Source of the DNA: Yuukianura sp. NJ FZ-2021 | Taxonomy: Eukaryota | Assembly: GCA_046563655.1 (NCBI GenBank) | Contig: CM102285.1 | Location: forward strand, 5,022,001 to 5,086,000 | Length of the DNA: 64,000 nucleotides | Reading direction: 5' to 3' | In this document: one piece after another, positions 1-64,000 of the stretch | Numbering within the stretch: the stretch's first letter is position 1 | How the letters are laid out: every line of letters begins with the position of its first letter | Notes under the pieces: generated by a model | The model's database searches: none | The model's input: only the letters and a program-made list of their open reading frames with translations | Told to the model about the DNA's origin: nothing | Translations under genes and position numbers: made by a program

Positions 1-396
1 CCACTACATTAGTCAAACCGTTAAAAAGTTAAACCAACAATGCTTTTAGTAATCATAAGTGCTTTTCACATTCTCATATCGTTAACGGCCACTAACGCGG
101 TGCGGTGAGCACTAGGCAGTTCCTTAGTTCAATCCTAACAAGGAATTCCGTAAATTTTTAAATTGCACTTTATTTGAATTGTGGCTACTTTATTACGCTT
201 TGTTGGTTAAACGCTAAATTCCCAAATTTATAAAAGCAGTATAACAAATTGGGTTTATTCCAGCAACTATTGGCCTCTTGTCCCATGATAGTTTATGTTA
301 TTATATTACATGATGTAATACAAATGCAATACATTTGAGAGATTCGAAAGAGTTCAATTAGTGTATGCGAAGTTTCTGTTTTCTATTTAAATCTAG

Positions 397-3300
397 TTAA
401 GGCTGCACTTTGTATATGTTAACGTTGTTCGAACTTATTGAACCAAGAAGGTATTCATTATTAACTCGACATGGCACAAAGCTCAGGACTTGCTCTCGAC
501 CGATTAGCGTTTGCTGCGGTTTGGTTTCAGATAGGTCCCATATGCTTGTGATGTGTCTGGATCCTTCTTGAACTTCTGCGGCAATTAAAACTTTCTCCTT
601 GTTTGGACTGAAAATGGACGACCTCGTCATTTTAGTAGCCTGATGCGTTTGATTTCCCTAAATGTCAAATAATGGTATTTAAATCACTGATTCAGATAAA
701 TTGCGCGAATTCGTTTTCTGAGAACAGCCAAAGGAGCTTCATAATGTTTTTTTTAGTTGTTGTTGGAAATGAAAGGCTTTTTGAAAAATTCTGATTCAGT
801 ATACTTTCAGTATATTCTGCGATTTTCCACAATTTTTTTTCTGAAAACACCATGAACGTCGATTTAAGAAAAACGTATTTTGCAAGCCAAAATAACAAGT
901 AGCCTTATGGGAGAAACCCATTTTCAAAAGTTTTGCAAAAATTAGTTTAGTTGTGCCCGTAATTATTATTTTGCAATAGGAAGTATTCAGCGAAAGTAGG
1001 AAAATCATAAAAGCCACCAGAATTTTACCGGCGTTTTCTAATAATCGTAGTCCAAGAATTTAACTTTTTCTTTTCATAGAGTGGTCTATAGTCAAAGCAA
1101 AAATTCAGTGTGGTTGCTAATTCTAATTCTAAGATCACTTACGTCGTAGGACTGGACAATATCGCAGGAAGCCATCGTTGAATTTTGCACAGTGGATTGG
1201 TACTGGGTAAGATTGCAAACGATATGACGACTTGGCACTGCAGAACCTTTGAAGGACGCCTTAGTAGAAAATAACGCATGACGAGATATTGGCTCGTAGT
1301 CAACTGACAGAAAAGAACCTTCAATCGGTAATTGGTGGAAGTTTGCTTCTTCGTTTCGAAGCTCACAAAACCAAACGGAGGTCAGTTTTTGGACTAATAA
1401 ACCCGTCATGGTAAAGAAATTTGCCTCGGAGCTAAATAAAAGTGATATAATATAAGTAACTCATCAAATTCCAAAATTGTCGCTCCGAAATTGAAATTGT
1501 AAGCTTTACCCCTTGCCATATGACGGTGTAACAAACTTGAGTCCAGCGGTTGGAGTTCTATCTTCAGATGATATCACCAATGACTTCACTGCTTCTCTTC
1601 CGTTTCGAATGTCATAAACTAGAACCTGGCCATTGGAGGTTCCAGCATAGAAAAGGTGTTGCGCCGTTTTGCTCCAAGCGCATGACCAAAGTGGATAGTC
1701 CGCATTAAAAGCTTGAACCGTTATGTTCGTATTGCAATTAGTGAGAATAGCCCGTTTGTCTAGTCCAACTGAAAGAAGAACGTCCCCCTGAGAATTGAAC
1801 TCCAGATCACGTATCTCTTTTAAATGTAGAGGCGTAGTCAGTGTTTCTCTCATGTCAAGGAGATTGATTTTCTTCACTCCGTAGCTACCAACTGAAAACA
1901 GTTAAAAGTTAAACAGTTAAAAATGTATGTTGCCTTTAGGCTGAGATCTTCAACTTTAACTTAAGATAGAGTGTGAAGCGTATCTTACGTGGATACAGCG
2001 GCGATTTAACGGTTTGAGAGACAGCTAGCATATTTAACCACTCATCATAAGCTCCAACACGACATTCGCCATCCTTACAAGAAAAGGTTTTCAGAAGGCT
2101 AAGAAGTGGTTTGGCAGTAGTACCCCTAATTTCAGTGTCATTGCTAGCGGCGCCGGACTGTTGTCGATATCCGTATTCGAAATCCGTATGTATTGAACCC
2201 ACTCTCTCCCGGAGGAAACTGCATTCTTCCGAAAGCCGTTTGTATTTGTTATCCAGTTCTTTTACTTGCTGATCCAATTGAGCATTTCTATATAAAAAGA
2301 GAAAACCCAACGCTAACTCCCGTTTATACCGCACTACAAGCAAAACAAAAGCGTAAACAAGGACTGCCACAAGAATCCAGAACCGATTTTTACCTTAATT
2401 CCAATTTTCTCTTCATTTCTCGTTCTGTTGCTAAATTATTCCGTAGTAAATCCCTCTCAGCTGTGTCCAATGCTACCAAATTCCGGACGTAGAGCACACG
2501 AACATCTCTCTTACTCGCCTTCGCATTGCACTGGGGACAGCGAGCTTCGTTCTTAATCCATTTTTCGATGCAAAATTTTCCATAAGTATGGCCACACTTG
2601 AGACAGCACAGTCGATGGTCGCCTGAGTTCTCATAAGGCTCGCAGCAGATAATGCAATTAGAAACTTCGCCGTCTTCTTCTTCTAAGGCAGTCTTTTTAT
2701 TTAAAACGTCATCTAAAAAAATCAAAATATTAAAATGTTCTAATTTTGATTAAAACAAGTTTGGATGCAAGCAAAGTTTTCTTTTTAAATTAGAAAAAGA
2801 AAACCTTGGCCATAGTGTTCAGGTTAATTTTTCGTCAAAAATTTTTTTTAGTCTGTTTCATCGTAACGTTATGTGTTATGTTCTTTTTAATCAGCGGTCC
2901 AAATATCTAATCAGCGCCAAATTAACAAACTCGACAAGTGCGTAACCAGCAGAAGTGTTACAAAATGCTTAAACGAGAATAAGGGGTCCGTTTTCTTTGG
3001 TTCTGTTTTCGGCTCGACATAACGGACGGTCATGTTCGAACAGAATACAGATTAATACTATTCGAATTCCTAAGGAAATGATATGTAGTTACATATCGTT
3101 TCCCGCGTTCGTCTCAGTCTCTCAGTTACTTGATGGCACAAAAACAGACCGATAGACATTTGTAAAAACATAATAATTGGTTTCACAATTTTAATGTAAA
3201 TGAAGCGGAGTGGAAGTTGCAAACACTTACCAGACGGTAGGCATTCAGCGTCATCGGTAGAGGGGTTATTATTCAGAAGAAGCGCTCCAGAACGCGTAGA

Positions 3301-4110
3301 AAGTGTCCCTCTACGGTCCAAAGTTTCTTGAAGGTTCTGACTGTTTTCGTGTTCATCATCTACTGAGTCAACGGAGTTAGTGTCAGTGTTTTCAACAATA
3401 ATTGCGTTTCTCCTCTGAAGACGTCTACGCTGCCATATATCCGGCTGATTCAGGCGATCACCGCTTTCGGTATCCAAATGTACGTTAGGTTCGTCGTCTT
3501 CCCCCGTGTCATCATTGGCTGCATTGGCTCCGTAAAGACTCTCTCCATCAACGGAATCGTCTGAAACTGGGGAAGGAGATCGATTAACGGGAACATCGGA
3601 AAGTTCGTCCAGATTATACGACTCGAACGAGTCCAAACTTTCATAATCTAAGTCCAAGTCGATATCAAAGTTATTTGACAATGGTGGTCCTGGTGAATTG
3701 TCGCTGAGTATCGATGATACTGAAGGGGACCCGAAATGCGAAATTGAAGGAGAATTGGCTAACGAATTTGATGAAAAATTCTCAACAGAAGTCTCATTGT
3801 CATCAAACACGCTCCCGTTTCCAAAGCCATTGTCATCATCATCGTTGTTATCCCGTTCAAAATCTGAGACTTCACGATTATGTGGAGCGGACGCTGTTGG
3901 TATGGCACTTTCCGAACAAAAATCTTCATTCGAACCTAATGTTCGCGACCTCAAAGTCATACCATGAATTGAAGCGGCGCCGTCATCCATTCGCATCCGC
4001 CGTCTAGGTGGTTCCCCGTTTTCAATCTCTTCATTTCGATCGTGTATTCGTCGTTGTTCCAGTTCTTCAAATACGTGGTCAATATCCTCATCAGGCTCGG
4101 AATCCGTCAT
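397..4110 (-). CDS. RFWD3: E3 ubiquitin ligase RFWD3 (acidic disordered N-terminus, RING, coiled coil, WD40)
   Basis: Exons 4110-3231, 2712-2394, 2287-1989, 1891-1510, 1431-1143 and 657-397 join with GT-AG borders in frame (2430 nt, 809 aa). RING CIICCEPYENSGDHRLCCLKCGHTYGKFCIEKW...CPQC followed by LYVRNLVALD and a WD40 region (IRDLEF, WSCAW) is the RFWD3 signature. Confidence 0.93.
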
Positions 4111-5819
4111 TTTGCAGCAAACGCCCTCAAGTATGAATCTGTAAAAGATAATTTGATTTCACTGATTATTCGTCTTACAACTTATTAGTATTACATTATA
4201 ATCATACAATTTTAAAGTCGAAATGTCACTTATAGTGTTATGTACAAGGCAGTTATACCGTAGTGTTTATAATAGTAGTTTGGGTATTGGGTTAGAAATA
4301 CTATGATTGTGCCACTCAGAGTGTCCGAAAACGCTGCGTGAATTTGAATTTATTTTTTAAATCCAGATTAGGGACTCATGTAACATGAATCATGTTCGTT
4401 CATCCTCCGCAGCTCCTCGTGATTAGTGTGCTATGTTATATTGATATTTTACGTCTAGTTCAATAACCTTAAACCATGGGGTGTCAACAAACAAAAATCA
4501 AACAATCAGAAGCTCAAGTTCCAACTCCGTCGCCTCTTTACACACATAAACCTGGAATAACGGAAACACTGCGTCCGTTGTTGTAGACGATTTCCGACAG
4601 AAAGCAACATGATCCATCAAATATTTCGTTTCCCTGCTTATGTAAATTTAGTAGGTTCAAGCGCATTCCCATAATTATGATTCTACCCAACTTAAACTAG
4701 TGACCAATCTGCCTACCTTCTTGGCCCGTGGTCGGGTCTCGGATGGAGTCACATCGCCTGAATCAGACAGAGGCAGATTCGTCTCTTCCAGTAGAATTCA
4801 CAGTTGATTAATACGTGGCTTTATATTTTTTCACGCACCACTTTTAACAAAACTTACGTTACACAAAGTACAATTAACGAAGTTAACTTTGATTTGCCTT
4901 GATAAAAATATGAAAAATTTTTTTACATTTAACATACACATTTCGCGCGAAGCAAACCTGATGGTACTGAATTGTACCCATAGTTAGTATTGTATTCCAC
5001 CCCCTAACTCCAAGTAAGTAAATTAAAAAAATCTTGTTTCAATGGTACTCATCAAGAGGCCATACCAACCATGGGTTGTAAATGTTACGTTCTGTATTAT
5101 TGAATTTGGCGCGTGGGGGTACAATTATATTAGGAAAGATCGGTAGTATTTCACTTCACAACAGCATCAGGGTATTTCTTACTTCATCCCACATTTAGGT
5201 TAGGCTATTACACGTAATAGCAGATATCTCGGCAACGGGGTTCAAGACACTCTTTAAACGAACGCAGTCGATTTGTTTGGTGTACCTACTATACACTCAT
5301 CTGCTGAGTGCATGGTAGGTACCTACTGTAAGCGCCTTCCGCATTGTCATGCTCATGACAACTGGCTCTAACTTGCATGAATATGGAAAAGATCTGTACC
5401 CATGTTTTTCAATTGAACGTTTTAAATTCAAAATAAAATAATCAAAGTCAACGCTGTTCCTTGTAGGGCTTGTTGATTTTTATTAATAGAAGTTTGGAAT
5501 TTCTTGGTGACGCCATGAAGATAAGCCCAAGTATAATAACTTAGAGCTCAGAGGTTACGACATCGAATATTCCTACATTAGTTTGTTGTAAAAATGTTTT
5601 CACATCATTCAACTTCTGTACAGTGTCCAGATAGGGCATCAAACAGTTTGACCTCCAGAGGTCACCAAAAGTCAAGTGGTCATCCATGACCCCCCTCAAG
5701 TAAGGTGTCGTTGGAAAGGTATTGATCTTGTGGTTCAGAAAATGTATGGGTATCAATACTTTGGTTTAGCCAGGTAGCTGTAACGGGTCACAGGAAGTCA
5801 ACTCTGAATGACGACTTGG

Positions 5820-6305
5820 GCTAGATTCTCGTTCTGGGGTAGTTCAAATTTTTTCTAAGTTTTTTGTTCGAAAATTTCGAAACATTTTCCCCCCGTTTTT
5901 TCACTTTTTATTACTTCTCAAACGTTTTCAAAACGTCCCCAAAAGAAATGTGGGGAAATGTTTTAGATGACCTCTGACCTCAGGGAGTGGTCATAGGGTC
6001 ATAGTTTATAGTACAAAAAATACTCCCATCATGATTCTGAACAACTTCCATAGGGGTCATTTTTGCGATTGTCAGGGGTGCCCACTTCACTTTCTGGACT
6101 TGGAAAATTTTCGAGTCCAGATTTTCAAAAAAGTGAGAAAAGGGGACCCTCGGGGTAAAAAAAAATTTTTGCTCCAAACGACCCAAAAACGTTTGAAAAG
6201 TGATAAAAAGTAAAAAAAAACGAAAAAAAAAATTCTTTTTAGAAATTTTTGACCAAAAAACTTAAAAAAACTTGAACTACCCCAGAAACGATAATCTAAC
6301 CACGA
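5820..6305. repeat. Non-coding dispersed repeat with internal inverted arms
   Basis: 5821-5940 is an imperfect reverse complement of ~6170-6300 (TAGATT.TCGTT.CTGGGGTAGTTCAA). A related copy lies at ~26260-26640. Confidence 0.55.
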
Positions 6306-6448
6306 CTTGAACTTGACACAGAACAAGTGGTTAAATTTTCACCCAAATCGTACGAGTCCGTTCAGTTCGATAAGTGAATTATGGTAGCCTTTTAGTTTGT
6401 TCAACACTTATTTTTTAACTTTCGCATGCAAAGCGTCCGGAAAGCATA

Positions 6449-7640
6449 CCGTATTTTCCCTAATAGTACACCATACCTAAATAGTACACCAGGTCCCTAA
6501 TAGTACACCAGGTCCAGGGGCCGAAAAATTAATTAGTACACCGTCCCAAATAGTACACCAGGGTCTCTAATAGTACACCAGGGTCTTTGGTAATGTAGCA
6601 TTAGGAGTATAACACCCGGAGAAGGTCGTTGAGCTAGTAATATTATAGCTCTTCATTTGTTGTGTTTATCTCCACGTTACTTCTCTCCAAATTGTTTCAC
6701 TTATTAATATTCGTATTCTTACTTAAAATGTCTCCCAACAAAAAAGATCATTTGACCTGGAGTTCAAATTGAAAGTGTTGAAATTGGCCAAGGATAAATC
6801 AGTTTCTGCAGCTGCTAAAGAATACAACATTGATCGACAGAGTATTCGGACATGGATTAGAAAGGAAAATGCTTTAGGTGAGCAATTATTGTAAACAAAA
6901 TTTTTTCCTCATGATTACGTTCGTACTGAAACAGTATTTTGTTTATAGTGTCAAACGTGAAATCATCCAAGGTCAAACACAAAAGGTGATCGGCGGTGGA
7001 CGGAAACGATTGATCCCTGAGTTGGATGATTCACTCTTTTACTGGATTACGGATTGGATAACGGAAACAGAACGAAGATCGAACCATCACAAATTATTGC
7101 AATGGACGAAATCAGTCTGTTGTTCGACATGCTGAGCAACACAACAATTGCTCCAACTGGATCTAAAACTGTTCAACTAAAGTCGACTGGAAATGAGAAG
7201 GCACACGCTACGCTTGTTCTAGCGGCCAAAGGTGACGGAACAAAGCTGAAACCATTCATCGTTTTCAAACAGGGAATTCGAGAGGTAGCGAAGCTTCCAA
7301 CTGAAACTGGGATCGTAATTCGTAGCAGTTCAAATGGTTGGATGAACGATGATCTGACCTGTGACTGGTTGAAAACTGTGTTAATTGACTCAAGTGGAGA
7401 AGAAGAATACGAGTTGGACACTGTGGATACGGATTGTGAAAACGAAGTGGAGTAGTTTTTAGTAATTTAGAAATTATTTTCTCCTGATTCCTAAACGTTT
7501 TAGTGAAGAATAAAATCCTCATTCTTAAAAAATTAATTAGTACACCGTCTCTAATAATACACCAGGTCCCTAATAGTACACCACCCCCAGAAGTCGAAAA
7601 CAAAATTAGTACACCAGGTGTACTATTTGGGAAAATACGG
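6449..7640 (+). mobile_element. Internally deleted pogo-family (Tc1/mariner superfamily) DNA transposon
   Basis: TA-flanked TIRs CCGTATTTTCCC.AATAGTACACC and repeated subterminal TAGTACACC motifs. Transposase remnants 6728-7455: HTH (FKLKVLKLAKD...NIDRQSIRTWIR) and DDE_1-type IAMDE, STGNEK, DGTKLKPFIVFK and SSNGWM, with frameshifts and deletions. Confidence 0.9.
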
Positions 7641-8077
7641 TAGCTTAGTATAATGAAAATATAATTGCATCTAATTTTTTAATACAGCAATCAACAAACT
7701 TTACAATGAAAGGAGACGAACATTAGTTACGCATGATTTGGTTAGGTTTAGGTTAGGTTACCTAACCTAACCATTTGAGTATGGTAATTCGTTGGGCAAG
7801 AGATATGTGGGTTTTAGTTTCACCGTGTTTTCAATCCATCATTATTGCCCCCAAAAGTATCCATTGTTCGCAAAAGTTGTTCCCCTCGATGAGATGAACA
7901 ACTTTTGTATAGGTCATTTTCCCGGTTACCAGGGATAAAACCGGTTGACCTTGACCTTTGACCCGGAAGGATTTGACACCCGGGGGTCATATTCAATAGT
8001 GACCTAGTCCGGGTCATGACATGGTCACTGGTGAAAACCGGAATCTAATCGGACCAGTAGTTTCCGAGATAATTAAT

Positions 8078-8085
8078 CTGGACAG

Positions 8086-8116
<31 letters not shown>
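8078..8116. repeat. (GACA)n microsatellite, probably part of a reverse-oriented HINE/DINE-like element
   Basis: GGACAGACAGACGGACAGACAGACAGACAGACAGAC is visible. GTCY-type microsatellites characterise DINE-1/HINE elements. Confidence 0.6.
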
Positions 8117-8592
8117 AACCACTTTTATCATAATAGCTTCGCTATTATACTAATTAATTAATTTTAACGGCGAAAGAATAGCTTGTTGATTTCATTTTGT
8201 AATTATAAATTTGATTTTTTTTTTAATTTCGCGATAAATTCCTAATTTCTTCCATCCACTGAAAGTTTCATCCATTTCGCGTGAATTTTTTCCAGTGGAT
8301 ATCCAGTGGAAGTGGCAATTAAGCCACTGGACGTTTAAGCGTCCTCTAACACTGACTCTAGCACAAAATTTTCTCTAACTCTAGCATTTTCAAAAAGTGT
8401 GCTTGGAATGAGATTCACGGGTGAATACCAAAGAATCCGATCTGCCAATTCCAAGTATTGGTGCTCCCCGAAAGTGGTAGTAACGACAGTAAATAAAGTA
8501 TATGTTTTCCTTTGTAATAGCTGGTGAAAAGTTGTTTAAATTTGGTTTAGGGAATTTATGTGGGTAATATTTCGGTTCACATACGTTATAGA

Positions 8593-11500
8593 ATGCCGAC
8601 GAACTTGGAGAAACTTACGGAAGGTTGGTTAGAGTTAGAGAGTGATCCAGGTAAGTCGCTATCCTCATCTATTTTAGCATACTTTTACCAAACCTAACCT
8701 TGTCTATTCCGTTTTCATAAACACATCAATCCCATTTACGGTTATAGCCAGAATTTCGGTTCATATAAAATTTTAACTTTCATTGGATATATAAAAAACA
8801 GTCGGTATAAAAAAACGGGGATTTTTGTTATATGTGAAGTACATGGGAAACCTCGGGAACTTTTGCAGTTTTTAGCATGGTTAGAAAACGGGAACTTTTG
8901 AAAACATGGTATCTCTGTACGAAAGTACACAAACCATAACTCAATCGAATGGACTAAACGTCGATGTGACATGTCCGTCTGTATCTGTGACAGACTTACC
9001 GTATGGTCAGCAGCTAACTTTAGCAAAGGTAACCTCCGTCTTTTTTTCTCGTTTAACTCAATGAGGAAAAAAAGGGCCAGGGGCAAAATGTTAAAGTTAG
9101 GCGCTGACCATAAGGTACCAGACCTACTTTATGAGGTCCTCCCTTTTATAGACTTACCAAATTTACTTTATAAGGTCCCAATCTCACCCTGTCTCTAGAC
9201 TATTAGACAATACTATAAGGTTGCGTAGTTAGCTAAACAGAAAACTACTGGTTATAATAGTAACAAAGAAACTGTGAATTTGAGAGGACAGTGTGATATG
9301 TACACAATATTCCCTATTCTGGAATATTCACACTGCTTGCAAATGAAGTGTTGCGTGGTCTCTGCTTTAGGTTAGGATGAAAGCAGTTTTTACTCTGCTT
9401 CCGAATTGTTTCAAAATTTTTGTTCAAAAAATATATAATGTCGCCTCTAGTTAAAAAGAAAAATTAGCCAAAAATACCCTCGACAAATCTATGCTGAAAG
9501 CTAACACCTGCGTTCGAGAAGGGCGTATCACTTAGTAATTAAGAAATTAACAAATCCAATTTGTGTCTTTCTAAATTAATGCTTAACAGAAGCTTACACG
9601 ATTAACTAAATGACATTGGGACCTCATAAAATAAGTGTGACAACTCTGTCAGAGGGACAAAGCGTCCTGAGGAACTCATAAAGCGCCTTCGGACACTTGG
9701 TCACAGAGACAGAGTGACATGTCGACCTCTTAAAGTATTTTTGTCAGAGTGTCAAAGGGACAGAAGCACATGTTACATGGGCGCAACATTAGGTTGAGTT
9801 ATGGTTTGTGTACTTTCGTACAACAGATGCCGAGTTTTGGAGAGTTCCCGTTAGTCTTCCGGAGACGCATGTCTACGACATGCTGAAGAAGACTATTGAT
9901 ACGAGTTTGTCCGTCGGTCCGTCCGTCCGTACGTTGTTTAGGACCCTTTCCACTGAAAAATAAGCCCCATCGCAGTCAGTGGGTGATGTATGGCTCAAGA
10001 GTTTTCAGTAGGTCTACATTGCACTCAAACTCGTACATTAACAACGTAGAAGTGGGTTAGGTTAGGTTACCGCAAAAACCGCAAAACTGTTTTGGTTTCG
10101 ATTGCACTCAAAATATTTATAAACAACGGAGTTTTGATCTGGTCATTTTCTGGCAGTATGTTTAATTACGTTGTTAAATTAAGACTGATCAGAGGGTAGA
10201 AAATCCGGCTTACATGTTTAGCATGTTAATAGTGCATCACAGGGGTCAAAGTTGCATTTACTAGAAATTTTTACAATTTCGATTTTCACAATCGATATCC
10301 GACCCCTCACTTCAGCGCTCATTTTTGTGCATGACCAAAAGGGATGCATAAACGTTGAATTGTGCATTCTTTATCATTCATTTGATGCAGTCAAATTAAG
10401 GCTATGTTCGCTAATAGTATATTGCCATGGCAACATCGACTATGCATTTATTTGCCTCTTGCTCAACAAATTAAGTACATAAATTCAGTGCAGATATTTT
10501 GTACCTCAAAATAGTAACATCGCTTTGGTGCAACGCATCCACAAAATAATACCTCACATCAGCACTGAAAATTTTGCACGAAGTTTTGGGGCATCAATTC
10601 TATAGAACGGTTTCTCAGTTCTTCCATAGTTTTGAGGCAGGTCTGTTTAAGTCGCATCAATTGTCAACTACCTCCAGAAGACCTATGCTCAACCCTTGAG
10701 CATCGCCCTACCTTCCTCTTAATTCCTCTCGAGCTTCATCGGCATGCGCCACCCCATGTACTGACCGCTGAAGAAAAATGTTTTTCAGAGCAAACATTTG
10801 TGTTTGATTTTTTAATTCTAAACCGATTTTGATAAAAAATGCGCTGTTGATTTAAAAAACAACAACTTAAAACTCACAATTTCTGACAATTTGGAATCTT
10901 TTAGGGACTAAGCTTCATCGCAACCCAAAACCCCCTCATAGTGCCCGAGCATGGGCTCATCATTTTGAGAGCAAGTATTCTGCAAGACATTTAAATTCCG
11001 CGTCCGGTATTGCAAAATCCGTTGCTAATTACGAAAAAAATTCCTCTTAACGAGCTTCATCGGCATGCACCACCCCATGTACCGACCGCTGAAAAAAATA
11101 TGTTTTTCTGAGCAAACATTTCTGTTTGATTTTTTAAATCTAAACCGATTTAGATGAAAATGCGTTGTTGATTTAAAAAACTTAAAACTCACAATTTCTC
11201 AATATTTGAAATCTTTTAGGGACTAAGCTTCATCGCAACCCACAACCCCTTCATAGTGCCCTAGCATGGGGTCATCATTTTGAGAGCAACTATTCTGCAA
11301 GACATTTAAACTCCGCGTTCGGTATTGCAAAATCCGTTGCTAATTACGAAAAAAATTCCTCTTAATTATTGAGCTTCATCGGCATGCACCACCCCATGTA
11401 CCGACCGCTGAAGAAAATATGTTTTTCTGAGCACACATTTGTGTTTGATTTTTTAATTCTAAACCGATTTTGATAAAAAATGCGCTGTTGATTTAAAAAA

Positions 11501-14500
11501 ACAACTTAAAACTCACAATTTCTGACAATTTGGAATTTTTTAGGGACTAAGCTTCATCGCAACCCACAACCCCTTCATAGTGCCCGAGCATGGGGTAATC
11601 ATTTTGAGAGCAACTATTCTGCAAGACATTTAAACTCCGCGTTCGGTATTGCAAAATCCGTTGCTAATTACGAAAAAAATTCCTCTTAATTATTGAGCTT
11701 CATCGGCATGCACCACCCCATGTACCGACCGCTGAAAAAAATATGTTTTTCTGAGCAAACATTTCTGTTTGATTTTTTAATTCTAAACCGATTTTGATGA
11801 AAATGCGTTGTTGATTTAAAAAAACTTAAAACTCACAATTTCTCAATATTTGAAATCTTATAGGGACTAAGCTTCATCGCAACTCACAACCCCTCATAGT
11901 GCCCGAGCATGGGCTCATCATTTTGAGAGCAACTATTCTGCAAGACATTTAAACTCCGCGTTTGGTATTTCAAAATCCGTTGCTAATTACGAAAAAAATT
12001 CCTCTTAATTATTGAGCTTCATCGGCATGCACCACCCCATGTACCGACCGCTGAAGAAAATATGTTTTTCTGAGCACACATTTCTGTTTGATGTTGTAAT
12101 TCTAAACCGATTTTGATAAAAAATGCGCTGTTGATTAGAAAAAAAAACAACTTAAAACTCACAATTTCTGACAATTTGGAATTTTTTAGGGACTAAGCTT
12201 CATCGCAACCCACAACCCCTTCATAGTGCCCGAGCATGGGGTCATCATTTTGAGAGCAACTATTCTGCAAGACATTTAAACTCAGCGTTCGGTATTGCAA
12301 AATCCGTTGCTAATTACGAAAAAAATTCCTCTTAATTATTGAGCTTCATCGGCATGCACCACCCCATGTACCGACCGCTGAAAAAAATATGTTTTTCTGA
12401 GCAAACATTTCTGTTTGATTTTTTAATTCTAAACCGATTTTGATGAAAATGCGTTGTTGATTTAAAAAAAAACTTAAAACTCACAATTTCTCAATATTTG
12501 AAATCTTATAGGGACTAAGCTTCATCGCAACTCACAACCCCCTCATAGTGCCCGAGCATGGGCTCATCATTTTGAGAGCAACTATTCTGCAAGACATTTA
12601 AACTCCGCGTTTGGTATTTCAAAATCCGTTGCTAATTACGAAAAAAATTCCTCTTAATTATTGAGCTTCATCGGCATGCACCACCCCATGTACCGACCGC
12701 TGAAGAAAATATGTTTTTCTGAGCACACATTTCTGTTTGATGTTGTAATTCTAAACCGATTTTGATAAAAAATGCGCTGTTGATTAGAAAAAACAACTTA
12801 AAACTCACAATTTCTGACAATTTGGAATTTTTTAGGGACTAAGCTTCATCGCAACCCACAACCCCTTCATAGTGCCCGAGTATGGGGTCATCATTTTGAG
12901 AGCAACTATTCTGCAAGACATTTAAACTCCGCGTTCGGTATTGCAAAATCCGTTGCTAATTACGAAAAAAATTCCTCTTAATTATTGAGCTTCATCGGCA
13001 TGCACCACCCCTTGTACCGACCGCTGAAGAAAAAATGTTTTTCAGAGCAAACATTTGTGTTTGATTTTTTAATTCTAAACCGATTTTGATAAAAAATGCG
13101 CTGTTGATTTAAAAACAACAACTTAAAACTCACAATTTCTGACAATTTGGAATTTTTTAGGGACTAAGCTTCATCGCAACTCACAACCCCCTCATAGTGC
13201 CCGAGCATGGGCTCATCATTTTGAGAGCAACTATTCTGCAAGACATTTAAACTCCGCGTTTGGTATTCTAAATCCGTTGCTAATTACGAAAAAATTCCTC
13301 TTAATTATTGAGCTTCATCGGCATGCACCACCCCATGTACTGACCGCTGAAGACAATATGTTTTTCTGAGCAAAGATTTCTGTTTGATTTTTTAATTCTA
13401 ATCCGATTTTGATATCCCGTTTTTAGCCATGCTTTACAGCCGAAACAGTTCCTGAGGTTTGCCATGCACTTAACACATAGGAAAAGTATCCGTTTTAGTC
13501 TTCTGGAGACGCACGTCTACGACGTGCTGAAGAAGACTATTGATACGACTTTGTCCGTCCGTCCGTTACACTTTTTAGGACTTTTTGCACTGAAACATTA
13601 GCCCCATTATTGACCGGGGGTTGTGTATCGCTCAAGTGTTTTCATTATGTCTACATTGCACTCAAAGTCTTACATTAACAACGCCAAAGTTTGCGGCTGA
13701 ATCTCGTTGCTGTTTCTTAAGTCCTAAAATTTTTGTGTTAGGTCTACATTATACTCAAAAAGTTTTTTAACAACGAAGTTTTGATCTTTTCATTTTCTGA
13801 CATTATGTATAGTTGCGTTGTTAAATTTAGACAGATTAGAGGGTAGAAAATCCGGCTTAAATGTTTAATATGTGAATAGTGAATGACAGGGGTCAAATTT
13901 ACTTTCTCAAGAAATTTTTATAATGTTGAATTTAACAAACGAAATTTGACTCCATAAGTTTATGCACTTAATGCACATTGTGCATTTGCATGAAACTATT
14001 TTGAAAATTTTATTTTTAAAGAAATAATATTCGACTCCACCTCACAACGTTTAATTTTGTGCATGATGAAAACCTATGACCATAAAGGATACAATTTTGC
14101 GCATGATGCACACAATTGAAGGCTTTTGTGCAGGTTTGAGAAATACTTTGAGCATTGCCATGACAACATCGAAAATACATTATGTGCGTCTTTTTCAACA
14201 AATTAAGACCACCAATCAACAACGATATTCGACGCCTTCTCCTAAACGTCCAATTTTGTGCATTTTGTGCATAACAAATTGGTTACAGTGCAGATATTTT
14301 TCGATCTAAAAACTTTAACATGACTTTGGTTCAATTAAACGGTAAAATTGCAAAGACAATTTTGGAGCAACTCATACACAAAGTAGGATCTCACATTCGT
14401 ACTGAAAATTTTCAGTGACGTTTTAGAGCTTCAATTCCATGAAAACTGTTTCTCAGTTCGTCCACAGTTTTGCGGTAGGCCGGTCTAAATGTCGTATCAA

Positions 14501-17500
14501 TTGTCAACTCCTCCAGAAGACCTATGCTCAACCTTTGAGCATTGCCCTACCTTGTTTAGTCTTCTGGACACGCAAGTCTACGACGTGCGAAAGAAGACTA
14601 TTGATACGACTTTGTCCGTCCGTCCGTCCGTAACGTTTTTTGAGACGTTTTGCACTGAAAAATAAGCCCCATCGCAGTCGGGTGGTTATGTTTGGCGCAA
14701 GAGTTTTCAGGATGTCTACATTGCACTCAAAGTGTTGCTGTTAGTTGTTTAGCATGTGAATAGTGCATCACAGGGGTCAAAGTTACATTTACTAGAAATT
14801 TTTACAATTTCGATTTCAACAAGCGATATTCGACCCCTCACTCCAGCGTTTATTTTTGTGGATGTTGTACACTTATGACCAACAGGGATACATAAACGTT
14901 GAATTGTGCATTTACATAAACCAATTTTGATTTTTAGGAAATGACATTTGGCCGTCAGCAGTCAAATCTGAGCCCAATTTGAACAACATTATGATGCAGT
15001 TAAATTAGCGCTGTTAATTATAATGTATTGCCATGGCCACATCAATAATACATTGTGTGTATCTTGCTCAACAAATTAACAGCATCAATTCAGTGCAGAT
15101 ATTGTGGCCCTCAAAACTGAAATATGACTTTGGTGCAATTAAACTCATGCACAAAATAAGATCTCACATTCGCACTGAAAATTTTTAGCTATGTTTTAGA
15201 GCATCAATTCCATGAAAACGGTTTCTCAGTTCGTCCACAGTTTTGCGGTAGGCCGCTCTCAATGTCGTATCAATTGTCAACTCCCTCCAGAAGACCTATG
15301 CTCAACCCTTGAGCATTGCCCTACCTTGTTTGAATTTCAGTTGCCGTCTCAAAAAAATTATTTACAAAACCCCAAACGACGGCAACCGGACTTGACAGCA
15401 GTGTGTTAACCTGCTGTTTCCGCTTGAAAAAGTTAAACCAAAATGATTAAAATATGAGCATGGCACGGGGTTGAGCACATGTGTTATGTAGCGAGTTTTC
15501 AATTGATATAACTGAGACCGGCATCACCTTCCCCTTTTATCTCCCCTGATAACCGGTCAATTTCAATGTCAAACAAGAATAAATTTTTTTTGTATATCTT
15601 TTTTGACAAAAAAACAAGGTAGGGCGATGCTCAAGGGTTTAGTATAGGTCTTCTGGAGGGAGGTGACGATTGATACGACATAGATCGACCGGCCACAAAA
15701 CCGTTGAACAAAAAAGATGTAAAATCGTTAGGTTTTACATCGTTACCATCACTAGATTAGCCATCGCTTGCAGTTTTTACCTTTCGTTTTTTCCCCACCA
15801 ATCTCTTGCTGAAATGACTGGAGCTAGCTATAGGTCTCCGAACTATTGCTAGAAGCCTGACTGTTCATGTTCCAGAGACATCAGTCATAATGTTTGATAT
15901 TTTGTAGTTTAAGAAGTCAGCATCAACCGACAAAACCCCTATCTCCTATCCTTTTACTATCTTTTATTGATTAATAGTGTAGCGATATCTGCGCAATTTA
16001 AATATTTCATTCTCAAATTACAGGGTTGTTTACATTACTGCTGGAAGATTTCGGGGTGAAGGGTGTCGAGGTCGAGGAAATATATGACACAGATAAGCCG
16101 TTCGAAGGTACTGTATATGGATTTATATTTCTCTTTCCCTGGATTGAAGAGAGGAGGTCGCGAAGGAAGAACATCGAAGACCCAGAGTCAACCCTAGTAC
16201 GGGATGAAAGCATTCTCAATGAAATGTTTTTTGCTGAGCAGGTTATGATTATTCCTTTTCAATCTTAGAATAGAAACAATTTGGTAACACGTACTGTTCC
16301 GTTCATTTAACAAAATGTAAAAAAAGCCAAACTGCGACAAAGGCTTTGCTCCCATAAAAAAAGGTCTAAAAAATCCTCGTTTTCTCTCTGCGTCATTGAG
16401 AAAAGAGGGAACTTCTTTCTTGACACCTAGTCTTTCCAAAAAGTCTCCGAAATTAGAGTTTGCGCCGCAAGCAGATGTGACAACAATTTAATTGTTAGAC
16501 ATCTGTCAATAAAGTATATTTCTTGACCCTTCCCGGATGTCACACGTCCCAATCACAAGATAATTTTATGCACTATCTTGTGTCCTAGCCAGGGTCACCA
16601 GCTTCAGTCACTGGACATTTCATTCCGTCCAAAAGTGACAATTGGGCAACTCGTGTCGGACCATTTCAGTTGATCGAAATTACGTAAACCTTATTTCAAC
16701 CAAATTTGGGCGCGAATATATTTGAATTTTTAGATTGAAAGTAGTAAAACGCATAGCGATAGTAGTAAATTATCATACACTGCATTCAGGGGTGGATGAT
16801 ATAGTAGGCTGGTTAAAAACCACAAATGTATGAATTTCGAAGCGCCTACCCTCTAAAAATCTTATTTTTTCTACAAAAAAAAATTAAAAAAAAAATCCCA
16901 ATTTTCCAACGTTAAAGGGTCGCTCAGATCATTTAAGTAAGCTGACATTTAAATGTTTTAATTAGCTACAGAGTTGATCAAAGTTTCATTAATTAGTGTC
17001 AATCATAATTCAAATTAGTATTTGGTAAGTTCAACTACCAAATGCACTTTTGCTGTGTCTAAAATTTCGAATTTGACATAGTGGGATTTCCGGTGTTTTG
17101 AATACCTTTTCTGTTGCAGTGAGGCTTATCGATCGTGATTGTACCCGCTCGGTGCAGAGTTATGTTGTGTAGCGACAAGGGGATAATTAATTAATTAGAT
17201 TAACAAATTAATTAAGAAATAATTAAATACAGATTTTGTCACATGGTGCAACCAACCCACGGAAGATGCAAAGTTGCCACACCGCGTGGGTACAATGACA
17301 ATCTTTAAACCGGATGTCAGACTTCGGACACGTTGAGCGACCCTTTAACGTTAAAAAATTGGACTTTTTTTTTCACCAAAATTTTTCTTTCGCAAAAAGT
17401 TTTCATTTGCAAGGTTAGGCGCTACAACTTAGTTAACTATGTTTTCTCCATTTGGTTTATAACCAGCCTAATGATATAGCCAGCGTTTCTTTACAATTTG

Positions 17501-20500
17501 GTGTCAGCCATTGCGTTAGTAACAAAGCAAAATCACTGCCAAAGTCGGCACTGTTTCCAATGTTTGACGAATCAAAGTATTCCGCAATACACCAATTCAA
17601 ACAACCTGGGAATACAATCAACGTGTTCTGGAGATATCTGATTTCAGTGCCTACGTTTACAAACAGAATTTCATGTTTTGCCTTGTAATAGCTATCGTAG
17701 TGGGCATATTAAGTTCCCGAGTTGTGAAAAGCGCGCCGCGGAGACTTTTTCGAGAAAAAACACACAGTCTATGCCAGTAATTGTCAAAGTCGAAACGGTT
17801 CTCCCTACAAGTTGGGAGGTTGAAGTGAAGAATTATTGCAAATTGTACCCAAACCTTAATTCATGTACTTTGGGCCTTAGAATCTGCAAAAAAAAACTAA
17901 CAACAGGTAAATTATTAAATCATTTAATAAATTAAGAGTAAATGAGTTTGTTTTTAGCTCTTCGTAGATATTGTGGCCCTTAAAAGGACCTTTGGTTGAA
18001 GGAAGAGGTTGAGTTTAAATCAGATTGTCAGGAGGAGTAGCGTCGTGATTCAGAAGTTGCTGAAAATGTGCCCCGTTGACCAAAGCACAAGCCCGTACCC
18101 TAGTTAAAAATCCGACTCGTACGTTCCTTAGCATTTCTGGAGTGATGAGATTGAGGTACGTAGTTAAAACGTTTTGTAAAAGCTGAGGGTCGTTAGGGCG
18201 GTTTAAGGTGGCTCTCAACTTGTTCTTTAAAAAAGGCCAAAGAAAATAGTCGCATGGGGCTAGGTCAGGACTACGTGGAGGCCATGCGATTGGTCCACCC
18301 CGTCCGATCCACCGACCAGGGAAAGTTTGATGCAAAAAGTTCATTACGGGTGTAGTGTAATGGATTGAGGCGCCATCTTGTTGCCAGAGGACATCATTAA
18401 AATTGATTCCGTTTTGGTTGCAGTACGCCTGAAGCTCCGGTACAAAATCCTTCAGAAGGTCCAGATAAGTTGCGGAGTTGACCGTTTTGGCATCAAAAAA
18501 GTGCAGAAAAACTTGATCGTGGAAAATAGCCCCCCAGACGATCAGCTTTAATTTTGAGGTCGACCGACAGGCATCAGCGAATTCAGGACGACTCCGACCG
18601 TACTTTGACTTTTCCAATTTGGTTCAAGTAAACAATAGCTTCGTCGGTGAAAACGATATGCTGGAAAAGCCGTGGGTTCTGGTCTCTGTCGTTCATCATC
18701 TTCTCCGAAAATTCTGCCCGTTTGAAATGATCTCCATGTTCAAGGATTTGTACTTTCTGAAGGGAATACAACTTAATTTTCTCCTTTTTCATCATTCGAC
18801 CCACTGAGCGACGAGAGCATGGAACAGGTAAATTTGTAGCGTAAGTGGTTTGAGAGCACTGGTTGTTCTGATCCACGAGTTGAATTAAGGCTTGACGGTT
18901 TTGAACGGTGGTCACTGATTTACGGCGTCCTGACCGTTTCCTGTCGTGCAGAACGTTTTCATCATTAAGTTTTTTGGCAATGCTTTTGACGGTTTTCACA
19001 TCAATTGTTTGGTTGAAGTGGGCAAAAAAATCTTCTGAAATTCGTTTAGCTCTCCGGCTGCCAAGGTTTTCAAGTTCGAACCATTTTTTCACCACAAACG
19101 TTCGCTGTTGTGGACTTGTTCGTGAATGTGGGCTCCGCTGCATGTTTAACTGAAAATTATGCATAAAAAAAAATTTTTAGTTGAAGAAATTATTTAAATA
19201 ATGTCATTTCTACAAAATACGAGAGTGGGTACAACATGTTAGGTCAGCCTTAATTCAACCATCATTCAAGGTCAAGGTCACAGTAAGAATTGACAAACGC
19301 TATTGTAACCTCAAGGCAGGTATACTATGTGGTTACAATAACGTGGGCTAATCCTTACTCCAGCCAATGTTTTGTTTACGATGTCAAAAGTCAAGGTTTC
19401 ATCCAAAGTGTGCTTCCGCCTCTCCAGGTCACTTCACGCATCTACAAATGCATTTTCAACAATACACACCAATGACATTTTGATCACAGACCACATTTCC
19501 CCACGACTGGGACGAGTCAAGCGCGGATACGTCGTTATTGGTTGATTCCAAAAAACTTAGCTTTTAAAATCAATTTGGGAACTGTTGAGTACAGTGAAAA
19601 TTTTAAGTTCTGTTCATTCAACCAAAGTCATTCATGTGCAGAAGTCTTTTCACCTGTAGCTTTGAAATGGTTTTTACTGACTTTACGGTGATGTTACGCT
19701 GTATGACGTAAAAACCAGACCCCTCATTTGCATGAACAGAACTTAAAAAACTTTCACTTTAATTGGGCCATGCTTCGTAGGAAGATCTCGTGAAAATTAA
19801 CAATAATTAAACAACTTTTACCTAATGAAGACTTGTGACGCTGACAGCTTCAGGTTGATGCGTTGACAGTCTCAGGATCCGGTTACAAGTTGATGAGGTG
19901 TCAGTTCAGGATAAGTTTAATGAAAACTTATAGAAATTCGATTAATTAACTCAGATTAACTAAACGTTAACAAAAGCAGGAGCGAGTTTTTGGAAAACAG
20001 TAAGCTCACACGGTCTTAACCGCCAAACATGTGTTTGAGTTGGCGCCCACTGGTTTGACTTTCGCGCGAGGAGTTTCAAAGACGTCTCACTTTTCCTAAA
20101 AAGTAACTCGGGAACTTAATATGCCCACTACGATATTCTTTTTTTTTTATTATAAGACACAAAAATCCCTCTACGCCGCTGTCTAAGAATTCGGTAAGAC
20201 CATTACGCATTCCGAAGTAAACAACTTCCGAAATTTTTGTGTCATACGACGTTGAGAAAAAATTGCACTTTGTATTCAAATTCAGATTACTGTTCTTTGC
20301 TCTACACATAACGACGAATTTTAAAGCCCTTGAACACATTTTTATGTCATTCCTAGATGAAGTTATCTGCCCCCATAAAGTTATTAATTTGAGGCGACAG
20401 AATCAGAAAACTACGATGTTCTTTAACTGGGCAGTTAGATGTTTATTCCAAAATTTCAAAAAGTGACCAAAGCTGGGAACACTGCTAAAAGTAAATTGAG

Positions 20501-23500
20501 GAATGGGGATGGACTTAAAGAATTTGGAGTGCGTACAATTTGGTCCATTCCATTCCATGATACATATAGAATTTCCATTTCAAAGAACCGGTACCGGCAT
20601 ATTCCGCTTTTTCAAATTTTGTAAACTATAGCAAAATTTGTGTTGGTGATAGTTATAAATAAAACTCGTCCCTGTAATATTTCACTACATCTCTTTTCTT
20701 CGTAAAGTGGCTGTCTCTTTTAAATATCGTATTTTCCCTAATATTACACCCGGTGTACTAATTTTGTTTTCTACTTCCAAGGGTGGTGTGCTAATAGGGA
20801 CCCGGTTCACTATTAGTAACGGTGTATTAATTCTTTTTCCCAACAAGCATAATATTTTTGACTAACCTCTCACTGAAATTACGCAAGAAATATTTGAATT
20901 TTGCTTGCAAAAGTTTTACAAAAACCTCTAAAGATGTGTATTTTGTAGACTTACTTGTTTAGGAACAAGATAGAAAGAACATTAATGTTTTTTCTGTTGT
21001 ATTTAATTAAATATAGCTAAACATTTCCAGTAGGCATATACTTAGAGTTGCTGGAAATCCACTTTTTCGATATTTCGTCAATGGATGCATGTCAAGAGAC
21101 GGTTTAGAGTGTAAATAAATTATTTATAATAGTTAACTTATTTATTTTATATTAAATTTATTTGAACTCTTTAATTTGTTTAATTAATTCTTAATTAACT
21201 TGTTTTATCCACCGTCCATTTATTCCGCTGGATATCCGGTGGATGGATTAAGCCACTGGATGTTTAAGCATACAGCAACACTGGGCATACTCCTTGGGTA
21301 TATTACCAAAGACCAAATACCCAGTGTACTGCTGGAGGCCCGGTGTACTATTTAAGTACTGTGTACTATTAGGGAAAATACGGTATTTACGTACAGATTT
21401 TCGTTTTTTTTTGTCATTACTTGTTTTTTACTGGGAAAGAACACTTCAGAAATTAGAAGTTTCTGTATTTTGTCGCAACTACTATGTTCGGGCGTCGTTA
21501 CAATTGATCGGTAAAATGACGGTTTCAAAAAATACAACGAATCATATTCATAATTATCTAGAAATTCGTCCATTGTATGACTCGACTTGCCCGATATCGC
21601 CGTATTTGTAAAACCTGATCAATCGCCCTGGTGTTACACGTTCTATTGATGTAATGCAATATTTTTTCATAAAGTAAGGCTTTCGAAATTGCAATCAGGC
21701 TAATTCTAAATGCAATAGAAAAATATGAAAATGCAACTTGACAAATTATTGGAATCCATTTCTTGCTCTTACAGAAGGTGTACAATAGTTGTGCCACACA
21801 CGCATTGGTATCCATTCTCCTGAACTGCCCGAATATATATCTTGGGGAGACTCTTAACCTTCTTAAGGAGCATACTAAAGGAATGAATCCTGAAAATAAG
21901 GTGAGCTCCTTCTCCCGACTTTCACGTTACTCAATATTTAGCAAAATGTAATACGTATGTTTCTTACAAATCTAGGGATTCGCGATAGGAAACTGTGCAA
22001 AACTTGCACGAGCCCATAATACACACGCAACACTAAATGCAAGCAAACCAAAAACTGAGAATAAGGCACCTGTCCTTGTTGGGCTATCTACTCGTACAAC
22101 TGGAGAAGCATTCCATTTCGTTAGTTTTGTACCCATCGCGGGCAATCTGTATGAACTGGACGGCCTTAAATCATTTCCAATTGACCACGGTAATTACATA
22201 AGTTTGCCTTAAGGACTTGAAGGGACAAGGCTCGGGAGCGGGTGTGGGTCCAACTTGAACAAAATAAGGTGGGGCTGCGTGACCACCGGGGATTTTGAAA
22301 ACTCTCCTCTACTTCAAGACAGACTTTATAGTGTACTTGGAGATGATAATGGAGAAGTTGGTATTTCAGTCAAAGTAACTTTTACTTGTACTTTGACTTT
22401 GTGACGGAGGAAAGTCAGAGTCCAAGTTCAACTTCTGTTGGTATTTCCCATCACTTTTACTTTGACTTCAACGAAAAAATGGTTGAAGTAAACTTTGACT
22501 CGTTCAATTCCCGTTGAATTGTATTGTACCCCTTCAAAATTGATAAGTACAAATTTTAGTTGTCGCTAAGCGACCTCAAAAACGTTGAAATACGTAATCA
22601 TAGTTAACTAATTGCACTTAGTAATTAACTTCAGTTGGTACAATTAGCATACCAGACTCATACATTTAGGGTGATTTTGGGTCGCCGAGCACTAAAATGC
22701 CATCATAAAGGTTGAAAAACATAAACTTAATTAACTAATTACAATTAATATTTAACTTTAATTAGTACAATTAGCATATGCATGTAAAGTAATCTTTGGT
22801 TCTGGAACATCAAAATCACATCAACAACGTTGAAAAACGTACACCTACCCAAACTGTAATTGTAATTATTTGTAATTAACTAATTACAATCAACAATTTA
22901 CATTAATTAATACAATATGCACTTCTAGGGTAATTTTGGGTACAAAAATAACGTCACAAATTGAGTTTAATTAATTAATGAAAGTTAATTATTAATCGCA
23001 ATTAGTTAATTAGGTTTACGTTTCTCTGCATTTTTGAAGTCATATTCGTGGTAGGTGACCCAAAATTACACCACATGCATTTATCTGATGTGCTAATTAT
23101 ACTAATTAAAGTTAACTATTAATTGTAATTAGTTAATTAGGTTTAGTTGTTCACCGTTTTTGAAGTCATTTTCGTGGTCAGCGACCCGAAATCACCCTAA
23201 ATGTAGGTATCTTAGCGTTAGTCGTACTAATTAAAGATAATTATTAATTGGAATTAGTTAATTAACATTAACTAATTTATAATTAGTTAACTTTAACTAT
23301 GTAACAATGTATTTTGTGGGTAACACATCAGTGGATAAAGTTTACTTCAACCATAAGAAACCACACACAAAGTGTAAGTTCTCAAGTTTGAGTGAAAAAC
23401 TCAATTCTCAGTCAAACTTCCACTCGAACTTATACTTTGACTTACCACTTTGATTTTACAAAAATGAGGATATCCTCATTTTCCAAAGTCATAGTACAAG

Positions 23501-26171
23501 TAAAAGTTACTTTGACTGAAATACCAACTTCTCCAATATGAAAGAAATATTTCAGGTTTCAGTGAAAAATGAAAAAATCTAAGGAAAGAAAACTAAGATC
23601 CATGCATTCATGCAATGGAATAAACGTTTTTAGCTGCTTAATTTATATCACTGATAAATTGAAATATTTCAATGAAAATTCCTTTAACTTTCTTTCAATT
23701 TGTTTTGGCGAAATGAAAAAAAAACGCAGATGAAATGTTCAGTTTTTTTTCAATTCTTTCCGTTCTCAAATTTTCAATTTATTTCAGTTTTTTTTCAGTC
23801 AAATGAGAAAAACCTCTAAACACTGAATACAACACTGGGAGATGATAAACATTGATTTTACAGTCGCGCCCCGCAGTGTTCGAACCACCAATAGTCTTTC
23901 GTTTATTTCTTTGGGGTTTGCAGCATTTGCATTTTTTTTGAAATTTTATTATTTTTTCTTATTCCGCTCTCCAGGAAAAAAGGAAGAAAAATGACAAAGA
24001 TACACGTGTACATACTATACATATTTATTTTGAAAAATTTGAAAAAAAAATTTGTGCTTTAAAATTTCTAAAAACTTCATTTACTTTACCGTACAGGGCC
24101 ATGGAATGTGAATGGATTCAAAAACTGGACGGATAAATTCTTATCCCTGATTAAGGAACGCATGGGTACAGCTACGAGCGGTGAACCTACACATGATATT
24201 AGATCTAACCTTATGGCTGTGGTGCCAGACAAAAGGAAGGCATTATTTAACAAATTAACTATGCACAAGAAACACAAGTAAGTTGATTGGGCATACGGGT
24301 GATTGTTCACGAAAAAGTAGACAACAAAACCGGTTCAATGGATTTTCTAGACGGAACCCGTAAATTTACTTGAAGCACTTAGGTCATCGTTGGGTCAAAC
24401 GAAAGAGCTAGTCGATTTTTGTCATGGGGCAAGAGGATTTTTAATATTTTGTCAAAAATCTCCTAGCTTTTTCGTTTGACACAACGATGACCTAAGTGCT
24501 TCAAGTAAATTTCGTAATGTGTAAACATCACGGGTTCCGTCTAGTTGAATCAGAAACATATTGTGGAGGCTGGAGGGGGCAGGCCCCCCCAGACCCCCCC
24601 CCCCTGAGTTTGAGTTGAGAGTGAGACTTGAGATGGAATTTTTGGAAGTCTGTGCTTGGAGAAGAAGTAATGTAAAAGGAACACCCCAGGATCGTTCCAC
24701 TCTTCCAAGCAGACAGTTTTTTGTACGTATAGTTTGCATTAGCATGGGATTTCCAATTGTGACGGAGGGACACTCGTCAATTAGAGTATGATTGGCATGT
24801 TTTTAGTGGGAGATTTACAAAAAAAATTTAAATAAAAAAACCTTTTCTTGTTATTTGTTGATGCTTACGTTTTCATGAACAACGCTGTAATTCAGGCATG
24901 TTGAACATAATTCGCGCGGAAACCTAAAAAAACCTTATTCATATTTCAGGGAAATGGTTGTGGCCGATCTAGAAAGTCAGATAGAACTGAAAAAGAAAAA
25001 CCTCGCTTCCGTTTCAACAGGCGTCTCATCATTCCTGTCGTTGCGTTGTTCCGATTTCTCAAATATGAGTGAGGAAGCTATCAGACAGTTAGTTTCAGAT
25101 CCAACCAACACGGAGTTGGAAGGTGGTATAGATTCCTTTACAGAATCAAGTAAGAAAATCAAATGTTGTTTTATATTTTCCTCTTTTCGGATTAAGGCTT
25201 TCCGTTATCGATTGATTTTTGAAAATTATACAGATATGGATTTATATGAAACGGACAATGATGAACAATGGTTAAAAAATTACCCATTCATTTACGAAAA
25301 CCGAAGATATGCACCAAGTTACTGCTTGCAAGTATTGAAGGAGTTGGACGCACAAATACCCGCGTGTGAATCAATGCTGGTTGACGAAATTGAGAAGCGC
25401 AAAAAGTTCATGGTAATCAGTTTGAAATGTTTGGGAATATCTGAGAAGTCGTGATATACGATTTGCAATTTTCAGGGGAAATAATAGATCTGTATTATTG
25501 CATCCGCATAATGGCTTACATTTTCTTGTAAATGTTAACGTTTTTCGTATCGTAACTTTTTCGTAACTAACTAATTTGAGAAACGCATTGATAAATATCC
25601 TACCAGTTCCATAATGGCGAACAAAATATGTGGTTACTTTAGGCAGAGTAGCGAAATTTTTTTTCTAGCATTTAAAACTCGTTATGTGACGTTATAGATA
25701 TAAATAATTAAACGCAATTACTAATTAGGATTTGATGATAAATTTAAAAAAATTACGTCTACGTCAAATTAATATTCATAAAACAATTAAACTTCAAACG
25801 TATTAGATATTTTACGTGCTACTGTCAAAGATTACACGCGCGTTTAAATCAATTTTGCTATATAACTATTTATCTAGGTGGACGGACGTCGGAGAGCTCA
25901 TGATTACACGGAATTCATTAATACTTTTCTCTCCATGCTTGCTGAGCGAGAACTTTTTACTGAAATTGCAGAGCCGTTCCTCGCATGCTCGTTGGGGAAA
26001 ATTTCGACCAGGTAAACTGCAAGACTCCTACTTACTTACAAACGTATTTTGAAAACTATTTACCACCTTTTGGTACAACATTTTAGCAACCAACGGCAGC
26101 ATTACACACAAGACGGGTCGACACAGAAGAGGCGAAATGGTAAAATTGGAAAATGTCGAAAGAAAAAGTAG
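8593..26171 (+). CDS. BAP1: Ubiquitin C-terminal hydrolase BAP1/calypso (PR-DUB catalytic subunit)
   Basis: Exons 8593-8650, 16024-16241, 21775-21900, 21976-22189, 24097-24277, 24950-25149, 25234-25412, 25878-26011 and 26087-26171 join in frame (464 aa). Motifs: [33 protein letters not shown] (Cys), EAFHFVS (His), YELDGLK (Asp), [19 protein letters not shown]...[10 protein letters not shown] and a basic C-terminal tail. Confidence 0.95.
9853..10714 (+). mobile_element. HINE/DINE-1-like non-autonomous Helentron, copy 1
   Basis: 5' short inverted repeat (AGTCTTC...GAAGACT), (GTCC)n microsatellite, 3' subterminal CCAGAAGAC, 3' hairpin ATGCTCAAcccTTGAGCAT, and a TT insertion site. Confidence 0.75.
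10713..13414. repeat. Tandem satellite, ~322-bp unit, ~8.3 copies
   Basis: GAGCTTCATCGGCATGC recurs at about 10731, 11052, 11371, 11695, 12014, 12341, 12663, 12987 and 13310. Confidence 0.97.
13497..14554 (+). mobile_element. HINE/DINE-1-like element, copy 2
   Basis: Same termini, GTCC repeat and 3' hairpin as copy 1. Confidence 0.75.
14558..15328 (+). mobile_element. HINE/DINE-1-like element, copy 3, in tandem with copy 2
   Basis: Same termini, joined to copy 2 through TTT. An inverted 3' fragment also lies at ~15616-15697. Confidence 0.75.
16790..17484. mobile_element. Degenerate palindromic MITE-like element
   Basis: Inverted pairs TAGGCTGGTTA.AAACCA / TGGTTTATAACCAGCCTA and AACGTTAAAGGGTCGCTCA / TGAGCGACCCTTTAACGTT. 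Confidence 0.6.
17695..20133 (-). mobile_element. Full-length DD41D (rosa/Visitor-type) Tc1/mariner transposon
   Basis: Perfect 29-bp TIRs TCGTAGTGGGCATATTAAGTTCCCGAGTT with a TA duplication on both sides. Confidence 0.93.
18015..19164 (-). pseudogene. DD41D transposase with one frameshift near 18600
   Basis: HTH N-terminus ([10 protein letters not shown]), VFTDEA, QQDGA and [17 protein letters not shown] counted 41 residues between the 2nd and 3rd Asp. The sequence is split over two overlapping ORFs. Confidence 0.9.
20727..21383. mobile_element. Non-autonomous pogo derivative sharing TIRs with 6449-7640
   Basis: TA|TCGTATTTTCCCTAATATTACACC ... GTGTACTATTAGGGAAAATACGG|TA. Confidence 0.85.
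21043..21283. mobile_element. hAT-like MITE nested inside the pogo derivative
   Basis: Termini TAGAGTTGCTG / CAGCAACACTG and near-8-bp flanking repeat GGCAT(AT)ACT / GGCATACT. Family copies lie at 56241-56630 and, as a fragment, at ~8250-8354. Confidence 0.7.
22351..23534. mobile_element. MITE with ~50-bp TIRs and 3-bp AAT duplication (PIF/Harbinger-like)
   Basis: AAT|GGAGAAGTTGGTATTTCAGTCAAAGTAACTTTTACTTGTACT ... AGTACAAGTAAAAGTTACTTTGACTGAAATACCAACTTCTCC|AAT. Confidence 0.85.
24347..24544. repeat. Short hairpin-forming inverted repeat (MITE-like) in a BAP1 intron
   Basis: CTAGACGGAACCCG...AATTTACTTGAAGCACTTAGGTCATCGTTG is inverted ~60 bp downstream. Confidence 0.7.
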
Positions 26172-28073
26172 CTGGTTACGCGGCAAGCCTTGCTACGGAT
26201 TTGCTTTACAACGAAGAGATACCTCAAGTATTGTTTCTACTGTTCCTAGTATTTTTAAGTGTACACCTGGTTAGATTATCGTTTCTTCGGTAGTGAAACT
26301 TTTTTTGCAAGTTTTTTGGTCAAAAGTTTTGAAAATATTTTTTCCCCTCTTTTTTCATGTTTTATGATGTCTCAAACGTTTTTGCAACGCTTGGAGCAAA
26401 ACAAATTTTTACGCCACGCGTCCCCCTTCCCATTTTTTTTTGAGAATCGGGACTCGAAGATTTTATAAATGTCCAGAAGCTGAACCCTGACAACTTCAAA
26501 AATTACCCCTCTGAAAGTTGTTCAGAAGCATCAGAGGAGTATTTTTTTGCCCTATGGACTATGATCATACGACTACTCGTCGAAGTCAAGGAAATTTGGG
26601 GAAATATTTACGTTGACCTCTGAACTCAAGGAGTGGCCGTCAAAACACGTTTACAGTGCTAGTGCTAGTGGTATAATTGCCGGCAGATACTATTAGAAAT
26701 TATTTTCGATTATCGCTGCCCAAGAGAGTTGTCAAGGCGATTTTCTACGTTTTTCTCTAGACTAGAGGGGGAATAAGGCTTGATTTTAACAAAATTTTTG
26801 AAACCATTTTTGAAGAGATTTGAAGGGACGCAATCGGTTTTTTTTGCTGCGTAAAACTGCGTTGACACATCAATCGCTAATTTTAATTTAAACTATCATT
26901 TGTATCTTGTTTTCAAAATTGTTGAATAAATTTATCTCGCATGCCTCCAGCTGCGATTCCAAGTTTCACGCAAGACGTGTAACCTCCATTCTCACACAAG
27001 CTACCATTACTACATATCAGTACAAGCTACGAAGTAGAAGAGAACAGTTGCTGCTGACTTGAAAAAGAAGACGGAATCCGTATGTGAAAACTAGGTGAAC
27101 GGGAAACATTATTTAATGATCTAATAGACTTGATAACAATTGGTAAACTTAAATAACGTAGAAAAATATTGTAACTTTTCTCGGCAATATAAGGTTGGCT
27201 CGAGGTTGTGTATTAGGGATTTTGGATTTTGGAAAGGATTTGAATGCCTTGACTAATTTTGAACAGTCGTGGTTTCCCTTACACAAAGATAGATATATTC
27301 CGAATATACAGTTAGCTAAATGAGTACACCCAAAAATCAGTAATTTGTTTGATTTCACTATGGAGGGCAAACGAGTGAAATAACGCAATTTTCGAAAAGT
27401 CCATCATAATGGAAACTAAATTTTCAAAATTTGAGTTAGTTTTCCTATCGTGTTTACCTAAGTTTTAACTCGTTTTTATGGAAGCAAAATAGAGGTGTAC
27501 TCTTTTAGCTGGGCCTCACTGTATATTATGCTACTTTACTTTTCACTACGGCAGCAATAATTTTAATCAACGATCAGGGTAGACCTATTGGAAGCGCTAT
27601 TGTTGAGGTATTGTTGAAGCGCCCTTGGTTGCAGGATAATTTGTTCAAAACAAGTTTCAAAAAGTCTCACAACAATCAGGCTTATTTCCCTTCTAGTCTT
27701 CGACGAATTAAAATTCTCTGCGCTGCGCTCTTAGGGTGTGCCCATTTGCCGCAGCACGTCTCGGCTGCTTGAGTCTGCTCGTGGATTGTTTTTCTTTGAG
27801 GCTTTAAGGTAGTGGCCGCTTAAGTTTTCAAATCTAGAGGTCGACCTCTTCGCTTGTGGGTTTGCAAGGTTCCAGCGACCGCTAAATCGTCTTTCTGCCG
27901 CCGCATTTCTATCCGCCGACATTTTCAGTTGTAGCAGTGCAGATGTAAACTCCAATGGCTAGGAAAGGCACCCTTTTTCTTCTTGTCAGGACGGAGGCGT
28001 TGCGTTTTTGAGGGCAAATCTTTTTCAAATTGTCCATAAACTTCTTTTCATAGTTGTCATGACAGCTCTCAAT

Positions 28074-30128
28074 TATGAGGGGAGAAAACCCGCAATATTC
28101 CTCGACAGATTTACATCTGGATTTCCTGATGTGTGAAATTTCACACATCTGGAAATACAAAAATACAACTGAAATCCAGATGTGTGAAATTAAAAACATC
28201 TCAAATTACGAAAACACAACAGGAATTCTGATGTGTGAAATTTGAGATGTGCGAAACCAAAACCGCACCAGAAATCCTAACGCTTCGGTTTGAGATGTAT
28301 CTCGCCTCATATGTTTTTTCTGATGTGCGAAAGTCTCGCGACGTCTCGATTTCTCATGTCTGAATTCAGATGTGTTTTTGTGCACAGTTGGTTGAAGTAA
28401 ACCAAGAGTGCATCAGGTGCAACCACGAGGGATATCATAAGTCCATACCAATCCAACTTGTTACCACTCGTTTGCTAACAGTTTACTTAATTATATTAGC
28501 ACCTTATATTAACCAATTAATAATAAACGCCTATTACATTCACACTTCTTGAATCTTCATTATCGGTAGATAATGGCATGTAACGCCCTACGACGCTAAA
28601 CAACTGAAAAACACAACTGGAGCAAACACTGCCGCTCCGCACCAGACTACTCTCTGAGTCCGCAGACTCTCAGACCCAAATGACCCCAAACAATCACCAC
28701 TGCTCACAACTACATCGGCGAATAAATGTATGAAATATATTTATTCGTCGAGAATAAAATATATACAACAAAACCTCCGTCTCACGCAGAGACCAAAAAC
28801 CGACTAACTAAAACCTAAACTGAATCTCTCCTCTCTCTCTCTCTACCTCGCCACATCTCAAATCTCCCGCGGCTCATCTCCGCATCTCTCCCTAGCCTAA
28901 CTAATCGCCGGAGTAGCAGACGCCAACACATTCCTCTCCAGATGATGGGTGTCGAGCCTGACGACCATGGCCGACATCCATCAGCGACAACTCCCAAGGC
29001 GACTGCGACTCTCGAATCTCTGCAACTCCGTGGCCATCATCCTCATCTATGGACATCAGCGGAGTCTTCATCATGGTAATCGTCAACCGCAGCATCCGAT
29101 TCCCCCGAGCGCTCCATCCAAAACGTCAGGCACTTCCACATTCTTTTTGTCACTCACTAAATCACTTTTCATTTGAATGGAAGTTGTCAAGACAACTCCC
29201 TTTGTACCCACATCATCACATTCACTTTTCAAATTCATGCTCGGCAAAATTCTTGCTAAAAAACTAAGTCCACTACACTGCCACAAACTTTCAGCACCTC
29301 CTTCCTTCACTTTACGGGACAGTGAGACCCTCGGCTGAACTTGTAGACAATGAGCACAACTCAAACACAAATAAGCGGAGGCTAATAAATTGACTCCCAT
29401 TAAGTGCTACAGATTCTGAGTTCCACCTTCCTTCACTTTACGGAACAGTGAGACCCACGACTCAGAACATGTGCACAGAAAACCACTGCACTTCACCCAA
29501 CTTATAACCAATAATTTCACATCATCACATTTGCACAAACTTGTAACTTTTTCAACTTTTAAATTTTGAGGGAATGGGACCCCGAACAACACAATGCATT
29601 TAGCACAAGAAATGCTGCGAGCCAGCAATGCCAGGACAACGATCTTCATTTCAATTTTAAATTCACTTCCAACTTCTTCTTTCTTCTCAATTAGTACCGC
29701 AGCACTATAACACTCACTTTTTAAAACTTGAGTAACGCCGCACTTCAGCACTGCCGGGCTGACGTTCTCTATAATTTTAACACTTAGCACTAACACTTTC
29801 CGTAAAAGCTCACACTTTGGAGCTTGAGCAACGCTGCGAGCCTCGCCGATTGTGGCTGGGACAACGTTCTCTGTCTTGGTAACTTTCATACCGAAGACTT
29901 TCTGATACATCTTAATCGAGACGTTAGGATTTCTGTTGCGGTTTTGGTTTCGCACACCTCAAATTTCACATCAGAATTCCTGTTGTGTTTTCGTAATTTG
30001 AGATGTGTTTAATTTCACACATCTGGTTGTCAGTTGTGTTTTTGTATTTCCAGATGTGTGAAATTTCACTCGTCAGGAAATCCAGACGTAAATCTATCGA
30101 GCAATATTGCGGGTTTTCTCCGCTCATA
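28074..30128. mobile_element. Non-autonomous element with ~210-bp TIRs and 6-bp TSD (CTCAAT)
   Basis: 28074-28282 is the reverse complement of 29922-30128. CTCAAT occurs at 28068-28073 and 30129-30134. Confidence 0.85.
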
Positions 30129-31499
30129 CTCAATGACATCGTTTATACGTTGAGTGATGACGTTGTGAGGGAAATAAAACATATATCGAAATGAGTTTGA
30201 TGCGCATTTGAACTACATGAATCCCAGCCACCACAGAAGTAGCACTTTCCCGCCAAATCACAAATTGTCCCGGTTTGTGAGCGGTAACTACTGATGCGTT
30301 TCCCAAAGTGCGCAGTAGTAAGAAACAGAAAATGAAATGCATTTTCTCAGTTTTGACTTTTGAGTGGGTGGCGCACGAATATTAATTCTTTTCTTATAAA
30401 AATGATCTGGGAAAAAACTGTTTGTTTGTTTTTTGGACAAATTTCGTTTACTATGTTCGCATAAAAACTGATCGTCTAAATCCCAGCAGTTTTCGTTTTC
30501 TTAGACAAGTTTCTCTATTCGCGGCCTTGGTTAGTATTTCGGCTGGTTGTACGCTGTCAGGAGAGTGATGTTACGTGACTGCTTTTTTTTGTTTATAAAA
30601 TTGCGTATGTAGTGATGGCGGATGACAATTTGCTTTGTTTTGTCTTGATATTCGGGGTTTGTGACAAGTTTAATGGTAAGCTTTTAGTCAGTTTGGACGA
30701 TAACTGGCTGATTGAGTTTGACCACATTCAGCCAAAACGTGTCTTGCGCAGATAGAATATTTTATAGCATGAGAGTGAGCAATGTACTCTACTTCAATGC
30801 CTTATAATGCAATGCACGTTTGTCTTCTTTTAGGCAGATAATGGGTGCATCATTTATGCTGCAGAGACAACCCAGTGGTTGACTTCCTTATGTTGATATT
30901 TGAGCCGTAATCTCCGTCAATTTAACCATACAATGTCAAAGGCTGTTGTTTTCTGCGTTCTTTGGACAACTTTGCCTTTCAGGTATCTTAGTATGTTTCT
31001 AGCGGCTTCACAATGATCTTTGTCATAGGCGCCGAAAAAGTGTAGTAAATAGTGAACATTGTATGCTTAAATCAAACCATAACATTTATATCGGTTCCGT
31101 CTTGTTTCGGCATCGAACAGCGTAAACCTGACTTAAAGTTCCGTAATTCGGTAGTTTTATAAATAATCGCTCGTATTCCAAACTTTTGCGTTGAGGTTCG
31201 ATTTTGGCAAACATTTTTGTGTACACGGTACGAACCATACATTCATTGGTTCAAATTTTATTACGATTTGTTGTTTCGGGACAAATATTGAACTCTGACC
31301 GATATTGAGGTAGATTTCATTACTCATAATTTAATCTAACCTATCAATCCTTACCGCTCAACAAGCACTGCTCCAGATTCGAAGAACCCCACTTTCTAGT
31401 TGTTCAAAAAAATTTTCATCAACCCTTCAGGTCACCGCTTCGTTTTTTAAGAACTTTCACGCAGTAGGTTTGGCGCTTCAGCAGGTATTTTGCTAGTTG

Positions 31500-33800
31500 A
31501 GGCGTGTTGAATCAATGATTGCAAACTATGCGATGAAGTCTAGAATTTGACCTACCTGTCGCGATTGTTCGGAGGAATTTTAGCTTCAGTGACGAGATGG
31601 AGGCAACGAAGGATATCCAGATACCTAAAGAAAAATTTTTTTATTATGTTACTTTACGGCATCCTGTTGATTTATTTAGTTGATTTACATATTTCTTGCT
31701 TTGACTTCAGAAAGCAGTCTCCAGTATTTAATTTTTTGACCAGTGCAAAATGTTTTACCAGAACTTGTATTTGGTATCCGCGGCAGTTCACAACTTTTAC
31801 ATAAAAGTTGTATTTGTTCTTCAGGAGATTTCAAAATATGCAACATTTGTTGTATCTGGTTAGGATCCTGGTGTCTTCAAGCTGATTTCGGGAATTGGTT
31901 CCTTTAGGATGGAAGCACGTGCACAAATCGCAGTATCCTTTTCGATTTCAAATTGGATGATTGACTTAGTAAAACCCCTAGTTGGGCTAGTGCGTTAATT
32001 CATGACTGTCTAACACAACTAGAAACAAAGTATTTGTGTAAATTGTTCTTTAGATGTTCCTGAATATCATAATTGTTTCTGTATTTTGCATTTCTCAAGT
32101 GACCACGTACTTCGGTCAAGCGAAATCGTCAAGCCAGTTATGCTTTTAAAAAAGTGGATGTGCCGAGGTTTCCCTGTAGCAAACTCGGATTGTGCTGGCA
32201 GAGTTTGATTTATTACAATTTCAAAATTTGCCCTTATTTCTTACAGATAACATAAGCTCAAATCAACAATATTATCGTGATATTTTGCAACATTTTTGTC
32301 GTACGAGCAATGTCGTCAAACTTTTATAGCTCAGGGTGCAGTTTTTTGCCAGGATTGTTTTTTTTCGACCATGCACAGTTTTGGTGGCTGTTTCAGGAAT
32401 TTGAAAGTTTAAAGCAATAGAGTCGTCACATATTGTAGAGGTAACATTATCTATGAGAAAGTTATCCGCCTCACAATCATTTCCAACATCGTGAGTTGGA
32501 GTTACTTACCAAAATGACTCGAATTGGAAAGGCAAGTTCTCAATGTCGCAAAGAGATAAAGTATACGTTTCCTCACCAGCGTCCTTGCAGCCTGGAGTCA
32601 GTGTATGCCTACAGTTGAGTAAAGCCTGTCAAGCAGTGGTGAGCAAAGGGTAATCCCAATTACAATTTCGCCTATACACCACCATGTCTATTGCAGTTTC
32701 TTTAATCAAACTGAGTGTTGTCTCAGTGATTTTTAACTTGTCAACCCTGTTGTTGCAATTTAGTGGCAGTTTAAGCAATAGAAATTAATTCTGGAAAACT
32801 TGGGATTATGCAAAAGAATAACCGCGTATGCTTTGCTCCCTTCGGGAAGAAACTTACATAGAGTACAAACGTGAACTTGGCCTAGTGTTTGCGAATTAAC
32901 AAAATAAAATACATTTGGCGCACAACGTTCAGCAAGTAGCGATAAGACCAATGAGAATGTTTGCTTCCAGATCTGCGACAGTCAGCTTTGCATCTTTCAT
33001 AGGCATTTAATGTACGTCAACAGAGGTAAAGCTTCCTCTGATTCCAAAATACTACGGGAGACGCCTAATGGTGTACCACAGTCATTAGCAGTGGAATTGT
33101 AGTAATCTGAAATGCTAATGGCCAAGTCTGGGCAGACTAGTTGTACCGCAATCGAGAAACAGATGCCATTTGTTTTTTCAAATCACACGTTCCATTTTGT
33201 AGGCCCGGGAACCGCCAAACCAAAAGTCCACGATTCGTCCAACAAGACAACCCCTTGAAAGGACAAGGATCTTGCAAGTCTGGAAGTGAAGCTGCTCGAA
33301 CGTATCCTGAATAAGGATCATGTTCCATTGGCACCAGAGTGATAGAGTAGTTAATAATTCGAACCCCCCATGGTTCCTTGTTGCCAAATTGTGCGTCATT
33401 CGTTACTAGATAATTGCGAGTGGATAAAGTTGTTTCATTGTGAATCGACATAGGGTAGCCATCTGGATCGGTCCGTGTTAAGTGCATATGAATGCATTTA
33501 CTTGTTGTCAAAGCTTGTGGAAAGAAAGTCAAACTGTTTGTTTTTGGTCGGTTCGTATTAAAGTTTTTTCACTTCGAGAACACAATAGTAGCTTTGTACA
33601 TATATATTAGGGGAGACGCCCACTCCAAAGAACCACGGAAATCATTGCGGAGTCTTTCAAATCATATGGACAGCTCTCAGGCCTTGTCCGCAGCATGCCC
33701 AACGTCCATATGCGTGTGCCATTCGTTGGAGTCAATAACTCAGGAATTTGAGTTAGATCCGTCAAACAAGCATAATGGTCAAAAGTGGTCGTAACCAAAC
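31500..33800 (-). pseudogene. Degenerate cysteine-containing viral envelope/glycoprotein-like ORF (possible class III fusogen)
   Basis: ORF pieces 33607-33798 and 33137-33532 (LTTSKCIHM...INYSITLVPMEHDPYSGYV...DPCPFKGLSCWTNRGLLVW) continue after a frameshift as LVCPDLAISI...NDCG. It has several N-glycosylation sequons. The lower boundary is approximate. Confidence 0.45.
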
Positions 33801-34698
33801 GGATCTCCGCGATGACAACCGTATTTTAAAAATATCTCATGTTCCAAAAATCGTGAGTCAATGTATTGTGTGACCAAATCCCCCCCCCCTAGACGTTTTT
33901 TTTCTGCACTTTTGTGCAGCTTTTTATATTTGGTTTTTGGCCCATGCTCACTGTAGGTTTAGATGCTTAATTAGTGTTTAAAAATAATTTTAAAAAATAT
34001 TTTGCGGTTTTGTGGTTTGAGTTCAAGTACCTACCTGAAAATGAGAGATGAAATGAAGAAGTTACATTGTGAAAAAAATTCATAACTGTCTAGCCGTCTC
34101 TGGAAAACATGAATCAGAGAATGAGATCGTCATTTTCTCATGCACTCTGAAAGTGCAACTAGGTCATGTTTACATTTGTGACATAAAGGTCATGTTTGTT
34201 TTTACTAGCACTCACAGAGATGTTACTACTGTTCGCTAACTAATGAATCATTATTACACATTATCGTTCACCACCTATTCGTTTCAAACTGCACTACATC
34301 ACGTTCACAGCAACTTGCGCGTATGCCTGTTCCCTATCGCTCGGACGCTGTGATACCCAAATCGGTTCTATAAAGAGATTGTGATCACAGCACGGGTACC
34401 TCGGTGCAACAGCTCTGGTTACTTGATAGTCATCGATACCGGAATCGTTCAAATGCTTCCTTTATCATTCAAATTTATTGTTAAATTCAATGCACTGATG
34501 TACTGATCTTCCGCTTCTTCGCCACGCATCAATTCTATGCCAAACGTCCACTTAAATTGACAAAATGTTAGTCAGTTACGCATATCAGAAATAGTTAACA
34601 TCATTTACCTAAACTTAGAGTTTCTTAATTTCTTACCCATGTGATGGCTGTGTAGACAACAAGCAGAGGCTCGGCACCCATTATTGGCATTTTCGACT

Positions 34699-35418
34699 TT
34701 ATAGAAAACAGCATGAGCTTCCTATTGATGGTGCGTGGGAGTCTGCGCAACCATGCTTCTCGAATCGACAATCAATTACAACGCAAGGCAATTGTATAAT
34801 TTTCGGCAACTGCAAAAAGTGGTTGAACTTTGCCATCATCCTTTTTTCAAACTCTGCTTTTTTGGTCATGTGAACGATTTCATTCGAGGGAGTTTGCTCC
34901 CAGCAACCCTCCAGAATGTCGACCAATGACATATTCTTCTGCAACTCACGCTTCATGAACTGTTTCAAAAACATTCGGTATTTACAAATTGTTATTTCTA
35001 CAACTAACTGCTCTCTACGCAGCATTATTCTCACTGCATCGTTGATACAAGGCTTTGTGAAGTTTGACATTGTCATGTTCACATAAGACTCGGCCTTGCT
35101 TAACTCTTTTTGCATCGTCAACGCCAATTTTTGAAATGTAATGTACTCATACTGGTCGTTCATGCTGATGTCAACACCCCTGTCGTCTTCCAGCATCCGG
35201 TGAATGACGGCAACTGGCTTTAGGAGAAACGTAACAGGCGTACCCGTGTAGTTGTTACTGATGTCCTCCTTTCCTTTGTTCACGACGTCTACAACACCTG
35301 CGTGGGTGTGCACACTAGATGGGTTATGAAAGTCTGTGAACAGTTTGATATCGAATACGCGCGAGGCTGATTCAGTTTTAGCCCGTACTCCGCCTGAAGC
35401 CCCCGCAGCAGTTGACAC
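34699..35418 (-). CDS. Orphan ORF of 239 aa with a Cys/His-rich C-terminus, unknown function
   Basis: Long ORF in otherwise stop-rich DNA, ending CVVIDCRFEKHGCADSH...CC. A possible splice donor lies at ~34637. Confidence 0.4.
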   Translation of the reverse strand: MSTAAGASGGVRAKTESASRVFDIKLFTDFHNPSSVHTHAGVVDVVNKGKEDISNNYTGTPVTFLLKPVAVIHRMLEDDRGVDISMNDQYEYITFQKLALTMQKELSKAESYVNMTMSNFTKPCINDAVRIMLRREQLVVEITICKYRMFLKQFMKRELQKNMSLVDILEGCWEQTPSNEIVHMTKKAEFEKRMMAKFNHFLQLPKIIQLPCVVIDCRFEKHGCADSHAPSIGSSCCFL

Positions 35419-36769
35419 CGTCTTGAGCGCGCCATCTCACGTTAGATTTCTTCGATTTTATTCACGTCGAACGAATTCAGTTTTGTGTCACGAAATGACG
35501 CCACCACGTTCATCCCAAACACGACGCTGACACGAAAACTAAACTATTCAACGGAAAATGAATGCTTTTAAATAACGGATTAATGACCTAGAGGCGACAT
35601 GCGCACCATTTGCAACAGCTAACTTAATTTGCTGCCTCATCACGTTGCTTCTGACAACTGACTCAATTGCAGGAAAGTTGGTGGACCCTCAACGGCTCGA
35701 ACAACGGTGAAGACTGCAGCGGTTGAAGCGACCGAAGTAGAGATAAAATTGTGCGTGTTTTAGAGAAAGCGGCCGAGTTGGCCAAGTGCCTACTGGTTTA
35801 CTAAGAGCTAAGTAAAAGCTACCGGACAACTGACTAAGAGGTGGGACTGCCGATCCTCTATTTATACCTAAAGATTAGAAGATCTGGACGTGCAAGAACA
35901 TGATCTTCGACCTCGTTAACTAATAAACATGTCTAACTAATTTACAATTTGTAACTACAAAGTTACATAGTCATCATCTTCCTAGTCTTTTTTCTAATCT
36001 ATTCTCTAATCAATTTCTTAAGAAAAGACATAAACTTTGTCTTAAGTTTTGAATTAATAAAGCTAACTAAGTAGATTTTAGAGTCACGTCAGATCACTCA
36101 TGGCATGACATTTACTGTTGATTGCAAGAAAGTCGTAAACTTTCTCGCAATCAGGACAGCTGATAAGGGTGATCGGTCAGCACCCTGGGGTCGTCTCCTT
36201 CTGATTAGTGAACACGCGAAAAAGGAATGAACTAATTCATTCCCTTCTCCCGTGTTCCAGTGAGAAATCTGCCCATCAATACTTTAAGATTGATTGGCAG
36301 CTTTCTCTAGTGTTACATCTTCCCCAACTTAGTCATGAGCCGTCCTCGGCGATAACATGTGTGACAAAAGTCACGATTTCCGCGTGCCGTGATAACCTAG
36401 TAGCTAAGACGCGATAAGCAAAGTGCAAGAAGTGCGTAGACCTGCAAAAACATGATACAACTTTCCGTCTAGGACATTAAAAGATTAAGAGTACTACACC
36501 AGCTATCGTAAGCCTCCCCTCATTGATTATTCACTTGTAGGGTACATAACATCAGTGCCTATAATCTACTAACTTATATACAGAAGTCTTCGATCTTCAA
36601 TCCCAAGGAGTTCGCTCTGGAAAGGGGATAGGGTGTCGGTTGTGCCAAGGGGTCCTGGAAGGCGGAGGGGGTTGTCACCTGGAGGGTGTAGAACTTCCTT
36701 AGTTCCTCGTAATGTGGGGCGTGGTGCTGCATCTGGTCGGGCGGATCCGGAACTCTTCCAAAAAAGGAC

Positions 36770-38199
36770 TCAGGTCATCTGCTTCTGCATCGTGGCCAAC
36801 TGCTGCTCCAAAATTCGAACTCGCTCTCGTAGAAGGGAACGTTCGTCTCGATCGTGTTCCCTGCCCTCTCTGTGTCTTTGGTTCCGCTCTCTGCTGGCTT
36901 CGCGATTCTCGTGGCGTTCCTGGGTCTTCGGTGTTTTAACTTGAATAACTTCCGGGATGAATTCCTGGAAACGACGTTTCCCAACGGCCATACAGCTTTT
37001 GGAGGAGTGCAAAGGATTTGGGACCATGGATTTGTCCTGCGTCTCCTTGATCTTGGATGTCGTTGGGTGAAGGATGGCATCATTGAAATCAAACTTGATC
37101 TCGTATTCATGCATCAGAGATGACAAAATGCGTTCATAGGCATCTGGTGGGATGCCTTTGGGTTTTGGGAGGCGACGAAATTTGCGTATATTACTCCACG
37201 GACAAACTCGTCGTTACTGCATCGCTTCCATACTTTAATATCGGCTTCGAACAAACCGATAGGACAGTCAAGATTCCGAGCTATAGTCACCACTGTCGCA
37301 TGAAGACATTGTAACCTGGTGGAGCATCCCAGATAGGTTGATTCGAATACAGGCCATGGAACAGAGAGAGCCACGTCTTTTTCCACGTCTAACCTAACCT
37401 AACCTAACCTAACCTAGCCTCCGGTCAATGATTCGTGTTGTCTGGTTCACGAAGTCTTGTCGTAAGGAGTCAGTTATGCCTAGCCGAACGTTCAGCAGTT
37501 GCTCTGCAAGATCTTTCATCAGCTGGAAGTGTTCTATAACATAGGAGCGGAACTGAGTTTCACAAACTGATCGGTAGTCTACTACTGTCACATTTTCATC
37601 GATGTACTGCTGACACAATGCTGCATAACTGAAGGATGTTGTAGAGTCGGTGATTCCCATGAGTGGAAGTTTAGCAATACCCACGATGCCCGCCGCAGTA
37701 ATGCCAAAAATTCTCGAAGTAATGTTTTGAATTGGCGTTCTCTTTGATATGTAATCTTAGCGATGTCACTGGATTCCATCAGATTCCTCAATGGCTCTTG
37801 CAGCTGTTTGGCGGGCTCTTTCGCGTCGATGACAAAGCCCAGTTCTGGAGTCATGATGGCGATATGTGTCGTTTCCCCAAGATACGTCTGTTGGTTTTGG
37901 AAGGCGTAAACCACCATCGGCTTTCGATTGTAGACCTTTCTTATATTTGCGAGGAGGGTTGTTTCCTCTCTGATTATCTCTGGTAAAATCTGCGGTCTGT
38001 CGGACCTCAAAGGTAAGTGCAAGAACTTATTATGTAGAGTAGAATTGAGCCGCATCTCCATCATCTCTTTCCCCAGCTTGGGTTGAATGATCTCAATCTT
38101 GATATTTTTCTTATGTCTAATTTTATAATATTCTGTAGGTGTTAGTAAGTGCTGGTAAGTAAATAAAATTTTCTGTTCGGTCGGACGATGTAGAGCCAT
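36770..38199 (-). pseudogene. Fragmented ORF with an EXD1/Egalitarian-like DEDD 3'-5' exonuclease-fold domain and a charged coiled-coil C-terminus
   Basis: HIAIMTPELGFVIDA...LRNLMESSDIAKITY...LLREF(GI)...SYAALCQQY matches the DNA_pol_A_exo1 pattern. Four adjacent ORFs (37588-38199, 37409-37684, 37114-37386, 36770-37126) can be linked by frameshifts and one repeat insertion. Confidence 0.6.
37389..37413 (-). repeat. (TTAGG)5 telomere-type repeat inside a coding frame
   Basis: Five perfect CTAAC units on the plus strand. Confidence 0.9.
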
Positions 38200-38207
38200 T
38201 TGAGCTG

Positions 38208-38765
38208 CTACTTAAGAACGGATCGCTGTTCCTGTGAATGTGATAACCCTAACGCGTGTCCAATTTCGTGAACCATGACCGAAAATACATCTACTCCTCT
38301 CTTACTGGGTGTGGTAGTCCAGTTTTCTGCTGCTTCAAAATAAATAACTCCGCCTAACCCAACATTCGGGTAATAAACATGTGCTAGGACCTCGCCTACG
38401 CCGTCAAAAACCCTGGTGTCACAATGATAACCTTTTGCAAATTGAATTGCAATGTCTACTGACTCATTGACCCTTCGACTAAACGTAAAATTAGAAATTT
38501 CTTCCCATTTTTGGAAAGCCAAGGCAAAGTTTTCTAAGACCTCGTCCATAATCATAGAGTTTGAAATGTCTTCCTTAACGTTCCATGTTAATTTGGTTGT
38601 CTTCCATTTTCTATCCAAAATTTGTCTCTTTCTCCTTCTCATAGGGTACTCCATCCCTTCGTGACAGCAGATGGTGTCCTCATTCTCGTAACTAAGAATG
38701 GTGGCCATTATCGTTGTTGTACAGATCATCATCACCTTAACCGAAATAAATCCTATCCTTGTCAT
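38208..38765 (-). CDS. Intronless matrixin (M10A) metalloprotease, C-terminally truncated
   Basis: Hydrophobic N-terminus, furin-like RRKR, then KWKTTKLTW, AFQKWEEISNFTF, DIAIQFAKGYH, FDGVGEVLAH and zinc motif HEIGHALGLSH. It stops at the Met-turn position (SVLK*). Confidence 0.88.
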   Translation of the reverse strand: MTRIGFISVKVMMICTTTIMATILSYENEDTICCHEGMEYPMRRRKRQILDRKWKTTKLTWNVKEDISNSMIMDEVLENFALAFQKWEEISNFTFSRRVNESVDIAIQFAKGYHCDTRVFDGVGEVLAHVYYPNVGLGGVIYFEAAENWTTTPSKRGVDVFSVMVHEIGHALGLSHSQEQRSVLK

Positions 38766-39163
38766 TCTAGGAAGATAAATAAAAGAAATTTTAACAATTC
38801 CTATTTCCTAACCTTTACGTCCAAGATGTATAAAGTAGGTGACCCATCAATCTTCGGGTCAAGCACCCCTCGATGTGATTTCTGATTAGGGTCAGACCAG
38901 TTCCTCTCACAATCCCAAAATCTTAGAGTCTCTTATGCCCTCTTCCGGAGGCATGGGGTATAAAAAATAAACATTGACAGCGAGCCTTAGGCTACTGACC
39001 CGGTCAGATGGCATGGATTGTGACTGTCAAAACTTCACGTGTGACTGTCAAAACAAAACTTCAATTTGCTGCATTTTTTCTTGCAATGCAGAAACTTGAT
39101 TGGAATTCTCAGTTTGCGTTTCGAGAACTCCTTCCAGGATGTTAATGTCCCGTTGATGCGCAA

Positions 39164-39685
39164 TTAGATTGTTGGCTTCTTCAATTTTTTTGCCATATTT
39201 AAAAAGTCCATGACAGTTGTTTGTTTCATTAGTGAAATTTGACTCAAGAATGCCGGCCGGGCATTCTTGATCAAATATTTGACACGCTTTGCCTCATCCA
39301 TATCAGGCTCGGCTTGTTGAATGAGTTTAAGTAAATCATAAGTGTAGGATTCTACATTTTCCATAATCTTTTGCTTCGTATCTTTATACCTTATTTCCGC
39401 TGAAACTGAATCTACAGTTCCAAAGATTTTCACTAAGTAATCCCTTAGTCCTGTGAATGAACCCCGAACTTGGTTTCCACAAGGTACTTGTCGCCTCAAT
39501 TGGTGTAGAAAGGTGCGGATCCACGACTCTGCGGTGCCATCGAGCTGGCGTCACAGAGTCGCAGCCATTTTGTCAGTCTCTAATCCACTGGCATTAAATG
39601 CAAGCTCAAATTTAGTGAGGAATAGAAGGACATCCTCATCTTTGGTCCCCGAAAAACGAGATAACTTTACTTGGACTTTGGACAT
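39164..39685 (-). pseudogene. Ty3/gypsy Gag capsid (Arc-like) with one in-frame stop
   Basis: MSKVQVKLSRFSGTKDEDVLLFLTKFE...L*RQLDGTAESW...KQKIMENVESYTYDLLKLIQQAEPDMDEAKRVKYLIK. Confidence 0.85.
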
Positions 39686-41176
39686 GTCTCGGTATGTGTA
39701 AGAGTGTTAGTAATAATGAGAAGTATCTATACCATAATCAGCTCCTTGAACACGAAAAAAATATCCAAGGATTATGACAGAAATACCCGATGACGTTGTA
39801 ATTAAGCCGTCGGCTATCGTATCCGTCGTCTTCCAGTCGCAAATTTATATCCGATCTGGCACTAAACGTGGTAATCCAGAGGAGAAACTGCTAACGACAC
39901 TACAACGCACAGATCTTACAGGGAGTGTCCCAAATTGAAAAATTGAAGGAGAAAGTTCTGTGAAGGTTCAGGGTGACGTATAGTATGTTGATTGTACCCA
40001 ATGGATGTCAGTAAGTGTTGGTTACTAGAAAATTAAGATTTAAAATGAAGTGCAAATATCAACAAGATATTAGGAAAAAGCCGTCTCCAAAGTATTGCCC
40101 AAACAAGCCGTACTAAAGAAATGGCCCCGATTTAATGCGTGCGCGTGAACTTTATAGATTCGTGGCTGACCTACTTCGACCCCACCCAAAAGTGTGTACC
40201 TAAAATTTGCATTCTAACTTCGCAAGTTACCATAAAGAGGTTTGAAGGATCTCCAGCTCAAGAGCTGGTTTTCCTGTCCCAGTTTCTAAAGGATGTGGTT
40301 ACCCATACGCAATTACTTTACTGTGGTTGGCAAACGTTTTCGTCCTCCCAGACCAGTTCCCCTCACACCACGTGCAAAATTTTTTCTGGCCTACTTTCGA
40401 TTTGCACGCGCAAAGCTTGTTTCTTGTCTTTTTGGAGGATGTGGGATCTTAGCCACAGAGCTGTAAACTCTTTAAATTGTCAATTACACTTCGTGCGAGT
40501 CCTCACGAAGCATCTTAATGAGGAAGTGGTGACCTAAATCATACAAGAAAGTGCGTCTCTAGATATCCGACACTTTGTAGCTAATTAAGTATGGGTTACC
40601 AATTAATGAGGCTTTGCTACCCCCTTACATTTTCACTGTTTTACTCCTAATAAAATTTCACCCCCAAACTACAACGGTCACCAGCGGACTGCCACTGGTG
40701 ACCCTGACCTATTGTGGGTTAGGGGATAAAAGAAACTTGTTATGACGAGTCATTTGGTCACGTTGTAGCCAGTGTCACTCGGAGGATCGTGTGAAATCAT
40801 CTTTCAGGACAGTCTCCGCAAGCCACCGCCTCTCAAAGTTCTTTTCTGATTCGCCGCTACTTGGACAGACTGCCACATAATATGACGCCAATGGTGACCC
40901 TGACCTGTTGTGGATTAAGGAATGAAAGAAACTCATTGTCACGCGTCCGCTTGTCATGTCCTGGCCAGTGTCACTCGGGGAATCGTGTGAGGTCACCGTC
41001 CAGGACAGTCTGCGGATCGGCCACTCCCCTCTCAAAATTCTGTTTTTTTTTACGTTAACAGACTTCCACTCAGTGTCACGCCAGAGGTGACCCTGACCTG
41101 CTCTGTGCCACGGGATGAAACAAACTTGTCGTCACGGGTCTCTCTATCGTGTTTTGAACGGTGACACTCGGGGGAT

Positions 41177-43256
41177 AGTAGGTACAATGTCTGCACAATC
41201 TTCAAAATGAATTGATTATCTGTCAATCATCGTGTCAACACCAATATCGATTATCTGTTAGTGCACCTACCAGCAGCAGCCCTACTAGGGGATGTAGGTG
41301 ACCCCTTTTGGCGCCCCCCTTTCTCCATCCTTCTTGACTATAATACCCTACTCGTGTCGTCACCGACGTCCACCGCCCTGAATAACAGAACACCCCTCCC
41401 ATCATCAATACAACGAATCAATTAATTAATCAATTGACAACCAACCATCAAATTATTTACTTGCCAATCAGATTTTTGTTAGTCACAAATAATGGGGGGG
41501 GGGTGGCCGGGTGTAGGTTAATTAAACTTAATTAACATAATTATTCACTTGTCAATCAAATTTTTAGGAAGTCCTATTGGCCAGTGTAAAGTCGTCAATT
41601 TTGCAGGGGGCGGGGAATTTAACTATGAAGGTTGTAGAAATTAAGTCGGGTGTGTTAATTTTAGCCGGTGGGAGGGTTGTGTGTAAACTGACTTCCGGTG
41701 AGTGTTGAGGATTGGCGCTGTATCGATATTGGTCATTGGTGTAGGTGTATTTCCCTGCATTCCATAGAATAGGGAGCCCTTGAATGCTTTCCCCTTCACT
41801 TTTTTGCATAAACGTTTTGTTTCACTCTTTTTGTTTTTCCGAATTTCCTGTGCGGCGGAGTGGAGTGGAGTCAGGCGGGGTGAGGTGGGATGGAGCGGAG
41901 TGCAGTGCAGTGGAGCGGGGTGAGTGGTCCGCACGATAGTGTGGGCTTCGTTTTCCTTGCGGTTCCGTTTACCGGGGAAAGCGTTAGATTTTCTCCCTTT
42001 TAGCTTTATGGCTTAAAGTTGGCTTTGACAAAAGGTGTTGTGTGCAAACCGACTGCCGGCGATTGTGGTTGAGGGTTGTTTCGAGCTGACATTAGGACAT
42101 TGTGTAGAGTATGCAGCGTAGTGGATATGTGATTGTGGAAAAGTATGGTGCAAGGGCCTTTTCATTTCCTGCAGTTCCATCAACTGGGGGCCATTGGATT
42201 CTCTCCTCTTCACGTTAAGGCCTTAAAAAGTAGCATAGGCGAAAGCAGCAGAGGTAGCCTCCCAACTATATCACAAAAAACCGCGAAACTGGTTACTAAA
42301 AAAATGAGTATAACAGCACTCGGGGAAACTTCTTAACCACTAAACTCTGTTTCATTCTGTAAGGCTTTTGGAAGCTACTAGTACGTTGATTTTTTTTGCC
42401 GGACGGTGTACCAATGCTTACACAGTTAAGGATCAGCCTCCATTATTATTTGATATAAAAGTTTTTTTGATACTCTTTGAGTCCCAGCTTGAGCATTCCT
42501 AAGCAAGTGTACAATGAGCTTAATTGTCTCCACTGTAATCTCCGCGTCGTCTTCCAATTGAAAACGTGACCCACTTTCACTTTCATCGTCTGAAGTGTCT
42601 TCATCTTCAGACGTCGGGCCGCTTTGACTGACGAGAGGCGAAGTATCTTCCATTTCTTCCGTGGACGCATTTTCCTTTATTCCTCCTCCAACTTGCGGTG
42701 AATGCAAGTTGGTAACATGCCGTTTTACAGTGTCCTTCCTTGCAAATTGTTTTGGGCAATACGGGCAAGAAAGTTTCCCGTTTTTACCGCGTACAAAACT
42801 GGGCTTGTCTTCTGACTTTTTGGGGGCAGGAGAAGTAGGAATAACATAGTCGACATACAACGAGACAATACAAGGGGTTAATGCCGGCCATTTCGATGTG
42901 ATTTGTTTGGAATCTGGAACGTAACTGGACGAACTTGGCGGTATGAGGTGATGGGAAGCGTTTTAGTCGGGGGAGGGGGTCCATTCGGGGAAGTGAAGTT
43001 AATTCCGGGTGCGTGTAAACTCCCCAACTTAATTAAGCACCTAAGTATTAATTATGTTAATTAAGTTTAATTAACCTACATCCTAGGGTATTATACCCTG
43101 CAAGATAGAGAAAGGGGGGCCCCAAAAGGGGTCACCTACATCCCCTAGTAGGGTTGCTCCTGGTGGGTGCACTGACAGATAATCGATATTGGTGTTGACA
43201 TGATGATTGACAGATAATCAATACATTTTGACGATTGTGCAGACATTGTACCTACT
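41177..43256. mobile_element. Miniature Polinton/Maverick-like non-autonomous element (2080 bp)
   Basis: Termini 5'-AGTAGG...CCTACT-3'. ~180-bp TIRs plus a further inverted block at 41511-41543 / 43049-43081. Removing the element leaves exactly 6 extra nt against neighbouring repeat units (GGGGAT/GGATAT), consistent with a 6-bp TSD. Confidence 0.7.
42426..42860 (-). CDS. Single C2H2 zinc-finger protein with an acidic tract, inside the Polinton-like element
   Basis: CPYCPKQFARKDTVKRHVTNLH, followed by an acidic segment. The probable original ATG near 42891 is out of frame. Confidence 0.6.
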   Translation of the reverse strand: MYVDYVIPTSPAPKKSEDKPSFVRGKNGKLSCPYCPKQFARKDTVKRHVTNLHSPQVGGGIKENASTEEMEDTSPLVSQSGPTSEDEDTSDDESESGSRFQLEDDAEITVETIKLIVHLLRNAQAGTQRVSKKLLYQIIMEADP

Positions 43257-43573
43257 GGATATCGTGTGAGGTCAACGTCCAGGACAGTCTCTGCAACGGT
43301 CCCACCTTGCTCAAAATTCCGTGTTTTATTCTCCTCCACGTTAACGGACTCCCATACAATGTGACGCCAGTGGTGACCCTGACATATTGCGGGCCATGGG
43401 ATGAAAGAATCCTGCTGTGACGAGTATGGTGGTCATATTCCTGCCAGAGTGACCCGGGGGACTATGTGAGGTCACCGTCTAGGACCTCCGGAACAGTCAC
43501 TTGGTCTCTAAGTTCATTTCTTCTTTTCTATGTTATTGATATGTTAGTTTACTAAGCAACCCGACTAATGCCA

Positions 43574-43591
43574 AACCTGCATCTGGCACCA
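43574..43591 (-). promoter_or_regulatory. Putative tRNA primer-binding site
   Basis: The minus strand reads ...CTCTCA-A-TGGTGCCAGATGCAGGTT, i.e. a CA end followed by TGG, upstream of the leader and gag. The tRNA is not identified. Confidence 0.55.
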
Positions 43592-43592
43592 T

Positions 43593-44155
43593 TGAGAGAA
43601 GGTCAATGTGTGGGTTGACCTCTCCCCAGATGTGTTCCACCTCCAATCCGCAGGTGTCCACACAAGAGAAGAGATAAAGCAACACAAAGACAAAACGGAT
43701 GTGGCGTTACGAGTTTATTGCGCTGGTCGCGCCCAGGGTTCCTAAACTCGAAAAGTTTGAGTTAATTTTCGTCCAAAGTTCGTTTTTCTAAGTCAAAGTC
43801 CGTGTTTGTTCGTTCCGTGGTCCTTTGTCATCAAGGACTGCCTTACCAGGAGTTACCAGCTCGAGTAGCAAAGTCTTTTCGTATTCAGAGAATGGTTTAT
43901 AGCCTTCAATAGCATAAATGAACAGCTTGCGACTTATTCCAGCTGAGAATGTTCGTTTTCAGAGTCACTACCTACAACTGTTTTGCCATTGGACCTATAT
44001 AGTTATTTGTTAATTACTAATCAATAGTAAACATCGATGACTATGGTTTTAATGATTATTTCAGTTTGACAAACAGATGCAATGAGTAGAGAATTCCACT
44101 GCTCACATTTTTTTGCAATTTTTACTTACTTGAAAATGTGAAGAAAAATGTGACA
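43593..44155 (-). mobile_element. LTR-like block
   Basis: Ends in CA next to the PBS. TATA-like CTATAAA (~43897) lies upstream of AATAAA (~43716) on the minus strand. The TG start is at either 44105 (TGAG) or 44155 (TGTCAC). No second copy was seen in the window. Confidence 0.5.
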
Positions 44156-44499
44156 AGTCAAAACTAACTTTCGGTTAACATTACTTTGGCCGTCAGGTTA
44201 GCTAACCTCGCTTCGCTTTTTCTTTCAAAATATGAACATAAAGTTGACCTAGTTGTTAAGGTTAGGCCTTGCCCTGGTTAGGTGAACCGTGGTCAAATCT
44301 ACCTTTGACATTTCGATTAAAAATACTACCCCAGGACTAACGGAAGTTTTCGATGAACCTGAGGAATTAATATTCCTCATCTTATGTGACTGAGTCTGAA
44401 CAGGAATTTCTAATTCCGACAACGACCAACTATAGGAACTAATCTTTCTAGTACGCTTAACTTTTTTTTTTGATTTTGGAGAAACAAATTCTCCATTAT

Positions 44500-45030
44500 G
44501 GCTCGAATGAAATTCACTACGAAAGTGTAACAAGTCTCTGACATGCACAATAATCGGCTTCTTACAACTACTAATCAACTTGATTTGGTAGTTTACTGCC
44601 GAGGTTTTCTTAGTCAACACATAAGGGACCTTTCGTTTGTGGAAGTAAGGCTTGTGACAAGCTTTCATTACGTAGTGGCAAAAATTGTAGTACACCATCG
44701 CTAATGTCAAGATTAATATTCTCCTTTTTTTGGTCAAAACGAACTTTTGACCTCTCATGAGCTCTCCTAGGGTTCAAGGCAGCACGGAAGGGAGCAGCTC
44801 CCAGATTTCTAGGGAACTCATCCCTGCGATCAGTTACAGGGCAACTGGGCAAATCCCTTTGAAATGGAAGCATAGCCTCTCGCCCATGCAGTGAGTACAT
44901 GGCGAAAATTCTGTAGTCTATTGCCTGCTCACAATAAAGGCTGATGCAATCATCCCAGTTGTCCTGACTAGGAATAGCATACATTGCAACAATTTTCTTC
45001 AAGGTCTGATTACATCCCTCTGTCATTCTA
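44500..45030 (-). pseudogene. Ty3/gypsy-type integrase C-terminal half (frameshifted)
   Basis: MTEGCNQTLKKIVAMY...DNWDD...GREAMLP and a GPY/F-like PYVLTKKTSAVNYQI...IVHVRDL. Confidence 0.8.
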
Positions 45031-47012
45031 TTAGCGTGACGGAGAAGTGAAGTTGACCTTGAACTTCAGCTGCTGTTTTGCCTTTTTCACGAAGTCGGCA
45101 ATGGACTGACGACTTCTATTTATAACACTGATCTGTTGTCGGAGCTTACCGGAGTTATTTTGTCGTTGCTGGACATGAGTCCGGGTCTCAGATTGGAGTC
45201 TGAGAGGGAGAGACTGCGGTAATTTTGCGATCGACGTCACAGTTCCGCCACTTAAAAATTGCGTTCTCCGCGCGTTAAAGTGATGCGCGAATTTTTTTAC
45301 TGCAGTATCTTTCATTGCAGAAAAGTGTACAAAATTGTAGAAAACATTTTTGAACGCGAAATAGTCTAATAGGCGAAATTAACGTACGCTTAGAAAATCT
45401 TAAACTTAGAAGAACATACCTCCTAAACATACGCTTAGAAATACGCACCTTTAGAAAAATGTACACTTAAAACCGATAGGCGAGGAAAACTTAAGCGTAC
45501 ACTGGGAGCAGTGTACGCTTAGGCTAATGTACGCTTAGAATGTAATGTACAGAAATGTAGGCCTGGCATCAGTTTTGGCAGCACCCCCACCCCGCTACTG
45601 GGGGCGGGAATGGAAATTATAGTGGTTCTCTCCGAGTTCAGAGGTGGGGATTTTCTTTTTTTTTTATCCCAAAACGAATGAGTTTTATTTGCTTCTCAGT
45701 ATATGTAATAACATGGAATAATGTGAATAAGTCCAGTGTTGATGAATGTTGTATGGTAACCAACCTACCATATATGGTAGGTTGGTTAGGTTAGGTTATA
45801 ATGTATATATTATTTATTATATTACATTTGTACTATAAAACATGTACATACACATCAAATATCAGCACCTTTATTCTCATATCGTATACTGTTATACTTC
45901 GTTAATAAATATTATTTAATGATATATTAAATTATATATTCCTGACGTGTACACATCAGGGGTATTGACATACTCTGATTTATAACCATATGAAATCATA
46001 AACCTAAACTGTACATAGGTGCGATGGAATTTGCCGTATTAACTTACGGGCTGTAATCGCACCTGATAGGAGAAATTTAAGCTGAAATCGTTTCTGAAAC
46101 AAATCATACGAATGTGCTGTTTTTAAGCAATTAGATTTACTATGAAAGACACGCGAAGAAACCAAAAATGTTTCCGGTAAGATAAACCAGAAAAGACTAA
46201 TAGCCTTAACCACTTTGAATATTTTTAAAGGCGTTCAGACAATGTGTTAAGGTTTCAAATTGAAACCCGCTGAATTTAGAAATCGGTTATTCCGCCTTTT
46301 TTAGTATTTTAGAATAAAGGAATTTTTAACTTTCTCTTCAGTCCGAACAATGTTAGATACCCCAGGGGTTATGAGGCGGGATTCATTGGCCGGATCCTTG
46401 ACAACCTAGACTAACGTTGAAACAACCTCACGTTGAAAATGGTAAACTGGCGGTGTTTGTGCACATTTTGGCAAAAAGTTAAAGCTAAGGTTTCCTTCAA
46501 GTTTTGTTCAGTTTTCCGCACAAAAACCACTAGTTTACCATTCTCAACTTGATGAAGTTAGGTTATCAAGGACCCTCGACAACGTGCGAGCAACCCGCCG
46601 CTGATTACTCGAGCCGTAGACCTCCATTGCAAGTTACTAAACCATTTGGTTAAGCTTTGTTGAACCAACTTTACCTCATCCCGCAGGAGCATTTCAATGC
46701 AATAAATTAGCATATGCTGCTAATTACTAACGCAATGGGCACGTTGTTCTCCAACTGTCAAACGCTTCGCCACAGGAAGTAAAGTAAGATAGAAATCCGA
46801 GGGAATAAACATCTAGATAATAATATGTACTAGCGCCACAAATTACATTTGTCTTATCCTGCACAAATAATACAACACTATAGTATTGCGTAATGAGAAA
46901 TTTATTAGAAAACTGATTCGTACAATTACACAACTAGATAATGTCAATGCATCTATCGTCGCTAAAAAATGAATAATCCATTGAAGACTCATGAGATGAC
47001 GGAAACGCCTTC

Positions 47013-48797
47013 TTAACTTGAAGCGAACGTTCTATGTCTGTAACCTAGCTCATCATGATTAGGAAAAAGATTTTCGATTTGTCGATTGCTTTGTAAGCGT
47101 GCCTTTCGGGGTTTCTGTAATTTGACGTTCGTTCCTGAAGTTTTCTTATGTACTTTTCGGTGAGTGGCTAAATTGTGGTCGGTCTTAAATGTTGCGGAAC
47201 ATAGCTCACACATAAATGGTCTAAGATTTGAGTGATGAATTTGATGTTGTTTTAGCAGACTTGCGGTGGAATACTTGCGAGGACACAAGAGACAGGCATG
47301 TAATGGTTTATTGGACAATCCATGTACTTTGCCCTTATGAGAATTCATAGTATTGATGCGAAAGAAACTTTTCCCACATCCGTCGACGTCACACTTGAAC
47401 AGTTTCTCTCCATGTACTTTGATATGGTTTCTAAGAATGGAAGGATAAACGGCTTCAAAGGAGCAGTGAGGACAATGGTGTAGCTTTGCAACCCCTACGC
47501 GATGCTGCAACTTCTGATGAGATTTCAGCCTAAGCATCGACGTAGTGACCAAGGAACACTGATCACATTTAAAAGTGCGTTCGTCTTCGTGCTCCGTCAA
47601 GACGTGATTCTGTAGATCATACATGGTAATCAATTGAGCAGGGCAAAGCACACAGAAAAACGGATTCTCAGTGTTTCGTTCATGGAGGACTTCGTGTTCT
47701 GTAACCGCTTCCACAGTACTCAATCTTTTGGAACATATTTTACATTTGTGCATATGCGATCCACGTTCTGAAGATGAATAATTGTGCACTCTCCTCATGT
47801 GTTGCTTAAGTTCACGTTTACCAAACATAACCTTTCCGCAGACTTCACAAGAGGCTGAGACTGAAACGTTTTGAGGATGAGCGTCCTTTTTGTGACAACG
47901 CAGTTTAGCCTTGCCAACTACCATGGTTTGACAAACGTCACAAGTCAGGAGCTGTTTGTAATTTGATTTCAGTTTAGAGCTGGATGCTACTGGTTTTAAT
48001 TCGGCATGCTTTGGCGTTTGTTTTACGCAGGGGAATTCGATTTCGAGAAGGTTCATCTTTTCATCCGGCATCCAAAGCGGGTCGTCTTCATCAAGATCTG
48101 CTGAAACTAAGGACATGTTTCCTCCTGAATTGCTGTCTGTATGTATATGCAGATCAGAACAACGTGTATTTGGAATTAATGCTCCGTAGTCGACTTCGTC
48201 CTCACTAAAAAGTTTTTAAAAGTATTGATTAGTACTTGATTGCTACTCGTAAATAGAGCCCGAATATGACTTGCTGGAATCTAAAAAAAAAGTGTGCAGG
48301 GAAACGTGTGCTTTCTCATTTTACCGTTCAATTGCAGGATGACACGATGTCGTGGTAGAATTACTGATCTTAGGGTCGTGCTTTATTTCCACTACGTCTT
48401 CAGTTGGATTGTGGTGGAGTCGCATGTCAATTCCTAAAATTTCGACGAGTTTCCGCCGTCGACGCGACATTTTGGATTTTGTGCTATGTTGAACCATTGT
48501 AGCTTTGAGGCTTTGCTTCACCTCGCTGAGCTTTTTTTCCATTCGCGAAATCGCATTCATCATAAATTCTACGCTCGAAACTAGCTCATGACAGGAAAGG
48601 CAGTAAGGCTCCGTCTCTAAAACCTTCTGAGACGCTGGCGCGGTGACATCCAGCAGGGTACAAAGGCAGCTTATCCAAGACTTTCGTAACGAATGAAGTA
48701 ACTTCTGATTTTCTTTCGTGTACGCGGATGGATTGAATCCCAGCTGCCGTTTTATGGGGTCACCACATAAGAAGCACTCGCGTCCGCGTGTCACCAT
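47013..48797 (-). CDS. C2H2 multi-zinc-finger protein with an N-terminal zf-AD-like CxxC...CxxC domain
   Basis: Exon 48797-48325 (CFLC...YCLSC) splices in frame to 48204-47013, which holds ~10 C2H2 fingers (e.g. CELCSATFKTDHNLATHRKVH). An optional in-frame 45-nt exon lies at 48280-48236. Confidence 0.88.
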
Positions 48798-50675
48798 TTC
48801 TATGAGGTGCAACCAAGTGTATCTATACAAAAGTTCACATAATGTATGGTTTAATTTAAAAAAAAAGTTAACAAATTTTGATTTGAGTATTAATGCCGAG
48901 CCGATGTTGGGGTGCCGTGCCTATGAATTCAATGTCAATATTCAAAAACAAAAAGTTGATCACTTGATTTCTAATTGTTTCTAATAATAATAAAAGAAAG
49001 AGAAACAGTAATAAACAATGTGTCACAGCACAACAAACAAAGCCATGACAGGGCTGTCAAGTCACGAAAGCCTTGCAATCTTGCAAACAAAAAAAAATCG
49101 AATTTTCAAAGAATTTTCAAATCGAAATTTTTTACTTTTTCGAAATGTTTTTACTTTTTCCACTTCTCAGTTTCCCGGTTGTCTGTTCCCCTGTCCCGGA
49201 CCCACAGCCTACCCAAGTCTCCTGTGGAAAGTCCCAGTCGCCGGCTGTAGTGTGCCTGCGTTGCTAAAGGCGGCGGCCCTGTCTCTCCTACAAGCGACCC
49301 GTTCCACACCCATCTTGTATCAATACTGGAAGTACGCTCGAGTCGCAACCAGTGGCGAGCCGCTCTCAGAAATTGGTCATTGCAGTGTTGCCATAATTCC
49401 GATGTATTTTTCATGAGTTCAGCCTAGCGTAGCACAAGCACAGTGGCTACGTTTGTTTGTTTCAACTTCAAGTTTTTGAATTGTTTTCTAACCCTATGAG
49501 TATGGTTAGGGTTTGGTCGCTTTAAATAAATCTTAACATTTTGTTTTTCACTTTTTTTGGGAAAAATTCTTTCAGAATCGCGTTCAGCATATTCAATTTA
49601 GCCTACAAAAAAAGATTTTCATAGCAGAGAAAATTATTTTTATTTCGAAGTTTAGAAAAAAAAAAAAAAAATTACATCAAATTTTTTTTATAACTAAGTT
49701 TGGTTTTGGTAAAACAAATTTTGACTACTGGAAACAAAAAGCCTTATCCTAACACTCTGAAATTAGGGTTTGAAAAAGACAACCTGACTATATTTTATAT
49801 TATCCCAAGAGGTTAGGGATGGAGAACCCATTGATGCAAAGTAGCGAAATTACGTTTTCTATCGATCAAAAAAAATAAACGCATCTTTCTCTGTGGGAAG
49901 TCCGTCCCAATCCCGAACAACTAAAATGGAGCGGAAGCTGTGTCGCCTGGAACTGCGACCCATTCACAGTAGTCGCTAGAAGAGGAGACCCAGTCTCAGA
50001 GTGTCACGACTTTTCAGTTAGAGCCTGGTTCGCTATCTGTAGCGACTTTGGCATGCTGTTGGATTGGATTTGCTTTTTGTAAAAAAGATAAACAAAAACT
50101 GACATAAAAGACCAAAATCACACATAACTTGCCTAGCCTAGTGTAGTGTAATAAAAGGAAGACTTTTGCCTTTTGCTTTGTTTAATTAATTAAAATTTAG
50201 TTAACTTAAAACTAATTTGAATTTAGCAAACGTGGGAGAGTTTGGAATTGGGTTCAGAAGGCCCTTTCTGAGAAGGGACTCCTGAAGTGGTAAGTGTTTA
50301 TTTGTGGTACTTAACCTATGTAAATATTGATTAAACCGAACTAAACTTTGTGAAGTTGACTTTACATTTGATTTGGTTGGTTTTTTTGGTTACAGGCTAC
50401 AGGGTCAGTTACACGGGTCACACTGTGTCGTTCCTCATCTGCTGCCACGACCACTTCTACTTCCAGTCGAAAATCACAAATATTTTAAAAAGAAGTTTTT
50501 AAAGGAAAACTTTAAGAAGTACAGTTAGTTTTGTACCTAACCAGCTTAGCCAATAAATTAACGAGAAGTGCTCATCATAATCTTCTTCTTCACAAGAAGT
50601 ACGTACTACACAATTTAATTCGTTGAATTACGAACGACTTCGTCTTCGCGGTAGCCTGTTTCGCACAGCCAGGAC

Positions 50676-52698
50676 ATGGATTACCTTCCAAATGAGGTAA
50701 AGTTAATCTTAGTTACCAATTTGTTAATTTATTACCTATTCAACCTTATGCTCAACAAACTTACGTATTTTTCAGATACTGCTTCATATCATTGGCTATG
50801 TGAGGAAGAAAGACGTTCCAAAATTGCGTCTCGTGAATACACGCTTCAAGCTCCTAGCTACGCCACTTATACCAAAATTGTTTCAAGTGGACTTTAGAAA
50901 GGACTCGGACATGGTGAAGTTTGCGGAAATGTTTCAAAATAAATCCGTTGTGCCCTTTGAGAAGTTTGGATTCCGACAATCAGTGTCCGTGGAAGCGTTG
51001 AAGCAGTTTTGTCTCCAGTTTGCGAAGAATGTTAAATTCTGGCAAAATTTTGTGGGCGATCCTTCGAAAATGGAATTGAAACGCCGTGGAGATGATTCGA
51101 TTTCAAAAAACACTCTCAGACTCATGGAATACTACGTAGAAGAAATCAACTACTTGGTGGTTGCGGAGAAAAAGATTGCCAAAGTTAGTGAAATTCCTAC
51201 ACTCCGAAATTTAAATATAAATTAAATATAAAAAAAACCATCACAATCACATACCTCTGGTATGAAAACAACAAAGACGTCTTTCCGCTTCTGGATAAAA
51301 TTTTTCAAAATGCTTCAAACCTCCGGAACGTTTCAATCGAAAATCGTGGAACCACAACCTTAATCGCAAACATTTTGCATCAGTTGTACAAAATCAATGG
51401 AAACGTTCAGATTCAAAAGTTGGACTTGGCTTTTGAGCTTCCAGTAAAGAAAATGGAGGACCTCCAGAATTTGGTTGCAATTTCCACCCAATTCACGATT
51501 CTTGATTTGAAATTGTTCATGCTTTTAAAATCAAATTCAGATAGATTGCCTCAAACTGGGGAAATTTTGTCAAAATGGATTGAAAACCTGACGTCATTAC
51601 GCAAGCTTTCTCTAAAGCATGAAGACTGGAGCATGCTTCACTGGCACGAGCCTGAGGCTGATGAAGATGATCCAATCCCAATGGCAATACCGCTCCGTTC
51701 CCATGCAAATCTCCAATGTTTAACGGTTGACAATCTACACACTCCTATACTTCCACACATGCAATTTCCAGTTCTCACAACGCTCGACTACATGCATCGT
51801 GGAGAGGAGTTCAGTTTTTCTGGGTGTGTTTTTCCAAATGTGAAGTTTGCAAAGATCGATTTACGAAGCGAAGCAGATTGCGAAGAGTGGCCACTGGTGT
51901 TACCAAACGTTGAAGAATTGTATGTCTGGTCCGATACGTTGAAGGGAATATTCCGATTTCCGAAGGTCAGGAAGCTACACGTCCATGTTAACATTAATCG
52001 GCACGCTAGTAGGTATAATTATGAACTTCATAAGGAACACTGTTGGAACAACCTTACAGGAGATGCTGAACACATCTCGCGCAAACGAATCTGCAGTTTC
52101 GACCTAACAACTGTGGAAGCGTCGGACTCGGATTTGATTGATTCCTTTCGGAATTTGCCACGTAAGTGCTATATCTTACTAGGTACTATAACAGCTTGAT
52201 AATTTTTTAATGCTTTGGATTTAAAAAAAATGTTATGAATCCAATTTACAACAAAGTTTTACGTTCAATTTGGCTTGTATTTAATTGGCAAAATTTGGGT
52301 TTGCTTTTTTTTCAGACTTGACACATTTGAAGTTTTCTGATGAAAACATTGAGTGCTGGAAGGCCGTTATTTACGCAAGTCGAACTGGTCAACTGAGACG
52401 CCTTGAAATGCTGGTCTTCAGTTATACGTATTTCAAGGAAGTGAGTGTTGAATTACTTATATGTTGAATATTTATAACGCTGCTCTAACGTGTATCAAAA
52501 TGTAGTATAAACGTTATGATGAAATATTGAAACTTGAAAATAATGAAGTTGTGCTAAATATTTCAGAAAGATCAATACTGCTTGGAATTGTCAAAGTACC
52601 ACAACGCTACGATTGTTGCCGACGATTATAAAGATCCACCGTTTCTGTGGACTGAAGCAGACGATTTTTATTCAAATGAAGATATCGAATCCGAATGA
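50676..52698 (+). CDS. F-box/LRR-like protein (apparent frame break near 51225)
   Basis: MDYLPNE|ILLHIIGYVRKKDVPKLRLVNTRFKLLA is an F-box, spliced 50696/50776. LRR-like LTSLRKLSL, FPVLTTLDY and LPNVEELYV follow. Further exons at ~52316-52440 and ~52567-52698. Confidence 0.7.
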
Positions 52699-53425
52699 TA
52701 TTTAATATCATTTATGCACAAGCGCATCTACCCAAACTAATTTCCTTTTCGTATAAAGTTTTGTTACATAACTTATACAATTTACAAAGAACTAATTATT
52801 AAAGCTAGCTACTGTCATTTCATTTCGTATCGTTGATGTACGGTTTCCATTTTCGAACCGATTAATTTTTTTTATATTACAAAAAATCGACTTTCAGATA
52901 CCGAGTGACAAAATACAAGCGTCAGTTGCCTAATTTTTAAATGCAGAAAAATTTACAAATAACGCGAAACGACGAGGCCTTTTTTTTTTTTTTGCTGAAA
53001 ACAAAAAAATCTAAAGGTTCACCAACGCGGATCATGTAATTCTCGTCACGGAAACCATGGTTACAAAACATAAGTTTGACCACATCGCCTCTACCTTGAA
53101 AAAAAAAACACTTAAAAAAAAGACAGACACTTTCTTGGTTCGTATAGAAAAAGAACGTCGATATTTTCATTTTGGGACTCTTGAGCGTCGCGTCGATTTG
53201 GACTTGTTTCTACAGGAAATTTTGAATTCAGCAATGAATCCTTGAATGAAATGGTATGAATTCATTTCCAAAAAAGTTATGCAGAGCAGAAGCACAAAAT
53301 TTTGATGAATGATGAAGGTTTTGATTTTTGAATGGTAGGCAACGTCTTCCGTTGATGCAAAAGATAGTTACCTGCTAGAAGCTAGAAGCTAGAAGCTACT
53401 TGCCGAGATAGAAGCTCCTTGCTCT

Positions 53426-53740
53426 TCCGGGTGTTTTCGGAGTAATGGTGATCAATGCTGATGGATTGGCAATTCGGTCCAACTTGAGTCCCGAACCCGA
53501 AGAGACGCAGCGATACACGAGTCAGATTGCCCCGATGGTTGACATTTCATGCAGGAGTTGGCAGCCACCGATGGGGATGACTATGAGGTGGACACTGCGG
53601 TGCGGTAGGCGGGGCATCGGCTTGGTGGGGCTGGTGGACATGGACGCGGCTGGCAGCAAAAACTGGAGGAAGATCTGTCTGTCATTAGAATTCGGACGTT
53701 CAATTACGAAATTCTGATTTGCCCTTGCCGTAATGACAGT
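53426..53740 (+). pseudogene. Roadblock/LC7 (dynein light chain roadblock-like) fragment
   Basis: GVMVINADGLAIRSNL...TQRYTSQIAPMVDISCRS and, in another frame, EDLSVIRIRTFNYEILICP, matching the Roadblock pattern. No clear start codon. Confidence 0.6.
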
Positions 53741-53909
53741 TTATGTACTAAGTTTTTTCTTCCCGAAATTTTTTGAAACATGGAATTTACATTTGAAAGT
53801 TTTGGTTTTTTAGCGGATGGTAGTGAGTACGACATGGTGGCTCCCCAGAAACCACTGGTTGACGAATCTCAAGTAGAAGATGCTCCACTTAGGACCAACA
53901 CTAACAAAC

Positions 53910-54062
53910 GGTTCCATGCCATTGGTTCAACTGAATTGGTTCAAAACGAAATGGTTCACAAAATTTGTTCAATAACCTAACCTAAAATACACATTGAACC
54001 TAATATTTTTGAACCATTTCAGCTTTGAACCAATTAAAATTTTGAACCAATGGCGTGCTTCC
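53910..54062. mobile_element. 153-bp MITE with 9-bp TSD (Mutator-like)
   Basis: CTAACAAAC on both flanks, with TIR core GCCATTGGTTCAA / TTGAACCAATGGC. Confidence 0.8.
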
Positions 54063-54134
54063 CTAACAAACACATTATTACCTGAATCCGGAATTATTAT
54101 AATTATAATATTTTATTCAAAAGAATAACATATA

Positions 54135-55090
54135 CAGTGGCGGCCAAAATTATTGGGACACCCAGTGTAAAAATTTTTAAACAACGATAACTTTTTAACG
54201 AAGTATCATAATTAATAACTCGATACGTCATTTTATTCAGAAAATAGTTCTTTCCAATCTCCCAAGTTTTTAGAACTTGAAGTCAAGCGGTTTATTTTAT
54301 GGAATTTTTTAAACTCAAAACGTCAAAATTCTCGCGGACAAAATTATTGGGACAGCTGGGGTTTTGGAGCGAAATCAACAGTTATTGGCATTAGTTTTCC
54401 ATCGGTAAGTCACCTAACTTAATTTTTAGTACTTACTAACACTTGTAGTTAATTGTTGATTAGTTTTTCAGAGATGGTTGGCAATATCAAGCAAGTTCCA
54501 GGACCGATACGCGACCTAATCATTCAAGGTTGGGTTGGTGACGAAAATGGTACAAAATCAGTTCGTCAGCTGTCCGAATTGTACCACGTACCCAAGTCAA
54601 CGGTACATAACATCATACAAAGGTACCTCAAGACCGGCCATGTGGAAAACAAAGCCGGAAGGGGGTGTAAACCAATTCTTTATGAGAGGGAAGTTCGCCT
54701 GATCGCCCAGAAAGTGAAGCTGGACAATCGAGTAAGCGCCGTAGAACTGTCCAAAACACTCAAAAGTGACCTTGACACGAAGTGAGCCGAATTTATCCAT
54801 AATTCCGTTAATAAATTCCAAGGTTCCAGCCCCGTTTGAAGCCATGCAGCCCCAAACCATGACACTGCCTCCTCCGTGTTTCACAGTCACATTGAGGTTC
54901 TTTGGTTTTAAGGCTTCACCAATACCTCTTCGGACATATTTTCGTCCATCTGACCCCAAAACGTTGAACTTTGACTCGTCCGACCATAAAATTCTTTCCC
55001 AAAACGATACCGGCTTCATAACGTGTTCTTTTGCAAACTTCAATCTCTTGGCTGCATTCTTCTTTGACACAAGCGGTTTTCGCAACGGCT
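54135..55090. mobile_element. Rearranged Tc1-like transposon: left TIR and HTH on plus, DDE segment inverted on minus
   Basis: TA|CAGTGG TIR with an inner direct repeat AAAATTATTGGGACA (~54340). HTH ORF 54474-54785 on plus. KPLVSKKN...LWSDESKF...TVKHGGGSVMVWGCM on minus at ~55090-54790. No right TIR seen. Confidence 0.88.
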
Positions 55091-55535
55091 TGATTGTATT
55101 TGTGTATTTGAGTGTAAATTTCTTGATTAGCTTCAAGTTCGGTAAAGCATCGGCTGCTCTCATGAACCGTGGCATGTCACTACCGTGGCGTTCGTCTGAC
55201 GTGAGTGGACACCATGCACGACTGAACATGGCTGGAACTACTTGGTCCTTCCAGTGGTAGCAAACAGATCGCATGTTCTTTATGTCATCCAGACTCACAA
55301 AACTGCACAGTTTATCCACAATCTGAAATAAAAACATCAAAATCAATACAATTTCTAGGATTTTTAGAAATTCTTACAACTGCAAATTCTAAACTGCAAT
55401 TACAACTTTCAAAATTAATTTAATAAACGGGTGTTAATTATTTAGTAATAAAAGTTAAGTGGAGTTGTGGCTTACCAGCTGATTTTTGAGAACCAAATCG
55501 TAAACTGATGGCTTCGAATCCATGTCCAGTTCCAT
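54597..55535 (-). CDS. Chimeric ORF: F-box N-terminus fused in frame to a Tc1 DDE fragment
   Basis: Exon 55535-55476 (MELDMDSKPSVYDLVLKNQL) splices phase 0 to 55322 (IVDKLCSFVSLDDIKNMRSVCYHWK) and reads through the transposase segment without a stop until 54597. Confidence 0.65.
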
Positions 55536-56240
55536 TCTCTCAGCAATTACATTCTGAACTTCCGTTCTTTGGCCCAATTGACCCTCGGCGTGATTTGTCT
55601 TTCTTCGTTTTACCTCAATGATTACGAAATTAGTTGAAGTTGACCAGTGTAAAAACGTGTTAGTTCAATAACACTTTGGAATTGTGTTTTCCAATGATTT
55701 AAAATCGTGTGTCCTGTCAACCAATCAACCAACCTCCTCTTCTTGCTTAACCCGTGACCTATCCTTCCCTTCGTTTCAGTTTGACCTCGAGTTCTTGAGA
55801 AAAATACACAAAAGTACACATCTATTCTCTAAATCAAAGTACAACTTTGGTTCGTCTTACCTGGTATAACTGAGCTCAATCAACTTCAATCGGTTTGTAG
55901 TGGAATGAGTGTTGCACTCGTATACTGGAAACTGGAGAAATTTTTTTGTAAATAAATCTGGAATAACGGTACGGGTAACACTGTTTTCTATTACTTGACT
56001 ATTACGGCATTCACGTGTTTACGTTTTTATCTGCATTCAGACTTCCCTCTTACAGTACCGCGTTTGAAAATTCCGTTTACTTCTACCAATGACTCGTCAG
56101 ATGGGGCTAGCCATAGGGTTTTAAACTATCATAGCTTTTCAATTGTTTGTGCAACTTGATTAACCTTTAACAAGCCCCTTGCACTTGAATCTCCATATTT
56201 CACTGACGACGAAAATGTTTCCTGGTTATTGACTAATAGT

Positions 56241-56630
56241 CAGTGTTGCTGGATATTCACTTTTCCGACATTTCATCCACGGTAGATATCCAGTGGAAGA
56301 AATGGACGAAATGGATGAATCCAAAAGGGCGGAGCTATGCCCGCGGGTTATGAATAATTTGAAAATAATCAGAGGAAAGAAATAAAAACAACTACGAAAG
56401 CAACAGCAAAGCGTGCTAAAGCACGTTCTAATAACAAAACCAATTAAGCAAAAGCGGTTTAAATAGTTAATTTAATTATTATATAATATTTTATTTAAAT
56501 TTATTTTAAATTCGCGCTGAACTCAGCTGATTTCTTCCATCCACCGTCCAGTAGGACCCCATTTCATCAACTAGATATCCAGTGGAAGTAGCAATTAAGC
56601 CACTGGACGTTTAAGCATCCAGCAACACTA
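56241..56630. mobile_element. hAT-like MITE, same family as 21043-21283
   Basis: CAGTGTTGCTGGA ... TCCAGCAACACTA, with CTAATAGT repeated at both flanks (2-nt offset on the right). Confidence 0.75.
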
Positions 56631-56694
56631 ACCTAATAGTAGTTGATTTTCTAAACCAATGTTGAAAATATCACAGGATTTTGTTTTTATGTAG

Positions 56695-58378
56695 GAAACT
56701 TAGTCTAGGTGTGTACAATCCAGAGCAATCCTTGGGTTTGTTGCATAGTTACAGAAGCGTAATTACATAAACATAAAATAAGCCAAATTTTGAACAGCCC
56801 TGGTGGTATTTTTAAAACACATCAACCTGGGTTTCTGTTGTAGACAATGCTTCTGCTTATGTTACACCCATGATACACTTTCTGGATAAACATGGAAACG
56901 TCTTCGAACCTGATGGATGGAAACCCGGTTGGTATAGTAGATCAGGGTTATTTTAATTCAATATACTATTAACTCGGCATTTACACTGTGATATTCTGTA
57001 TAGCAACCCTACTAGTTTTGGTCAGCACGCGTCACGTAACATCTTCATTACACTCCCATTTGACCTGAACGAGCATTTGGATTTGCTACTCCATAATGGC
57101 AACCTCAGAATTCAATTACGCCTTGTACGGAATCCAGTGAAACAATCCGGCCTAGGATCAAAAATACACGACTGCATTGTCCCGTCTTCGTTGAGTTCCG
57201 ATTTTAGTCTAATTTTTCAAAATTCAACTTTTTCTGACGTTAGAATTTGCTCCGGAACAAAATTATTTCCAGCTCACAAAGCCATACTAGCCGGTGCGTA
57301 CTATTCAGATCAAATAAGAAACCGCAAAAACACCTGCACGATGTCATGTGCTTTTTCCCATAAGGAACAAAGAGAAATAAAAAAGCTACTTTCTCCATTC
57401 CTTTCCTGCAAAAGGAGGGACGTTCTTTTGTGACAGATGTCTTTTCCAAAAACAGCAGAAGATTTGAAATTGCGCGGTATGCAGGTGTTACCAGCAATAA
57501 ATAATTTTTTCTTAAAGGAAGAACCCACCTAAAAATTTTTTTTTGGCTGCATGCCGCGCAATATCTAATCTTCCTCTCTTTTTGGAAAAGACATCTGTCA
57601 CAAAAGAAATTCCCTCCTTTTGCAGGAAAGGAATGGAGAAGTGAGTAGGTATTTTTTTTCTCTTTGTTCCTTATGGGAAAAAAGCACATGACATCGTGCA
57701 GGTATTTTTGCGGTTTCTTCTTTGATCTGAACAGTATTTCGTTATTTTTGTAGTTTGGTCTTTCCATGCTGTTTTAAATTTATTTTACATATTTGATTGA
57801 AAATTGTTTGAAATTTATTCAAGTACGAAGCCCAGTGTTCAAGGCCATGTTAGAAGCTCCAATGAAAGAATCATCGTCCAGCTGCGTCAGAATTGATAAT
57901 TTTTCTCCAGAAATTGTGAAAGGAATGTGGAACTACTTGTACTCTGATGACGTCACTGTGGTCACTCCGCTACCTGCTCCAAAATTTATACAGATTTCGG
58001 ATTTCTTCAACCTGGACAAATTGAAGTCGGAGGCAGAGGCAATTTGATGTAAAAATTTAACACTGGAGAACGCTGCGGAGGCACTCATTCACGCTGTAAC
58101 CTACCCACTTGTCGCCCGCAAGTCACACGCGATTGACTACATTGTTTTGTGAGGCTTTAGAATTTCAGAAAAAAAATTCATAATCACACAGTAGCAGAAG
58201 ATTAGAAATTACAATTAGAAAAATTAGGCAATACAGTATTATTTGATGCTTCTTATATTTTTTCAAGGAAAAACGTTTCCCTTGAAGACAGTCCAGAATT
58301 GGAACGTCTTGCGCACGCAAATTTCATGGATTTTCTGCAACTCGCTAAAGATGAGCGATTAGCATCAAAAGTCCCCTA
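56695..58378 (+). pseudogene. SPOP-like BTB/POZ(-BACK) gene with an in-frame stop
   Basis: FSDVRICSGTKLFPAHKAILA|VRSPVFKAMLEAPMKES (splice 57293/57824), then LDKLKSEAEAI*CKNLTLENAAEALIHA. The 5' end is not resolved. Confidence 0.75.
57301..57734. mobile_element. TA-flanked palindromic MITE with ~150-bp arms in the BTB gene intron
   Basis: 57301-57450 is the reverse complement of 57580-57734, with TA on both sides. Confidence 0.88.
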
Positions 58379-59902
58379 ATTAATTGTAGTCGTTACCAAG
58401 GTTGGTAAATGTTTACAAGGTAGGTCTATTTATTCAAATTCAATATCGAAAAATCAATACTCAAGGAACGAGAAAAGTTGAATACCGACAACGTTTGTTG
58501 AATACCGACAACTAAAAAAAAGGTTTTTTAAGCAGGACCTACGGTTCAGCACTGATGCCGTATACAAAGAATTTGTGGAACTTTGGTGCCAAGGTAAACA
58601 AAACTGCCTCAATAATTTCACAGAAAGATGCTTCGTCATACTAATTAATAAATATAATTAATACTAATTATAATATTCACCATACTAATAAAAAGTAGTC
58701 TTCCCAAGTCTTACCCCACAAAAGTGTTCCTGTATACGAGATAAAACTGCAGTAAAATTTTCAGATTTTTTTTCAACTCTAAAGGTGGCCGAATTTTTTT
58801 TCTTGAAAGTTTAGCAATTTATTGTTACAAATTCAAAAAGAGAGGCATTTGCCAAATCCTTATACACGGTTTTACCGCCAAGCAGTCCACCATCACTTGA
58901 GTACTTGTCAGTGCGGCTAATTCCACCAACTAAATGCTTTCTCCGATTTCAAACCAAACAGGCGGGAAACGACGAGTTGTGCGCGTAATTTCGAATTATT
59001 GTTTCTGAAATTTCGAAGACGAGTTAAAATCCATGTCAAGTAAAGCAAAGTTATGATTGAATAATTAATTAAATCCTTTGTTAACATTGAAAAAAATTAC
59101 TAATCGCAAATAATCAATCAAACAAATACGTTGTTGCGTGTTTCTGTTGGAGGTATGATACCTTGCCGCGCAATTTATGCAAAGAAAGAAAAATTCCTCC
59201 CCACCCGCGAGAAAGTATTTACTGGGGGTAATTAGCCGCACTATCAGTACATTCGACGGGCAGTGCAAACCGTTGAGCAGATTCTAGGGGATCGGAGTCT
59301 CTGGCCAAATTTCAGATGGGCAAACACTTTTGATGCTCGAGTTGAGGTCTGTTTTAGTAGAATTTAAATCAACAGAAAGTTTTCAGATGAAAAATTAAAG
59401 TTTTTGAACATCTACACATTTTGACATTATAGAATGGCAAACTTTACGAAGTTTTTCCAAATCAATCCGCATTTGGCACTGTATATGTATTTCATATAAA
59501 CGAAGTCTTAATGATGAAGGGAAAGGTTGCATGTCACACGACAGAATCCACAGTTTCCTATTTTATATAAGTTGTATAACCTAGTGTACAACCTCTGTTT
59601 ATATAAGTTCCTATTCCGTGTTTTAATTTATGAGGCATATATTCAGCGACTAAACCTACGAGAAGGCAACCTCATCAAGGTTATCTATAACAAAAGAACT
59701 GTTTGGCCTGACGTGAAGACTTTGAATTGTCATAAGTCACAGTCTTTGTCTGGGTATTGAACTAAAATTATCTGAACTAGTTTCAGTTATCTGCGATAAA
59801 GATAAAAACGATTACGGTGCCCGGGATCGAACCAGCAGCGTCACCGCCGGCAACAAACAGAATCAAATTTTTCTCAGACATTTCCACATTCTACTTGCAA
59901 CT

Positions 59903-62834
59903 ATGGAGACCAAAATCATTTTATCCATAGTTTTGGCTGTTAACTTTGTTTATGGGAAAGACGACAAGACTACTTTCATTGAACTTATTAATGTGGATTC
60001 GTATTTGGGCGGTAGTTGGGCGACCTGCTACAATCACGTGATCATGCACTCGAGTTACACTAATATCTACAGCTCATACGCACTAACAATAAGTCAATCC
60101 GGCAAAATGTTGATACCGAGACACTTTGAAAACAGTTCCTGTGCCGTTGTAAATAGGCGACAAGATGTAATTGAAACAATGGGTCCCTCATTTTGTGCAC
60201 CAGACAACCCTCACTATAAAACAAAAACCATCAGGTGCATTGGCGTCACTTCTGTTTTTCCGCAGCACATCGAGGATGAAATTCAAATTTTCGCATACCT
60301 GCACTCATATTGGATTCGCCCTTCGTTTTACACAAAACAGGGAAGAAATTTTTCACCTATTAGACGCGTGAACTTTGATGTGTCGGTGGCATACCTCACA
60401 CAAAATATCCGCCTGCAATCACTAACCGACTCGTGTATGTTCAATTCTGCTAAGGAGCGCACTCACCTTGGTGCCGTGATAAGAGATAAGTACAACATGC
60501 ATGCGAGTCAGATCCTTGTGAGTGTAATCTACATCACATGTGGGATACGAGCTACAGCTGGCAAATTTGAAGTGATTGCTGAAGTTCCTGGATTTGATAT
60601 ATTGATCTCTTATGGTTTCAATGTCACGTCGCTACCAATGTCCATTAACTTCCACTGTCTTGAAAAGCAAGCCTTCAAATCCATACCGAGGAAGTTATTG
60701 TATAGTACGCAAGAAGAACCATTTATACTAAAATTGATGATCACAACATTGGAAGAATTCCTTCTTGCTCCACCCAACCAAAGTTCCAGTTATGCAAATG
60801 CGGGTAACATTGCTTTAAAATGTGTATTAACAAGCTACCTTATGCTTCCGTATGATTTGTTCAGAAGTTAAACTGATCAGAAGAACAAGGTCAGAAAACA
60901 AAGGAACCAAAGCAAACCTATACTGACGATGAGTTCTTATGAATTGTACCCGTTTTGATTTCTGATCATATGTGACTTATGACGAAATATGATTAGTGAA
61001 AACAAACGTGTCCCCACTACAAGACAGCGAGCAACAGTATTTTTTATGTCGAATTTCTTAACAGAAAAGTCGTTTAGCATGTTATATGACATAATGTGTG
61101 CGTTTTCTGTTGAGGAATTTGACATAGAAAATATTGTTGTTCGTTGTTTTGTAGTGGGGACACGCATTCGAACGCAGTTGGGGGTATATTTTTTTGGCGT
61201 TGGCAACCGAAACTACTGGAGAAAACTTTCTTTTAACATATAGAATACGACTGTAATTTTTAATTCAAAATTTCGAAATACGGTCGAAGTACTTGGGTAC
61301 CCTCGTTAGTTGGGTACATATAGCACAGTTACAGAGTGTGGATTACGATAAGACTGGTGTGCAAATGTTTGTTTCAGGTACAATAGGCGTACGTTTCGAA
61401 CTGTTTTCAAGCGGAAATTACATTGCTGAACCGTGGGCGTTGCCGATTGCACCGGTTCACTTGTATGGGTTCACATGCTATCAAGAAGGTCTACGCTTTG
61501 GATTCGAAGACTACACCCGCCCATTTGTTAGCGGAACATGGCTCATCCTTTGTATTTCTTTCGTATCTGTTTGTATATTTTTCTTTGCTTGCCCTAACTA
61601 TAGAGCTGCATCATATAAAGTTCCGCTGTTTATTTACGCAACGTTGTTGGAAGTCGGCTTATCATTGGCCAATATTCCAGGCATACGGGGTATGGGGATA
61701 AAAGCATTTAGCATAACATTTCTGTTGATGGCTCTCGTGCTCACAAATGGTTACAAAGGGATTGTAACAACGTCACTTGCACTGCCATTTCCAGAATATG
61801 AGTTGGATTCGATTGAAGAAGCGTTAACTCGCAACTACACGTTTATCGACGTAGCCGACAACCTCCTCATGTACCGGAAATGTTGTGATCTCCCAAATGG
61901 ATTACAAACAATCCTCCGCGCAGGTGATGCAGAATTGGTAGAAGGAGTACAAACATGCGCAGAATACGTAACTGTACATGCGCAATTTTTGTGGTTATTG
62001 AAATTTAAGCATTACATGACGCGAGTATATCGTAGCGAGCACCATTCATTGGCTTCTCTATTGCGTGTATGGTTGGAAACAATCAAACAATCCGACCACT
62101 CTAAACCCATTATATTCACATTTCTCGAGAATCTAAGAATCTTGCCGTGTAATGTCGGTTATGAAGAAAATGCTATACAATGTAAGAAGGAATTCGGAAT
62201 CCAAACAACCATCACGAGTATTCCTAACGCCAAAAACTTCTACGAATATAAAGCGGAAGCGCTGTATGGAAGAAACGTGTCCAGAAAATTATATTATTTT
62301 TTGGACAAAACAGTGTTTGCAGATGATTTAGTTGTTGGTTTCTATCCAATCACAGGCCCACTGCTTAAGGGAGAAACCAAGTTACTACCGAGTTTGCGGC
62401 GGCTCGGAGAATCTGGTATAATGATGAGTCGCTATAGGGTTTTTACGTATTGGGTTCACAGAAAAGACGCTAGATTGGCTCTATCCTCTACCAACGAAGT
62501 AATTGGGGGACCGCAAAAACTGAGCATGGGATCGCGTATATTGTTTGTCTTCATCCTACTGCCTTCTGGATGTCTGTTGGCACTTTGTTTTGCACTAGTC
62601 GAGGCAGTTCTTCTCCCTAAGTACATTCAAATTAGAACTCTTGTAAACGCTAAGCTGATGCATATGAAGCATAAACGTCATCTCGGCCTACCTGTTGTTG
62701 CACATCTTCTACTACGTACACCGTGGGTTGAGCTTCCCACGGTCAACGTTGACGCAGAATCATCGAATTCAGTCAAACACAGATCAGAACTTAACAAGGA
62801 ACCTATTCCTCTGCTAACTATTCTATGTGTATGA
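59903..62834 (+). pseudogene. Divergent ionotropic-receptor-like membrane protein gene, disrupted
   Basis: Signal-peptide ORF 59903-60871. ORF 61293-62834 has FTCY...YTRPF..TW (pre-M1), LMALVLTNGYKGIVTTSL (M3-like) and a C-terminal TM. The ORFs are separated by stops and a MITE. Confidence 0.65.
60949..61297. mobile_element. TA-flanked MITE inserted in the IR-like coding region
   Basis: TA|CCC...GGG|TA termini and internal inverted arms CGTGTCCCCACTACAA / TTGTAGTGGGGACACG. Confidence 0.65.
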
Positions 62835-62894
62835 TATGATAACATATGATACGATATTATAACTTCTATGATAACTTATTCCTGTGTAAACGTA

Positions 62895-63054
62895 CAGTGG
62901 GTCCAGCCAAAAGTGAACACTTATAGCTATATATAGTACAGGATGGGCCCAGACGACTTTATCCAAGTGAAGGAAAGAGAAACTCTCACATGAGTTGCAA
63001 ATGAGAAGAGTGAGAGGAAAAGAAAGAGGGTAAACTCTTCTGGGGCCCACACTG
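62895..63054. mobile_element. Short Tc1/mariner-type MITE
   Basis: TA|CAGTGGGTCC ... GGGCCCACACTG|TA. Confidence 0.5.
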
Positions 63055-64000
63055 TATAAGAAACTTATTTAAGTCTAGTGCAGGCTACTCATTAGTTTGA
63101 CCTTGTCTGTCTGGCTAGCCGGTCTAGTACGGCTGGAGTAGCTACAATGATGGTTAGGTTAGGCTAATGCGTCTGTGTAAGCATCACGAACGTAGCGAAA
63201 ACTACATTATTCAAAATAATTTCATTCTACCAAAGAAAAAATTTTGACAATTTTCATTGCAAAAAATTAGACACCATGCACATTGCGTAACATAACCTAC
63301 CCGTTTGTTGGCGACTTTTTTTGTTATAAATACGAGCCTGATCACTATTTCCGTTGTCTGACTTTACGGTAACACGTCTAAATTGATATAAAATAAGGTT
63401 AATGTATTACCCAAAATGTTTATTTAGCAATTAAAAATCAAAAGGAGGATATAATATTCGCTGTCTGCAAGTTTATTCAATTAAAACAAAAGTTCATCGA
63501 TTCATTGATCGATTAAATCAAATGTTAAATAAACTCAATGTACTTGTAACATTACTGATTCATTTTCTTTAGCATCAAATCTTGTTTAATTTCACTTTTG
63601 TTATGCTAACTTTGAGAGCTTTTTCGCCAATTTTTCGTGTAATCAACTAGCAGCTGAGGTTCCAAGTCTAACTTGTAGTACTTTGCATCCTGTGTCGTAT
63701 AGCGTTCCCAAGTTCGAACATTCGTTTCCAGGAGTTGGGTTCCTGTACACGTCGAATCAACAGAAATTTTTAAAACAAAAAATTAACTTTTTTTGAAAAG
63801 CTACAAGCTTTGGGAATTCAATGATCGCAAACATACGAAGTTTTGGCAAAGTCGATCCACATTTTGCACACCATGTTTGAAAACTGGCGGTCTTCTCCAC
63901 TAATTACAAACGGTAGGGTCCAAAAGTACATTAGGTCATCCCCGTGCGTTACGCCTGTGAGTTTTTATATACAAAAACATTAACTCTATTTCGATACATA

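Follow-up and report, generated by a model that had tools for sequence, protein, structure and literature searches.

Putative matrixin and inactive exonuclease-like genes among decayed retroelement remains in Yuukianura sp. NJ FZ-2021: a possible mosaic of repeats

The window analyzed here is a 64,000-nucleotide stretch of contig CM102285.1 from Yuukianura sp. NJ FZ-2021. An earlier note had described positions 31500–44155 as the remains of one giant, possibly once-infectious Ty3/gypsy-like element, in which pol is replaced by virus-like cargo and a possible fusogen. All of the features lie on the minus strand in the order that the note gave, and most of its component calls hold good, namely the Ty3/gypsy-type remains, a matrixin protease (MMP), a putatively dead exonuclease-like ORF, and the lack of pol; it is their union in a single element that is not supported. 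The G+C content is 0.41–0.46 across 34–44 kb, versus ~0.38 in the flanks.

Reading 5′ to 3′ on the minus strand, the first remains lie just outside that interval, directly 5′ of its LTR-like block. They comprise the C-terminal half of a decayed Ty3/gypsy-type integrase (44249–45378; Pfam Integrase_p58_C, E 6.2e-6), spread over several frames, with core-like motifs and with further copies at ~85–89% identity among contigs of public sequencing runs. The LTR-like block (43593–44155) is a TG..CA unit of 563 bp, followed one base past its end by a PBS-like motif, TGGTGCCAGATGCAGG (43576–43591), which was read from the sequence, the window containing no tRNA gene for comparison. The LTR-like block and PBS noted earlier are thus present, but the block is unpaired: blastn searches at word sizes 11 and 7 matched it nowhere else in the window. 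A diverged copy in run X4 (record 27, matching 44063–44561) runs from the end of the integrase straight into the start of the LTR and, because the two are contiguous there, the LTR belongs with the upstream integrase. It looks like the 3′ LTR from another element, one truncated at its 5′ end.

Beyond the PBS-like motif is a leader (40639–43485) of ~196-bp tandem repeats, identified by repeat finding and by blastn self-matches at 71–75% identity. Its repeats (families D1 and D2) occupy 40639–41179, with one more copy at 43314–43485. The tandem-repeat leader reported earlier therefore exists, although a 2.08-kb insertion (41177–43256) interrupts it. Inverted repeats bound the insertion, with arms that match at 94% over 153 nt and at 97% over 35 nt. 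ATCC flanks the insertion on both sides (43260–43257 and 41176–41173), and a repeat unit is broken exactly at the ATCC-flanked site. Within the insertion is a C2H2 zinc-finger ORF (42962–42426; zf-C2H2, E 3.6e-4). The gag-like frame follows (39048–39706), and consists of an open stretch with one in-frame TGA (39706–39164) and a frame-shifted, coiled tail. A decayed gag-like ORF is present, as had been claimed, but its Pfam matches (PNMA, E 1.4e-3; DUF7389, 0.03; Retrotrans_gag, 0.06) all fall below the curated cut-offs, and the frame lacks a zinc knuckle. The gag stop at 39164 is 399 bp from the ATG of the matrixin ORF at 38765, in agreement with the ~400 bp stated previously.

The absence of a visible protease, reverse transcriptase (RT), or RNase H was borne out, as none of the 199 stop-to-stop ORFs of at least 40 aa on either strand of 30.5–46.5 kb matched such families (16 ORFs scanned at E ≤ 0.1 and 183 at E ≤ 0.01). 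The locus is comparable to Ty3/gypsy elements (Metaviridae), among them copies that are truncated or stand in tandem with a shared LTR: its LTR-like block runs TG..CA, the PBS-like motif is of the TGG type, the leader contains repeats and precedes a gag-like frame, and the C-terminal part of an integrase sits immediately on the 5′ side of the LTR. It differs in that the interval has no paired LTR, target-site duplication, or PR/RT/RNase H, and in that its gag scores below threshold and has the depth of a single copy, which the LTR and integrase do not.

The matrixin ORF (38208–38807) was correctly recognized, with a Peptidase_M10 match at E 5.9e-38 over profile positions 1–132 of 159. It ends 27 profile positions early, before the Met-turn. 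Its best solved relative is MMP-16 (PDB, E 3.8e-24, chain 2–140 of 169), in whose alignment GGDTHFDSDEPW of MMP-16 corresponds to GGVIYFEAAENW of the ORF. As in furin-activated cellular MMPs, there is an HExxHxxGxxH zinc site (here HEIGHALGLSHS), a hydrophobic N-terminus (hydropathy maximum 1.87, residues 20–38), and a basic, furin-type RRRKR directly ahead of the catalytic domain. Unlike them, the ORF has neither a propeptide bundle, a recognizable cysteine-switch motif, nor a hemopexin domain, in addition to lacking the Met-turn; it is almost without a prodomain, the MMP-16 alignment beginning at residue 66.

An exonuclease-like ORF (37409–38211) follows in two frames, 38211–37588 and 37756–37409, with the change of frame near 37.71 kb. 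Its ATG is 8 nt past the MMP stop, so the tight packing described earlier is real, while the DEDD fold is reached only through a single relative. The ORF has no direct match in Pfam or PDB. Among 1.84e9 protein representatives its sole relative is P0002 (E 2.2e-4; 28% identity over residues 66–168), which itself matches PF01612 (E 7e-8) and the Rrp6 exonuclease domain (E 1.4e-4), so that the fold is only indirectly confirmed. Combining the Rrp6–P0002 and P0002–window alignments, the acidic pair of the ExoI motif appears to be lost, which would place the ORF in the inactive class. Catalytically inactive animal proteins of the DEDD fold are named in one account (EXD1, Egalitarian, and Maelstrom; PMC5408684), and in them, too, an exonuclease fold goes with the loss of the ExoI acidic pair. 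They show no detectable sequence relation to the window ORF, however (Egalitarian scores E 0.32, and against P0002 only), and the exonuclease-like family differs further in having a single known relative and, in the window, a frameshifted copy.

The exonuclease-like frame ends inside a (TTAGG)6 microsatellite found by TRF (37389–37420), and TTAGGTTAGG occurs 20 times in the window versus 3.65 expected. In another copy, an insert of the TTAGG type occupies a different position. TTAGG is the arthropod telomere motif (PMC5528210, as far as the available text goes). A 32-bp run in otherwise unrelated sequence resembles the short interstitial telomeric sequences put in at repaired breaks, although those in the accessible portions of the two reports concerned are vertebrate TTAGGG (PMC7215372, PMC2246262). 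Two more open frames of 94 and 147 codons, with a basic, coiled C-terminus, lie at 36770–37398; neither has a significant family match, and their length alone is within chance. Given four frame changes and the TTAGG microsatellite insertion, this copy of the MMP/exonuclease unit is a pseudogene.

Could the matrixin belong, as a decayed copy, to a small host family of secreted MMP genes without introns, perhaps retrocopies, that is specific to the lineage? In that case one paralogue or more would still be intact and strongly expressed, and the exonuclease-like frames would belong to the same duplicated gene unit. The 5′ flank and first ~83 codons of the MMP (38559–38927) are indeed common to other, far more abundant contigs: two in X4, at an extreme depth of ~5300–5970 and with loose ends on both sides, and about three extra contigs in run X1. 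The contigs sharing this piece differ by indels of 3 nt within the ORF and of 1 nt ahead of the ATG, which favors such a family, but there are only four of these indels (n = 4) and the X4 library type was guessed. The signal-like N-terminus, the furin site, and a paralogous contig (run X2, record 12; ~81% identity) that spans 37331–38032 of the exonuclease-like region also speak for a host family. Since both ends of the shared piece are loose, however, the abundant contigs do not continue co-linearly into the remainder of the MMP ORF, and the one relative of the exonuclease-like ORF is metagenomic, with none in annotated proteomes. We consider a host family unlikely.

The same pair of ORFs might instead be a fragment of an endogenized large DNA virus, or of another compact virus-like genome, amid retroelement debris. 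Minimal MMPs exist in some insect DNA viruses. The two ORFs are intronless as well as closely spaced, the MMP has hardly any prodomain, their G+C exceeds that of the flanks, and P0002 sits on a compact metagenome contig with overlapping ORFs, flanked by a dUTPase (E 1e-37) on one side and an F-box/PRANC-like ORF on the other. Nevertheless, the window holds no viral hallmark gene, and in IMG/VR neither the exonuclease-like ORF nor P0002 has a relative, while the MMP has one marginal 24-residue match (L001, E 6e-4). No other ORF of 33.0–39.8 kb matches L002 or L003, L002 is unclassified, and the furin site is of the cellular type, as are the MMPs that give the best solved matches. A viral origin is, in our judgment, improbable.

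Between the MMP/exonuclease block and the orphan frame lies a second LTR-like block (35593–36582), delimited by eye as a TG..CA unit (36582–35611) with a PBS-like motif, TGGTGCGCATGTCGCC, after its CA (35608–35593). It contains TATAAATA at 35866–35859 and TCAGT at 35833–35829, has a contig joint at 36437/36579, and gave no further copy in the window by blastn. The orphan frame beyond it (34699–35436) is a real open frame of 245 codons (35436–34699), whose length is significant against chance; the 239 aa reported previously are obtained only if counting starts at a GTG, and the first ATG gives 165. The frame is predicted to be helical with a Cys/His-rich end, and its AF2 model has a mean pLDDT of 37.7. 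It has no Pfam or PDB match, and an Atlas protein search gave weak leads only. The orphan may represent the gag that belongs to the second LTR-like unit.

This arrangement raises the prospect that the MMP, the exonuclease-like ORF, and the 147-codon frame are 3′ cargo, in the ORF3 or env position, of a different LTR retroelement whose LTR is 36582–35611. The locus would then be a truncated tandem (ORF3 cargo, LTR, PBS, and the orphan as a second gag) that mirrors the integrase, LTR, PBS, and gag upstream. The block stops ~190 bp ahead of the TG..CA unit, a run rich in purines immediately precedes that unit, the TCAGT is ~30 nt on from TATAAATA, and a TGG-type PBS-like motif two bases past the CA precedes the significant helical frame. 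The second LTR-like block is also the most repeated part of the locus, as is usual for LTRs.

There is also a precedent: in the consulted sections of the account of bdelloid rotifer elements (PMC5408684), Juno/Vesta and Athena/Terminon carry extra enzymatic ORFs (DEDDy exonuclease, GDSL esterase, and dUTPase), and the DEDDy-type ORF3s of Juno/Vesta occupy exactly the same position. The window and the rotifer elements share an exonuclease-fold ORF of the RNase D/Rrp6 family beside retroelement parts and 5′ of an LTR-like block, as well as short telomeric-repeat stretches beside ORFs. The rotifer ORF3s, however, keep their catalytic residues (DEED) in RT-bearing elements with paired LTRs, while the window ORF appears to lack the ExoI acidic positions, has no linked RT, neighbors a matrixin, and lies in what is probably an arthropod host, and those sections of the account do not mention an MMP (PMC5408684). 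Moreover, the limits of the LTR were set by eye and the window contains it only once, no gag family matched the orphan, and RT is linked to neither the MMP block nor the orphan. In X4 the orphan unit (41) outnumbers the adjoining LTR-like block (5–19), which is the reverse of what one element predicts, and in X1 the MMP block is at ~2.8x versus ~1.2x for the orphan. A cargo of this kind is rather doubtful.

The 143-codon ORF taken to be env-like and a possible fusogen (33137–33568) failed every test applied to it. About two ORFs of at least 140 aa are expected by chance per window, and this one has no transmembrane segment, no coding-type GC1>GC2 pattern, and no match in Pfam or Atlas. Neither a gene nor a fusogen is supported here.

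Blocks of the interval differ widely in depth and in contig breakpoints across the public runs, with the proviso that unitig depths, when summed, do not equal copy numbers and that a contig break can reflect a polymorphism. In X1, where the single-copy level is ~265–300, the gag and leader bins (313) are at single-copy depth, as is the DNA around the env-like ORF, and the orphan frame is at 310. The LTR and integrase reach 800–1000 (~3–4x single copy for the LTR), 36.6–39.1 kb with the MMP/exonuclease block 680–1020, and 35.3–36.6 kb 900–1730 (3.4–6.5x for the second LTR-like block); gag and leader thus lie at single-copy depth, against ~2.5–4x for the LTR, integrase, and MMP/exonuclease block. 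Depth in X4 ranges from 0.3 to ~5900, with 0.3–0.4 over the exonuclease region, 0.6–2 over gag, 42 over the orphan, 58 over the tandem repeat, and 3559 over 38.5–39.1 kb. Contigs break at 38927–38933, between gag and the MMP block (run X3, record 19; X4 loose ends), and one X4 contig (record 24) extends from the MMP start to 39024 and so stops 24 nt before the gag tail ends. The orphan unit in X4 is a 1299-nt contig with one mismatch over 34318–35586, and ends at both of these positions with no run-on into the adjoining blocks.

These depths bear directly on the reading put forward in the earlier note, of one giant, non-autonomous Ty3/gypsy-like element that had exchanged pol for MMP, pseudo-exonuclease, orphan, and env-like cargo and had lost its 3′ LTR. 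Common strand and order, the 399 bp between gag and MMP, the lack of pol throughout 30.5–46.5 kb, and the raised G+C over 34–44 kb are all in its favor, and gene capture and extra ORFs are known in LTR elements, according to the available parts of two sources (PMC5408684; PMC13317346). But its LTR is unpaired and is tied to the upstream integrase in another copy; its gag depends on sub-threshold matches and is at single-copy depth beside an MMP/exonuclease block at 2.5–4x, with the blocks spread very widely in X4; a second LTR-like/PBS-like block sits inside the supposed cargo; and the env-like ORF is unsupported. We give such an element little credence, and a once-infectious form with a fusogen is unsupported.

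The ORFs and retroelement signals look mostly real, yet they do not look like a single giant virus-like retroelement. To our minds there is about an even chance that several decayed repeats, unrelated but all in one orientation, make up the interval as a mosaic within the TE-rich intergenic DNA of an animal, probably an arthropod in view of the enriched TTAGG motif. From 5′ to 3′ on the minus strand, the pieces would be a Ty3/gypsy 3′ end (the integrase fragment with its own LTR); a single-copy stretch with PBS-like motif, tandem-repeat leader, and decayed gag-like frame, the leader itself apparently struck by a 2.08-kb inverted-repeat DNA transposon; a ~2.2-kb low-copy unit (38927–36770) with the matrixin, the presumably inactive DEDD/Rrp6-like ORF, and the two further frames; the second LTR-like block, with promoter-like TATA/Inr and PBS-like motifs, followed by the orphan frame; and single-copy DNA in which the env-like ORF would be a chance frame. 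Nested insertion and deletion may have brought these pieces together, and the MMP/exonuclease unit may be a repeat family of its own. Against a mosaic, a single origin would account more simply for the one strand and raised G+C of all pieces, gag stop and MMP ATG are only 399 bp apart, and a contig linking gag to MMP in another copy may lie beyond the matches listed. Chance nesting or a different element, the outcome against which the earlier note had set its own proposal, is nonetheless the better fit, if not a proven one.

The compact pairing of a metalloprotease with a putatively inactive exonuclease is a curiosity of the locus. Intact members of the MMP/exonuclease family would make a secreted zinc protease together with an RNA-binding, non-catalytic protein of the exonuclease fold.

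All features of the interval 31500-44155 lie on the minus strand, and the earlier note had read them as one Ty3/gypsy-like element in which pol is replaced by virus-like cargo. The missing pol was borne out, as none of the 199 stop-to-stop ORFs of at least 40 amino acids, taken from both strands of 30.5-46.5 kb, matched protease, reverse transcriptase (RT), or RNase H, and the only integrase fragment in that region lies 5′ of the LTR-like block. ORF lengths were compared with those in simulated windows (first-order Markov, n = 40). Nine ORFs reached at least 200 amino acids (simulated mean, 0.05) and 25 reached at least 140 (simulated mean, 1.98; maximum, 6). Judged against the simulations, the matrixin frame (199 codons, plus a strong Pfam match) and the frames of 207 and 245 codons are genuine remnants of coding sequence; length by itself lends no significance to the "env-like" frame of 143 codons or to a frame of 147 codons. 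The DNA of the window is that of an animal, with host-type genes and remnants of DDE/Tc1-type transposases. Its host-type flanking regions include RFWD3-like WD40 and RING exons at 1095-2749 (minus strand) and a multi-C2H2 zinc-finger frame of 400 codons at 47013-48215 (minus strand). The stretches 29000-30267 and 28124-28242 are highly repeated (~15-fold single-copy depth in the public sequencing run X1) and hold a 51-bp tandem repeat with related copies nearby. No tRNA gene or Rfam family was matched in the 64-kb window.

The first LTR-like block, as read from the sequence, comprises 563 bp from TG to CA (44155-43593, minus strand), and one base past the CA is the PBS-like, TGG-initiated 16-mer TGGTGCCAGATGCAGG. 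When 43560-44260 was searched by blastn with word sizes of 11 and 7, no second copy was found in the 64-kb window, and the interval is therefore not bounded by two direct LTRs. Since there is no 3′ LTR, there is no definable outer flank at which a target-site duplication could be recognized, and the bases on either side of the single LTR-like block differ. Just outside the interval, at 45378-44249 (minus strand), is the decayed C-terminal half of an integrase, spread over several frames (Integrase_p58_C, E = 6e-6), the middle piece of which gave no significant match in a PDB search. In a diverged copy (record 27 of X4, a public run from organism B) the integrase end is continuous into the LTR start (44063-44561), which argues that the first LTR closes an integrase-bearing element as its 3′ LTR; at best, two elements in tandem would share it.

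The leader, delimited by repeat search and blastn, consists of ~196-bp tandem repeats at 40639-41179, with one copy at 43314-43485 (minus strand). It is split by a 2.08-kb insertion (41177-43256) that interrupts one of the ~196-bp units, is bounded by inverted arms of 153 nt (94%) and inner ones of 35 nt (97%), and is flanked on both sides by ATCC duplications; a C2H2 zinc-finger ORF (42962-42426) lies inside it. Judging from its sequence, the insertion resembles a DNA transposon of the long-TIR or foldback type. The gag-like frame extends from 39706 to 39164 (minus strand), with one in-frame TGA and a shifted tail to 39048. Its Pfam matches were all below cut-off, namely PNMA (E = 1.4e-3, 18.5 bits; cut-off 25), Retrotrans_gag (E = 0.06, 13.9 bits; cut-off 24.1), and DUF7389 (E = 0.03), and a PDB search returned nothing significant. 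A single-sequence AF2 model is helical and poor (pLDDT 50.7), and a Foldseek search with that poor model gave no match at E ≤ 0.001, the top rows being unrelated helical proteins. Contigs from X1 and another public run, X2, at reduced depth, skip 111 nt over the end of the gag-like frame (39111-39223); they represent either an allele or another copy from which this stretch is deleted.

A second LTR-like block, placed by eye from TG to CA at 36582-35611 (minus strand), separates the MMP/exonuclease block from the orphan frame. It contains TATAAATA at 35866-35859, followed ~30 nt on by TCAGT at 35833-35829, and has a depth of 3.4-6.5x single copy; two bases past its end, upstream of the orphan, is the TGG-type PBS-like TGGTGCGCATGTCGCC (to 35593). 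The orphan frame (35436-34699, minus strand) has 245 codons, with 165 amino acids from the first ATG, and gave no Pfam or PDB match. Its Atlas leads are MACPF, stonustoxin-helical, and thiol-cytolysin clusters (0.85-0.93), which have a low recognition value (1472) and are without Pfam or PDB support; the AF2 model is helical with a Cys/His-rich end, and poor (pLDDT 37.7). A 1299-nt X4 contig that ends at 34318 and 35586 is a near-identical copy of the orphan unit (one mismatch), which may be a repeat that is shared or has been active recently. This contig also has a 30-nt duplication, in frame, at 35025-35054; its depth is ~10x that of neighbouring bins. Just 3′ of the orphan stop, at 34470-34700, a short ATG-started frame is followed by AATAAA, and the frame is broken by an ~85-nt intron-like stretch (GTAAGA ... 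CTGACTAAC ... TTTAAG).

Copies elsewhere were examined through the contigs of the public runs, and the figures that follow rest on the contigs listed; summed unitig depth does not equal copy number. In X1, depth was 313 over the gag-like frame and leader (single-copy, ~265-300) and 310 over the orphan, 800-1000 over the LTR and integrase, 680-1020 over the MMP/exonuclease block (36.6-39.1 kb), and 900-1730 over 35.3-36.6 kb. In X4, the library type of which is a guess, depth was 0.6-2 over the gag-like frame and leader, 0.3-0.4 over the exonuclease region, 3559 over 38.5-39.1 kb, 42 over the orphan, and 58 over the tandem repeat. Stretches that X4 leaves uncovered are not counted as absent. 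Among the contigs listed, breaks occur at 38927-38933, between the gag-like frame and the MMP block, and such breaks can be polymorphisms; X4 record 24 reaches from the MMP start to 39024, near the gag tail. The X4 orphan-unit contig stops at its ends rather than entering neighbouring blocks, and 76% of the X4 contigs aligned to the window continue into unlike sequence. A single bounded element, as the earlier note had it, is improbable in our view, given an unpaired LTR that elsewhere is joined to integrase, the unequal depths, the contig breaks, and the internal second LTR-like block. The likeliest reading, to which we give roughly even odds, is that the interval is a mosaic built up by repeated insertion and deletion within a TE-rich region. 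Such a mosaic would comprise the 3′ end of a gypsy-type element; an old gag-bearing remnant, into the leader of which a DNA transposon was later inserted; a copy of the MMP/exonuclease unit; and another LTR-type unit.

The possible env or fusogen ORF, which would need signal, fusion, and transmembrane segments, was not supported. The frame in question (33568-33137, minus strand; 143 codons) is of chance length, reaches a 19-residue hydropathy of at most 0.46 and so has no hydrophobic segment, and has zero Pfam matches and no usable Atlas match; we do not accept it as a fusogen. It sits in single-copy DNA, as judged from the run contigs, and the GC1>GC2 pattern of the other frames is missing from it.

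The MMP/exonuclease block begins with the matrixin (MMP) ORF (38807-38208, minus strand), which matches Peptidase_M10 with E = 5.9e-38 and 130.7 bits (cut-off 24) and belongs to this family by homology of the catalytic domain and by its HExxHxxGxxH motif (HEIGHALGLSHS). The best solved relative is MMP-16 (E = 3.8e-24). The N-terminus is hydrophobic and an RRRKR site is located immediately ahead of the catalytic domain; the ~45 residues upstream of that site include cysteines, and no cysteine-switch motif is recognizable among them. The M10 match spans positions 1-132 of the 159 in the profile and ends at position 140 of 169 in the MMP-16 chain, where a stop follows, so that the domain ends short of the Met-turn. 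Where MMP-16 has GGDTHFDSDEPW, the window ORF has GGVIYFEAAENW, a stretch that includes the position at which a histidine serves the structural zinc. The possibility, suggested by eye, that the missing C-terminal end is the start of the 207-codon frame, making the two one frameshifted ORF, gained no support from phmmer or Pfam.

A word-based homologue search with the MMP, at near and longer lengths, gave zero matches, which, as the outcome of a word-based search, is weak evidence. In X4, two of the contigs listed cover 38559-38927 at a depth of ~5300-5970. Relative to the window, contigs that share this stretch have 3-nt indels within the ORF (38635 and 38754), and their indels ahead of the ATG (38780 and 38869) are of 1 nt; these sizes, with n = 4 only, hint at coding constraint in MMP paralogues. 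We consider it rather unlikely that the block comes from a host family of secreted MMP genes without introns, as one of its decayed members.

The exonuclease-like ORF starts 8 nt past the MMP stop and consists of two frames of 207 and 115 codons (38211-37409, minus strand). No direct Pfam or PDB match was obtained, and a word-based homologue search again gave zero matches, with the same weak force. Using HMMER over 1.84 billion representatives, a single match was found (P0002; E = 2.2e-4), with 28% identity over residues 66-168. P0002 in turn matches PF01612 (E = 7e-8, 32.9 bits; cut-off 23.6) and the exonuclease domains of Rrp6/EXOSC10 (E = 1.4e-4). In P0002, V and C stand where Rrp6 has the D and E of ExoI; the residues of the window ORF at these columns are likewise non-acidic, so that the D.E of ExoI is lacking. 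The name "pseudo-exonuclease", given in the earlier note, is fair in that the ExoI acids are lost; a DEDD fold (PF01612) would be ascribed to the window ORF only transitively, in two steps by way of P0002.

P0002 is encoded on a 3-kb metagenome contig (L002) of tightly packed, overlapping ORFs, together with a 289-aa ORF of no known family, a dUTPase (E = 1e-37), and an F-box/PRANC-like ORF. L002 (1-3041) and a second metagenome contig, L003 (1-1907), present a compact overlapping set, in which the dUTPase is fused to a C-terminal half without known family and F-box/PRANC-like ORFs occur; their source is an unclassified virus-like genome or a compact eukaryote. When all frames of 33.0-39.8 kb were compared with L002 and L003 by tblastn, the exonuclease-like ORF was the sole match. 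The block could also derive from a large DNA virus, part of which became endogenous, a reading that we judge improbable: no viral hallmark Pfam families were found in the neighbourhood, and the IMG/VR search, which gave one match only to the MMP (24 residues of L001, E = 6e-4), contained no relative of the 207-aa ORF, P0002, the first ORF of L002, or alignment A1.

The exonuclease-like frame enters a (TTAGG)6 run at 37420-37389 (minus strand), which supplies its stop. Beyond it, two more frames (94 codons and 147 codons), with a basic/coiled end, extend down to 36770 (minus strand); neither belongs to a Pfam family, and the 147-codon frame had no significant PDB match. A contig from X2 (~81% identity, 24 gap letters) covers 37331-38032, taking in the exonuclease-like frames, the TTAGG site, and the beginning of the frame that follows. 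Thus, these parts co-occur in at least two copies, which indicates that the TTAGG run is an internal insertion and not the end of an element. TTAGG is the arthropod telomere motif (PMC5528210). The window contains 20 occurrences of TTAGGTTAGG as against 3.65 expected, an excess that fits an organism with TTAGG telomeres; sites include 5195, 7748, 7761, 9367, 10057, 37389-37420, 45786, 53976, and 63154, and in a public-run contig another genomic copy has a TTAGG-type insert at 36362/36367. Short runs of the telomere motif seem to be scattered among the repeats of this genome. The window copy of the block is broken, with changes of frame near 38.21, 37.71, 37.40, and 37.2 kb and a matrixin that is short by the last 27 profile positions. 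The block itself is a genuine unit, present at low copy number.

Intact members of the unit would be expected, from their domains, to make a secreted, furin-processed zinc protease and, as a second product, a non-catalytic, probably RNA-binding exonuclease-fold protein. The latter, as predicted, would be comparable to EXD1, Egalitarian, and Maelstrom, which are discussed in PMC5408684. One reading is that, in a lineage of arthropod LTR retroelements, the ~2.2-kb block (38927-36770) is an accessory module at the ORF3 position, carried by the second LTR-like unit and seen in the window as a truncated, decayed tandem copy, in which a secreted, furin-activated matrixin would be paired with a non-catalytic, RNA-binding protein of DEDD/Rrp6 fold. 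The reading is attractive in that ORFs for DEDDy exonuclease, GDSL esterase, and dUTPase are borne in this manner by rotifer Juno/Vesta elements and Athena/Terminons (PMC5408684). However, the depth pattern is unfavourable to such cargo and the LTR boundaries were placed by eye. In addition, the rotifer DEDDy-type ORF3 lies inside an RT-encoding element with defined ends, whereas the window has no RT and only an unpaired LTR-like block 3′. We hold the accessory-module reading to be unlikely.

Each of the parts belongs to a known kind, whether gypsy remnant, inverted-repeat DNA transposon, short interstitial telomeric run, matrixin, or inactive DEDD fold. The literature searched, within the text accessible to us, describes no matrixin beside an exonuclease-fold ORF, be it in a retroelement or in another repeated unit; nor did that on matrixins or metalloproteinases and retrotransposons, gene capture, and arthropod endogenous viral elements, in the parts available, report an MMP inside a retroelement. 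The MMP/exonuclease unit is only putatively mobile.

On present evidence, the interval serves mainly as a caution: TE debris whose pieces adjoin on one strand can be mistaken for a giant composite element, and a PBS-like motif can follow an LTR that is in fact the 3′ LTR of an upstream element. Its residual value lies in the pairing of an MMP with an inactive exonuclease in an intronless two-gene unit that has almost no relatives in 1.84 billion proteins. If the accessory-module reading is true, the unit would be an arthropod counterpart of the rotifer DEDDy/GDSL extra ORFs and would include the first retroelement-borne MMP, perhaps for passage through tissue or basal lamina. As retroelement cargo, it would add a matrix protease to the accessory enzyme repertoire of LTR retroelements and extend that repertoire beyond rotifers.
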